Positions 1-64,000 of a stretch of 64,000 nt of DNA are shown here, piece after piece (position 1 is the first letter of the stretch; each line of letters begins with the position of its first letter). The position numbers were made by a program, and so were the translations under genes. The stretch covers positions 62,001 through 126,000 of the forward strand of contig NW_026250433.1 in NCBI RefSeq assembly GCF_024521635.1, in the 5' to 3' direction. The notes beneath the pieces were generated by a model. The model was not told the origin of the DNA and did not search any database. It worked only from the letters and a program-made list of their open reading frames with translations. The stretch is from Tricharina praecox (lineage: Eukaryota).

Positions 1-414
1 ACGTTTATCTAATCATTAACAGTGATTAACAGTGATTATTGATTAATCCGTCGACCGGAGACTCGAGAGGTCATCCCAAGTCTATCCCAATCCCAGCTGT
101 ACTGTACTGTACAAAACTGCACTCTACTGTACTGCTGTATATAGGCGAGCGAGCGAGCGAGCGGCTGGAGAATAGCCACTCCACCTTTACCTCCACAATC
201 TCGATCCCCATCCCCCGGGCTGTATCCAGCAGGCAGGCAAGCAGGCAGGCAGGGGTTGCAGGAAGCGGTGGGATGTGGATGTGGAGTGGATGTGAGGAGA
301 AAGTGCTGAAGATCCACCACCACCAGCAGCAACCAGAAATCACCAGCAACCACCAACACTGCGAGACTGAAAGACCAAGAGACCGAGAGATCCTGCAGCA
401 TCAGCAGCCGTCCT

Positions 415-503
415 AACCAGCCAGCCAACCAACCAACCAACCCTCAACTAACCAACCCTCAACCAACCAATCCTCAACCAACCCTCAACCCTCAACCAAC
501 CCC
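415..503. repeat. (CAAC)n/(CAACCCT)n low-complexity microsatellite
   Basis: Directly visible. Confidence 0.8.
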
Positions 504-3500
504 GGTCGCGATCAGTACTCAACTACTGATGGGCGGGGATTCACGCGCCACCTGTGATTCTGTGGAGATTTTGTTCGAAGTCCGAACCCTTGCCTTGCCT
601 TGCCTGCGGAATATACCTACTTTCTCTCTGCTATACCCAAGCTCCAACGGTATACGAGCGTCCGCCGGCTGTGTGTACTCTGCGTATGATATGCGGGCCA
701 ATTTAGCCGATGCGTGTGTGCAGCGAACACCTAGGCACTCTATGTCCGCTCACTCGCGAGTCGCGGTTGTGTTAGGAATTCTTTTTTTCCCGCTTCTCTT
801 CTCATCTCATCCCATGGCTGCTGTTGGCCTCTCCTCTCCTCCCCCCGCAGGTTCGGACCACTTTGTCTTGGGGTGGAGGCGAAGGGAGGGAGGGGTGCTG
901 GGGCGATCCTTTGCTCCAGGGGGGTGGTTCTCTTTTTTTCTCTCTTTCCCCCCGATCCGACCGGCGACTAATTACCCACTTACCTAGAGAACCTACGTGC
1001 CACTCTAGAGAGAGTACTCTACATGCGCGGCGAACGAAGAGAAGAGAACGAGGAGAACGAGGAGATGTACGGTGCATGGCGCATGCATGCTGAAGTTACA
1101 GATTCAGGTTCAGGTTCAGGTTCGTATATACCCCGCGGCGCGCGTGGGCTAGGTACTCTAGTTACGCACTTACGCACGCCGCTAGGGAGAGTAGGCGGAA
1201 TGTCCGAAGCCACTAGAGTAGTTCGTTAACTAGGAGCGAGCGCGCAGGCACTGCTGGGAAATTCGAGGCGGTAAGGCGCTTGTGCTTGTGCTTGTGCTTG
1301 TGCTCGGGCTTGGGAGGGCGCGATGGGTGCGATGGCCGATGGCCGATGTTTCAAACTTTCGACGAGCCAAGGGAGGTGGCCTGAAATGAAGGAGTTCGAA
1401 GCGGGTGCATTTCGTATGCCCTTCGCGCGCACACAGCGCACATGACGCGGAACGTCCGGGAAACGACCGACGGCCGCCGACTAACCAACCAATTAGGCGC
1501 GAATGGAACGGGGGGGCAGGTACTAACTACGGTAGTATGTATGATAGATGATTCCTCGCCCGTGCCGTCATCATGGATGCCTAGAGTATATAGAGCCTTA
1601 GACGGTGAGGTGAGTGAGTGAGTGACCGAGCGAGTGAGTATTCCGCAATCTACTCTAGCAAAACGCTCCCCCTTGCCGCGGTCGGCTGCTCCACGTTACA
1701 TAGAGTACCTACACACCGGATACGACGAAGCGATGTGCCGCTCGAAGCCCCGAACCCTTGCAAGTTGCCCCTAGTGGCAGTGGGGGCGCGCTCCTTGTGC
1801 ACGCCTGAAGGCTGATACTCTACAGCTGATACAATTGAGCCGACGTCGAGCAGAGTATCGCCGGTCGAGGCGGGTGCGCTTGGGGGGTGTGGTGCCCTAG
1901 TACTAGCAGCTTCCTTCCCCCCAAGCCCCGTGAGCAGTGGGGCCAGTCCAGCACTCCGTCTGCTGGAACTTCCATTACCAGCTCCGTGGGGGGAAAGGTG
2001 CTGCATAAGTTTATGCAGGCCGTAGAGTAGTGTAACTGCTATGCACCGTTTGAATGGGGGGTGCGGGGTCCCATCAAAGCTGAAAATTATGCTGCCGATC
2101 CCAGGATCAATGATCAATCGGATGAAGCGCAAGCGCAGGGTCCGCACCACACCCACTCACAGCGCACAAACCGCACACCACACCGCACACCGCATACCGC
2201 ATACCGCCCACCGCATACCACACACCACACACCACACACACTTCGCTCGCAACAGCCCACCGCCTTGGCTGTGGAAACACCAAGCACCACCACCACCACC
2301 ACCCAACGTGGGAGAGTTTGAAACAAGCACCGACCCAGCACTAGGTACCTAGCAGTGGGGAATGGGAATGTGCAGAAACATATGACGACAAGCTCAATCC
2401 TCCAAGTCGCTTCTCACTTTTACATATCTTTACCGGAGTAAGCCCAGCCTAGCCCACTGAGCCCACTGAGCCCATCATCCGAAGCGGGGCGGGGCGGGGC
2501 AGACCCGACAATAGACGCAACATGACTGGATCGCGGAAGAGGTCGGCTGAGCGTGATTAAGTGATGACCGTGCATAGGTAGAAAGCACGAGCGAAGAAAA
2601 GGTTTTCGCATACGGGGAGCCCCGTTAATCCCACACGCCCAATCAAAGCCGCCCAGCCGACCTGCCAGCCAGCCAACCGACCCGAAATTGTTTTAATTTT
2701 TTTCCTTTCCAAAAAGAGAAAAGAGGCCCATGTCTCATCGTTGTAGGTACAGGCACAGTCGGATACGAAGGAACGAAAAAATGCTCCCAGTCGAGTCGTC
2801 TAGGTATGCCGCCTGCCGCCTCTCCCACTGCCTGCCCAGAAGCTAAGTTCTCGGACATGATGCTCCCCACACCCAGTGCTGTGCGCGTTCATTGCCGCTT
2901 ATGGCCCCTCGTTCCGTGCGAGTGCGAGTGTGAGTTCTGAACCTCGCCGCCCCAGTCCCAGTCCAGTTACGAATACCGGTATCGCCACTAGTTGGTAGTT
3001 AGACGCGGCGTCCGCGCCGCCGCCGACGACGAGAGCGGAACCCCCCGTTTCCTCCGTCGCGTGATAGTGTAGTTTATGTACTGGTAGGAGCTTGCATGAC
3101 GCTGTTTTGGACTGTTCTTCGGCCGCGCCGCCGCGGGTGTGGTGTCGGCGCGCGTGTGGTTTCGGCGGGACCAGAGACGGATAGTTAGCGACAGGGATGT
3201 GATGTGAATAGCCGAGTGATGGTTGTGATGCAGCCGTGATGCAGACAGGGTGTACTCTAGCCATGATTCAGCCGCGAGTCTGGGAGCTCGCGACTGGCGA
3301 GTGAGCGCTACAACCGCGAGCACCGCGGGCACTGAGAGTACCGAGAGTAGCGGTTAGAAGACCGTGGAAGACCGTAGAAGCTGAGAATTGACGGACGATA
3401 CATAGCGCAGGCAAGTCGGAGTCGACGTCCACAGTCCACTCTCTGCCGCCGTACAGTCAAGGCTAACTGTTCTCTGCGAAATACAATGAATCCGGGATCT

Positions 3501-3528
3501 CGAAATGACTACCGGGGTGGCAGAGTGA

Positions 3529-3684
3529 GGGAGGAGCTGTTAGCGAGAGGAGAAAGTAATGGAGGAGCTGTCGGCGAGCGGAGGAAGTGAAGGAGGACTC
3601 CCGTCGGCGAGAGAAACCGAATGTGGTTAGCAGTGGGTATCAACGTTGGTCGGCATCAACGTTGGTAGGCATCAACGTTGACGG
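3529..3684. repeat. Adjacent minisatellites: ~31-bp unit x3 and 16-bp unit x3
   Basis: GGAGGAGCTGT..GCGAG.GGAG.AAGT recurs, followed by GG(T/C)ATCAACGTTG x3. Confidence 0.7.
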
Positions 3685-6600
3685 CCATGGCGTGGTCTTC
3701 TTCTTCTACTTCTTTCTCGATCATCCTCTAACTATAGAATAGACGATCAACCCCTATCTCCTCTTTCTTTTGTGTGTGCTCTCCTCTCGATCCAGCCTCC
3801 GGCCTGGAGAGGTGTTTGCAAAAGAGCCGTCTGCAAACCGCCGTCCAGTGGCGGCTGATTCTCCTCTTCGAAAACACGAAAACCCAACGGATCTGCAAAC
3901 GACTACCCTACGGTACGTACCAGGCCCGCGGGTTTCCCTCCGGATACGGAATACCAAGGCATCGCCGCTGGGCTGACAGTGCACTTATACACACACATAC
4001 GTACTTACGTGATTCCCGAGCCAGCGAGTTTCAGATCCCCACCCGCACGGAAATCACAGCGCGGAAATCACAACGCGGTTGTAAGGAGAAACAGCGATGG
4101 ATATGGAGATGCACATTGCACATACATGCCTATCAGGGGAAGGGAGCGAAAACAGGCCAGGGACCCTACCTAACCTACGACGGTTGACAGAACTGGTAGG
4201 TTTCGGTTCCGGTTCCGGTACCCGGATGATGGCCGCTGGCAGGGGGGAAAGACTCTCCGAAGCTGGCAATCTCCTTTCCAAATTCTGGCTGATCCTCGTC
4301 ATGAATGTGCGTGGTGGTGGTGGTGGCAGTCTTTAGGCCGGTGATCACCGACTGCCATGGTGTCTCTCTCTCGAAGGAAGGTGGGTGGGTGGTAGCCTGG
4401 TACATAGGGTCCCACCGCGCCGCTTTATTACCTGTGCCTGTACCTGTACCTGACCCGTACCCACTGGTCGGCTTCAGGATGGCTTTCTCCTTCCAGATCG
4501 TCCTGTAGCACTCTACGGATCCGGCTGACGTCATCCTAAAGATGCTATGATTGGCGGCGTGAGGGAAATCGCGCCGACACACACACATTCGTTCGAACCG
4601 AGCGAGGGAGGGATGGATGCAGCTCTGCCTTAGCTATCGGCCGTCTATGGTACATACATATCGCCACTTGCTCCACCGCAGCCACCAACTAATCCCTCCC
4701 TTCCCTTTCCTTTCTACTACGATGTCTTGCGCAGCTAAAGTGCAAGCTCACGCCAAAAGTTCACTTTCTTACCTTATGTACCTACCTAGTCTCTTGATGG
4801 TGGAATGGGGGGTGGCTGCATTCACATCCAAAGCCACCCACCGAGTAGGACGCCCCCCACCAAAGGTCGATCTGCACACGTGCAAATCTCCGAGTAGGTA
4901 TCTAGCGGACGTGTAGTGTAAGCATCCATGAACCCACAGCCATGGCTTCCTTCGTCCCAGCACAGCCTTGCGCGCGCAGCGGCGCAGGATGTCAGCCGAC
5001 TCTCCGCTCGGATAAATCCCAAACCAAACCTGTGGCCTGCCATTCCCGTCAGGCTAGATGCGTAGCTAGTCGCTCTCTTAGTCCGGTGAGACGGTGCTGC
5101 TGCGCTGGTGAGGCAGAGGGGAGGAGGGGAGGACGAGGGAAACGCCGGAATGAGGCGTCAAAGGCGCGCTTGTTGCTTATTGCTGGTTGATTGTTGGCCC
5201 CAACGCTCCGGAAGGGGATGGTTCACGCGCATCGCTCTGTCCAACCATGTCCGGCCTTGGGGGAGTGAGACGATTTCGAGTCTGCTGGAGGGGGGTGCGG
5301 CAGACAACTTCAGTCTTCAGGCTTCTTCTGGCCCGTGGTGAGCGCAGAACAGCAGAACATGTGGACGTGGGAATCCACATATGTTCTTTGCTCGAGCGGA
5401 ACCGGTTCTGTCACAAATTCTTCATCTGCGGATAGGTTTGCAACTTTCTCCTCCCCTCCTCCTCCTCACATCATCACCATCATCATCATCAATCCTGTTC
5501 AAACGGCCAGCAATCCAGCCAGCGAGCCAGCTGGATAACCACATACCGACCAAGTCCCTCATGCGCGTGTTTGCCTTGCTTTGAACAACAGACAACACCA
5601 ATCTGTGCCAAGGATCCATTGCGCTGGCATTTCCGGTCCGTGGTGAACTAATTCGTTACGTCGACGACAAGTCCCATCTCGGTGAGGGCGTGCTGTGAGG
5701 ATCCACACATACATGGTTGGGTGGTGGGTACCGTAGGTCCGTAGGTAGGTACTTAGGAAAGGAAGGGTGTGTGTCGGCGTCGTCATACGTACTTTGTTGC
5801 TCACACACCTCACCTCACACCTCGATTCTCGTGACAGCCACTCAGCTCAGTGCTGTCGCTTGTGGGGGATAACTTACGCCCGGCCGATGGCGCCGCGCGC
5901 AGGCGGCAGTTGAGCTAATGTCTCGGTGTGTGTGATGCGTGTGTGGGTTGGGTGGGTTGGGTGGGTCTGACCTAGTGGAGGGAGGGGGGGAAGGGTGATC
6001 ATTCGCCGGTGACACGTAGAGTGCAAACGCAAGGGCTCTTCCCCTCGACCAGGACCCCGGGGACGCTGGGGGAGTTGGACTTGGGACATTGTGACCTGAT
6101 CATGATGACGATGGTGAATGATACATTCCCACTCGCCCCACCACCCCCCCCCCCCCCCCCCCCGCCAGAGCTCCAATCGTGTTTGGCTGTGAAGAACAAT
6201 GGGCTGTATGTATGTATCTATGTACGTACAAGACGGATTTTTTTTTGCACTTTCGATTGATGCAACTCGCATACATGCAATCCACTTTGTCCTCTTCACT
6301 TGCAGCCTGTGGTGGAAGAAGAAAGGAAGGGGGAGGATAAGGATATATGCGAGGCCTAGGCGAAGAGGGAGGGGGGGTGCGGGACGTGTGCCAACTCGGT
6401 GGAAGCCAGAAGGGATGTTTGCTGTGGATACATAGACACATACTAAAAACCTACATAAGTAGGTAGTTTTGGTCTTCCGCGGCACACGCGATAGAAAAGG
6501 GGGGTCCCAGAGTCCCACGGCGTGTTGTCGTGGGCCACACTGCGCCGCTTTTCCCGCCGGCCCTTGCAGTGGAGTGACTCGAGCTTAGTTAGGCCACCTC

Positions 6601-9136
6601 CCAGGGTCTAACTAAGCCGCGGGTCAGAACACAACATGCAGCCGTTCCCACCACCAGGTGCGATTTCCCATGTATAGTAGCGCCGCTTACGGTTACGTCG
6701 GATCACGCGCAAGAGTGACCCTAGTTAGAGTAGGCCGGCCGCGGCCTGGACGCAAGAAACAGACGCAACCCAAGGCATGAGCCCCGCGTCCTGCGGCTGG
6801 CCACAAAACCGGAACGATGACCAAACACACCCCTACTACTCTATGTGAATACGTTAAGTACCTATATATCATAGAATCACTAATCTGAGCTGGGAAAGGG
6901 TGAGTAGGTGGGAGGGAGGGAAGGGGTGTATGTATGTAAGTGTGTACAGTAGGTATAGTGTGTATGAGGTATGTACTCGATTTCGATTCGCATCCCTAAT
7001 CCAACCCATCTCCGTGGAGGTACGCCCCTGTACGATGTACGAGCTATCCGAATACATCCCCAAAGTGCAAGAAAAAAGGAAATAAATAAATAAAACAAGA
7101 GAGGGAAAAAATAAAAATGAATAATAAATAAAAATGAATTACGGCTGCGGTTAGTTCTAAGCAGCCCCGCGTCTCTCGGCGTTAGCGTTGCTTGCGAGCT
7201 GCTATCCTCGTTGGCTAGGGTACGGAGCTCTCCTCCATCCTCACCTCAGTGTTCGCAGGGTGACGATTCTGTGTGGAATTGGCATCCACCCTCTCTCTGC
7301 CCCCCCCCCATTCGGATTGCATATGCACTACACCTCTGCTGTGCGTTTGCTGCTGCTGATACCGGTCAACACAAGACGGAATGATATCAGCAACGCAGCA
7401 AGCAGCAAGCACACATGGTGCAGATGAACGGAAGCAGCAGCTGCTCGTAGGCAGGCAAGCAAGCAGCCAGGCAGGTTGAGTAGAGTAGGTGATGTGCAGT
7501 GGACGGCACAGTAATCTCCTCTCCTCTCCTCTCTCCCACGCACGCACACATGCATGCACTGCGTCTCGTGCCTTGAAGCCTGAGTGACCAATCCTCCTCG
7601 CCGTCATGGACAGCGCCCTCCCCTCCCCCCCTCCCCGCCTCCTGGAGGGCCGAAATCATTCCCGCGCGAGAGTGACCGGCCATGATGTGTACTTACACTG
7701 CAAAGCCTAGACGGGACCAGGCCACGTCGTCATAACTATGTACACACGCCGATATGTTTTCCGTCTTGCGTGAGCGGTACGGTACGGTGCTTGGTGGCTG
7801 CCTTTGGCGTCTGCTTGTGGCAGCTGCCGGGAGAAGAGCGCTGGGCGGTGGGCGGTGGTAGCGCAGGGGCTGCGGCTTGTTTAGGTAGTTGGATGACATG
7901 GCTCATTGAGGGAAGCGGGGGGAGGGGGGGTTAGCCTTTGTGGTGCGCGCGGAATGCGATTCCCCGTGAAACCAACGAGACCATTTTTCCCCCTCCGTGA
8001 GTACCGTGGTGACGACGGGCGGCTGCGCGCTTGCAGCATCCTTCACCGGGTCCACGGAATCTCACTCGGCGCGCCTTCGCCGGCGCTTTGGATGACACAT
8101 AGGGTTTCATTTCCATCGCATCCGTAGCCCGCGATAGATTTGCCGCGTGGCTTGTGATCCGCATTTCGCGCAGCCGACCGGAGCAAACACCTGTGACGAG
8201 GCGACAGCGCAGCCGTACGAGTGATCCGGCCTGAGTCTGCACCGTCTGACGCAGTGACACAACTGCAATGCCCAAAACTCCAATCTTTGAGTGGCGGTAC
8301 CGTATCAGCCTAGCCAATCCTGTACCTTCACTGTGCTGGCTTCAGGCGGCGACTGGGTAATTGTGACGTTGCGACCGGGGGGCAGAAGAGGCGCCGATCT
8401 CGGCTACAGATCTCGATATCAGCCTTATGCGCAGGCATTTCATTGCAAGGGCCAGCTCTGGGCTCACTGGCCACGCTACGTCATACCGGGGGGGTGGGGG
8501 AGTGGGGACGTACTTAGCTTCTCGAGGAAGAACGGGCCGAGAGGGTGACGCACATACCATCACTCGGAGAATCCTTGAGAGCGCTGCACCCCCGAGGGTG
8601 CAGATGGACGTGAATCCCAGTAGAAATAGAGGTCTGAGTTGGCGCGAGTCGCCCGGTTCGATTTGCTCCCGCCCTCCCGCCGCGTGCAAATGCGGAGCGC
8701 GAGAGTGAGAGTACGAATGAGAGTGATGACTCGTGAACGGCTACAAGTGTGTGTGTGTGTGTGCGCGTCCGTACAGCTATTCCCGCACGTCGTCATCTAT
8801 CGGCTCGTCGACTCCGTCCGCGTACATGACATGTACGTATCCGTGCAATGAGTGTTGCATGTTCGACATTGCGAAGGTCGCGTAGCGCGCTTCTTATACC
8901 TATTGTGAGGTCCTTCCGGATGCTCGTTACCATCCCAGTGGCCACTGTCTTCTGGTGGACCAGGAGCGTGGTGTGTTGTGTGACGGCCACGGTTTCGTCT
9001 GCTCTTTGCGAATCTTCCGGATCCTCCGGTCGGCAACAATTGCTATCCGAGTTCCGCGTCCCGCGCGCGCCTCGGGATCACTGGCGCGCACTCGGCGAAT
9101 GGGTAGGCGAGGGCGGGAAGAGAGAGTGATGGGTAA

Positions 9137-9173
9137 AGGCCGCATGCGACAATAAATTGATGTTCTCTCTCTC
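9137..9173 (+). repeat. Short dispersed repeat, copy 1 (possible 3' tail of a non-LTR retroelement)
   Basis: AGGCCGCATGCGACAATAAATTGATGTTCTCTC is nearly identical to 46469-46501. It is flanked by TGATGGGTAA and TGATGGTAA. Confidence 0.6.
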
Positions 9174-9695
9174 TGATGGTAACTATTATATCCGGTGCAA
9201 AGCCTCGGCATACCACTACGGCTCGGGGTGACGTGTGAATACGGGTTGGATCGCGTGCTCGATGTTTCGAGGATCAAGGGTGATTACGAACGAACGAAAG
9301 ATGATCCGGACGTCAAGGTCGATGTAAGCGCCATTACATGCTCCACCACTGGAAGAGACAAAAGAACGAAGCAAAGTAACCGTAGATCAAACAAAAAACA
9401 CGTAAAACGGCGTATCGCATCAAGCAAGACAAGCTGACAGTAACAGCAGCAACACGAAAGTCGTCGTCCGCCCCGCTCTCCGACGCAGCAGTAAAACAAA
9501 AACAAAAACGACCCAGAACCCATTCCCTATCAATACACTACCCTCCACTGGCGGCACTCGAGCACGTGAAGAAGGCCGAAGATTACATTTTCGTGGCGGC
9601 GAAGGAACAGGAACTGCACTTCCACGCACCATCATCCCTTCCGTCGTATCCGGCTCCAGCAGCGAGAGCACTTCTCCTCTGGCAACCGATGGTTC

Positions 9696-10502
9696 CTACG
9701 CGGTCTTTTGCCATGCCGCCTTGAGGCCCAAGTAACTGCTGATGGCACCAGCAACACCGACGACGCCCTCGTCGAAGCCGGTGAGTCCCAGCCCAGTAGC
9801 GGGGAGGATGATGTCGCAGCTGTCCTGCAGCAACTGAGTTTGTAGCTTCGCGCGATCCTTGCGGATCTTCTCTCCCTCGAGTTTACCGTTCGCCACGGTC
9901 TTGATGATGCGGCTCTCGCGCTCCTGCATGGCTTGCAACTGGTACAGCGAGTGCACGATGCTAGCGGCGATTCCCGTCATCCACAGCTTCTGCGCATTGC
10001 GGTTTAAGCGCGCTTGCGTGATGGGCGACATAGTGATGATCTTTGTCGACGCGAAGAAACCGACGGTGTCGAGGGTGAGGTACCCCGCGTAACCGATTTG
10101 GCGCAATGCGGTCAAGTATTTAGCGACCGGTGTTAGCGTCTTTGAGTCGAGGGCCTATACATTCGTGCGGGGTTTAAGTTAGCACGGCTGACCGGGCTAA
10201 TCAGGGGGGGTGCCAATCAGGCATCTATCTAGGGGAAAGGAGGTACGTACCTCGCTCGCGGCTTTCATGTGCTCGACGTTCTTGCCGATACGCATGGCCT
10301 TTCGTGCCTGGCCAAAGGTCTTCTTGATGGCATCCCACGGCGCGATCGAGGAGGCGGCGTAGCCCTTGCGGAGGAGGTACCAGCTGAGAAATCGGGCCAT
10401 GTACTGGACCAGACGGAGGGCCTTGTCGCGGCCGACGGTTGTGGCCACGAAGCGAAGGTAGTGGGCCAGTGTAGGGTGGTAAGTGAGTGTGTCGGCAACC
10501 AT
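9696..10502 (-). CDS. PEX11: Peroxisomal membrane protein Pex11, 2 exons (10502-10251, 10154-9696), ~236 aa
   Basis: N-terminus MVADTLTYHPTLAHYLRFVATTVGRDKALRLVQY..RF, then RKAMRIGKNVEH and QLLQDSCDIILP..WQKTA, all typical of fungal Pex11. The intron GTACGT..GCTAAC..TAG (10250-10155) joins two track ORFs in frame. Confidence 0.95.
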
Positions 10503-10683
10503 TTTTGCGGTTTTGTTATTATTTGTGGCGGGGTGGTGGTGGTAATGAGGGATGTGCGATGAAGGATGGAAGATGAGGAGTGGTAGTGGGACGTCGGGTA
10601 TTTGATGTGCGGGTGCGGGTAATGGGTGCTCGGCGACGGTGGTGACGAGGGTGGAGCGTTCATGTGAGAAGCGATGTCATCAA

Positions 10684-10689
10684 CCGAGG
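10684..10689. promoter_or_regulatory. CCGAGG/CCTCGG FarA/FarB-type fatty-acid response element upstream of PEX11
   Basis: Exact hexamer ~180 bp upstream of the PEX11 ATG. CCTCGG is the known FarA/FarB core in peroxisomal gene promoters of filamentous ascomycetes. A single hexamer can occur by chance. Confidence 0.45.
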
Positions 10690-10923
10690 ATAAGGCAACG
10701 CGACCACCTCAAGCATCGCGTCAAGCATCGCCCGATGAAGATGATTAAAAACACCACATTTTACTATTGACTAAAGCTCTAATGTATAGAAAAGAGGATT
10801 ACATTGGAATACCCAACCCGTGTGGATTCTGGATAGCCAGGCGAGTAAGCTGCATCATGTGATGCAGAGTCATATATCATGTCGTAAATGCACTTGGACC
10901 GACCCGACGGCTGAATACCTTTA

Positions 10924-11354
10924 GGGCCCGTTTGGATGTCCTCAGTTTTGGCGAAAACTGTCAGTTTTTCGAGAAACTGAGCAAACTAAACTGTAACCCT
11001 GTTTGGATGGCACAAAAACTGAGAGAAAAAAACTGAAACTGTGCGGCTCCAGCGATGTTACTGGTACTAGCCTCGGGAGCTCATTTTTTGCCGCCACTCA
11101 GTATCGCATTTTAACTTCAACCATGGACTCCCTTTACGGGGAAGAGAAAAAAGCGGGGCCACAATGTGTCCACTATTAAAGTTATGGTGAAGCCTATTAT
11201 TCAAACTTGTGGCTGAGTATACTGAGAACTGCCAAACACTCTGTTCACCTCAAAGTTCCCCGGAAACCGAACTGGACAGTATTCGGTGTCCCGGCGGGGA
11301 ACTGGATTTGGCTCTAAAACTGGAACTGAAAACTGAGGCCATCCAAACGGTCCC
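10924..11354. mobile_element. PIF/Harbinger-type (Tourist-like) MITE, 431 bp
   Basis: 26-bp TIRs, GGGCCCGTTTGGATGTCCTCAGTTTT versus right-end reverse complement GGGACCGTTTGGATGGCCTCAGTTTT (2 mismatches). Flanked by TTA (left) and TAA (right). Many subterminal AAACTG(A) repeats and no ORF. Confidence 0.85.
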
Positions 11355-11690
11355 TAAGAGAAGTAGGATATAGAAAACCAAAACAGTCTAACGTCGGCTA
11401 CGGTGGCTCAGAAGTGCTTCGTTGTTAGATCACCGTGGGTTCCGGTGATTTGGACGAGTCTGACGCGACACCCACAAGCTTTGGGAGGGGGTAGACCGGC
11501 ACAGTATGTACAATACAACAGACATGCCGCCGTATTGCTCTTCGTTGTGATTAATTACAGAGGCTGTCCCAGCAGTCCTTCATGTCGCCTCCACGACGTC
11601 CCCCTCGAGTGCACGAAGCCACCTAATTATGTACATTACAAATGCCAAAATTCATCACTCGAAAACCGCCACCACGCCTCCAAGTTCCAA

Positions 11691-12986
11691 CTATGCCGAG
11701 AGCATTCCATCCTCGTCATGGACCGTCTGCTCTATGACCGTGGTCTTGGTGATCTTGCCCTCGACCGGCACCTGTGCCTTATTCTTATTATGTCCCTGCA
11801 TGATATTCTCCTCGCTCTCGCCCCACCAATCGCCTCCGACGACACCGGTGACGGTCGTGGAAATATCCGCGAGCGGATAGCTATGGGCGGCGTGGAGGTT
11901 CGGAAATGCGCGCGCCATGGTGTGGCGGATCTTCGTCTTCGATCCGCGATGGATGTATTTTGGTGGTGTGCCGTGCGAGGAGTGTTGCAGAGCTAGCCCG
12001 GGCACGTAACGGACCACCAGAGGCGTGAGGGACGGCATGCACGCGATCATGATGCCGACGCCGCACTCGAGGACTGTCCAGAGGTACGAGGTCCACATGT
12101 AATACGTGACATCGTACTCGCTCATGGAGCGGAGGGTGGCGGGGAGACGAGCGATGCTGGCGATGCAAACTCTGTTCGACGAAGTTAGCTAACGGGCTAT
12201 CCATGAGGAAGCGAGCAGCAGCAGTGACATACATGGCACCCAACGCAAAAAGCCCAACGACAAGAATTTTCTGCCGCCGCGGAACTTGTAGCGTCCACAT
12301 CTTCCGGATGGGCAGGCAGTATATCAACAAGTCCGTGACGATATCGAGCCCTGCGTGCGCGATTGCGCCGCCCTGGCGACTCACACACTCCTCGCCGGGG
12401 TAGTTGATGATGTAGACAGCCTTGACGGGCTTGCACTGGAGGACGATGGCCACGGTGAAGCCAACCCCCCAAGTAGCTATCACTGCCATCAACAGGTACA
12501 GAATGCGTTTGTGAGTGCGACTCTGCGTGCCTCCCAGTAGCCGGAGATAGAAGAAGCACATGGACAGCTTCGTGAGCATGAGGCACCACGTCAGGAAGAT
12601 CTCGGCGATCCAGGTGAGCAACAACGACTTTTGCCGCATCTCGAACGGCATGTCCCACACATGATATCCCCACTTGAACCTCATGCACCCTAGTATCGTG
12701 ATTCCGGCAAATCCGTGGAAGAATATCTGCATCCAAGTCAGTACCATCCGGTCATAACAGTGCATGTGGGGACAGGACGTGCCGCCGCTGGAAGGATCAG
12801 CCAATCATCAGCGCCAAAGTTCCGTCGAAAAAACACCCTCGAGTATATCCGCAACGCCAAAGCCATCGCCCCAAGCACCGACAGCACAATTGCCAGTATC
12901 AACAATCCACCCCCTCGTGTCTCCGGGTTGACCAGGTTGGGAGCCGACCATGAGTCGACCACTTCTTGCGGCGGGTCGAGCGCCAT
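11691..12986 (-). CDS. PTH11-like (fungal rhodopsin-family) integral membrane protein without CFEM, 3 exons (12986-12783, 12726-12233, 12171-11691), ~392 aa
   Basis: Motifs LRIYSR..FGADDWLI, GYHVWD, LTKLSMCFFYLRL, QCKP, DIVTDLLIYCLPI, CIASIARL, WTVLECGVGIMIACMPSL. The exons join in frame using one GC-AG and one GT-AG intron. Confidence 0.9.
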
Positions 12987-15260
12987 TTCCTTCCGTTCGT
13001 ATTGATGCTGTTGGTGTCTCCGCTGAGAAAAAAAGCTATGCTGTTGTCATTTTTGCGCACCCCCGGGCCTCTTCAATTCATCGACACGAGAAGGGAATTG
13101 CAGGAATATACATCTGCTTTCCGCCGCTGAGTCCAAGACCTATAAGTAATAACGGGGCAGGTGCTTCACACCGTCGCCTTAGCCAGGACTTCATCCCGCT
13201 TCCTATACGACCTGTCAGGATGAGGCTATACACGAATCCCCACTCCAAACAGCATGCACGTTTGGACTGCCAGCTTCTGCCAGGGGGAATGCTGTCACTG
13301 ACTTCAGGCCGAGGATGAAATCCAACATACAGAGTGTACATGGGTGCATGCCAATATAATTCTTGATTCACACCTGGCGTTTAGGCCGCAAAAGGTATGG
13401 CTCCGTGTGGCTGCAATAAACCAGTGCAGTAGTGACGATAAACCTTAAGGATGGCGGTTTGTACTCGCCCTCATTGTCGTGGCGCACGGCGGTTCCTACT
13501 ACGAAATCACGAGGAGGAATGATCTAGGTAGGTATTGGTCCCTCAGCCATCGGCAGACAACATTGCGTAAACCGGAGCGATGTGGGCCCGGGAGGTAGCC
13601 GGTAGCTGATGGTCACTCTTCTCTGGAATTATCCGCACCGCTTTGGTTTTTGATTTCGGCATAGGTATGCATTGGCGAATCGTCAACACAACAGTGCCAA
13701 AGGCCAAGAATCCAAGATGTTGCGCCTGAAGTCCTGCATGCTGGATCAATCATCAGCACGACGCCCCTGCGGGGGCCGCTGCAGGGGACTTACTTTGGGG
13801 CGCTAAGAAGTGGGCCTTCCTCCTCCTCCACCTCCTCCTGGGACTTCTGAGGTGTGTGTAGATGTCCTCTTCCATGAAACCAGCGATACGGAAGGCAGGT
13901 TTCTTCCATCAAAACATCTGATCCACAGCATAGAATGTTCTGTCGCAAGGCTCAGGATCGAAATAAGGTAGCGAACAGCTACCGCCTACATAAAATATTG
14001 TGGGCATCCATGGGTGCCAGGTGGGCTGCGGAATTCTCTGGGTAACGGTGGGGTATCTAATGAAATATATCTGAAACAGCGATCCAATGAAAATCTCTCA
14101 TCCCTATCTAGGAACGCGATGATCAGCAGAAGATGCGAAGATGGGACGAGAAGGAATAGCCTTAGGCTGCTTGAATTCTGCATAGGGGGACGAAGGAGAG
14201 AAAGTGCTAATGGAGAACAACAGAAAGGCTACCAACAGTAGGCTCCTCTAGAGTACATAGTGTGGAGGTTACTCTAGAGGCTACACAACGAAGCAGAACG
14301 ATTGAGCTGGCCCGAATACCGGAACCTGGGCTATGTATCTGCCGTTATCTGTACCAACTAAGAACTCCATCTAATCGTGCATAGGTATCACCCTCATCGA
14401 ATTGACGATTACCGGTACAGAACCGGAACAGCAAACATTTGCCAGAATGGTGTGGCTTTTCCAAATGTTCCATGAGTGTTCGTCTCTGCCACTCCAACAT
14501 CAAGGCTCAAGAGTACCAACTCCTAGCTTCTGTGAAGAGGGACCTCCGAAACTTGTAGGGTACGGTGACTGATCACTGACTGATCGACTCCAGCGTTTCA
14601 CCTCGGCCTCAGTTTCACCTCGGCTTCAGTTTGTCAAGAATTCCCAGTTACCGGGCCCGGGGGAGGCGCTACTAGTACAAAGGTCGCAAGGCAGCGCCCC
14701 TTGATGAACCCGGACCCCGGGTGGGCGGGCGGGCGGGCGGGCGTAATGTGATCCTGGATCCGATCGCGGGCCCACTTGTAACTTGTTTGAGTCGGCTATC
14801 TGTCTTCCATCGAATCGAAAATGACTTTTTCCCACAACGAATTCACGAAGTACGGTACATACGGTATGTATGCACGGTAGTAGCGTGGATACACGGACCC
14901 GGCTCGCCCGCCCACTCTCGTCTCGCGAAACAGATGTGCGACTGCCACTGCAACTGCGACCTGGGGATTCCGCATGGGTCCGGCAAGTACTTACTCGACA
15001 ACCGTTGTCGTCGTCGGGATACTGAAGCACCCTAACTAACGTCATATGATTCGATTAATCCTGATGTGTAGAGTATGGAAATTTCCGCTTATTACCGATT
15101 CTATCACTCGTTGTGGATCCCAGAATTGCATGTGATCACGGTTCCCGTGAAGTACCGATATATGTCTATACATATACTCGAGTAGTTATCGTACTTCGGC
15201 TAAGTCGTCTCGATATGCGTATACATAGGACGCTGACCGGCCGGGCTTATGTACGGGCTA

Positions 15261-16214
15261 CCGTATTATCTCGGATAACCGTTCGGTCAGTTTGAGCTGT
15301 TAGCGCTGTTACACACAGGCTTGGCGGGCTTTCTAACTCGTTTACACCGTTGCATGCAGGTTTGAGGCGCTTGGCGCTTAGTCAGTATCATGATCACTAG
15401 CGCAAAATTCCCGTGATGTGTCTATTCATGCAGATCATCTAACTTCAGACCGATTCTTTCCAACAGACTTCCCTAACATCATCGTCTTCAGTATCGCTAA
15501 TATTAGCAAACAGCTCTACAACCACATGCTGCCTACCTACTTCATCCAGTTGCTTGCTTCTCTTGGCTACCAGCTACTAGTTCAACTGGAACGTGCATCT
15601 TTTCCCATGCGCGCTGAGAAAGTGACCGCTGAGCCTGCCGAGGATGCGTCCACTGAACCTTCCACGGGCACGCCCACCGAACCTGCACCACTCAACCTGC
15701 CGAGAGCGCGCCTGCCGAGAGCGCGCCCCCGCCAAGCCACGCAAGAACGCGTCCACTGAGCCTGGCATGAGTGCGCCCACCAAGTCTGCTGTTGAGGGCG
15801 CGTCAACCGAGTTTGTCAAGAGCGTGCCCACTGTGCCTTGTAGACATCTTCGACGAGCGATCAGTCCGATATTTTTGTCTTCATCACTGTCGTTGCCAGG
15901 AGCATATTCAGCCGTAGACGTAAGAACAAGAGTTGCGAATTTGATATGACTCTGTCGGCGTGTGCTATTTTCGCAGGAAAGATGACCTTGTTGTTCTCCA
16001 TAATGGTTTCGTGATTTCTATCGACTTGATTTTTGTAAAGTGTACTGCAATGCTCTACATCTGCCATTCCCACGATGCTTCAAGAGTTTCAGCCGCACTA
16101 ACCCAATCGACTGATGTTCTTTTGCCGCGCCGGCGCTAACCCGATATACGCTAGTGCGCGCTTCGTTACGCCAAATCCATATCACCCACCGGACGGTTAT
16201 CCGAGATAATACGG
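15261..16214. mobile_element. Non-autonomous Tc1/mariner-pogo (Tc2-like) DNA transposon, 954 bp
   Basis: 27-bp TIRs CCGTATTATCTCGGATAACCGT(T/C)CGGT with 1 mismatch. TA target-site duplication at 15259-15260 and 16215-16216. No intact transposase inside. Confidence 0.85.
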
Positions 16215-17601
16215 TAGTTAGCTGCAATGGCTAAAGGCTCGAGACTTCATAGCATGCGGACGAGTGTAGCCCATAGTTATCGCCACTGTAGTCAGAACAA
16301 GATATTCCGAACCAGTGCATGCAATTACCGTTACCTTTTCGAACGGAGCGTGTGTTTTTGAGCGTGTGAGACCAACAGAACCGCCTCAAAGAGCTGAAGG
16401 AAATGTCATCGAGGCAACCCGGTGTCTCCGCAATCAATCCCTAGTGGCCGATCACATATACAGGTATTTCCTTCGACGATGGCACGGCTGCGCGCAACGT
16501 TATGTGGGAACGTGATGAACGGGCAGCCGAAGATGAATGCAGCGGCCATTGGAACTGGGGGGCAGGCCTGAACGGAAAGATAATATAAAGATCTTGGCCG
16601 ACCATGTACTCTACAGGCGGTTGCTGATTTATCCGAATGGTGTACTAGTAATCGGACGTGATACTTTTGCCTATGCGTACTCAGATAGATGTTGAGCCTG
16701 GAAGGCTGGAACGCATATAGCCTCTGCGGAGTGTCCAAGTTCCAGCAGTACAATCTCCACACATCAGCGCCTGCCTAGGTCCCAGCCTCGCCGGTGTGTA
16801 TGTGTTCAACATACATACAACCGCCTGATATCAGCGCCAGAGCTAGCATCGCACGAACCGCATCTCTTCTCATCACCGCTGCTATCACTCGATCGTCCCC
16901 GAAGAACCCAGATTTTGTGTGCACATGGGCATCGCCGAGCGGAAGTGCATCCACACTCGCTCATGGGTGGAATCGTGCCCGAGCAAGCAAGCAGCATGAA
17001 CCATGCGCTTTCCACCAGCCCAGGAGAACCGAGTGGCCAGTGGCAAGACTCAAGAGCTCTCGCTGCTCCCGGTAGCTCTGGTATGATACCCGGTTTAGAG
17101 ATGATCACGGCGGGCGGTGAAGATTATCTACACATCGTTTCAGTTTCTACTCCGGGTTAGCTTGATGTAGTAACCTGGCTGTCGGAACGTGTCAACTGTC
17201 ACTTATGAGTCTGGACTCTAGAGTACTTGGGATGGCTACCGAGTGATCGCTACGTATCCCGCTCCATTACTCCCACTCGGTAAACGGAGTGAACTTTCAT
17301 CCGTTATTCTCTCACCACTGTCACTACCACTTCCAACTCGACTCTCGGGAGGCCAAGAGCCTATATAGTGGTACACATTTCTCGCACAGTAGCTTCTTCT
17401 TTCGAACAGCGGGCCGAAGGAACAAAGTATGATATGTACACGCCACAGAGTCAACATCCAAAGTAATCCAAGGCTGCAAGAAATAGGTGCTTGCAGGTAG
17501 GTATCCTTATGTACATGGTCTTCTCTCCCTTTTTCAAACCCAATTATCCAGACAACTTTGGAGTGCAGCAGCGCCTCACTCCCAACCGGTACTGCTGTTG
17601 T

Positions 17602-18900
17602 TCACGCCCACTTCCCCAACAGCGCCATGAGTGCTATTCGAATGTAGAGGTTAGTCTCCTAGTTTCCTCCATCAACAGAAGGCGAGAGAACTTACCAGCA
17701 CCCAACACCATATTCCCGAAAGCGGCAAACACCGTCGCGGTACTTGCGTCTCTCAAGCTATGGCTGAAGAGGAACTCATGTGCCATCAACTCTACCAGTC
17801 CAGTATACAGCAGGATGCCAGCACTAATCGAGTCGAAGACGCCATTGACGACCAGTGTCGTCGCGCCCTCAGCGGGATACGTTTCCCTAACGCCCAGTCC
17901 TATGGCGATGGCAATGGGCGTGCTGAGTCCGTAGGCGAGCGCCATGATCCACGGGGTGAGGCGCTTCGCGTGCGGCCAGGGGACGGTAGCCAGCCGCGAG
18001 CCGAGACCAAGACCTTCAAACATCTGGTGGAACACGAGGACGATGTACAGGGTCTTGAACTCTTCGCCGGACACGGCCAGGGTGAGCCCGATGAACACGC
18101 TGTGGAAGATCACGCCGAACTCGAGGATGAACAGCGAGGTTAGCTGTGCGGCGTACGACTCGGTGCTGCTCGCGACTACGGCGGACTCGGGGTCGGCGTG
18201 GTCTGGGAGGTGCGAGAGGTGCGGCTCCAGCTCGAAGGTTTGGCTGAAGCGGAGCTGATTGGTGTGGTTGTGCGGTTGGATTGCTGGCGCGGACTTGCCG
18301 GTGGTCGTCGAGGAGCCGCCGGAGACTGTGGTTTGGGCGCCGGCTTCGGAGGTGAAGCTGGTGAAGGTTGCGTAGCGCATTGCCATCAGCTCCACGAAGA
18401 AGAGGGTAAACACGGACATGAGAGCGATGCCCTGGGTCCATGGGTACTCGGTGATGACGCCGGTGAGACATGGGTTGGTCAATGCTTCACTGGCTGGCGT
18501 GAGGAGCTTGCTGGATGTCAGTTGATATACGGGTGAAGGGGAGCCCTGTTGAGAACCGTACATGAATGAAGGCGGTTGCGATGATCACTCCCGAGCCAAA
18601 GTACTTTGTGAAGAAGAAGGCCCCCGCCGGAATGTTGAGTCTGCTAGACGTCTTTGCTAAGATGGGGAAGAGGGCACCTGGGAAAATCAGAATCTCGGGG
18701 CCGAGAGAGAATAGCCAAGGCGGGGCATAGTGGTTACCGAAACTAGAAGTGATCAGGATCACGAATAGAGCAGACACACGCAGGCCGACGTTGCCATCAA
18801 AGCCGTTTCCCGTCTCACAGGCCGGAGCTGCTGTTTCTTCTCCCTCCTCTGCTCGTCGTAGCAGCAGACCCAATGCCTCCGTGAGCGTTGAAGAAGACAT
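17602..18900 (-). CDS. ZIP-family zinc transporter (Zrt1/Zrt2/ZrfB-like), 4 exons (18900-18738, 18677-18562, 18506-17696, 17633-17602), ~373 aa
   Basis: KYFGSGVIIATAFIHLL, ILEFGVIFHSVFIGLTL, FHQMFEGLGLGSRL, DSISAGILLYTGLVELMAHEF, and C-terminal ALMALLGKWA after splicing. Confidence 0.95.
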
Positions 18901-19361
18901 GATTAGCGGTATTCGTATTCGGAGTTGGTTCTGAGTTCTCGGATGTCGAGTGAGTTATGTGGGTCGGTCGGAGCGGATTTGATTGAGGTTGAGAGGACGG
19001 CGGGGCAGCGTGAACAGAACATGAGTAGAGCGGAGCGGGCTGAGCGGAGAGAAGTGTGAGTGGGTTAAGAAGATGAATAGCCCTACAATATCGTTGTCGA
19101 AATTGCGCACAAACATCTACTAGCAAGTACTTTACCTGTGGGGGTTGACCCCTAGGAACCTGGATGGGTTATGGTCATGACCAATATACAATTTACGACC
19201 GGCGGTGGCATAAAGACAATGGGTCGTGCATGCGTCGCAGGCGGTGTTGATAATTGGAATCGCGAATCCAAGGAGATCGTTGGCCCCGCAGAACTGCCGC
19301 AGTTTTTCGGTATGATTTTGCAGCAGCTGGCAACCGAATGAGGAAGAGTGAGAGTGAGGGA

Positions 19362-19621
19362 GGGAACCTTGGTGGTTATGTATAGTAGGCTAGTCAGTAT
19401 GGGCTCGAGTAGAGTACGTATGCCCACCATGTTTTTTTTTGCGGCTTCCTACACACTTCGCTGGCGATGCCGCAGTGCCGCACTCCTGTTCACTGGGTCC
19501 GCTCATAACTCGAGATGATTCCTGTCGCCAAAAATCTTCAACTGGTTCTTCGTTGGCGAGTCAAGCGGTTCATCCACCTGGATTTTCAACGGTTCGGGAG
19601 GAAGGGGGGTACCCTGATGGC
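19362..19621 (-). promoter_or_regulatory. ZafA/Zap1-type zinc-response motifs upstream of the ZIP gene
   Basis: Minus-strand GCCATCAGGGTACCC (19607-19621) fits the Aspergillus ZafA consensus DYYVYCARGGTVYYY fully, and ACCACCAAGGTTCCC (19362-19376) has one mismatch. More CAAGGT cores lie near 19991 and 20468-20485. Confidence 0.6.
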
Positions 19622-22446
19622 TACTGTAGGCAATAAACGGTCTCTAAGCCCCCACTCTACCCTCGACAGGGTCCGCATCCTTCCCCGTCTTTCGGAAACA
19701 AAAGTCAACAAGCCTCGGTAAACCGTGCTGGGGGATGTACATAGAAATAGAAGAAAGAAGTTGTGCAGAATTTCCCAGCCGACGGCCCGGCGTCGTGCGG
19801 GCGGGTGGTCAGATCGAAGATGGGCTCTTCTCTTCGAACGCGCGGCATGACGGAGGGGAGCCGGCCATCGAAGTGCCCGTGATAGGTGAGACAGCAGTTG
19901 AAAAACATTCAAGTACATGACAGAAGCGTCAATATGATGATATCTTACCTGTCCGTTGGACCTGTGGCGGTCATCTCGACGACGCGTCAGCAAGGTACCG
20001 GCACTGGACGGATACGATGTTTCTTTCCAACTTCCAACAGACCAACTTCCAACAGACCAACCAGCCCGAAAATAGAACGGATAGGAACGTTCTCCAAATC
20101 TCGAGAAGAAGGAAACCAGCAGAGTTGGTATGTACTGCCCATGCCCAATCCAGCGATCGTATCGACTTGGTGGGATTGGGGTGGATTTGTGGACCGTTGC
20201 GAAGGGACATCTCCGTGAGACGAACTCTACCTGGCCACTGATCTTGGATGTTGGATTGTGATGAACGAGTCGAAAGAAAAGAGAAAAGAGAGGTAGTAGG
20301 CTAGTGCCTCCCGTCATGACTGACAAAGAAACGAACGACTCGATATTACATTAGACATTGTAGAATACCGAGTGATATCAGACATATCACTCGATTCAGG
20401 TAACTATTTATCCGATTCTCCAGTACTAGTATAAGGCCCGAGGACGAGTCGTCGCTCTCGCACATTGACCTTGGCAGTCACCTTGCACCTACAGGCGTAT
20501 GCAAAAGTATAATAGTTAGTGTTGAGGGTCCGCGAGCAGTGCAGTTGTTGGAACTTGGGGTTACATGCTGCAAATCCACGGCTCCTGCCGGGCCGTTGCA
20601 TGCTGCATCAAAATCAAGTGCAGAACGAGGACGCGAAAATGTTGGTGGAATGTTTTCGAGTTAGGTATGTATTATTCGTCCCTGCGTGTCCCGCGTCTCA
20701 TGGCTGGAAGCTTGGGTAAAAGAGTAAGGTTCTGTCCGAGTAGCAGTCTCAGACTCATAGTGCTGTAGATTGAAACGCGGCCAGTAAACCGAAAAGTTGA
20801 AACAAAGGCTAAGGCATTCGATAGTGTCGTATTTGTGTCACGCCGGCTATCGCGGTTCTTCTTACGCCGGACCGGAGCGCGATAGCTTGTAACGGTAGGA
20901 AATAGGTTTGTGCCTAATAATGTATTCGCTTTCTACCTAAAACAGGGACACCGTCAAACCCAGGTTCGCCAAGTACCAGTTAGAGCCGTACATAGAATTA
21001 AAGTATGTAGAGTCGACCCTCGCGGCAGATCATCCGAGGTTTGGATCCGGAGATGTGAGAGTAAGCTTTTCTGAGGACCATCATAGGGCTGTCTTTCAAT
21101 AAATATAATAGTACAGAGGTACTCGAGAAGGTGCCTCCCCTCCGACAGGCGCAGCAGCGCGAGGTATCAACCCAGGGCTGAGAAGAGGTCGGTGTCTTGT
21201 GGCCAGTCGTGTGGGTAATTGTTCGATCGATTGTCTCGGGAGTCGGGAGTCGGGAGTCCAGACGAGTAGTGGAGCGGCGGTGGGTCAGCCATCCGGTAGG
21301 TACTCGGGTACACAGGGAGGTATCATATGCAGAAGGAAGCCAACCCTAACCTCCACGCTCCGCACCCCTTCAGCTGGTGAGTTGGCAGACTTCAGCCCGA
21401 CACACATCCCTCCACCCCATCCCCAGAGACAAAAGTTCTCCTCATCTCGCCACACATCTTTGCGCTCTAACGGACGCCATCCTGCCCCCCGAATTGTCGC
21501 ATGAACATGCAGAATCTAAATCTCGTTGCACTGACCCTCGTTTCTGCTGCTATCCGAGTTCATGGCTAGTGGCATACCTACGGGTTTCCCTATGCTACCG
21601 GTGGGTGCAGTCCAGTCCAGACTCTCGCGGATCCCATTCACCCTTCACGGAAGCGATCACAGCTAGTCGGGGATAATTGCCGCAGAATATTCCAAAGCAC
21701 GCAACGTCATTCACCACCGCTCGCATTCGAGGATTCGAGCATTCTCTCGCCGGAAACGGTGATCGTTTCCTGAATCCCCACTCCATTCCTAGCGCCGGAT
21801 CGTCTCCTTGCTTTGTTCTAGCCGTGTTGCCGGGTGCCCGCCGTTACATACATACCGTGCGTTTCGCGGGCTGCAGAGTGGAAATTCCACACCACATACC
21901 CAAGTCCATGCCTGCCAGGAAGCCGTCCCACGGCTGCTTCGATCCAGTCACTGCATTGACGATGCCTGTCTCGCATCTGCATCATCCCATCTCGCCTGCC
22001 TTTGGCGTCTTTCAAACTTCACAGGGCACCTACGCAGTTACATACTACTACGCTTGCAGATCCCAATGCGCTCCTACCTGTTTTTAGAGTGACGGTACCG
22101 GCATGGTAAGTTGTAGTTGCAAGTTGTATGTAACTAACAGCTATGGAGCATGGTTACGTTATCTACGGCCAATGTCTATACTTGGGTGTGGGGATTCGTG
22201 TGGCAGCACCCAGCACTGTGCTGGTGCCGTTCCGATCGAGGGTGAGCGTGGCTGAAGCTTGCTCTGTTTGGCGCGATTCGCACTGGACCCCCGGTGGCTT
22301 GCTTCAGCTTGAGGAATATCTTTTCCCGTGCCTCCTCCGCCTCCTCCTGAAACTTGCTTTTGCCTCTTTATCACTCCGCCATCCGCCCCTCCCGCTGCCT
22401 GCCATCTGTTGTGTTCGAGTCAGATCAACAATAGGTACCACACAAA

Positions 22447-23673
22447 ATGATATCGCCAAAAAACATCAACGGCCGCCGCTCAGCCGTGGTCGTCACCTTG
22501 ATAATAGTCGGCTACTTCGTCTTCACGCTGCACCGGACCCTCCTGCTCATCCCACGAGAACTCGACATCGACTTCTCGCGCCGCCAACCGCCGCTGCAGC
22601 CGTTGCCCAAGCACCCCAGCTCCGCCGGGGGGCTGCTCCCGGCCTCCGTGCTCGCCCCACCGGACACCCTACTCGACCCAACAGACCCGACCTGCGACCC
22701 ATTCACCGCGGCCTTCGTGACACTCAACCGCAGCAAGCCGATCTTCAGCACGTTCACCTCACTCTCACAGGACTGCAAGCCCTCGAGCTCGAGCTGGTTC
22801 GCGCAGCTCAAGCTGAACACCGGCGGCCCGATCGCCGCCCTGCAGAACCGCACGGTCCTGCTCGTCGGCGACAGCGTAGACCGCTTCCTGGTCGACGACA
22901 TGTGCCACCTGCTCGAGGGCAAGCTTACTATCTACCCAGTGAGCACCTACGCCTCTTCTGCGCCGGACCACCCCACCGGCGCCGGCGGCCTCCCACGTAC
23001 CTGCCAGATCTCCGGCCCCTCGGGCCTGCAAAATCTCACTCTAGCAAGCTACTTCTTCTACGGCTACGACTCGTTGGATCTGTGGCGCGACAAGACCGCC
23101 ACCTGGACCTCTCCCGCCAACTTCGCGCCCCGCTGGACCGTCTTCTCGCGCGCATACAGCACACTCTTCCACCCCGGCTCCCTCGCGGGCACGCGGCCGG
23201 ACCTAGTAATCGCCAACGTGGGCCTATGGGAGCTGGCGCGTTTCGACCGGCTACACGAGCGCGCGCACGCCGGCAGCGACGCGCCGGTAGCGCTCGACGA
23301 CGGGTTCGTGGACGCGTTCGTCGAGGGGACGGTGGACTTTCTGGCGCGGCTGCGGGCGCTGGTGGGGCCGCAGCCGCAGATACGCTGGCGGCAGATGCAT
23401 ACCCTGTGGAGTGCCGAGGGGAGCTATTTCACCGAGGCCGGGAAAAAGCAGGATAGGCAGAGGTTTAGTCCTGTTAAGGTCGCGGTGTTGAATGTGGCTG
23501 CGAGGGAGGCGGTCAATAGGGCGGGGAAGGTGGGTTGGTGGCCGGTGGGGGAAATGGTCTCGCCGTGGCCGGCGGCTTGGTGGCTTAGGGACTCGATTCA
23601 TCAGAGTGGGACGGTGGGCGCGGTTGTCTGGGGCGGGGGCGTGCTCGAGTATTTGGCCAGGACACCGAGGTAA
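22447..23673 (+). CDS. Type II membrane SGNH-hydrolase/O-acetyltransferase-like protein (Cap64/Cas3-like), intronless, 408 aa
   Basis: N-terminal TM segment AVVVTLIIVGYFVFTL, a Pro-rich stem, NRTVLLVGDSVDR (GDS nucleophile block), NVGLWEL and C-terminal DSIH (DxxH). Strong GC3 codon bias. Confidence 0.7.
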   Translation: MISPKNINGRRSAVVVTLIIVGYFVFTLHRTLLLIPRELDIDFSRRQPPLQPLPKHPSSAGGLLPASVLAPPDTLLDPTDPTCDPFTAAFVTLNRSKPIFSTFTSLSQDCKPSSSSWFAQLKLNTGGPIAALQNRTVLLVGDSVDRFLVDDMCHLLEGKLTIYPVSTYASSAPDHPTGAGGLPRTCQISGPSGLQNLTLASYFFYGYDSLDLWRDKTATWTSPANFAPRWTVFSRAYSTLFHPGSLAGTRPDLVIANVGLWELARFDRLHERAHAGSDAPVALDDGFVDAFVEGTVDFLARLRALVGPQPQIRWRQMHTLWSAEGSYFTEAGKKQDRQRFSPVKVAVLNVAAREAVNRAGKVGWWPVGEMVSPWPAAWWLRDSIHQSGTVGAVVWGGGVLEYLARTPR

Positions 23674-24364
23674 AGTGGGCTCCGCTGCTGGGTTTGGGTT
23701 GGGTTGGGTTGGGTTGGGTTGGCGTTCGTTCGTTCTTATTGGCGTTGCTTTGGCTGTGACTGTACATACTGGGGCCTTTTTTCCGTTTCATACCTACTCT
23801 ACTTCGGCGAGTGAGTTACATAGACGATACAAACACAAAAAACTCATGTGTATCAAATATCACTCGCGTATTTCCTCTGAAGTCGGGAGTCTGAAGTTGC
23901 GGGTCTGTGGGAGTGGATGGTGGGGCTCACGTCGTGCGAGAAAAATAATATGATATGAGGCGTGAACACTGGATGTGGGTGCAGGGTGCAGGGGTGGTTA
24001 CATATCCACGTCCACAACGCTGCCTGCACATCAGCCCTCAGCTGGGCTTTTTTCGGTGAGGCTGAGACGATAGTATGCTCAGCTTACACCGATGTCATCG
24101 ATCGTTTGCCGCCGAGTTGCCGAGTGGTCAAATAATGGTATCTAGGTAGTCAACGGCCAGCCTGCATTTTCACCGGAGGTGCACATTCTACTGTAGACTC
24201 TAGGTAGAGTGCTTCAAGGCATCATTCTCGACGATCTGGGTATTCAGAAAACTTGCAGTAAACAGAAATTGTAAAACAGAAACAGCAGTAAACAGAACCC
24301 CTCCCCCATAGGTAAGTATTGATTGAACTCCCCAACTCCATTGAAACCCGAGCCCCTCAGCCGA

Positions 24365-25665
24365 TCATCCGAACAGCACAACAGCAGCCACCACGGCGCC
24401 CATTCCCCAGGCGACAATCTTCCCCGCAAACACGGTACTTCCCACGCCCTGCGATCTATCAGCGCCGGATCTTGCGGAGGCCGTCGTCGCCGTCGCCGGA
24501 GTACTAACCGTCGTCCTGCCACTCGCAGTAGTGCCGGTGCCAGTGCCGGTGTCCGTTCCCGTATCCGAAAACCCCGTGTTGTGGTTCCTGCCGCGATCGA
24601 TGCCGACGCTGATCCACGCAATGATCCCGTCGTTGACGCTGGAGCCCAGCTTGCGCACGTCCATCAGCCCGTCGTAACCCGCCACCGCTGTGCTCGCCGT
24701 CCGAAATATCCGGTCGTTGTTGTTGTTGATCAACCGTACAGTGTTGGACGTGTAGGGTGCGACAGCCTCAACTTCGTTCACGAGGTCCATGTCGAAGTAT
24801 AGCTGCCCGACCATAGGGTTCGTCCCGCCGACGTATGTGCGCTTGTTCCCGTCCGTGCGGACCGAACCGCCGATGTGCGCCATTATGTGGATGTGGATAG
24901 CGCGGCCTGTCTATCTATCAGCACCTATTCCATCCCCAACCCCAACCACCAAAAAGCCGGAAACCAACCATCGTAATGCCCCGGAAATATCGTCATGATC
25001 TGCGCGACGCCCTCGTCGTTCGTCTCGGCCAGGCCACGCAACCACGTCTCGCCCTCAGTGTTCTCGACAGAGTACCCGCTGTACACGCCCGTAGCATTCG
25101 AGTGCCAGAAGTCGATCATCACGTTCGGCAGCACATTGCACGAGTTTGCGTCGAACACCTGCACGTCGAGGAGCAGCGGGACGCCCGCCTGCTGCTCGCG
25201 CATGTCCGGCCGGATGAGCTCGCCGGGGAGGTCTGGTATTTACATCAGTCCTCGCTCTCCTCTCTCACAGATCTCGGAGCAGAATGAAAAGGAAAAGAAC
25301 ATACAATAAGGCCCCTGCATACTCTCGGGCGTGAGCACACAAGTCGGAATTCCAGAGAACGGCGAGGCGGTATTAGTTCCGGTAGCGATATTCTTCTGCG
25401 TTGGGGTAGCCGCATTCTGTCGTCGTTCCTTGGGATGGCTCTGGCCCTGAAACCTGCGCACGAACTCGTCGCGGCGTTCCTGGCCAGAGTCCAAAGAGCG
25501 CTTCGCGAGCGACGACTGGCAGCTGCCGAATGCGCGCCGCGCGAGCAGGTGCGCTTCCGAGCGCTTGTGTAGCGCCTCGGCGGAGAGCGCGGACCCGTGC
25601 CCGAGTGCGAGGGAAAGGAGCGAAGCTGCGAAGAGGATGCTCAGGAGCGAAAGGAGGGAATGCAT
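24365..25665 (-). CDS. Secreted intradiol ring-cleavage dioxygenase-like protein with a Ser/Thr-rich, GPI-like tail, 3 exons (25665-25305, 25232-24969, 24906-24365), ~388 aa
   Basis: Signal peptide, CVLTPESMQGPYY, DFWHSNATGVYSGY, WLRG, TIFPGHYDGRAIHIH, GQLYFD and a hydrophobic C-terminus. Confidence 0.9.
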
Positions 25666-27478
25666 CGTGTGTGGTAACGAGGTGTCTCGGTGTGTGGTAA
25701 CGAAGCACGGTACTGGGATGAGGACAAGGACGGGGACGGGGACAAGGACGGGGACGGGGACGGGGACGGGAACGGGTGAAATCAAATCCAATCAGTCAGT
25801 CAAGCAACGAACTGTCTCCCGGCATGAGGTGGGTGGGTAGGTAGGCAGGCAGAACAAAGAAAGACACCACATAGAAGTGCTTCCGATATATATCCCATTC
25901 TATCCCTCGCACCCCTCCACCCCTCCTCCTCCACCAAAATCCCGTCATTCGGCCGCGTAACGGAACATACCTCCCAAGCCATTCCGTTCCCCAGCTGTGC
26001 TGCTGGAGCTTGCGCGGCTGCCCAGTGCCAAGTGACAAGTTCTCATTCTCGTTCGTGGGGCTGTGAATGTCATGTATGTGTGTACAGTCTGTACGCATGC
26101 GCAGCGGAAGAAAAAACACCGATTGACTGCCCGCCCGCCTGCCTGCCTGCCTGCCTGCCTGCCTGAGTTGCAGTGTAGTGCAGTGAGGGGTTCGTCCGCA
26201 TGGTACCTAGCCTGTGTTACTGTGTAGGGCTGTTTCTCGACCGAAATAACTCCGCCAGTAGGTAGTTAGTTGTGTAGTAGCGCAGTCACCGGTGACAGTG
26301 GCATGGGTGAGACAGGCTACAGCCCCCACAGCCGAACGGAGGATGTGAATGGTGGGATCTTCAATTGTGCTGCCAACATTTCGTGCGTATGTGGCGCGGT
26401 CGAGAGAAGGTTGGCGGTGGTACTGGTGGAGGTGTCCGACCTCGACCCAGGAAATCTGACGATACGGTACGGTATGTAGGCAATAGGCAGACAGTGAGTT
26501 GGTAGTGTACGAGTACAATACGTCGTATGGAATGATGAATCCAGATTCCGTGTGGCATGGCATGCAGGATTCCAGGCCGGAAATAGACAGCACTTGGCAG
26601 TGTTTCGAATACATTTCTCCGCGTCAGTTTCGCGATCGTTTACAAATTACACGTCCAAGTCCATCATCATCCCTCGTTTTCAACCGTCAACGGCCAAACT
26701 TGCTTGACAAGTGACAAGTGACAGGCCGACCAGCAGTGCACATTGTTTGGGCTGCACCTTGCAAACCAGCGGTCACAATAACAGTGCACATACCACACAG
26801 GGCAGGGGGAGGCCACGAGACTCGGAGCGTGTAGAGTAGTAAAGGTATTCTCGGGAAACAGGTGCAAATATAGATGTGCAAACACACGTACTCTACATAT
26901 CTGGAATCGAAAATCTTTCAGCTTGTCTCCCGTAATCAGTATGCATGGTATGTAGGCCCCGGACAATCCACAGCCGCTCGTGGCCGTTTACTGGTTGCTG
27001 GTTGTCTCCGCTTACTTATGCATAAGTACAGACCAGGTCTGAGTAAAAAGCAGCCGAGTGAGCGGTGATGAAGAAGGTATGGAGACCTCCACCCCGCCGT
27101 CTTACTTCAGGCTGACAAAATCGAGCTGACAGGACGGTGTGTAAAGCCGTCAACCCCATTGGCCGTAACGTAGGTCGCGCTCGGCTTATCGTTATCGCCG
27201 AGACTGCCGGAGTCGAAGACGGCAATCCTTTCCTAAGCGAGACCCACCTTGACTCCAGAGTCAATTTAGAGTGCTCTATATGTAAACAGGGACAAGGACT
27301 TCCAGCTACGTGGTTAGAACATAGGTCTGCTTAGAGGTTCCCTCAATTTACACCGAGATAGCGAGTTGCCGACCAAGCCTCTCCACTGAGTGCCGTGTCA
27401 ACATCGAATCGAATCTGCCATCATGTCCTCAACCATCTCCAGTCCCCTCGTGCTTCACCACTGTCCTCACCCGCAAAA

Positions 27479-29005
27479 ATGACGACCGGAATCGATTACA
27501 ATGAAGGTGGGCACTCTACACACGTCGAGTGTTGACAGGCGCTGATCGTGATAGTTGCAAAACACAACACCCGCGCCTCCTGCTGGGTGATAATCCACAA
27601 CCAAGTTTACGATGTAACGTCGTTCCTCGACTCGCACCCGGGTGGCGCAAACATCATCCTGCGGTACGCCGGGCGCGACGCGACCGCCGAATACGATCCG
27701 ATCCACCCGCCCGGGACACTCGAGGAGACGCTGTTCGCCAGCCAGATCTTAGGGCCGGTCGACGCCTCCACCATTCCGGTGTCCACGCCCTCGACAACAA
27801 CCACATCGCAGCAAGCGGCGGAACAAGTCCCTCTGCCGCCACTGCACACGCAGCTCTCGCTCGCCGACTTCGAGAAGAGCGCAAAGAGCGTCCTCTCCCC
27901 AAAGGCGTGGGCCTACTACTCCTCCGCCGCGGACGACGAATACACCAAGGCGCACAACAACCGCGTCTTCCGCTCCGTGCTCCTGCGCCCGCGGATCTTC
28001 CGCGACGTGCTGTCCGTGGACCTATCCACGACCCTCCTGGGCACGCCCGTGCGCCTCCCGGTGTTCATCTCGCCCGCCGCCCTCGCGCGTCTCGCGCATC
28101 CCTCCGGCGAAGCGGGCATCGCCGCGGCCGCAGGCCGCGCCGGGGTGATCCAGTGCGTAAGCAACAACGCGTCTCTGCGACCGGAACAGATCAGCGCCGC
28201 CGCCACCGCGCCACTCTGGTTCCAACTCTACGTGCAGACCGACCGCACCATCAGCGAGCGGCTGCTCGCACGGATCTCCGCTCCCACCAGCGGCTACACC
28301 GCAATCGTGCTCACGCTCGACGCGCCGACGCCGGGGAAGCGCGAAGCCGACGAGCGGGTCGCGAACGTTGCAGCCGCTACCTCCGCCGCGTCCGGGCGCG
28401 GAATCGCCGGCCCCACGCCCTCGCAGGGCGAAGGCCTAGGCCGCGCACTGTTCGCCGGCACGGAGCCGTCGCTCACCTGGACCGACCTCGAGTGGCTCCG
28501 CAAGCACACGCACCTCCCCATCATCCTCAAGGGTGTGCAGACGCACGAGGACGCGCTGCTGGCGTGTGCGCCGGCTGCGCGCGCGCTGGGCGTGCGCGGG
28601 ATTATCCTGTCGAATCATGGGGGTCGCGCCGCCGATACCGCCCCGCCGCCGCTGCTGACGCTATTGGAGATTAGGAGGCATGCGCCCCAGGTGCTGGGGT
28701 TGCTCGAGGTTTATATCGATGGCGGGATTAGGCGCGGGACTGATGTGGTGAAGGCGCTGGCACTGGGTGCTAGGGCGGTGGGGATTGGGAGGCCGGCGCT
28801 TTTTGGGCTGGCTGGGTATGGGGAACAGGGCGTCGAGAGGGTGATAAAGATTCTCGAGGAGGAGGTCACTACTGCCCTCAGGCTGCTGGGCGTTAATAGT
28901 GTCCATGAGGTCGGGAGGAGACATGTTAATGCAGGCTTGCTGGTTAGGGAGATGGATGTGGATGAGGAGGGGGAGGGGCTGTGGGGGTTGAGGGCGAAGC
29001 TTTGA
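27479..29005 (+). CDS. FMN-dependent alpha-hydroxy acid dehydrogenase with N-terminal cytochrome b5 domain (flavocytochrome b2-like), 2 exons (27479-27506, 27555-29005), ~492 aa, C-terminal PTS1 AKL
   Basis: VAKHN..CWVII..VYDVT.FL..HPGG heme motif, WAYYSSAA, WFQLY, ILKG, SNHGGR, DGGIRRGTDVVKALALGA. Ends in -AKL. Confidence 0.92.
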
Positions 29006-29030
29006 GGGGGTGGGGATCGTGTCCGTGGGG

Positions 29031-29535
29031 TGCTTATAGATACTTAGATAGGGAGAGGAAAATGATATCCTGTATGTAGAAAAGTTTTGTAGCAAATTGG
29101 TACCAACATTGTCACTCGTTGGAAGGCGATTATATTTCACCGTTTCATCACTCGCAGGACATTGTTCGTGCATTGGACCCGTATAGGCAGTGATATGCTT
29201 ATAGAGGTAGATGCAGTGGGGAATGATATCCCGTATGTATGTAGAAAAGTCTGGTAGCAAATTGGTACCAACATTGTCACTCGTCGCGAGGCGATTATAT
29301 TTCAGTTTCACAATCTCATCACTCGCTGGGCTTTGTCAGTACATTGGGCTGGTATAAGTAAGTAGGTAGTGAGATGAATATAGATGGAGTGAGGAGAGTG
29401 ATATCCCGTATGTAGAAAAGCTTTGTATGTAGCAAATTGGTGCCAACATTGTCACTCGTCGCGAGGCGAGGCGATTATGTTTTACAATCTTATCACTCGT
29501 AGCATTGTCAGTACTACTTGTATACATTGGACCGA
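29031..29535. repeat. Three diverged tandem units of ~160-175 bp
   Basis: The core TGATATCC.GTATGTAGAAAAG..GTAGCAAATTGGT.CCAACATTGTCACTCGT..AGGCGATTAT recurs starting near 29062, 29223 and 29398. Confidence 0.85.
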
Positions 29536-30249
29536 TAGTAACATTACGATCATATTGCCATGATCTAGATATGTAGGTCGCATGCAACCTAGGTATCTAG
29601 ATCATGCCAATATCTACCCGTTCACTCCCCCGTTTTCCCGCCCAGCGATTACAGAGGAGATCGGACAACAGAGGCTACCTATTGCAATCGAAGGAGAAGC
29701 ATGCTTACATGAATACCTACACGAAGCAGAAGCATGAGTACACGAAGCAGAAGGACGGAGAAGATATCGAGAAGGAATGCTGGAAGCCGGAGGAGAACCG
29801 ACCAGAAACAAGGAGCAGATTTGAAGGAGGAGGAACGGGAGGACAGCAGAAAGGAAACAAGACTGGAAAAAAAAGAAGAGATGCGAATGCCAAAAATAGG
29901 AATTTGCATCGCATTGCGCATGCGGAAATTACTATACATAGAAGAGAAGAGAAGATGGGGGGGCAGAAGTAGTTGGAACTTGGAAGGTGGGTTCGCGTAG
30001 GCTATCGGGAGATTCTGCTGACTGGTTGGCTGAGGGACGGTGGGTTTTGATAGAGAGGTGCTGTGTGTTAGACTCTGAGGGATCACTCCCTCCCGACAGG
30101 TAGGTAGTGCTATCTACCGATGTAGCCTTTTAAACCGTTCCAATAGCTGTTCCCGTGTCGCATCATTCCCGCTGTGCAGTGCATCAGCAGGGTGGAATGT
30201 ACCTTCTCGGTCGCGGTCGGGGTCGCCGCGTTCCCTCACTCGCCGTTCT

Positions 30250-31450
30250 CTATCTATCCGCCCGAATCCCCGCCTCTTGCTCGCTCGCTCTCCTTACATC
30301 TTCATCAAGAGTCCACTCCTCCTCCTGCGTATCTCGCAGGTAGTTATGTACTATGCAAGCAACGAGGAACCACAGCGCGACCTTCCGGTTGTTTTCGTCG
30401 TCCTGAACGCGGATGCTGACGGAGGTGAGAAACGGAAACCGCGCTTTCAACTGCGCGAACGTGTGTTGTATCGACACGGCCCGTTGTAAACTCAAGCTGG
30501 TGTTGAACTGCGTCTCGTCTGGAAGGTTCGCTCGGGGTGGAGGGAACGGCGGTATCATGTGCGACGTTGCCACATGGCCAACGTCGCCGATGAGGTATTC
30601 CGCGTCTGAAAAACCGCGCTGGCTCGGCGCATATCGCCGTGTGCGAGAAGACACGTGCGGCAGCGTCGTCATGGACAGCAGCACTGGTGGTGTCGCCGGT
30701 GTCTCCGGTCCGCAGCCAGATGATCCGCCGGGTATCGTCGCAGATAACGGTCGCATGCAACGCATACTTGGTGTGCTTCGTGTGGTTGAAATAATCATAG
30801 GCCCCATGCTGCGGCGGATATTTCAAGACGATGTGGGTACTGTCGATGAAGCCGACAGCATGCTCAAAGATCCCGAGAGATTTCTCGCCGATCCGGCTGC
30901 TGGTAGCCTTCCGTTCCTCTTCATTCGGCCATTTGATGAACGTCGCCGTCAACGACCGCAGCGCCTCGAGCACACGGTTGCTATAGAGCGAGATCGTGCC
31001 CTCTCCCACACCCAGTGCGGCACTGGAATCCTCGTAACTTGCACCTCCGGGGCGGCCCAGGTAGTACAGAAAGATCGCCAGCTGGTACCGCGGGTGCAGC
31101 TGTGGATGCTGCAACCCGTTCTTGAACACCTCATGATTTTCCACGAGACCACACAGGCCTCTAAACTGCTCCGGCATCATACGAAACATCATTCGGAATT
31201 TCGCACTGTCGTCGCTCCCGTAGAGCGCATCAAACCACCGATGCACAGCGTTCGCCGGCGGGATCTGCAGGTTGTTCCGTGGTGCCCAATACCGCTTCTG
31301 CTGTATTCTGTCACGGATGGCGGCTAGATCTTCGGCGAAATCGTCGGCTGTATCTTCGCTGTCGTTGAAGATTGAGTTGAAAATCCGGGTTCTGCGGATA
31401 GACGCGTCGAGCGCTCGGAGGACTTGTTTTTTCCGTGACACGCGAGGCAT
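30250..31450 (-). pseudogene. PIF/Harbinger (HARBI1/DDE_Tnp_4) transposase, frameshifted
   Basis: FRM..EQF, QLAIFLYYL, GVGEGT, IKWP, GFIDSTHI and VHD lie in one frame. After a +1 shift near 30609-30613 come YLIGD, FNTSLS..R..IQHTFAQLKARF and ACIVHNY. The catalytic E appears as Q. Confidence 0.85.
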
Positions 31451-32128
31451 GATGTTGGTGCTTTGGTGCAGTGTTCGGAATTCAGAAGCTTCTCATATTA
31501 TATAGGTAGCAACGGCTCATGGACCTATAGAGCTTCATTTTTGCTCTATTCCTATCACGGCACTCGAGGAGTCGAGGTAAGCAAATCACACCGCATTTCC
31601 CCCACACCTCCGTCTCCGCTTGGGCACGCTAAAGTCCAACAACTGCTCCTCGAACAACACCTTGAGGACCCTTACTTGGCCAACCCAACTTTCGTCAGGC
31701 GGCCCGATGTGGCTTTCCCTGCCCGGTCACGCCTACATAGTCGGGGAGTGTGGGGGAGTCAGTGTTTCCACAATGAGCAAGTGATCCGAACTGTGTATGA
31801 ACGGACTGCTACAGTCTAAGATAGACTGAATACGAGTATGATCAGACAAGACCACGATCACGATCACGACCACGACCACCACGACCAATCCTCTTCAGTA
31901 ACAAAAAAGCACAACGATTTATTCCCATCGTAAGCCGTTACAAACATCATCGTACCAAGTAGAGTAGTATGGATATATCAATCAATCAAAGAAGAAAAAA
32001 ACATCCTCAAATGCCCCGCATCCACAAAGAAAAGAAAAGAAAAGTAAAGTAAACATCAATATTTAGCGAGACCCAACATTATCGCCTCCACCATGGTGGT
32101 ATAAGAAAAATCGTAAACCACATCAAAT

Positions 32129-34102
32129 CTACTGCCTAGGCCTGGACGACGCCCTCCTGAGCCCCTCCGCCGCGGCCTCGCCAACTCTATACGCCACCTC
32201 CTGCGCGACAACATTCCTATAATCGCCTCCGCCCTCGCGACGATCATTCGAGGGTCCGCCACCGGAGATAGCTTGGCGCAACATGCCGCCGACGCCACTG
32301 CCGCGTCTGCTGCGGGTACCCGTCGCGCTGGAGCCAGAGCGCACACTCGACTCATCGTCGTGGTGTCTACGCTCGCGATGGGGGCGATGTTCGCCCTGCT
32401 CGCGGCGATGGCGCCGGCGGTTTGCGCCGTCGGCTGACCGTGCGCGCCGCTCCTCCTTGCGTTTTTGGTGCTGCCGCTCGGCCAGGGCGCCGGCCACGGT
32501 CACTGCGGCGGCTTTTGCGAGCGCCGCGCCACGAGACGTCGATCGCTGTCGTGGCGGAGACTGTGTTCTGCTGCGGCGACGGAGGATCCCGGGACGAGAC
32601 TGGGAACGCTCGCGGTGCTGCTTCGCGCGGTGAGCTGCAGCTGCAACGCCGGCAACTGCGCCGGCGCCAAGAGCTGCGTTGCGGAGCTTGTGGGAACTGC
32701 TTTCGGTGGAGGAAGTAGAGGAGGTGGATGAGGAGCGGCGGCGACGGAGGATTCCCGGGCGAGATTGGGAGCGGGCTCTGTGCGCTGCTGCGCCGAGGCC
32801 CATGGCCGCGTTACGCACCCGGTGGTGGCCGCCGGCTGAAGTTGTGGAGGAGGCCGATGAAGAGCGGGAGCGCGAGCCGCGGCGGCGGCGGTCGTGTATC
32901 ACTTTGGCTGCGATGCCGGCGGCCGTGGCGGCACCCACTCCGGCAGCGACTTTACGCCCGCGGTGCGTGCTACGTCCATCGTCCGAGTCATAATCGGAAG
33001 AGACGGATCCGCGGCGGCGACGCTCAGCGTACTTGTGTGCTGTTAGTCCTGCGGCCGTGGCGCCAAGTGCCGCTGCGGCGACGTGGCGGCCCATGTGTGA
33101 TCTAGCACCACCCTCGCCGTCGGATGAGCTCGCCGAACGAGAGCGGGCCCGTCGTCTGCGGTGGTCGTAAAGTTCCTTTGCAGCCCCCGCAGCGGCGATT
33201 CCCAGACCGGCTTGGGCAAGGTGACGAACACGACGGTTGGGGTCGTCGTCTGGGTGTCCGGGGTGTCCGGGATGTCGCATATGTTCTTGTTGGTGCTCCC
33301 GGTGGTGCTCGTACAATCTCTGGGCACCTATCGTTCCAGCGCCGGCCTCAGCAACCCGGCGGATACGGTGGTGTCCTCCCCGGCTGGCACGGCTTTCACT
33401 GTCCGAGGATGAGGCCGATCCCGAGCGACGATGACGGCGGTAGAGCTGTTGTGCTCCGAGAGCTACGGCTCCGCCTTCAACGATGTGTCGGACAGGGTGT
33501 GATGAGTGTGACGAGCCCGCATGTGATCCGACGTGCGATCCGGCGTGTGACTCGGGATGACCTTGGTACATCGGCCCAGGTGACCGGCGCACCCTCCTTC
33601 GCTGACCGGCGACCAGAGATCCGGCACCCACCACACGCCCGGCCATACCGCCACGTCTCGATCCATATGCAGATCCATCCTCGTGGTAATATTCCTCCCC
33701 ATCACACGACGAGCAATACGAATCGTAGTCGTAGTCGTCATACCCCACGCTCCTCGCCCTGCCCCTCCGCTCTCTCTCCCGCTCGAAAGCCATCTCGCTG
33801 TGTCCGCCGCTGCGGCGATAATACCGCCTAACGCCGCCATGCTGCATACCGCCCGCCGGCTCTATCACGTATTCCCGTTCGCGGATGAGCTCTACCTCCT
33901 GCGGAGGAAGCTGGATGATGTGGTCTTGGTGGATTACCAGCGGGGACCGTGGCCGCTCGTATTCTACACGATGTGGGGGCAGGTCGATTACGGATGAGGA
34001 CTGGTTGCTCGAGATTTCGATTAGGCGCTCGCGCTCGATGTAGTGCTTTGGGCGGCGCATCGAGGGGGGAATGAGCATCTCGTCGTCGAGAACTACCGGC
34101 AT
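32129..34102 (-). CDS. Arg/His/Ser-rich, largely disordered protein with repeated AAAG.GA blocks (DUF3824-like), 657 aa
   Basis: Single long ATG ORF. Repeated units such as HRVRNAAMGLGAAA and HKLRNAALGAGAVAG are separated by RRRSSSSS tracts. The family assignment is by resemblance only. Confidence 0.7.
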   Translation of the reverse strand: MPVVLDDEMLIPPSMRRPKHYIERERLIEISSNQSSSVIDLPPHRVEYERPRSPLVIHQDHIIQLPPQEVELIREREYVIEPAGGMQHGGVRRYYRRSGGHSEMAFERERERRGRARSVGYDDYDYDSYCSSCDGEEYYHEDGSAYGSRRGGMAGRVVGAGSLVAGQRRRVRRSPGPMYQGHPESHAGSHVGSHAGSSHSSHPVRHIVEGGAVALGAQQLYRRHRRSGSASSSDSESRASRGGHHRIRRVAEAGAGTIGAQRLYEHHREHQQEHMRHPGHPGHPDDDPNRRVRHLAQAGLGIAAAGAAKELYDHRRRRARSRSASSSDGEGGARSHMGRHVAAAALGATAAGLTAHKYAERRRRGSVSSDYDSDDGRSTHRGRKVAAGVGAATAAGIAAKVIHDRRRRGSRSRSSSASSTTSAGGHHRVRNAAMGLGAAAHRARSQSRPGILRRRRSSSTSSTSSTESSSHKLRNAALGAGAVAGVAAAAHRAKQHRERSQSRPGILRRRSRTQSPPRQRSTSRGAALAKAAAVTVAGALAERQHQKRKEERRARSADGANRRRHRREQGEHRPHRERRHHDDESSVRSGSSATGTRSRRGSGVGGMLRQAISGGGPSNDRREGGGDYRNVVAQEVAYRVGEAAAEGLRRASSRPRQ

Positions 34103-36414
34103 GTTTGCGGGAGTTGTGGGAGTTGAAAGTGTTGGATGTGTTGCGGTCTAGTGTTCGTGTGAAGATGTGCGATATGTAATAGCGATCTTCGTTCGGTCAG
34201 ATATTTATATAGCTGTGGTAGTTGTGGCGGTGGAGGAGATGGAGGAGATGGTGAGGATAGCAGTGTTGTTGATGTTGCAGTCGACGCTGATAACTGGGGC
34301 CGGGAGTAGGATGATGTGAAGGAGGAAACACAAGATATGAGGGCGAGCGGGGGGTGGATAAGGGGCAGGACGGCCTCCTACTGACCAATATCCCGAGGGC
34401 AGTGTACCTCCACCAGACCGAGCATCTTGACGAGGCGGACGGGTTTCGCAGGTGCTGCCTGCCTGGCTGTCTGGCTGCATCTGGTGACGTTTGTGTTTCC
34501 GTTTCCAAGTCTTGTCAGCACGGCGCGGATCCGGCCACGATCCCTGTCGATGATGCTCCCGTACATGCGGCGCGCTGCGTCATCGTGCGGGGACACTGCC
34601 ACAGCATTCGAGAATCCTCCAACAAAAACGACGGGCGGAAGTGCGGACGGTTAATGTGACGAAAGACTTCAGCTTGGGCTGCGGAGAGCAGAGCAGGTTT
34701 GGAGGGCGGAGGTGGGAGGAGGCCCCATGTAGATACTTGGTGGCCCATGTAGGTAGGTTGGTATGGCACTTATTACCCTGGAGAAGAAGGGAAAGAAGGA
34801 CGTGATGATCCCCCATGACGATCGCTCTGCATCGGAAGGCACGGTCGCTGTGGAGTACCAAGGTACCCAGGGGAGCTGCTTACTAGTATAGTCGGCCCGT
34901 AGAGGCACGCTCGGCCGGCGGACCGAGGCCCAACAGTCGGAAAACGTCCACAGGACTGTGGGCTCGAGACCAGCCTCTTGCACTGCCATCTTCCACAGCT
35001 TCCACAGATTCCGCAAGCCCGCCGCGATCTCCCAAAAGAAAAACCCCCAGGCCGGCTGTCGTTCGCGAACACGCAAAGAAAATCTATACCAAAGGGCTGC
35101 AAGCCCCTCACCTCTCAACGATCCGTTTGCTACGCGGACGCCGATTATTGGCGGCCCTCGACTCCTCGCTCTAGAAACACATATCTAGGCAACTCCTGAG
35201 CAGTGAGAACTCGAGTCACGGCCGCAGCAGCAGCAGCAGCGCAGAAATGGGAGCGCATACAGCGATACGATACGGTATGCAGTCAACTGCGTGCGTGCAC
35301 TTTGTTTCCTTCGCATTCGCTGTGTGGTCGGGTCTCATGACGGGCTGACAGGCCGGATTGGCACGTGCTATGCTATGTGGTATCCTTGCCCCGCTGTCGC
35401 TGCAGGTGGGGATTCGCGAGAACATGAGGAAGTGTAGAGTACGGTATGATATTGGATGAGGGGAGAAATTCTACGGCGGATGGCACTTCTAGACTCCAGA
35501 ATATTCGTCCCCATACAGTATCGGGAACACTCCGTTATTGGTTACAATTTTATCCCCAGTAGTTACCCACTGTGTGATCGAGTCTCAGCACAGAATCCAG
35601 AGCTTCGCTGTCATCTCTGTGCGTGCTCGCGATCTCGGCTCCTCCAAGCTCATCCGCCCTGGTCGGAGTAAGGCTACTAGTACTGGGGACGGGGTAAAAC
35701 CCACTACATGCCTCCCCGCGGTCGACGTTCATCCAGGCGGTACATACCAGAATCTCAAGCACTTGCCAGCCGCGCACAGCACAATCACACTCACAGCCAC
35801 CAGAGTTGGCGTGCGACTGTGATACTCCAGAAGCAATACGCGATGTGGACAATCGATCAATCAAAGGTCTGTGGGTGCGTCCACGGCCCCCGGCACAAAT
35901 TACAATCCCTTCGCCTCAGGAGTCAGGATTGAAGCTGGGTGCACTGCAGGATTGATGGATTTACGGGATGTGGGGTGAGAGCGGTAGAGACTGTACATAC
36001 TTGGGCCAAGTCTTAGCTACATACCTTTGGAAGAGATCGAACGAAGACTGTCCTGCGACGCAAAAACTCAAGATATCGAGTGACATCGCATGCATAGATC
36101 TCGAACCGATGACACTCTTCAGGCCATATGTCGACATCGACATCGACATTACCGGGTACCTGAAAGGGGCCATTGAACGAGGACTTTGATTTAGCCGCAA
36201 CCTCAATAGCTTTCCATTCTACATCAACACTCATCCCGGGCTTCTGCGAAGAAGCCCCATAATATCTCCGAGTGAGTCACAGCGGATGATCTGCAGGACC
36301 TCGTATACCTATATCCGCTTCTATCCCAAGTTCCATCATCACCCGCGTGGGGCATATAAATACCCGCCAGCCCAGCAGGCCAGTGGCCAGACCTCTATCG
36401 CCTCGTACCCACCA

Positions 36415-37020
36415 ATGCCCTCCTCAGTCCACCCCCCACTCACAGGCGGCTGCCTCTGCGGCTCCATCCGCTACACCATAACCTTCCCGCCGGGGAGCGT
36501 GTATCCCCCTCCCGTACGTCCCCTCCCCTCCCCCTTCCCTTTCCCCCCCTTCATCCACCTCCTAATCCCCCCACCTCTCTAGCGGAGCACCTGCTCATGC
36601 GCGCAATGCCGGCGCACCACCGGCGGGCTGATGGCACACCTCCTGACGATCCCACCTGCTCACATACACTGGCACACCCTCCCGCACATCCTTCCGCACA
36701 CCCCAGCGCCCCTATCCCCCCCATCACCCACCAGCAGCAGCAGCACCTTTCGCGAATTCGCCTCGTCGCCCCAGAAGCTGCGCGGGTTCTGTGAAGCCTG
36801 CGGGAGCTCGCTGACAAGAAGGTGTATGTCCGCGGAGAGACAGGGGGAGATTGAGGTGCTGGTGGGGACGGTTGATGAGGAGGGGATAAGCGGGATGGAG
36901 GGTAAGGAGTTGGCGGCGCCGGATGGGGTGGGGGAAGGCGGGGATGGAATTGGGGGTGTGGCGGATGGGAATGGCGGGGAAGGCGGGGAGTTGTGGGTGG
37001 GGGGGAGGGGGGAGGAGTGA
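36415..37020 (+). CDS. GFA/CENP-V (Mss4-like) zinc-binding protein, 2 exons (36415-36513, 36583-37020), ~178 aa
   Basis: LTGGCLCGSIRY, CSCAQCRRTTG, RGFCEACGSSL. The intron GTACGT..CTAAT..TAG keeps the frame. Confidence 0.85.
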
Positions 37021-37612
37021 GGAAGAGGTATTTGAGGGTGATTATGCATGGGCGAGGGATGGGATGTGTTGGGTGGGATGTTCCTATATGTATATACACA
37101 TGTATGTCCCTTTGAGTCGGGGATGAGTACTTGGTTAATTATGCATTCTGTGTAGAAAATACATCGGTATGTACATACAGTGGTAGCACCCAAGGGCCAA
37201 CGAGGAAGCGTGGCTTATGTACGGCGTCATGCATTCCCCGATTCTTCCGCCTCAGTCTCTGTCTCTGTCTCCAGGTAAATACATATCCATCTTGCCCTAA
37301 TGCATACAAGGAACTCCACAATCCAGTGCCAAGTTTGAACCTGCCAAGATCGGCGTGGACTCCTCGATGGTACCTACCTATCGGAGCAATCTTCCGCGAT
37401 GTCTGATATCGACACGAATAGCTGTAGTGGCGGTACGAGTACATAGAGTACCATGGGTTCGGTATTCTTCGGATGGTATCTCTATTCGATATTTCTACAA
37501 AGCTCATCTTGCCCCGTCTAGGTACCTATCTATCAGAGACCATGTAACGCATATACATAACCGTCATAAAAACATCCACCGTCTCTTTCTACTCCTAGGC
37601 CCTAGCATCCGT

Positions 37613-39236
37613 CTAAACCATGTTCTGCAACATATACTTAATCGCAGCCCAGAATTCTACTTTTCGTCAGCATCACACCTCCCACTCTCACTCTGCCCCG
37701 CCCATTCGACAACTCACCATTCCCGGACGGATAAATCTGATCTGCGGGCAACAAGAACCCATAGCTGCCGGTATCCCTCATCTCAGCGGTGTACGAATAC
37801 TTGATGCCACTAACATCGTACGAGTAATCGACTGACGACCCTGTGGCGGGATAGATGGTATTGCAGATGGGCCCGTATTTGTACGTCGTTCCGTACACGG
37901 CCTTGAGAGCGCCCACCGCGCCTTTGGCTAGGCTCTGCAGCTCTGTGTTCACCGTCGGCAGGACGTCGCAGGTGTAGCCGTAGGCTGCACAGTTGGGTTA
38001 GGTAGCTGGGCGGAGAGAGGGGGGGACGGGGAGGAGGGGACGGACGCGACATCCACAGCTGGCTGTAGGCGTGAATATCCATGTAGAACTTTACGCCCTG
38101 GCGCGCCATCATGCGGTTCTGGAAAGCGGCGAGGGCCTTGAATTCGGGGCTGGAGCCCGCGGAAGCTCCGCGGTAATTTTCGGCGCACGGGTTGGTCGAG
38201 GCGCCGCCGGACACGGCCCAGTGCGAGTCCCAGTTGCGGTTTATGTCCGTGCCGATGCAGGCGCTGCCAGAGCTGGGCATTCGGTTCTTGCGCCAGAGGC
38301 GCGTCGATGTTTGCGTGAAAACGAAGCCTGCGGGGTCAGTGCCGAGTGATGGATGTGATGGGGCGCGGGAGACATACCATCGGGGTTGACTACCGGGAAG
38401 ATGTAGTAGTCGTATTTATCGACAAAGCTCTTGATCTGGGTGGAGTTGTCGTAGTTGCTCAGCAGGGAGTACGCAATGAACTCGGTCACCATCTATGGAA
38501 CGGTACTCTTGTCAGTCCTGGTATGCTGCTGGGTATAAGCAGCTGGCTTACGGTGGTGATCCATTCACGGGCATGCACAGTTCCGTGCAAGATTACCGCC
38601 GGCTTCGATCCTCCGCCGCTTGAGCCGAAGATGTGAAGGCCAGTGATCGGACGTCCTTCGTATGATGTACCCGCAGTCACGAGCTTTGCATTCTTGGGGT
38701 ACTGCGCCACCAGCTGGGAGTAGTACGAGAGGTGGTCGGCGTAGGAGTGGTAGCTGTCGAACCAGGACAGGTCCGCCTGAGTGCCGACTGTTGCTATGTA
38801 GTCAGCCACTGCATTCACATATATACCCTCCCCGGAAAGCCACGCATCCTGAAACGTGACACAGATATAACATACCATCGAAACTCCCCACCCGCATCGA
38901 GCTCTCACTCTCATTCCTAATCGCTGCGCCGAGGTCCTCATGCATCATCGTGTACAGGATCCCGCCGAGGCCCTTCTGAAATGCATCGAACTTCTCTGGC
39001 TCGACCTGAACATCGACCTGCTGCTTGACCTTGAACCCGTGCGTCCACGACTCCAGTCCCAGGCTGTCAATCAACTTCTCGACCTTCTTGGCCTGCGCCT
39101 CCGTGTCGTCGACCTGCACACGCACCACCCGAACGCCGTCGTACGAGACCGGCTCGTTCGGGTCCCGTGGGATAACGGTCGCGAGGGCAGCCGAGGCCAA
39201 GAAAAGGAGCGTGCAGAGGGGTGTGGAAAGCTTCAT
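37613..39236 (-). CDS. Secreted zinc metallocarboxypeptidase, family M14A, 6 exons (39236-38876, 38793-38552, 38492-38378, 38327-38046, 37984-37718, 37656-37613), ~436 aa
   Basis: Signal peptide and propeptide, HAREW, NPDGF, WRKNR, DINRNW, DIHAYSQ and YTAEMRD (catalytic Glu). All splice phases are consistent. Confidence 0.95.
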
Positions 39237-41439
39237 CGTCGAATCGATACCGCTGTGTACACCTAGTCCAGGCACCGGACTGCAGAGCTTTATAGGTGTC
39301 GTGCATTCACTCGAGCATGGTATTACCTACATACCCAGTCCACGAGACCGCATTGATTGCGACGGTTAGAGAGTAGAGTGGCGAACCCCATCGTAGGACA
39401 TTGCCGGATTGTATTGGCCTCCAATAAACGTTGGTGGGGAGCAGCCGAGTGTGCAAGTGTGAAACGGTCGCCACCGTAGAGTACCTGCCTTGGCCCGGCC
39501 TCGAGCTCCTCCTCCGATTGCCGGAATCCTGAATGTGCGACTGGATTGCTCGGGGAATGGAGCATGCACATCCTTCGTCCGTATGGAAATTGGTATATAG
39601 GAGTACGTATACTCTAGTACTGCCGGTATATAGCTGCCCTCAGGGAGTCCAGGCGCTTCCAAACTCCGACGGTGCGGAATGATACTTCCTGATCGTCGGA
39701 TCTTATTTAGGCGCCCTCCACACATGTCGCCTGCCTCACGGGCCACGACCGCGCCCCACCCCTTCAAACGAAACTCCGCCAAACTTCCCCAATCGACGTC
39801 GCGCAATGCCCCGCCACAAAATCCTTGCCCACGGGAATTAACTGCATACGGCATCGGTTCCACCCGTTCGATTCAACGGCCTGCGGACCTGGCGGTGCGC
39901 CCCGCAAATTTGGACCCTAGCCGGAAATGGGGGGCTGCAAGATAACCGTGGATTTAGAATAGAGTACATGGAGTGGATTTGCGCCTGCGGGGTACATATC
40001 TCCCCGGCCGTTGAGATGCTTGCAGGAGGTTGTAGGCGTTGATCTTGCTATAATAAACACATAGAAAGTAGGTACCGGTGGTTAGGAGTTGCTGGAAGGA
40101 GATATATAGAATTTTACTCTCGGTGCAATGGCGTTGCGTGCATACCGTATGGTGGGTAGATATTGTCCGGCCAGTTCTTACAGGAGAGCAGAGTCCATCA
40201 CCACCGAAATCCGGTCAATTTCGTGGCCCTGTCCTGTCCGTCCGGTCGACGCCGCTTTTCTGTTCTGACAAAGCTTTAGTAAGTGTAACTGTGATCTAGC
40301 GATTGCGGCGTCTTCGAGTCGGAGAGCCGAGTAATATACGTACCTAGCTGAGGAGGCGAGCGATTAAGCTTAATTATCGACGATTTCCAATTTTCGAGAG
40401 GTGTAAGTGGACCGTGGGAAGTGAAGCGCACACGCTCCCAACAGCCCTCAGCTTTAGCCCGACTGCTACCTATGTAGGCAGTGACAGTAGGTATTCTGGA
40501 GATGCTTGGACTGCTCCAACCATGTAGCCCGCCGGAAGGCTGCTCAGACCGGCAAGCCTAAGCGGCGGCCGCCCGGCTGTTGTGCGGGTTTTTGGGAACA
40601 CTGGCTACCCATGATAAAATCCGGCTCTAAATCCTTCTAAAGCTTTTTAAAATCCTTGTGATGACTTTCACTTCCGATTGGGGTTGGTGGGGAGAGCGGG
40701 TTGATTGGGATGGCCACAACCCACCGGCATTTCCGAAGGCCGGTGGTGGGTTTTGATAGGAATTGTAAAGGTAGTCCGAGGGGATGGTAAAAGATGTAGT
40801 GGTGGTAGTACTAGCATGTCCTAGGACTTCTGTATTCTTGGAATATACATGTTGGCTGTACCTCAATGGCTGTTAATAACCTCAAGTATATCTGCAGAAC
40901 CCATTGAAGCGTATTTTCCTCTTGCCGGGAGCGCATCACAGCCGCTCACTCTAGCCTCACCTCACGACCCATCGCCGTGGCATTTGCGAACCTTTTTCCG
41001 CATATCTACCCTCCAGCATTAGCTCGCCAAACAGTTCTCCCCAAAAGCCGATCTCCATCCAGCTTCCCGAGGCGCGACAGTTATCCGAGTACCCAAGTGA
41101 CCACGCACGAAGCGAACTCACATCAACATCGTGATTCATATCCTAGCTAAGTGCCTGACCTGCCTCCCACTATTTACCGTGTCTATGTAGATGCGTGAAA
41201 TATTTCCCTCTATGTAAAAGCGCGCCCTTAGCCCACCCTTCGCCCGACCGACCGCCCCGAACCCGTCTGCATAAGTAAACAAAAGATAAGAAAACCCGAA
41301 AATCCCATGGTATCAAAGTACATACAACATCGCGCCAAACACAAGCATAAACACAAACACAGCCACAAACAACACAAGACCGAGATAAATGCCCGAAAAA
41401 AAAGAAGAAAAAATCAAACGCCCGGCCCGTCCCTACGTC

Positions 41440-42768
41440 CTACAGCATCCCGCCGAGGACCTCCCTCGCGACGCCGCCGACCTCTCGCTTGACGCCGTTC
41501 CTCACCGCCTCCTCCCACTCCCTCACGGTGCCAGAAACGACTATCCTTCGGATCTTCGCGTCGGCCTTGAGGAACAGCTCGCCGACGCCGGGGCCGCAGA
41601 GGTTGGGCCCATTGACCAGGCTGAGCACGCGGCTGTACACGTCGATGAGGACGTCGCACAGCGTCGCGAAGGTTTCGAAGTAGTCGGGATCGAACGGGAG
41701 CGCGGGCGTCGCGAGGTACATGTACTCCTCGCCCGGAATGCCGCCCATGGGCGCGGCGGGGAGCGATATCGGCAGCGGAGGTACCGTGTCCTCGCCCGGG
41801 TATGTCGGCGCCGAGATGGTCGGGCCGGACATCGAAGAGTTGCTCGAGCTCCGCGTTCGCTCCAGGCCTAGTGGATCCGGCAGCGACGTGTTCGCCGCTG
41901 AGCTCCCCCGCCGCTGCTTCACAGTGTGCCCTGACCGGTGGAAGAATTTGGGAAGGCTCATGCTGCGCAGTGTTGAATTCCCGCCGCCGCCTCCGTTGCC
42001 GCTTCCGAGGGATATACTCGACGAGTGCGCGCGCGTGGTGAGTTGTCTCGAGGGCGGCAGCGCGATGTGTGTCTCGTACTCTTGCAGGAGCGCATTGAAA
42101 GCGCGCAGGTAGTCGAGGGGGCTCGTCGCGCCGAGCTCGAGGATGCTGGGGAGCGAATTGCCAAGCATGAAGAAGTTTGTCGCCTTCTTCTGTAGCTTCT
42201 TGACGTCGGGGTAGACGAGTTTTTGCAGATCGGCGCGGGGCGTCAGCATCACATTGAAGAAATAAACGCGACCTTCGTGGGCGCGCCGCAGGTAGTCGAG
42301 CGTCGCAATGCGCTTCGTACACGTCTCCTGCACCGTCACGTAGAGTCCGTTGGGGCTCGTGGGCGCGGCGGGGATCGAGCCCATACCGCTCGACGTGGGG
42401 ATCGGCGGCGCCATGCCGGTGTTTGTTCTGGCGAACATCTTTGTTTGCGAGCCGCTCGGCGTCCGAGGATGCGACAACTTGAGGGAGAAAGTGCTGGCGG
42501 CGGACGACGTCAGGTCGGATATTGTCGACGGCGCCGAATTGGAGCTGGTGAGCGAAGGACGACGGGACAGCGGACGACTTCCACTCGACGGTTGCCGCGA
42601 CAGACTGAAGTAGCTTCCTAGGCCTCCGCCGCCGGACGAGGGTGCGGACGTTATTTCGTCGGGAGTTTGCGCGGTATGGACGGACAGCCCCTGAGCGATG
42701 TAGTGTGGAGTAGCGGAGACGGAAGCCTTCCTCTCGCGCATGCTGTTTGAGATTGATGAGGGCAACAT
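41440..42768 (-). CDS. Conserved fungal hypothetical protein, ~442 aa
   Basis: Long GC3-biased ORF with a Ser-rich N-terminus and ordered blocks KRIATLDYLRRAHEGRVYFFN and LPFDPDYFETFATLCDVLIDVY. Divergent from ECT1. The first ATG is at 42768. Confidence 0.8.
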   Translation of the reverse strand: MLPSSISNSMRERKASVSATPHYIAQGLSVHTAQTPDEITSAPSSGGGGLGSYFSLSRQPSSGSRPLSRRPSLTSSNSAPSTISDLTSSAASTFSLKLSHPRTPSGSQTKMFARTNTGMAPPIPTSSGMGSIPAAPTSPNGLYVTVQETCTKRIATLDYLRRAHEGRVYFFNVMLTPRADLQKLVYPDVKKLQKKATNFFMLGNSLPSILELGATSPLDYLRAFNALLQEYETHIALPPSRQLTTRAHSSSISLGSGNGGGGGNSTLRSMSLPKFFHRSGHTVKQRRGSSAANTSLPDPLGLERTRSSSNSSMSGPTISAPTYPGEDTVPPLPISLPAAPMGGIPGEEYMYLATPALPFDPDYFETFATLCDVLIDVYSRVLSLVNGPNLCGPGVGELFLKADAKIRRIVVSGTVREWEEAVRNGVKREVGGVAREVLGGML

Positions 42769-43627
42769 GGCTGTGTGGGATGGGTGGCTATCTATTTCGC
42801 TTGTCCACACCGTCACTTCTCCGTCGCACCCCGAATTGGGCTGATGTTGGAGGTTTGATGCAAGTATCCAGGCCGGGGGGGATATGCAGGAGAGGCGTTG
42901 GAGGTTGTAGTAGCGGTGGTGGGGTTCGGGGGAAGTGAGGTGAGCGTCGCACGGGAGGGGGAGGCTAAGGCAGCGTGGGTGCTAGTAGTGGTGATACTCG
43001 TTGTGGTGGGGATGGGCGAATGGGGGGTTGGGTGGGATGGAGTGTGTTGGTTGGTCGGTTGGTTGGCGATGGAGGCGGCGCGGTGGTGGTGGTGATGATG
43101 ATGACGGTGGTTGGAGAGTTGGAGAGTTGGACGCCGTTTCTTTTGGGGTACGGTAGTTGGGAGAATGTGCTTGTGTGTAATCTACATACACATGCATAGG
43201 CACGACGGCACATGATAGGTAGGGCAACATCGCTCCCGAACTTCATGAAGACTTCTGGACAGCGTGAAGAGTGTTGCCCCTGAAGCTGTCTCTTCTGGGA
43301 ATAGCGTCGGCGAATTAAAGGATGGTGGCCGAAGGTCGAATTGAACACGCATACCGAAGTGCGTGTGTACGCTTCCCCCACCAAAACCCGTTAACAAGCA
43401 AACAACTTCACCCACCATCATCTTCGAAACCAACATCCACACCACCGCCACCGACTCAATTCACCGCTCATCGACCCAAAATCGCGTGACGAACCAAACA
43501 ACCTTCGGAGCCTTCTAGCCTTAATCGCAAACTTCAGCAAACACGAGCTCTCAAAACCCAAGCTTTCAAACCTACCTCCCACCTCCCACCTCCCACCTCA
43601 ACCTTACGCGCTCGCAAACTCTCCACG

Positions 43628-44883
43628 ATGGCGGACGAGCTTCCAAAACACCCACCCCAGGTGGCCATCCCCATGGACGACAAGCGCATCTGGATCGATG
43701 GCTGCTTCGACTTTACGCACCACGGTATGTACATAGATACCAACCCCAGCTTCCCAGATCCCGCACCCCTTTCCCACCTCGGAGCTGACTATGACCCCTC
43801 ACAGGCCACGCTGGCGCCATGCTGCAAGCCAAGCGTCTCGGAAACTACCTATGCGTGGGCACGCACAGCGACGAGGAGATCCTAGCGAACAAGGGGCCGA
43901 CGGTGATGTCGCTGGCGGAGCGGATCCTGGCGGTCTCCGCGTGCCGCTGGGCGAACCTTCCTGTGCCGGGCGCGCCCTACGTCACCGACCCCGCGTGGAT
44001 GGATCTGTACGGGTGTCGCTTCGTAGTGCACGGCGACGACGTGACGACCGACGCGTCGGGCGAGGACTGCTACCGCATCGTCAAGAGCGCGGGGCGCTTC
44101 CGGATCGTGAAACGGACGCCTGGCATCAGCACTACCGATCTCGTCGGCCGCATGCTGCTATGCACCAAGACGCACCACATTAAGGACTTGGGCGCGCTGC
44201 TGCTCGGCAAGGACGGCGAGGACATGCTCGAGATGATGCGCAACTACGCGAGCGATGAGTTTGGCGCCGTGGGCCGTGGTCCCCCCGTGTTGGAGTACAT
44301 GCCGACGGCGCCGCGCAGCTGCCGGACACTCGTGCACGGCCTGATGCCCGCCATGGGCCGCAGGATCATCTACGTCGACGGCGGCTTCGACCTCTTCACT
44401 CCCGGGCACATCGAGTTCCTGCGCCTGGTCAAGAAGGAGGCGACGGCGGCCGGCGAGAGCGAACCGTACATCGTTGCCGGGCTGCACAGCGACCGCGTTA
44501 TCAACTACTGGAAGGGGCTTAATTATCCCATCATGTCGTTGTTTGAGCGGGCGATGTGTGTGCTGCAGTGCCGCTTCATCGACGCCCTCGTGCTCGAGGC
44601 GCCGTTCATTCCCGACGCCGAGTTCCTGGACGCCATCGGCGAGACGTTCGGCGGCGAGCTCGAGGCGGTCTACCACGGCCCCACCGCCTTTATGGAGGGC
44701 GAGGAGGACACCTACCAGGAGGCCAAGGAGCGCGGCATCTACCGAGAAGTCGGCTCTCACCGCTGGGCAGACGTCAACGCGGGTGTCATTGTCCGACGGA
44801 TCCTGAACGAGCGCGAACGCTACGAGGAGCGCCAACGGAAGAAGGGCTTCAAGGCGGAAATGGAGGTCGTCATGACAAACTAG
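43628..44883 (+). CDS. ECT1: Ethanolamine-phosphate cytidylyltransferase, 2 exons (43628-43724, 43805-44883), ~391 aa
   Basis: Two cytidylyltransferase domains: WIDGCFDFTHHGHAGA..RTPGISTTDLVGRML and YVDGGFDLFTPGHIEFL..NYPIMSLFER. Confidence 0.95.
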
Positions 44884-45274
44884 ACGGACGGCGGCATAGC
44901 GATACCACATTCACTTCTCTGTAGCGCTTCTTCTTCTCGTATCATATCGGGTTTAATCTCAACATAGACATCCCCCCTTGGAGCGTATTCAACCTGCCCC
45001 CGCCTGCTATTTCTCTCCCGCGATGGTCAGATGCGCTTGTCGTCTGCATTAGAGTTAGAGTACATACCATTTTGTAATTCCTAGATTTCCTTGATGGCCT
45101 ACCATCATCCCGTTTCTGTTTTTGTTTCCGTTCACGTAGAGTATGATACCTAGAATAGACATCTCAACAGCAAACACCATATCAATTCCAGTCCATAACT
45201 CAAACACCACAAGCCCCAAAGCCTGCCTGTCTGCCTACTCATAACGCAAAGCCAAACACACGCATCACGAGAAT

Positions 45275-46016
45275 TCACTCGCGCATCACCACCACCCCCA
45301 CCACGAGCACATACACCCCCACCGCCAGCAACCCCACCCACCCGGCCCTACCCACGCGCACACCCCTACCTACCCCAGCAGTCTTCTCCCCTCCCCCCTC
45401 TCCCCGCACATCCGCCCCAATCGGCGCGCCCTGCACCCCCGTCGGCACCCCCTCTCCCCCGGCCGCTGTAACCACGTAGTTCTCATACCCCCCCTCCCCC
45501 CCACCATCCCCCTCCAACGGCCCCCCGCCAGGCACACACCCCCTCACCGCGCACCTGGAGCCCCAGGGACAACACCCGCCATTTGCGGCGGCGGGGCAGG
45601 GGTATGTTCCTTGTGGACACTGCAGGTACAGTCGTTCACCGCCGGCGCCGTCCTCGTTGTGGGAGGAGTAGTCGGCGCCGCAGGGTGGTGCAATGCAGCA
45701 GAATACGCCCGCTAGCGAGTGGGTGGTTGCGGTGCAGGTGTGGGAGGGGGGGCAGCAGATTTCCTGGATGGGTGGAGGGTTAGCTTGAAGCTGGAGGGGG
45801 AGCGTGAGGGGCAGGAGGGGTGGGGGGAGGGGGGCAGCTGGAGGGGGAGTGGGGAGGGGGAGAGGGAAAGGGATGGGGGGCAGACTGGGGAAGTGGGGAG
45901 AAGGGGGGGAAGGGGGGCGTACAGCGTGGCCCAGGGAAGAGCAGGAGGAGCTATTGGCTGGACACTCCGGTTCGGGCTCGGGTTCGAGTTCGGGCTTAGG
46001 CTCAAGCTCAGGTTCA

Positions 46017-46049
<33 letters not shown>

Positions 46050-46312
46050 GGGAGTGCTGAGCGGGGGAGTAGGGCGTGGTGGTGGCGGTGACGGTGGATG
46101 TGTGGTGGTGGGAGGAGCGGGAGAAGCGGTTTGTAGCCTAGATTGTTCAGGTTGGCGGGGGTGCGGTGGGTGAAGATGGGCGCGGGCGTGGGCGCCGTGG
46201 GCGCCGTGCTCGTGGTTGTGATGGCGGTGCTGAGGGTGATGAGGGTGCTGAGGGTGCTGAGGGTGCTGAGGGTGCTGAGGAAAAGCGAGAGAATAGCGAG
46301 TGGTGGGAGCAT
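45275..46312 (-). CDS. Secreted Cys-rich protein with C-terminal hydrophobic (GPI/TM) anchor; intron 45922-45764, ~292 aa
   Basis: Signal peptide, (EP)n tract, CP..C..ICCP..C..FCC and CP..CPAAANGGCCP.G..C motifs, and a hydrophobic tail. The Pro-rich insert in the track ORF is a 159-nt in-frame intron (GTACGC..GCTAAC..CAG). Confidence 0.75.
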
Positions 46313-46466
46313 TGCTGGCTAACAATGTTGACGGATGAATGGGCGGTGTGAAGGTGATGTTGGAACTTGGAACGAGGGATGAGGTACAAGGCTGGGGGCG
46401 AGATTCATGGTCTATCACGCGTGTTGCTACGACACCAGGTATCACTCTTTAAATCCACTTGCCCAC

Positions 46467-46501
46467 TAAGGCCGTATGCGACAATAAATTGACGTTCTCT
46501 C
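46467..46501 (+). repeat. Short dispersed repeat, copy 2
   Basis: TAAGGCCGTATGCGACAATAAATTGACGTTCTCTC differs from copy 1 by 2 transitions over the shared core. Confidence 0.6.
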
Positions 46502-47087
46502 GTTCACCCGCTCACTTCACGACACCATTCACACCATTCACACCCGAAAAGACCACCTCGATGATGCATCAATCATTACTATTAAACCTAGAGAATGCCA
46601 TCATACGGTAGATGATGATACTGATACAACTTCCGGAACCGCACAACATCCATATCCACAGCAGCTCGCCAGTCAGCCAGTCATCTGTCCTATCCTGTCC
46701 ATCCAAACCAAACCAAACATCAACCCCAAATCCAATCCCCCCGCCTTATTCACACCAAAAACGAAAGGCAGAAATTGTAAGAGTATACAAACAAAAACGA
46801 CTGGTATCAATCAAAATGCCAAACAGCTACCAGATAGGTACAAAAAAAACCGACAAGCCGCATCTCTAACCACAGCGGAAAAATCTCCACGAGAAAAAAA
46901 AAAGGCCCCCTCCCACCCCCACCCCAGCCCCCCCGAAAATGCAGGAAAAAACGTAGAAACAATGCAGATATCAAAAAACTCCGTTAAAGAAACACCCCTC
47001 CGAGTTCGCCAAGAAAGTGTGGGCAAAAAAAATGATAATGAAAAAGTGAAAGACAAAAAGAGAATGATTCCAAAACATAGGTCGATA

Positions 47088-49688
47088 TTACGTAGCCGAA
47101 GTTTTATTCTTGAACAATGCCTCGAGCTCTTTGCTCACGGGAGCTTGTCCCTGATTCCACTCCTCGACAGCCTCCTTTGTTGAGCGGATCGCGGTGGAGG
47201 AGGGCGCGGCGTCCTCGTTGCCTATCCTGGCCCGCTTGTCCAGTCCCTGTGGTGGGCTGCTTCCTCCTCCGCCTCCCCTATACGTGCGCTCCGAAGTCGA
47301 ATTTCTCGCATCGCCGACCATCCTGCCTCCTACCGGCCCGAGCTCCGGGGTGGACAAGAGATCCCGCCAAGACCATGACGAACCTTTGAAGGGTAGCCAT
47401 TCGACGCCCACGGTTGGATGTTTGAGGAGCATCGTGATGTCAGTGATCAATTGTTTTCCGGAGGTGCCGAGTGATCCGTTTTCCGGATGGTGGTGGTGGG
47501 GGGGATGGGAATGGATTCGTGCTACTAGAGCAGAGATGAACGGTCTCAGCATGGCACGGAAGAAGCGGGCCATATCTTGTGTCTCGGGAAGAGCACTCAG
47601 GTCGTCGATGATGCGCGAAACCCTATCCAAGAGGCCCTCGTTGTGACGGAGCTCGGCAGAACCCTCCGGCTGAAGCGAAAGATGCAGCAACACGGTTACC
47701 GCAGCGGCAAAGAACACACCCAGCACCGCACGACATGAGCGAACATCTCGAACGTCGGAATCGTGATCAACAAAAACTGCTAGCGGCGAGGTGTTGGAAG
47801 AGGACAGTGATATCGGTGCCACAAGGGCGTGGACGTGACTAAGTGCATTGATGGCTGCGTCGATGCAGCCTTCCGCGTACTGCAGGTCATCCAGCTCGTT
47901 CTTGCGACTGCCAGCTGCAGTCTCCCGTCGAGATTGAGCCGTGTCGCGTGGGAGATCTCCTCGTTCAATGGCACGGATGAGCGGGAACCGAGACAGCAAT
48001 ATTATCGAGCCAAAGTATTCGATGTGCGTGAGTCTTATGTTGGCTTTCTGAAGCGCATCGTTATTGATATCAAACGTCGATGAGTCCGGAATGAAGGTTC
48101 GGGGCTGCGCGCGATACCACGTGTACAGGATCGAGAGTCTCGCGGCGATATTGGCCTCCGCTGGGTCCGGAGAGGAAGGGTGCAAGGGAGACAGGTGTGG
48201 GAACAGGTTCTCCCACAGCAACTGCGTCAATCTTATCAAGTCGGTAGCAACTTTTGAATCATTTGGACGGGAGCGTGCGAATATGGCCTGCTGCGCTGTC
48301 AGATTTTACCCTCCCACCCCGAAATGTGAGGGGAATAATGTGTAACCTACATTGACCGGACTCTGGCCTCCAGAACCGGAGGAAGGTCCACTGGGCGAAG
48401 AAATACGGCTGAAGCCGATACTCCTCTTGCGGCCTCCGAGGTGCGCACTCACCCAAGGCGGTAGCTCCACGCCGTTGCCCGACGCTATCGATCCTGTCCT
48501 CGATCTCGATGACGGTTGCGGAGGAAACGGTTGCGGCGGCACAATTTCACCCCGGAGCGAAGTGATATCGACCGCGGTGTGCACATAACCCGACTCCTTC
48601 GAGACCGACTCGCCCAGCACCCACCGAATCGAACCGTCGGAGAGTACAAAGCGGTATTCCATACGCCTCGTCTTGCCGTCCACGAGGCGAATATTATGGC
48701 TCACACGTTCCCTATCCTGATAGTGAACCGCACCGACCCACCCAGGATCCATCTCCACCGCCATCCGGCTGAGACCCGAAACCTCCAAGAACCTGTCGTT
48801 GAAGAAGTAATCCGTGATTCCATCATTCGTCGTGGCGGCCATGATGCCGACAGGCAACAGGTTGATATGCGACACCGAACCGTCCCGTTCCTGGACCTGT
48901 ATGGCATCCGTCGACCTCGAGCCGAAATGATCTAAGGTCGCCCTCAAAGTAGTCTCGACGGCAGCTCTGCGTCCCATCTCCGCCTCCAATCGCAAGTTCT
49001 TCTGCTGAAGCATAGCAAGAACCATAGGTTGATCCTCCGGCTTCCCAAACACCTTCCCACTTGTGGCCTCCTCGGCGGGTGTTACGTGCGAATGCGACCG
49101 GCAAATCCTCTGAAACACATCCTCCAAACCGTCTTTCGCGAAGACATTCAAGTTGTACCCGCAGAGCAATGCGGCATCCTTCCCCGCAAGGAACGTTTCC
49201 CAGACCTCCTCGAGCTCATGTGCCTGCTCGTGCTCACCGTTTTCGCAGAGGATGTTGACCAACTCCCCGTAAACCAGCAGTCTCGGATAGCGCTTCTGCA
49301 GCTTCTGGAAGAGCGGCGTGAAGAAGTCGAAGAATATCTTTTCCTCCACCTTCCCATTGGGCATCAGCTGTTTCAGGATGACTTCGGCTGGCGCGAGAAA
49401 CATCTGCTCTCTTTTCCGCAACAGCTCGGGCACCAGGTTCTGTTGTCGCAGATACAGATCGAGTGCCTCGAGATGGGCTTTCGTCGCCACGATGACGGCG
49501 GCATGCTCATTGCTGAAGAAACTCGGGAGGATAAAGCTCGAAATTGCGTCGAAGAGGGAGTCCTCGCCGTTGTAGAACTGAATCAGATGCTCATTTGGAC
49601 TGCGCGGATGGTTGTGATTATGGTGGGCATGGTGGTGGTGGCCGTGGCTATGTGGTTGAGGAGTGCCCGCTGGGCGAGCTGGAGGCAT
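47088..49688 (-). CDS. MEDS + coiled coil + PAS domain protein fused to a fungal transcription-factor middle-homology-like region, 2 exons (49688-48351, 48290-47088), ~846 aa
   Basis: MEDS-like HLIQFY..VIVATKAH..YGELVNILC..ELEEVW..LLCGY..ICRSHSHV. PAS-like NDRFLEVSG..WVGAVHYQDRERV..EYRFVLSDGSIRWV..DIT. A phase-0 intron GTAGGT..CTGAC..CAG links the two ORFs with no stop. The C-part (L..WY..P, IEYFGSIILLSRFP, CIDAA, FFAAAVTVLL) resembles fungal_TF_MHR. Confidence 0.8.
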
Positions 49689-51896
49689 TTGTCGGGCTGC
49701 GTGCTTTTTTGTTGTGTTATCGTTGTTATTGTTGTTGTTGTCGTCTAGGCGGGGGTGGAGAGTAGAAGTTGTTCGGGAGAACCGGCGATACGGAGGGGAG
49801 GAGGCCACGAAGTGACGGACAAAGGTAGGAGATAAAATGTAATAAAGTGGGAGATAAATTTGGGTGGGCGCCTTTGAGGGTGATGTTAAGTGGGCTGGAT
49901 CCTGGCACGCAAATCAAGTGGCAGGCAGGCGTTGGAGGAGTGGTATAATGGGAGTTGAGCGAAGGCGAGTGGAGGGAGAATTGGGGATAGGCACGTAGGT
50001 AGGCTTTAGGTAACCTTCGCCTTGCAGGATTCCAGGAAGGAGCCGAGAACAGCGGCCGGGGGAGAGGCTAAATGAACCGCGATCCACCAACGCCACACAG
50101 CACATGCAAGCCCCCACCACTACCGGCCGTATTGAGAACTCGGAGGCAACGCTTTAGGACGGATTGACGCTTTCGGCCCGCTGCGTGTGCAACAAATTTT
50201 ACGGGTTTGCTGTTTCGGTGGCAGAAGCGGCTCGACAGAAGCGCTGGACGAGTATCCGAAGAAAGTATGTGCTCTAGATGGCGACTGCAGGGCGGCCCGG
50301 GTCTCCGGGGTTGGTGGTGTGGGTGGTGGTGGCGACGGTGGTGGTGGTGGTATACCGTGTTGGTAGTTGTTATTGTTATTGTTGTTGTTGTGGTGGTGGT
50401 GGTGGTGGTAGAGGTGGAGGTGGGCGATGGCGGTTGTGATGGTGGTTGACGGTAGTGGTAGTTAAGGGCGTGTGTGGCCTGGGCGAACCCTCTCGTGGCT
50501 GGAGACGAAGGCTGAAGCGGGTGGGCCAGGGAAGGCAGGCAGACAGACAGGCGACCCACAACGGGGAATTGGAAGAGGGAAAGCTCTGCACAGTACTTGG
50601 AGTACTGTCGAAGGGGTTTATGCAGCCAAGTAAGCAAATAAATGGGTACTTGAGTTGCTTGTAGAGAAAGGATGTGTGGTAGTAGAGGGGCACACGGTAG
50701 CTAAGGGAGCTGGTGTGAGGTATCAACGTAGGAAGCAGAGAAAAGAACGAAAGAAGCGCCTTCTGGCTTCATATGTTGATGGGTTATTGGGTATCTAGGG
50801 CCGGCGAATCGAACGACAAACTGTACCAGGCCAGTAGGTACTCTGGGTAGGCAAATAGAGTACGTAAGAAGTGCTTGGGTATGTACCCGCGATCAGTTCC
50901 GAGCCGGGTAGGATGTATGCCGTCACTCTCCAGAGCACAGACCAAAAAAGACGGACGGGCGGGCAGGCGGGCGAACGTCTGTTTCTCCTCCTTTCAATCG
51001 GTTATTGGGGTTGCACGCAGCCCGAGTTTTCCGCGTGGCCGCCGGCGTGTCACCAACTTCCTTGGGAATCGATTGACGCCGCTGGACGAACGCAGCGAGC
51101 GAGAGCGGGCGAGCACGAGGCTACGCCCTCCTCTTCGGGCTTTGTATGTAGAGTAGACCTTGGCTACTCTCTCTGCCTGGCGTCTCGCTCTCCGTCCGGC
51201 GTCTCCTTGCTCCTCTCCGTCCAGCGTCTCCCTTGTTCTTCTCCGTCCGGCGTCTTCCTTGCTCCCTCTCCCTCTCCCTCTCCCTCCTCCCTCGCTGCCT
51301 CCATCCCCAATCCCCTCTCCTCCTCCCTCGTTCTCGCCTGGCCTTTCCCCCTCCTTCTCCCCCTCCTCCTCCTCCTCCCCTCTCCTCTGCGCGCATGCGT
51401 GGATCGCTAGATGGCGGCAGAGCGACACACACTTGACACACACATCCACTAGCTCGCCGAATCACCGCCGAAACGACAGCCAGCCAACCGAGCCATCCTC
51501 AGTCACGTTCCACCGCCCTAGATGCACCACTCAGCGGCTCAGCTGTGTCTTGGTAGCGAATAATTCCTTTTTTACTTCCGCTCTTGAACACAGCTACATG
51601 TGCTCTTCGCAATGCCTGTCTCCCCCAACCACTGCTGTGCCTCGCTCTGGCAAGCGACACCCCCTCTGTACGCATCCTCTGCAATCATCGCGAGTCTTTT
51701 TTTTTTTGCCAACAGCCAGTCGAAGATGCGACGCGCGCCTGCGGTGTGGCCTCCTTGCTTTTGGCTTCGCTGTACGCTGAATTAGGGATGCCGCCCGTAA
51801 CGTTACAGTAACGTAATGTCACGTATCTAATGTTATGTTATATTACAGTAAAGCATGAGTCGTGACGGTAACGTTACTGCCAAGGCGCTAGTAGTA

Positions 51897-51935
51897 ATGG
51901 CTGATGGTGGCTGATGGTGGCTGATGGTGGCTGAT
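51897..51935. repeat. (TGGCTGATGG) x4 decamer repeat
   Basis: Directly visible. Confidence 0.85.
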
Positions 51936-54900
51936 AGCGGCTGGTGGTGCCTGTCCGGCCATGGCGGAGTCACGCGGATGGCGCAGTGTGGGTGGCGTGG
52001 TGTGGCGTGTGGCCAGCTTGGCAGTAACTAATCCGGCATCCCTACGCTGAATGTCCACGGTGCCACGCCACGCCCATGTTTTCGCCTCGTTGAAAACACT
52101 CCGTCCTCCCACCGAGGCAGCAAAATGATGAAAAAATAAAATAAAAAGAATGGAAAAGAAGAAAAAAAAGTATCGCGCGTTAGCCCCCTACGGCATCAAT
52201 TGCTGCCGATCAACGGATGGTGGAATCGCCGGAGCTTCAATGAGGCTCGTTTGCCCTGATCCGTGCTGATGCTCGAAACACTCTCCTTTTGGGACGCCGA
52301 GCTGTCTCCCTTTCCCTCTGCGCCATCTCGAATGTTCCGCCTTTCTTCTTCGTCTTCTTCTCCTTCTTCGCCACCTTTCTTTCTTCTTCCCCTCTTCCCC
52401 ACCTTCTTCTCCCTCGGTCTCCGCCCCCTCGCCCCCGCCCGCCCCCTCGCCGCCGCGGCCGATCGTCCGCCCGTGATCGCCAAGGACGATGTTTCCTTCC
52501 GTCTGCATCGCCCCCCCCGCTCGCATGGCGCGTGGAAGGCGCCTGGGCTGCTTGCTCCCCTCACCCCGCCCCTGCCCTCAATGTCTGCTCCATACTCTAC
52601 TTGACCCTCAACTTTACATGCTCCTCAAACCCGATGTACGCACGCAGCAGAATAATCCCATATATATATCGATCGGGTCGCCGGCTGTATCACACCAAAT
52701 CTGCGGCGGATGTTTTGCGGAACGCTGATGGTTGGTGCACATGGGCATGGCGAAAAACAAGGCTTGTCCCTGCAACGGGCCAATCAGCTGCAATTTGCCG
52801 TCGCACCCTACAGTGCAGAGAAGTGGGGTGATCACTCTCTCTGGGAAATAGCCGATCGCGGGCGGCGATTCTGCTGGTGAGCGATGGCGGCCGGCCGGCC
52901 AGCCAGGTAGAGCAGGTATGTGAGCACTGGTACACTACATGGTTTAGGCGAGCTTTCTCGGCCTGCACCGCTGCGGCGTCGGCAGGCGCTCAGAAGGCGG
53001 CGTGCCCACGGTCGAAATCTGGAACCCCACTCTGCCCCCCGCTAGACCCGTTGGGCTGAAGGGAAATGTGGAAATGTGGCTTTTCGTGCTGTCGTCAGAA
53101 GCCATCCGCTTATCCAGTCGACACTCGGCCAATGGGCAATCCCAAAGGGCCCCATCCCGAAGTGGTTTAACCGGGCGATGCACCTGCCAACGTGGACTTG
53201 GATCCCAGATTAAATGTGTGAGATGTACTTTAGGCGTGAGTACCTACCAGATCGATATTGTGATCATGCCATACCCGCATAAAGGGGATGGATTGATTGT
53301 GTGGTGAATTCCGGTGACGGGAATAGCATAAGAGATTGAGTTGTTACCGACATTGCGGAGGAGACACAATGCCGGGACAACCATGGTCGGCAGAGTACCT
53401 AGAGCTATGGTAGTACACATACCACGCCAACACCCTCCCCGTCCCAGGCTCCCACCCCCACCCCCACCCCCACCCCCCCACCCTCCAAATGAACCCCCTC
53501 CCGCCTCCCAAACGAACTCCCCGAGTTTCCGCGGTGTCAACCTCCTCTTCTCGGGAGCAAGCCTGAACCGCATCCGCCCATCATCCTTGGCCCGCTCACG
53601 GACGACCAAGTGACTTCCAAGCCACCTCCCCCCCTCCCCTCACATCTGACGGTCCACCGGTCTGACGGTTGCACTGGGTTGCTGGCTGCTGCGAGCTCGG
53701 GTACGTCAGACATCCAACCAGATTGCCGAATCCACCCGCACCCCCCACGAACCGCGGCCGCCATCGAGAACCCGATCCGGCCAGCGTCGCCCACCACCAC
53801 CAACACAATCAGCTGGCGATTCGCGGCAGGCGGCATCTTCCGGCCGGTCCGAATGGGAACTGAACTGAACTGAACGCTACGCAAACTCTCCGGATCGCTC
53901 GCCGTCCGTCCTCCTGCCCCCACACCTCCTCTCTCTTCTCCCCCCACTGGATGCAATAGTAACGGTAGTCAGCGCCGAGTAATACCGGTATTCACATCCA
54001 CATTCACATTCACACTCATTTCCTCGCTTTTATTTTCGCCCAACCCTTGATATCTCTCTCTCCAGCTCGTCCGCTACCAGTACCGCACGCGGCTCGTTCC
54101 GCGTCTACCAAATTCATCGTTAAAGCTGCAACACCAAGTCGCCGGTAACTGGGGGTCACAGCGATGCGCTATGTACGGTAGGCGGAGATGAGCGATATAG
54201 TTACCCACCTTGGCCTTAGACTGGTGGTTGGTCTGGCTGGTACACGTAGTGTACTTACAATACTTTAGCATGATACCTACTACACAGTCCTCCTCAAGTA
54301 CATAGCATATCTAGCACTACTCTAGATTCCGGGGTATTGTAGATAGACTCGCAATGCGGATCGAAGTGTTACATACCTACCCCCTCCCCCTCTCCTCCTC
54401 CCAACCGCAGGATACCATCATGTGACAGGGAGCTGTCTCTATTGCCTACTCACTCTCGCTGTCCGTCCGTCACTGGACTAAACTATGACTTCTTCTTCTT
54501 CTCGGGCTGATGGATTGTGGATTGCCATTGGGGACTGGGGACTGGGACGAACTCACTTATTCATGCCGCTCGGAAGCTGATCAAGCTGATCAAGCTGATC
54601 CTAAATCTCACGGGATCTAGCGAATCGTTAAGTGTTGCTTGCTGCATGGCATGGGCAATCGCCAACGATAGGCCACCCCCCTCGCTCGCTTCGCCCCCTC
54701 CCCCGCCTCCCCGCCTCCCCGCCTCGGCCGTGTTCTATTGGATGGGTACATAGGACTCAGGAGGGAGGGGGGGGGGGGGGGGGGGGGGGTTAAGTGCGTG
54801 CGTGGTGCGTATTCGTCCGTCCACGAGAAAAACATATTCTTCCAGTGTGTATGTGAGTAGAGTACTAAGCTCGAGTCTGCATCCAGAGTCTGGACTGGAC

Positions 54901-57383
54901 TCATGGGGTATCCACAGTACTGCGAAAGGGAGTGCCGGCATCGTCGCCGCCGGCGAGGGCTCTTTTGCCATCCATAGGCAACCACCAGCGTGCGTGCGTC
55001 GAGACTCGAGTTCCAATGTGCCATCCATCGTGGACGAAGGAGAGGATCTAGAATCTGGACCCTGCGTGGGCAGTGAAGCAGACCTGTCGTGCAGTGAGTG
55101 CACTTTACTTTGCTTTACTTTACTTCACCACTCTGCCGTAGCTACTAGTCGCTGCCCACCGCTCGGACTCGAGGAGAGCACTTCTTTCCAATGACTCACC
55201 TCACCGTCCAACCATATTTCGTCCGTCGTGAGCGGACAGCGGACCGCAGGTCTTCTCCTTCTTACCGGTCGACGTCGACTTCGACTTCGAATCCGACCTC
55301 CGACCGTGCAAATCGATGTCCACTGGGTACTCTTACCACAGCGAGCAAAACACACCACTCAATGCGCGTTGCGCCTATACGATACGAGTACGGTGCCCTC
55401 CCAACCGATCCTCTACGCACGCATGGTCCAGACCGAATGACGGATTCCCCTACACACCCTACCCTAGATACCCAGAACAGGAGCCCGTCTTGACGCAGCT
55501 GCACGAAACACTGTTTCCAGACGTGCATGCGCGCTATCTACATACATACACTTGCGAGCGAGCTCTCTCAACAGCAGCAGCAACAACCCCCTTGCCCCCC
55601 CAAACTCCAACAACAACTCCAACAACTCCTTTGCCAAATCACCGCTCGTTTGAATGGGGGGATGGCAGAGGAGTGCGAAATCAGTGCGAAAGCAAAAGTC
55701 AGGCCACCCAGACGTCATTCATATCATATGGACCCTTTGGTAATCCCCGTATCGCACATACATAGCGTGCTACCTGCCTTTGCATCTCCAGCCCAAAATC
55801 TCTTCTACCAACCTACTCTGGGTAGTGACGTTGCTCTACCGCGCCTGCCCCCAGGCCATAGATGGTCAAAGTGATCGGCAGTCTCTACCGCACCGTACTA
55901 TATGTGCATGCACCGTCACAAAGCGTCCGGCTGGCTGGCTACTCTACCTGTGTATGTGTGTATGCGAGGACGCGGTGTCTGTCTCGGTCTCGTCTCGCAC
56001 ATACGCGGTATCTATCACTGGCTTGCTATTAGCTTCAAGGATAGAGGCTGCGCCGAATGCAAACAAGCAAACAACCGGATAACATGGCCCATAGGCCGAA
56101 GGGAACGAGTGCGGATCAGGACTTATCACTCGATCACACCTCCTCGGGTGAAAGTTGAAACAGTAGCTGGCCAATCGCGAATTGTACAGGACAGGATAGC
56201 CGGATGGAGAGGGAAAACGCAACTCATAGCGAGCTCTCCCTCCCCCTCCCCCTCCCGCCCTTCGAACGCAGGGCTGGAACGGTGGGCAGTGGGGAAGATC
56301 CGGATCCGCAGGTTGCAATGGCCATGATCATGATCTACTACCTACGGGTATACTACCTAGTGCTGCATAGTGCTAAACATAGTAGGAGGAATGCTATAGT
56401 GATACATATGATGATTAAGCGAATCGCTTCTTACAAATCCTCTCCTCCCGCCGATCTTATCCCCCGAAAACCCCGTCCCACATACCTACATCTACAGACT
56501 ACGGGAAACCCACTGCCATTGGACTTCTAGACAACGTACGTACCGGGTTGCGGCGGGTGCATGTCGGACTCCGGAGGGTGCGTCTCGGACTCTGGACTCC
56601 GAAGATATTGGCCGGCTCCCCTACGATGGGTAACGTGCTACTGCCACTCCCTCCTCGCCCAGAGCCCAGAGCCAGTTCATCCGGAAGGGAAGGGAATGTG
56701 CCAATGTGGGAAGTGGGGGGTCTTGTACGCTGCACGCTGTAGGCTGCATTCTCACAGTCCCCGTCTTCGCTCGCTCGCTCGCTCGCTCGCTTTCAGCCCT
56801 ACATACACACCAGTATCTCACCTCTGTGGATACGAGCTGGCATGGGAATTCCGTGGTCGTTGTCGTGGTCGTGGTCGGGGGAGGTGGGTATGGTAGGTAT
56901 ATGTGCGGCTGGAGCGCTGAGAACCCGAGGTGCTCGGAGGCCTGAAGGGCAGAGGTGAAGGGCATATGTGTAGTAGTGTAGCAAATTGGATGGGATGAAT
57001 ACTATTGTGCAGTATCGGGCATGGTGAATGATGATGATATCTGTATGTACGGCTCTTCATCCAAGCAAGTGCACGCTCGTGCAATCGTGCGAAGTCGTAT
57101 CCATCACGCCGAATGGTACTATGTGCAGCCAATCTTGGTCCGATAGGTACCATGGCAAGGTGAATGATTCGGAGGTCCGATTACTTTTGGACAGGAAGCG
57201 AGAGTGCAGACGACCAGATGGCTGGATCATAGATGATCCAGTTAGTTAGAGGAGAGGAGAGGAGAGGATAGGAGAGTCGGTTTACCCATCACAATCCACG
57301 ATTCACGATTCACGGTGGGCGGTGGGCAGTGGGCGGTGGGCGTTGCATTTTTTTTCTTTGCGATCATTTTTAGCTTGAGCGGG

Positions 57384-57425
57384 TTGGAACTTGGAACTTG
57401 GAACTTGGAACTTGGAACTTCGAAC
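57384..57425. repeat. (TTGGAAC) x6 heptamer repeat
   Basis: Directly visible; the last unit has one mismatch. Confidence 0.85.
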
Positions 57426-59713
57426 ACATTACTCTACATACCACGGGATGGGGTGGGAGTAGTGAGCACCATGAATGAGAACTTGAGTTGAGTTGAGTTA
57501 AGTTGAATTGAGTTGAAATGCCATGCCACTGACTCAGGTGGGGATGCAATGCACCCCGTCTCGTTTCGTTCCATTCTGTGGCGTACCGTGCTTATGCACC
57601 TGCTGCCACCCCCTCTTTGAACTGCGACTGCGACTGCGATTGTGATTCTGATTATGAAAGCACAGACTCGGCGGTATACCCGCGTTACCTATGCAGAACA
57701 CCGCGGTCCGCAACGCGTTTCCTATGCACGCCCGTCTTCCTCGTTGCTCTGTTGGACACTTTGCCCCCCCTCCCCCAATCCCGTCCCCCCAATCCCATCC
57801 CTTTGACCTACCCATCTTTCTCGATAGTACGGTAGGATCCGCTCCACACTACCCGGCTCAGCATGAGATCTCTTCTAGTTATCGGTCAATAGGGACTCCA
57901 CTGCCTACATCCAGTACGGTACGGTATGTAGTCCGCTCAGTATCACGATCATGTCCTCGACGACCGACCGACCGACCGATCCCCCTTCTCGAGGGGCCGG
58001 GGCCTTGATGGTATGCTCCTAATTACCTAGTCTTGTTGATGTATGTATCCATTACTGACGACAAGAAGAAGATCCGAAGGCCTTATGCCCTTCCGTGGCG
58101 TAACTGCGTTTACGAAGTCTGCATGGGCGTTTATCCTCCACTCCCGGTTTTGGAACGGCCACCCCACGGTCCCCGCCAGGACTGGCATGCTCTGGGTACT
58201 GTGAACCTAGAATCACCGGTGTCCGGTTGCGGAATCAAGTACGGTACCTTCAATAGGTAGCAGCGCAAGTGGTCAACGCAGACAATTGGGGCCTTCATAT
58301 TCAATGGCTTTCGTCCGAACGTGCCACCGACGGAGCCCAATCACCAAATTAAGAACTATTTTAACGCGCGGCGAGGCCTCAAGAATCGTCAATGCAGCCT
58401 GCCGGACATCAACGATTGCTTCATGCTGCGTCGGGCCGAGGTTCCACGACTGCACGTGGACTTTCCGAAGCGAGCATGATGGTACCTAGAGGGGGGATAC
58501 GAATGATGGCAGCGTGCAATAACGAAGGGAAGATTTATGCTGACACCGTTCGTCCTCGTAAGGACCAGTCATGTTGGAGATGTCGCTTCTCAATGGCACA
58601 CCGTCTTTCAGATTATCAACCGGAGGAATCTTTGCCATCTCGAGTCTCGACCGGCCATCCATAGCTCAACGATTATGTCGCTATTGCATAGGTATCACAC
58701 CACTTCCGCGCCGAGGTATACAACATTTGTTGGTTCAATTCTGTTGGATCAAAGGTTCACAGCTCGGTGTGCACAGTGCAGGTGCTCCCCGACTGCTGGT
58801 TTTCCTGTTCCCGGCCAGCCTGTAGTTGGTCCCGGCTGGCACTGGCACTGGCACCTTGCAGGATTTGCCGGTCAGGCGAGAAGGATCACCAATTCAGATC
58901 CTGATTTGCACGTCGAGATTTTCAGACTTTACTTTTGCGTCTCCTTATCGGTGCATTTCTTGTTATGTAACTCAGAACCCACCGCCGAATCTCTCACCCT
59001 CGGCTGAATCTCTCACCTCGCAGGTGAAAGAATCCCCACGTCTCCCAAACCAAACGCTCCCTGTACCTATGCCAAAAATTCCGCCCTATCATGTTTCCCC
59101 ATGCATAAATTATAATCCCGTCGCTTGATGGATGGATGGATACGAGGACATCGGTACGTCGTCGCGCGTCGAATACACCCCTAACCCGCACCAGATCGCG
59201 ACACACTCGACGCGCCCTCGGCCGATCCCCGATCCCACCGACACCGACACCATTCCTCCTCCCTCCCTTGCTTGCTGGCTTGCTGGCTGGCTTGCTGGCT
59301 GGCTTGCCTCACGTACCGGCTCTACCTGTGAACCTTATGGATGGGGGCGGGTGGGGAGTAGAGTATTCGACATCTCCACTAAAATAGGTTTTTTTCTCTT
59401 TCCCTTTGGAAAGGGAAAACCACCAGGAACTTACATTTCACTCGCTGTATCGCGCGATGATTTTGGTATTCCCTTTTGTGGTAGTGCACGAGACTCCAGG
59501 TATCGTACCCATCGAAGCGGAAGTACAAACCGAGGGAGTCATGTCTATCACTCGCCTTCGCAGGGGGCACTCTACCTACCGCCTCTACCATGCTCTACCG
59601 TATACTAGACGTTACTCTACTCTAGCTACCGAACCTCGTATCGCGCCTCCCTCCTGCTCTACCGGCACTTGGATACTCGATGTGTACCGTACCGGAATCT
59701 ACACCTATGACCT

Positions 59714-59777
59714 CCCCAACCCAATCCCCCCCAACCCAATCCCCCCCAACCCAATCACTCCCAACCTAATCCCCCCC
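59714..59777. repeat. 15-bp minisatellite (CCCCAACCCAATCCC) x4
   Basis: Directly visible; G-run rich on the minus strand. Confidence 0.8.
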
Positions 59778-62622
59778 TATCTGTAAGCTGTAACCCACCT
59801 TATCGTGCCCGCGCGCGATGTGCTGGCACGATTTGGGGGTTGGTCTGATCGGATGTTTCTGGGTATGCAACAGTCGTACGAGTTTTTCTCTGTGAGGCGT
59901 CGGCGTGGGCGGGGCGGCAGTAAGAAAAAACGGACGGATGTGGTGGTGGGATTGCAGGGGTGGCTCTATGGCTTGGTTAGTTGCTAGTGGCCGTCCGTGA
60001 ACCCTGGACAACGACGGGTGCTGAGAGCTAGCGGCGGTTGTTGCCGGACGCGGGGCGGGGAGCGCGACGGGCGACGGGGTGACTAATTAGTGCTTCATGT
60101 AGCGACAGCATGGATGGGTGCCGGGTGATGCGGCGTGACGAGTGAGGAGTGGCGAGTGACGGACTGGGTAAGTGCTATGTACCGGTAGCAGACTGTGGCA
60201 GTTTGTTGGGTGGGCCATCCAGGTTCCCAACTTCCCATATCGCCGTTCGTAACTTGCGCGACTGGATTTCCCGCTGAAGATCTTGTCGCTCCCCTCCTCT
60301 CTTGCAAATATTCTTACTGTATAGGTAGAATACCTCGGCGATCAGCATGTACTATCGTACATACCACCCCCTAATACCACCCCTAATACCACTCCTACAT
60401 ATGTAACACCCCCTCGTTCTCGCTCACGCTGGGGCGGACGAGATCCGCGGAAAGCGTTGATGTGCATCCCGGCGAGCGAGCGTTTTCGGCCGGCCGCTAG
60501 TTCGTTGGAGCGAGCGAGCGAGCGAGCGAACGCCATGATCTTCAGAAATGGTCGGGACATCTGACAGACAGACTGATTGACACATCGCGCTCGTGAGAGA
60601 GACGGTGAGAGCGAGACGTTGAGAGAGCATGTGCCGGAGTTAGTCCTGTTGGAGGAGGGGGGGAATCTGGTCTGCTGTCCTGTCGAAGATCACTTCCTGC
60701 AGAGTAATACCATCAACGGTGCAGCAACCCCCCCTCCCCGGGGAGGCCGTGGAATGCATAGAATACCGTATATACGTGAGTGCTTATTTGGGCACTGCTG
60801 CAGCGGCGATCGTGACTGCCGGCTTTCACGTTTCAACCACAATCGAACCGCTAGCCGGCGCGAAGTTCGAACGAGCTGTGGTGATTGTCGAGACTCGAGG
60901 GCTGTCTGTCTGGGTGTCGCCTGGCTACTCGAGAATAACTACCGTACGCACGCACGCAGTGGCAGCGGTCGAGGGATTGATTGAGCACCGCAACTTCCAC
61001 TGCACCCAGTACTGCGATCCTGGCTCTGGCCTGGCTGTCCCTCGGACCTGGTGTAGCACACGGGACGGGACTAGCCCAGTATGTAAAAGGCACCGTATCG
61101 GAGCTTCATTTCCTCTTTATGTGCTCTACTCTTGCTTGGGGGACTTAGCTTACATACTTCAAACCTACGGCCGCAGACGTCTCGGCGTCCGGACGGTGCA
61201 GGACAGGGCGAGTTACGTACATACGTAGCAGGCCGAGTGCATACAATGTATGTACCTAAGACCCATCCGGCAGGTTCTTCTTCTGAGACCGATCCCGCGA
61301 GAGGCTCGTGTATCGTGCTCTCTCTCTCTCGCAGGCAGGCAGGAACTAGCCCTATGTATGTACCGCACATACTCTACACACCTATGATAGGGTACCCTTC
61401 CACCGGGGGGGGAGAGGGGGGGGGGGGGGGGAGGGGGGAGGTAGCATAGGCATGATGCATCTCCCTCCCAGGCCCTGGCCGCCCCGCCCGGACATGGCCC
61501 TCCGTCCATAGTCCAGAGTCCAGCCGAGACCGCACGTCCATCCATCTGGTTCCCGGGCCGTACATGTGTACTCTACTTATCCGGCGGTGAGCCGGCGACC
61601 GCTCGTCCGGCCGTCCGTATGTCCGCTTGTCCGTCCGACAGTCCGACAGTCCGACAGTCCGCTGTTGCCCCGGAGCATGCCCCGGAGCAACCACCCGCTC
61701 TCTGTGGCTGTCTCTCTTTAGCGTCCCGCCGCCGCCGGATAGTCGGAACGTTGGCCACCAGCTCGTCCGGCGCAGGTTTGCGGCCCGCCGCGGGGCTGGA
61801 GGTCCGCTCGGCACAAATATCCGTTCGAATGGTATATGTACTATAGGTACGCGTTGAGGACACCGTGGTCCTCCCTCCCCCGCCCATCCCTCCTGCTCGA
61901 ACAGCGCCGGTATGCCACACGCTCGGTGTTTCGAGACGCGATGATACGCGATGGCACGCTGTGATTCCAGCGGAGGGGCAGCGCAGTGCGGTAACTAGGA
62001 AGAGGACAGAGGAGGAGAGCGGCGACGCTGGATTTCGAGTAGGCTCTCCGGTCGGGTGGTATGAACGTCCCCGATGCCACTCCTGGTGGGTGGGCTGCTG
62101 TAATGGGTCTTGCAAGAGATGTGCTGGGAACGACTCGGAGCAGCGAGTGAGTGAGACGGTATGCACGATTCACAACCGTCGAGATGGTCCCGCGATACTC
62201 CGCTACGGTAGGTAGCTATTTCGGATGCATCTGCTTGCTGGCCTCTGTCATAGCGATCGTTGATCATGTTGCGTCCTTTCATCTATGTATGATACCGTTA
62301 CTTGGGCTAGCCGCTGGCGAACGTCACTAGCCTGAGCTTTCTTGGTGCTCTGCGTACCAGCACCTCACCACCGATAACAAGATAGCACTCGCCAGGGCAG
62401 TTCCTCCAAGGCCCAGACCAATTCCCCCCATTCGAGACCACCTTAACAACCTTCTCAGTATGATACTTTTGTTTTCTTCGTTGGAGCATAGACCGGACTG
62501 GCCGCTGTCCTGACTACCGGTAACCCCCACCACCTACATACTTAGTCAAGCCATGATGGTATAAACCTTCGTGTATGTACACATTGAGCTCATGGCGACG
62601 GTGGAGCAGCATACACTTCAAA

Positions 62623-62733
62623 GTTCCAACCCGGTTCCAACCCGGTTCCAACCTGGTTCCAACCCAGCTCCAACCCGGTTCCAAGTTCCAACCCGATTCC
62701 AACCCAGCTCCAATCCGGTTCCAACCCAATTCC
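62623..62733. repeat. 11-bp minisatellite (TTCCAACCCGG) ~x10
   Basis: Directly visible, with degenerate units. Confidence 0.85.
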
Positions 62734-63542
62734 GATCCTCGTTCCGAATGACATCCCATGATTGGGCGGAACTTGGAACCATCAGACCAACAAACAGCCG
62801 AAGCAGCTCCCTTCCCCGTAGGTTGCCGGCCGGTTTACAACACCTATTCCGCCCAGAAATCCAGGATCGTTGCTGGGAAGGACACGAACGAACGGAATAC
62901 GATGGATGGCCGGCGGACGGGCACTGCTGTGGTAACTGCGGTCTCCTCTCCAGGCGTGACTCGGCGCTGCCGGACTGCGAGCTGGATCATCGCTATTGCG
63001 TGGGCGAGGATCGATTCAGCAACCCCCCACCCCTACTACCCCCCCACGCCAATGAAGGAGGTACTGCACTGCGTAGATATCGCCCTGGAGGATGGAGGAC
63101 GGTGCCGTGGTGGGGATTGGTAATTATATGTATGCTGTTCCCCATCCAGCCAGCACACTCTGATACATTTAGCTACGTATCATACAACCCCCGCCCCTTC
63201 CATCTCGAGCTCACAGCAAAAAAAACGGGCTCCCGGGGTAGGTCCGTCCCACGATGACGACGAGGCGTAGTCGAACAGTCACTGCCGCAGAGTGAGCGAG
63301 ATCGGTGAGGAATGACATCTTACCCGGATGGTAAAGCTATGTACCAGCGAAGCATCGTATTCAGGTCCCGGGAATGAATGAATCGAAACAAACAATGCAG
63401 GCTTCATATTCCCTGTTGTAATATTCCAGAAACATCCAACGACGACAAGCTACTCGTGAGGGGGTAATCGTGTCCAATTGGGTATCGTATCAAACGCCAT
63501 GCGAAAAGTCATATATACAAACCCTATTTCTCTCAAATCTAT

Positions 63543-64000
63543 TCAGAAAGCCACCACCACTGCATCTTTCTCCACCTTCTCCACCTCAATCTTCCTCAGC
63601 ACATACTCGGCGGTCAGCCCGCCGCCAATCGCCACGCCCCCCACCGCCCACGAGCACCACTTAAACCACCACCAGCAGTCCTCCACCTTCTTGAAATCCG
63701 CCCTCCTAATCATCCACGCGGTCAACAACGCGGTGCCTCCACAGCTGCCGACGAAAAACGCCGGCCCCATCCCCGAGATTAACCCGGCACCGGCCAGCAG
63801 CGAGATCTGTACCCCGCCCATGCCCGCCAGGAACTTCTTTGTGCGGCCTTCATTCGCGATCGCGGTGCTTTTAACACCGATGCGCTTATCGTCCTGGATA
63901 TCCTGGTGTGCATATACCGTATCGTAGAGGACGGTCCAGGCGACGTTGCTAGCATACAGGCAAGCGGTGGTAGCGGCAACGGTAGGATCCAGCAGGCTCA
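63543..64000 (-). CDS. COQ2: 4-hydroxybenzoate polyprenyltransferase, 3' part (runs off the window)
   Basis: Reading upstream of the track ORF gives LYASNVAWTVLYDTVYAHQDIQDDKRIGVKSTA, the UbiA/Coq2 second Asp-rich motif, followed by CWWWFK. Confidence 0.92.
   Translation of the reverse strand, partial: SLLDPTVAATTACLYASNVAWTVLYDTVYAHQDIQDDKRIGVKSTAIANEGRTKKFLAGMGGVQISLLAGAGLISGMGPAFFVGSCGGTALLTAWMIRRADFKKVEDCWWWFKWCSWAVGGVAIGGGLTAEYVLRKIEVEKVEKDAVVVAF

Follow-up and report, generated by a model that had tools for sequence, protein, structure and literature searches.

MEDS proteins and zinc-cluster regulators

Bacterial and archaeal MEDS-(PAS/GAF)-histidine kinases, represented here by P0034, P0035, and P0011, carry a MEDS domain that is ~30% identical to that of a protein encoded by the fungus Tricharina praecox. 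The same residues are invariant in the kinases and in the fungal protein, and in both the MEDS domain is followed by a helix with the motif MLQQ..E..R. P0035 additionally shares the PAS domain. HisKA and HATPase_c are both missing from the fungal protein, which carries a helical domain instead. This domain resembles the middle homology region (MHR) of zinc-cluster factors and is termed MHR-like below. The fungal gene is furthermore spliced and eukaryotic.

Kinase-free MEDS regulators of transcription have also been described. According to PMC11197473, the ethylene oxide response of Mycobacterium NBB4 requires both EtnR2, which consists of a MEDS domain only, and EtnR1, which combines a GAF domain with a PucR-type helix-turn-helix. 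EtnR2 is thought to act through EtnR1 as a separate DNA-binding protein. DcmR of Methylobacterium is introduced in the same text as a stand-alone MEDS regulator with a helix-turn-helix (PMC11197473). EtnR2 and EtnR1 provide a precedent for MEDS signaling without a kinase through a separate DNA-binding protein, but neither the stand-alone MEDS protein EtnR2 nor the helix-turn-helix-bearing DcmR has the PAS or the MHR-like domain of the fungal protein.

The MHR of Gal4-type Zn2Cys6 factors, which has been solved for Cep3 of the CBF3 complex (6f07, 6p7v), is all-helical and similar in size to the C-terminal domain of the fungal protein. Compared to Zn2Cys6 factors, the fungal protein lacks the zinc cluster as well as a Pfam match, and a MEDS-helix-PAS module stands in place of the N-terminal DNA-binding and dimerization part. 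Zinc-cluster factors form the largest family of fungal transcription factors, and their MHR is followed by an activation domain. The helical domain, disordered tail, and acidic-hydrophobic motif of the fungal protein recall that layout. Control of transcription by binding to another zinc-cluster factor has precedents in Dal81/TamA, which are zinc-cluster-family proteins that act without needing a DNA-binding domain of their own, and in AflS, a co-activator of AflR. None of these proteins is known to carry a MEDS or PAS sensor.

Searches of the literature for the MEDS domain, for PF14417, and for MEDS together with Pezizomycetes returned only prokaryotic work and no fungal MEDS protein. Gene transfer in pyrophilous fungi, T. 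praecox among them, is the subject of a 2026 study (PMC12773724) whose main text contains, by term search, no mention of MEDS, PAS domains, histidine kinases, or sensors, and its supplements could bear on this point. In the fungal protein, a sensor module known from prokaryotes is coupled to an output that is new and eukaryotic, and the protein is undescribed in the searchable papers.

Gene structure and expression

The gene lies on the minus strand of the window (the whole 64-kb stretch of T. praecox DNA that was analyzed), with its ATG at 49688 and its stop codon TAA at 47090-47088 (Table 1). It is a real gene of two exons and is expressed. Contigs of four public runs were aligned to positions 47000-49900. 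Runs X1 and X2 stem from two studies, and their kind is guessed as RNA. Each provides one contig (X1, 3795 nt at a depth of 204; X2, 3820 nt at a depth of 142) that spans the whole region except for a 63-letter skip, which is bordered by CT..AC on the plus strand and hence by GT..AG on the strand of the gene. The contigs extend ~900 nt past 49900 and 57 nt past 47000. Run X3, a seawater metatranscriptome, holds small pieces of the gene only, some of which are flanked by adapters, and no piece of the gene is present among the contigs of run X4 aligned to this region.

A first-pass annotation, made from the DNA letters, had joined two open reading frames in phase 0 by a single intron of ~60 nt into one protein of ~846 aa. 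The phase, the single intron, and the single protein are borne out by the contigs of X1 and X2, whereas the sizes had to be adjusted: the intron measures 63 nt (48350-48288), the protein 845 aa, and the exons meet at 48351/48287 rather than at 48351/48290. The first base of exon 2 is 48287, which puts the acceptor 3 nt further downstream than noted at first (48291), and a 60-nt intron with that acceptor is found in no contig.

The 845-aa product obtained by joining the exons in silico is letter-for-letter identical to P0050 (XP_051335754.1/KAI5844105.1), which is publicly named "hypothetical protein BZA05DRAFT_448469 [Tricharina praecox]". The 63-nt splice is thus part of the existing public model, in which the protein is without a functional name. 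On sequence grounds, the intron position is common to relatives. The Pyronema-like metagenome protein P0006 contains a 16-residue insert that is read through at this position and that is absent from the Pyronema models, and metagenome proteins of relatives often break there into exon-1-only (~445 aa) and exon-2-only (~370-430 aa) proteins. The start of the gene coincides with that of annotated orthologues, which makes a missing upstream exon unlikely.

The neighborhood was scanned as 13 open frames between 22134 and 55765 against Pfam. Two of them resemble a cytidylyltransferase and cytochrome b2 (Table 1), the other 11 match no Pfam family, and no functional hint for the MEDS-PAS gene was found among the 13.

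Table 1. Coordinates of the MEDS-PAS gene, its predicted protein features, and named flanking frames in the window
Feature	Coordinates	Strand	Remarks
Coding exon 1, 446 codons	48351..49688	-	Open reading frame and sequence; spliced contigs X1, X2; start agrees with annotated orthologues. Encodes His-rich N-terminal tail, MEDS, linker helix, PAS, and start of Ser/Pro/Gly-rich disordered linker
Phase-0 intron, 63 nt	48288..48350	-	GT..AG, in-frame TAA inside; spliced contigs X1, X2
Coding exon 2, 399 codons + stop TAA	47088..48287	-	Helical MHR-like domain and disordered tail
MEDS domain, residues 34-192	49113..49589	-	Predicted inactivated KaiC/RecA-like fold, no Walker A motif
Linker helix, residues 217-257 (41 residues)	48918..49040	-	Predicted by AlphaFold2; carries conserved MLQQK..LE.E..RR motif
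PAS domain, structural extent residues 260-380	48549..48911	-	Pfam PAS_3 at 295-358; no LOV-type cysteine motif
All-helical C-terminal domain, residues ~447-765	47331..48287	-	Resembles middle homology region of zinc-cluster factors
KRAR basic motif, residues 797-800	47226..47237	-	In disordered tail; candidate nuclear localization signal
ELEALF motif, 7 residues from C-terminus	47112..47129	-	Candidate docking or activation motif
Cytidylyltransferase-like frame	43795-44883		
Cytochrome b2-like frame	27536-29005		

The MEDS-helix-PAS module

Exon 1 had been read at first sight as a MEDS domain, a coiled linker, and a PAS domain, and both the Pfam matches and the structural model agree with this order. 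MEDS (PF14417) matches residues 34-192 with an E-value of 1.4e-17 and 64.4 bits against a gathering cut-off of 29.8, which covers positions 2-157 of the 161 positions in the profile. PAS_3 (PF08447) matches residues 295-358 (E-value 6.5e-8; 33.2 bits against a cut-off of 25.6). In all six orthologues that were scanned, both domains pass the Pfam cut-offs.

The exon-1 protein (P0001) was modeled with AlphaFold2 from the 23-row alignment A5 (mean pLDDT 77.0, pTM 0.58). A comparison of the model by VIA-align with 48,161 representative chains recovers both the MEDS and the PAS domain, and residues 27/30-236 are matched by KaiC-type proteins of the RecA superfamily. A motif search finds no Walker A motif in the protein. 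The modeled MEDS domain is thus best read as an inactivated KaiC-like domain, in agreement with the "iKaiC" (inactivated KaiC-like) class to which MEDS is assigned in PMC5847659. A role as hydrocarbon sensor is therefore to be taken as a hypothesis for this domain and not as an established property.

The linker that had been described as coiled comprises residues 227-245 and falls within the helix predicted at 217-257. Linker helices of this kind usually pair into a dimeric coiled coil in sensor kinases. The linker residues L227, Q228, Q229, and E237 are invariant in an alignment of 23 fungal and bacterial-type sequences, as are E142, V144, L147, E160, W163, L174, C176, Y178, H199, and P204 on the MEDS side. 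Since the invariant residues span both parts in fungal and bacterial-type sequences alike, the MEDS domain and the helix behind it appear to travel as one module.

The PAS domain of the model shows a PAS fold, as a Foldseek search of P0001 against the PDB yields 194 matches at E<=0.001. The best 50 of these 194 are all PAS or LOV domains, with Brucella LOV-PAS-HK constructs that include the preceding helix at the top. A LOV photoreceptor was considered due to the LOV domains among these matches and was rejected, as the PAS sequence is devoid of any cysteine. The whole protein contains five cysteines, at positions 148, 176, 196, 587, and 631.

Absence of kinase and zinc-cluster parts

No kinase output follows the module, as had been claimed initially. 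HisKA and HATPase_c have no Pfam match at E<=1 in the protein and none at E<=10 in the six orthologues, and a motif search of the protein for the H-box-like pattern HE[LIMV][RK]xP comes back empty. The claim that no zinc cluster is encoded in the gene or just upstream likewise holds: the pattern CX2CX6C..CX2CX6-9C is absent from all six frames of the whole 64-kb window, in a search that an intron-split pattern would escape, and the five cysteines of the protein lie scattered. The shorter zinc-cluster pattern CX2CX6C is missing in 19 out of 19 family sequences. Neither the protein at E<=1 nor the six orthologues at E<=10 contain any DNA-binding Pfam domain.

The C-terminal helical domain and its tail

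The exon-2 protein (P0002) was modeled with AlphaFold2 from an 18-row alignment (mean pLDDT 71.7, pTM 0.71). Residues 1-320 of P0002 form a confidently predicted all-helical domain, and the tail is disordered from residue 322 on. Searches by sequence lead back to the family itself. With phmmer against 1.84 billion representatives, P0002 matches eight proteins at E<=0.001, all of its own family; six of the matches are strong, whereas P0040 and P0041 match weakly and can be aligned to the other family sequences. Profile A2, built from ten C-terminal sequences, recovers eight family members at E<=10 among the 8000 word-sharing candidates that were scored, and these eight proteins contain no Pfam domain. 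When A2 was run against PDB sequences, six matches were obtained at E<=10, the best of which (0.0031) is a capsid protein over ~48 residues and was judged to be noise.

The first-pass annotation had proposed an output that resembles the C-terminal half of the MHR. No Pfam family matches exon 2 at E<=1, and the profile of the MHR, Fungal_trans (PF04082), has no match in the protein at E<=1 and none at E<=10 in the six full-length orthologues or the ten C-terminal sequences. Foldseek of the C-terminal domain model against the PDB likewise gives no match at E<=0.001. Support for the likeness as such comes from two remote comparisons. VIA-align of the C-terminal model places Cep3-containing entries (6f07 and 6p7v) at ranks 1 and 3 among 48,161 chains. 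The likeness spans the whole domain (Cep3 residues 125..544), which does not bear out a restriction to the C-terminal half. In the ESM Atlas, 26 of the 30 named neighbors of P0002 residues 1-320 are PF04082 Fungal_trans clusters, and the best neighbor has a score of 0.95 with 180 of 256 features in common; these neighbors are leads without an alignment. The Fungal_trans clusters belong to Ascomycota and contain proteins of ~310-330 aa, with a Pfam share of 19-73% within clusters, and a search with the whole protein returns similar neighbors. On this remote evidence, the C-terminal domain is probably related to the MHR, from which it has diverged very far, and "MHR-like" is the appropriate term.

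A complex prediction of residues 30-385 with residues 1-320 of the C-terminal protein, computed without alignments and controls, gave scores of 0.00/0.00 against a mark of 0.34 and speaks neither for nor against contact between the two halves.

Two short motifs stand out in the disordered tail. The basic pattern KRx[RK] occurs within the last 150 residues of all 19 family sequences. In alignments A2 and A3, R353 is invariant and K352 nearly so. KRAR, or KRxR in the family, may represent a nuclear localization signal. The pattern EL[EQ]ALF is present in nine of the 19 sequences, including those from Tricharina, Geopyxis, and Rhizina, and is absent from those of Pyronema, Tuber, Choiromyces, and Morchella. 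ELEALF would be suited to docking or activation.

Distribution and descent

Full-length orthologues that share this architecture and measure 781-868 aa are named from nine species of Pezizomycetes, which include Pyronema domesticum, P. omphalodes, Geopyxis carbonaria, Rhizina undulata, Choiromyces venosus, Tuber aestivum, Morchella importuna, and T. praecox. The orthologues are annotated as "hypothetical", "uncharacterized", "unnamed protein product", or "PAS domain-containing". In exon 1, identity to T. praecox is 66% for Pyronema, 57% for Geopyxis, 49% for Morchella, 47% for Rhizina, and 45% for Tuber and Choiromyces. The C-terminal domain is likewise conserved across the family in the alignment. 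As far as seen, the MEDS-PAS-MHR-like family is confined to Pezizomycetes, although the distribution searches were word-index searches and absence from other fungi is thus not proven.

A maximum-likelihood tree was calculated from 21 rows. Near-duplicates and partial sequences (P0006, P0018, P0021, P0023, P0026, P0027, P0030, and P0032) and the PAS-only sequences P0012-P0017 were left out. The fungal sequences form a clade with a support of 96/97. Within it, Tuber is joined with Choiromyces, and Pyronema with Tricharina and Geopyxis; Morchella groups with Tuber/Choiromyces, and Rhizina with Geopyxis/Tricharina/Pyronema (94/88). The first two groupings are as expected, and the latter two match the accepted taxonomy. 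Since the named species group by family, descent within Pezizomycetes looks vertical. The gene is old.

The sister of the fungal clade (99/98) is P0033, a 413-aa fragment on a 1.8-kb contig. It contains the C-terminal part of a MEDS domain, the linker, a PAS domain, and HisKA in this order and is 33% identical to the T. praecox protein over 289 residues. The bacterial-type sequences P0034, P0035, and P0011 stand further out on long branches, and their joins may be unreliable. No relatives of P0033 were found among the candidate stretches of a prokaryote genome collection, in which P0034 matches a single locus (L001) in its kinase part only. A metagenome scan with P0033 gave one match (L002), which is restricted to the HisKA part.

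The suggestion that the module was acquired horizontally is left as one possible origin by these data, in which the fungal sequences form one supported clade with apparently vertical descent within the class. The architecture is widespread in that one class and its ancestry looks vertical, which in part counts against the first-pass reading, although the family is uncharacterized. The data fit a history that began with a MEDS-PAS kinase, either native to an ancestor of Pezizomycetes or taken up by it. An MHR-like domain then took the place of the transmitter, and the resulting gene was passed on vertically.

Proposed function

The explanation that best accounts for these observations, and to which we assign an even chance, is that the protein is a signal-responsive nuclear co-regulator without a DNA-binding domain, in which a MEDS-helix-PAS module is combined with an MHR-like domain in a family of Pezizomycetes. 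From the N- to the C-terminus, it is composed of a His-rich tail, the MEDS domain, a signaling helix of 41 residues, the PAS domain, a disordered linker of ~70 residues, a helical domain of ~310 residues, and a disordered tail. The MEDS-helix-PAS module would have been taken over from a MEDS-PAS histidine kinase and would perceive a small molecule or a partner protein. In response, the module would act on the MHR-like domain and alter its state. The protein could enter the nucleus by means of its KRxR motif, where it would bind or sequester a DNA-binding factor or the transcription machinery and in this way co-regulate transcription. Action through another factor is suggested because the protein has no DNA-binding domain. 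We infer the MHR homology, the nuclear location, the partner, and the signal.

The C-terminal domain could instead be a helical scaffold that is peculiar to Pezizomycetes and has no relationship to the MHR. In that case, the protein would be a cytoplasmic signaling adaptor, and a KaiC-like or a partner-switching network are examples of where it might act. We regard this as rather unlikely, as the top ranks of the Cep3-containing entries among 48,161 chains and the predominance of Ascomycota Fungal_trans clusters among the named ESM neighbors (26 of 30) argue for a link to the MHR, and nuclear import would be consistent with the KRxR motif that all 19 members carry. The protein might also contact DNA itself through an unrecognized element, such as basic stretches in its disordered linker or tail, and thus be a true one-component transcription factor. 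Basic patches are indeed found in the linker and tail (KRAR), and DcmR offers a bacterial MEDS protein described as a stand-alone regulator with a helix-turn-helix (PMC11197473). These patches sit in low-confidence, disordered segments, however, and the lack of a DNA-binding Pfam domain in the protein (E<=1) and in six of six orthologues (E<=10), together with the missing zinc-cluster pattern in all 19 family sequences and every frame of the window, makes direct DNA binding very unlikely.

That the gene is a decaying histidine kinase relic without a present function would account for the missing kinase output and for the HisKA domain retained in P0033, its closest outside relative. This reading is nevertheless extremely improbable given an intact frame and the same architecture in nine named species, exon 1 identities of 45-66% to the named orthologues along with a conserved C-terminal domain, and spliced transcripts in two runs.

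A bolder version of the history can also be formulated, which we consider distinctly unlikely as a whole. In it, the input half of a MEDS-PAS kinase of the prokaryote type was captured by an ancestor of Pezizomycetes and became connected to the regulatory domain of zinc-cluster factors, so that the protein would be the first eukaryotic MEDS one-component regulator and a nuclear sensor of a small volatile that controls gene expression through zinc-cluster partners. Examples of such a volatile are ethylene, an epoxide, or a pyrolysis product, and the hosts are post-fire fungi, morels, and truffles.

MEDS is treated as a prokaryotic signaling part in the searchable papers, and the MEDS-PAS module described here is retained and expressed by an entire class of fungi. 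Should the C-terminal domain not be an MHR, the protein would still be a conserved, uncharacterized signaling protein, albeit of narrower interest. If the protein is the signal-responsive nuclear co-regulator proposed above, it would exemplify a middle homology region that is driven by a foreign sensor. Post-fire fungi, morels, and truffles, which are of ecological and economic interest, would then have in it a candidate for a signal receptor. What MEDS (inactivated KaiC) domains sense could, moreover, be addressed in a eukaryote, for which Pyronema would be a tractable system.

Kinase-type relative of the fungal MEDS-PAS family

P0033, a 413-residue protein fragment from a 1798-bp contig, combines the C-terminal part of a MEDS domain with a linker, a PAS domain, and a HisKA domain. 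It is placed by the tree as sister to the entire fungal clade (support 99/98) and may stand for the ancestral kinase from which the fungal MEDS-PAS family arose. No relative of P0033 was found in the candidate stretches taken from the prokaryote genome collection.

Features of the gene and its surroundings

Two His-rich tracts are present in the MEDS-PAS protein (see the table). Pyronema also has the N-terminal tract, which is absent from the Geopyxis, Tuber, and Morchella orthologues. The tracts may reflect metal binding or just low complexity.

On the 5′ side of the gene, the spliced contigs of the two public runs X1 and X2 continue for ~900 nt beyond 49900, covering 49901 to about 50800 of the window on the minus strand. 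If the contigs are colinear, the ATG is preceded by a leader of about 1.1 kb. This region contains long, coding-like repeats of low complexity with N, T, H, and P runs in its frames; possible explanations are an extended 5′ UTR, an intron upstream, or a transcript that overlaps the gene.

Elsewhere in the window, the two plus-strand frames with assigned domains are ordinary housekeeping genes that have no evident connection to the MEDS-PAS gene. Five further long frames (347–672 codons; four minus, one plus) are without a Pfam family at E ≤ 0.001.

His-rich tracts and open frames in the window
Feature	Position	Strand	Evidence
His-rich tract, protein N-terminus (residues about 12–27)	49600–49660	−	
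His-rich tract, C-terminal domain	47490–47520	−	
Cytochrome b2/L-lactate dehydrogenase type frame (FMN-dependent dehydrogenase and cytochrome b5 domains)	27536–29005	+	E 1.8e-112
Frame with cytidylyltransferase-like domain	43795–44883	+	E 5.3e-21
Long frame, no Pfam family	41414–42981	−	Pfam scan
Long frame, no Pfam family	45275–46318	−	Pfam scan
Long frame, no Pfam family	32129–34147	−	Pfam scan
Long frame, no Pfam family	30344–31492	−	Pfam scan
Long frame, no Pfam family	22134–23456	+	Pfam scan

Short, near-identical pieces of the gene (window 47466–47641 and 49118–49258) also occur in the seawater metatranscriptome run X3, and adapter-like letters flank one of them. Carry-over between libraries seems a more likely origin than a marine source.
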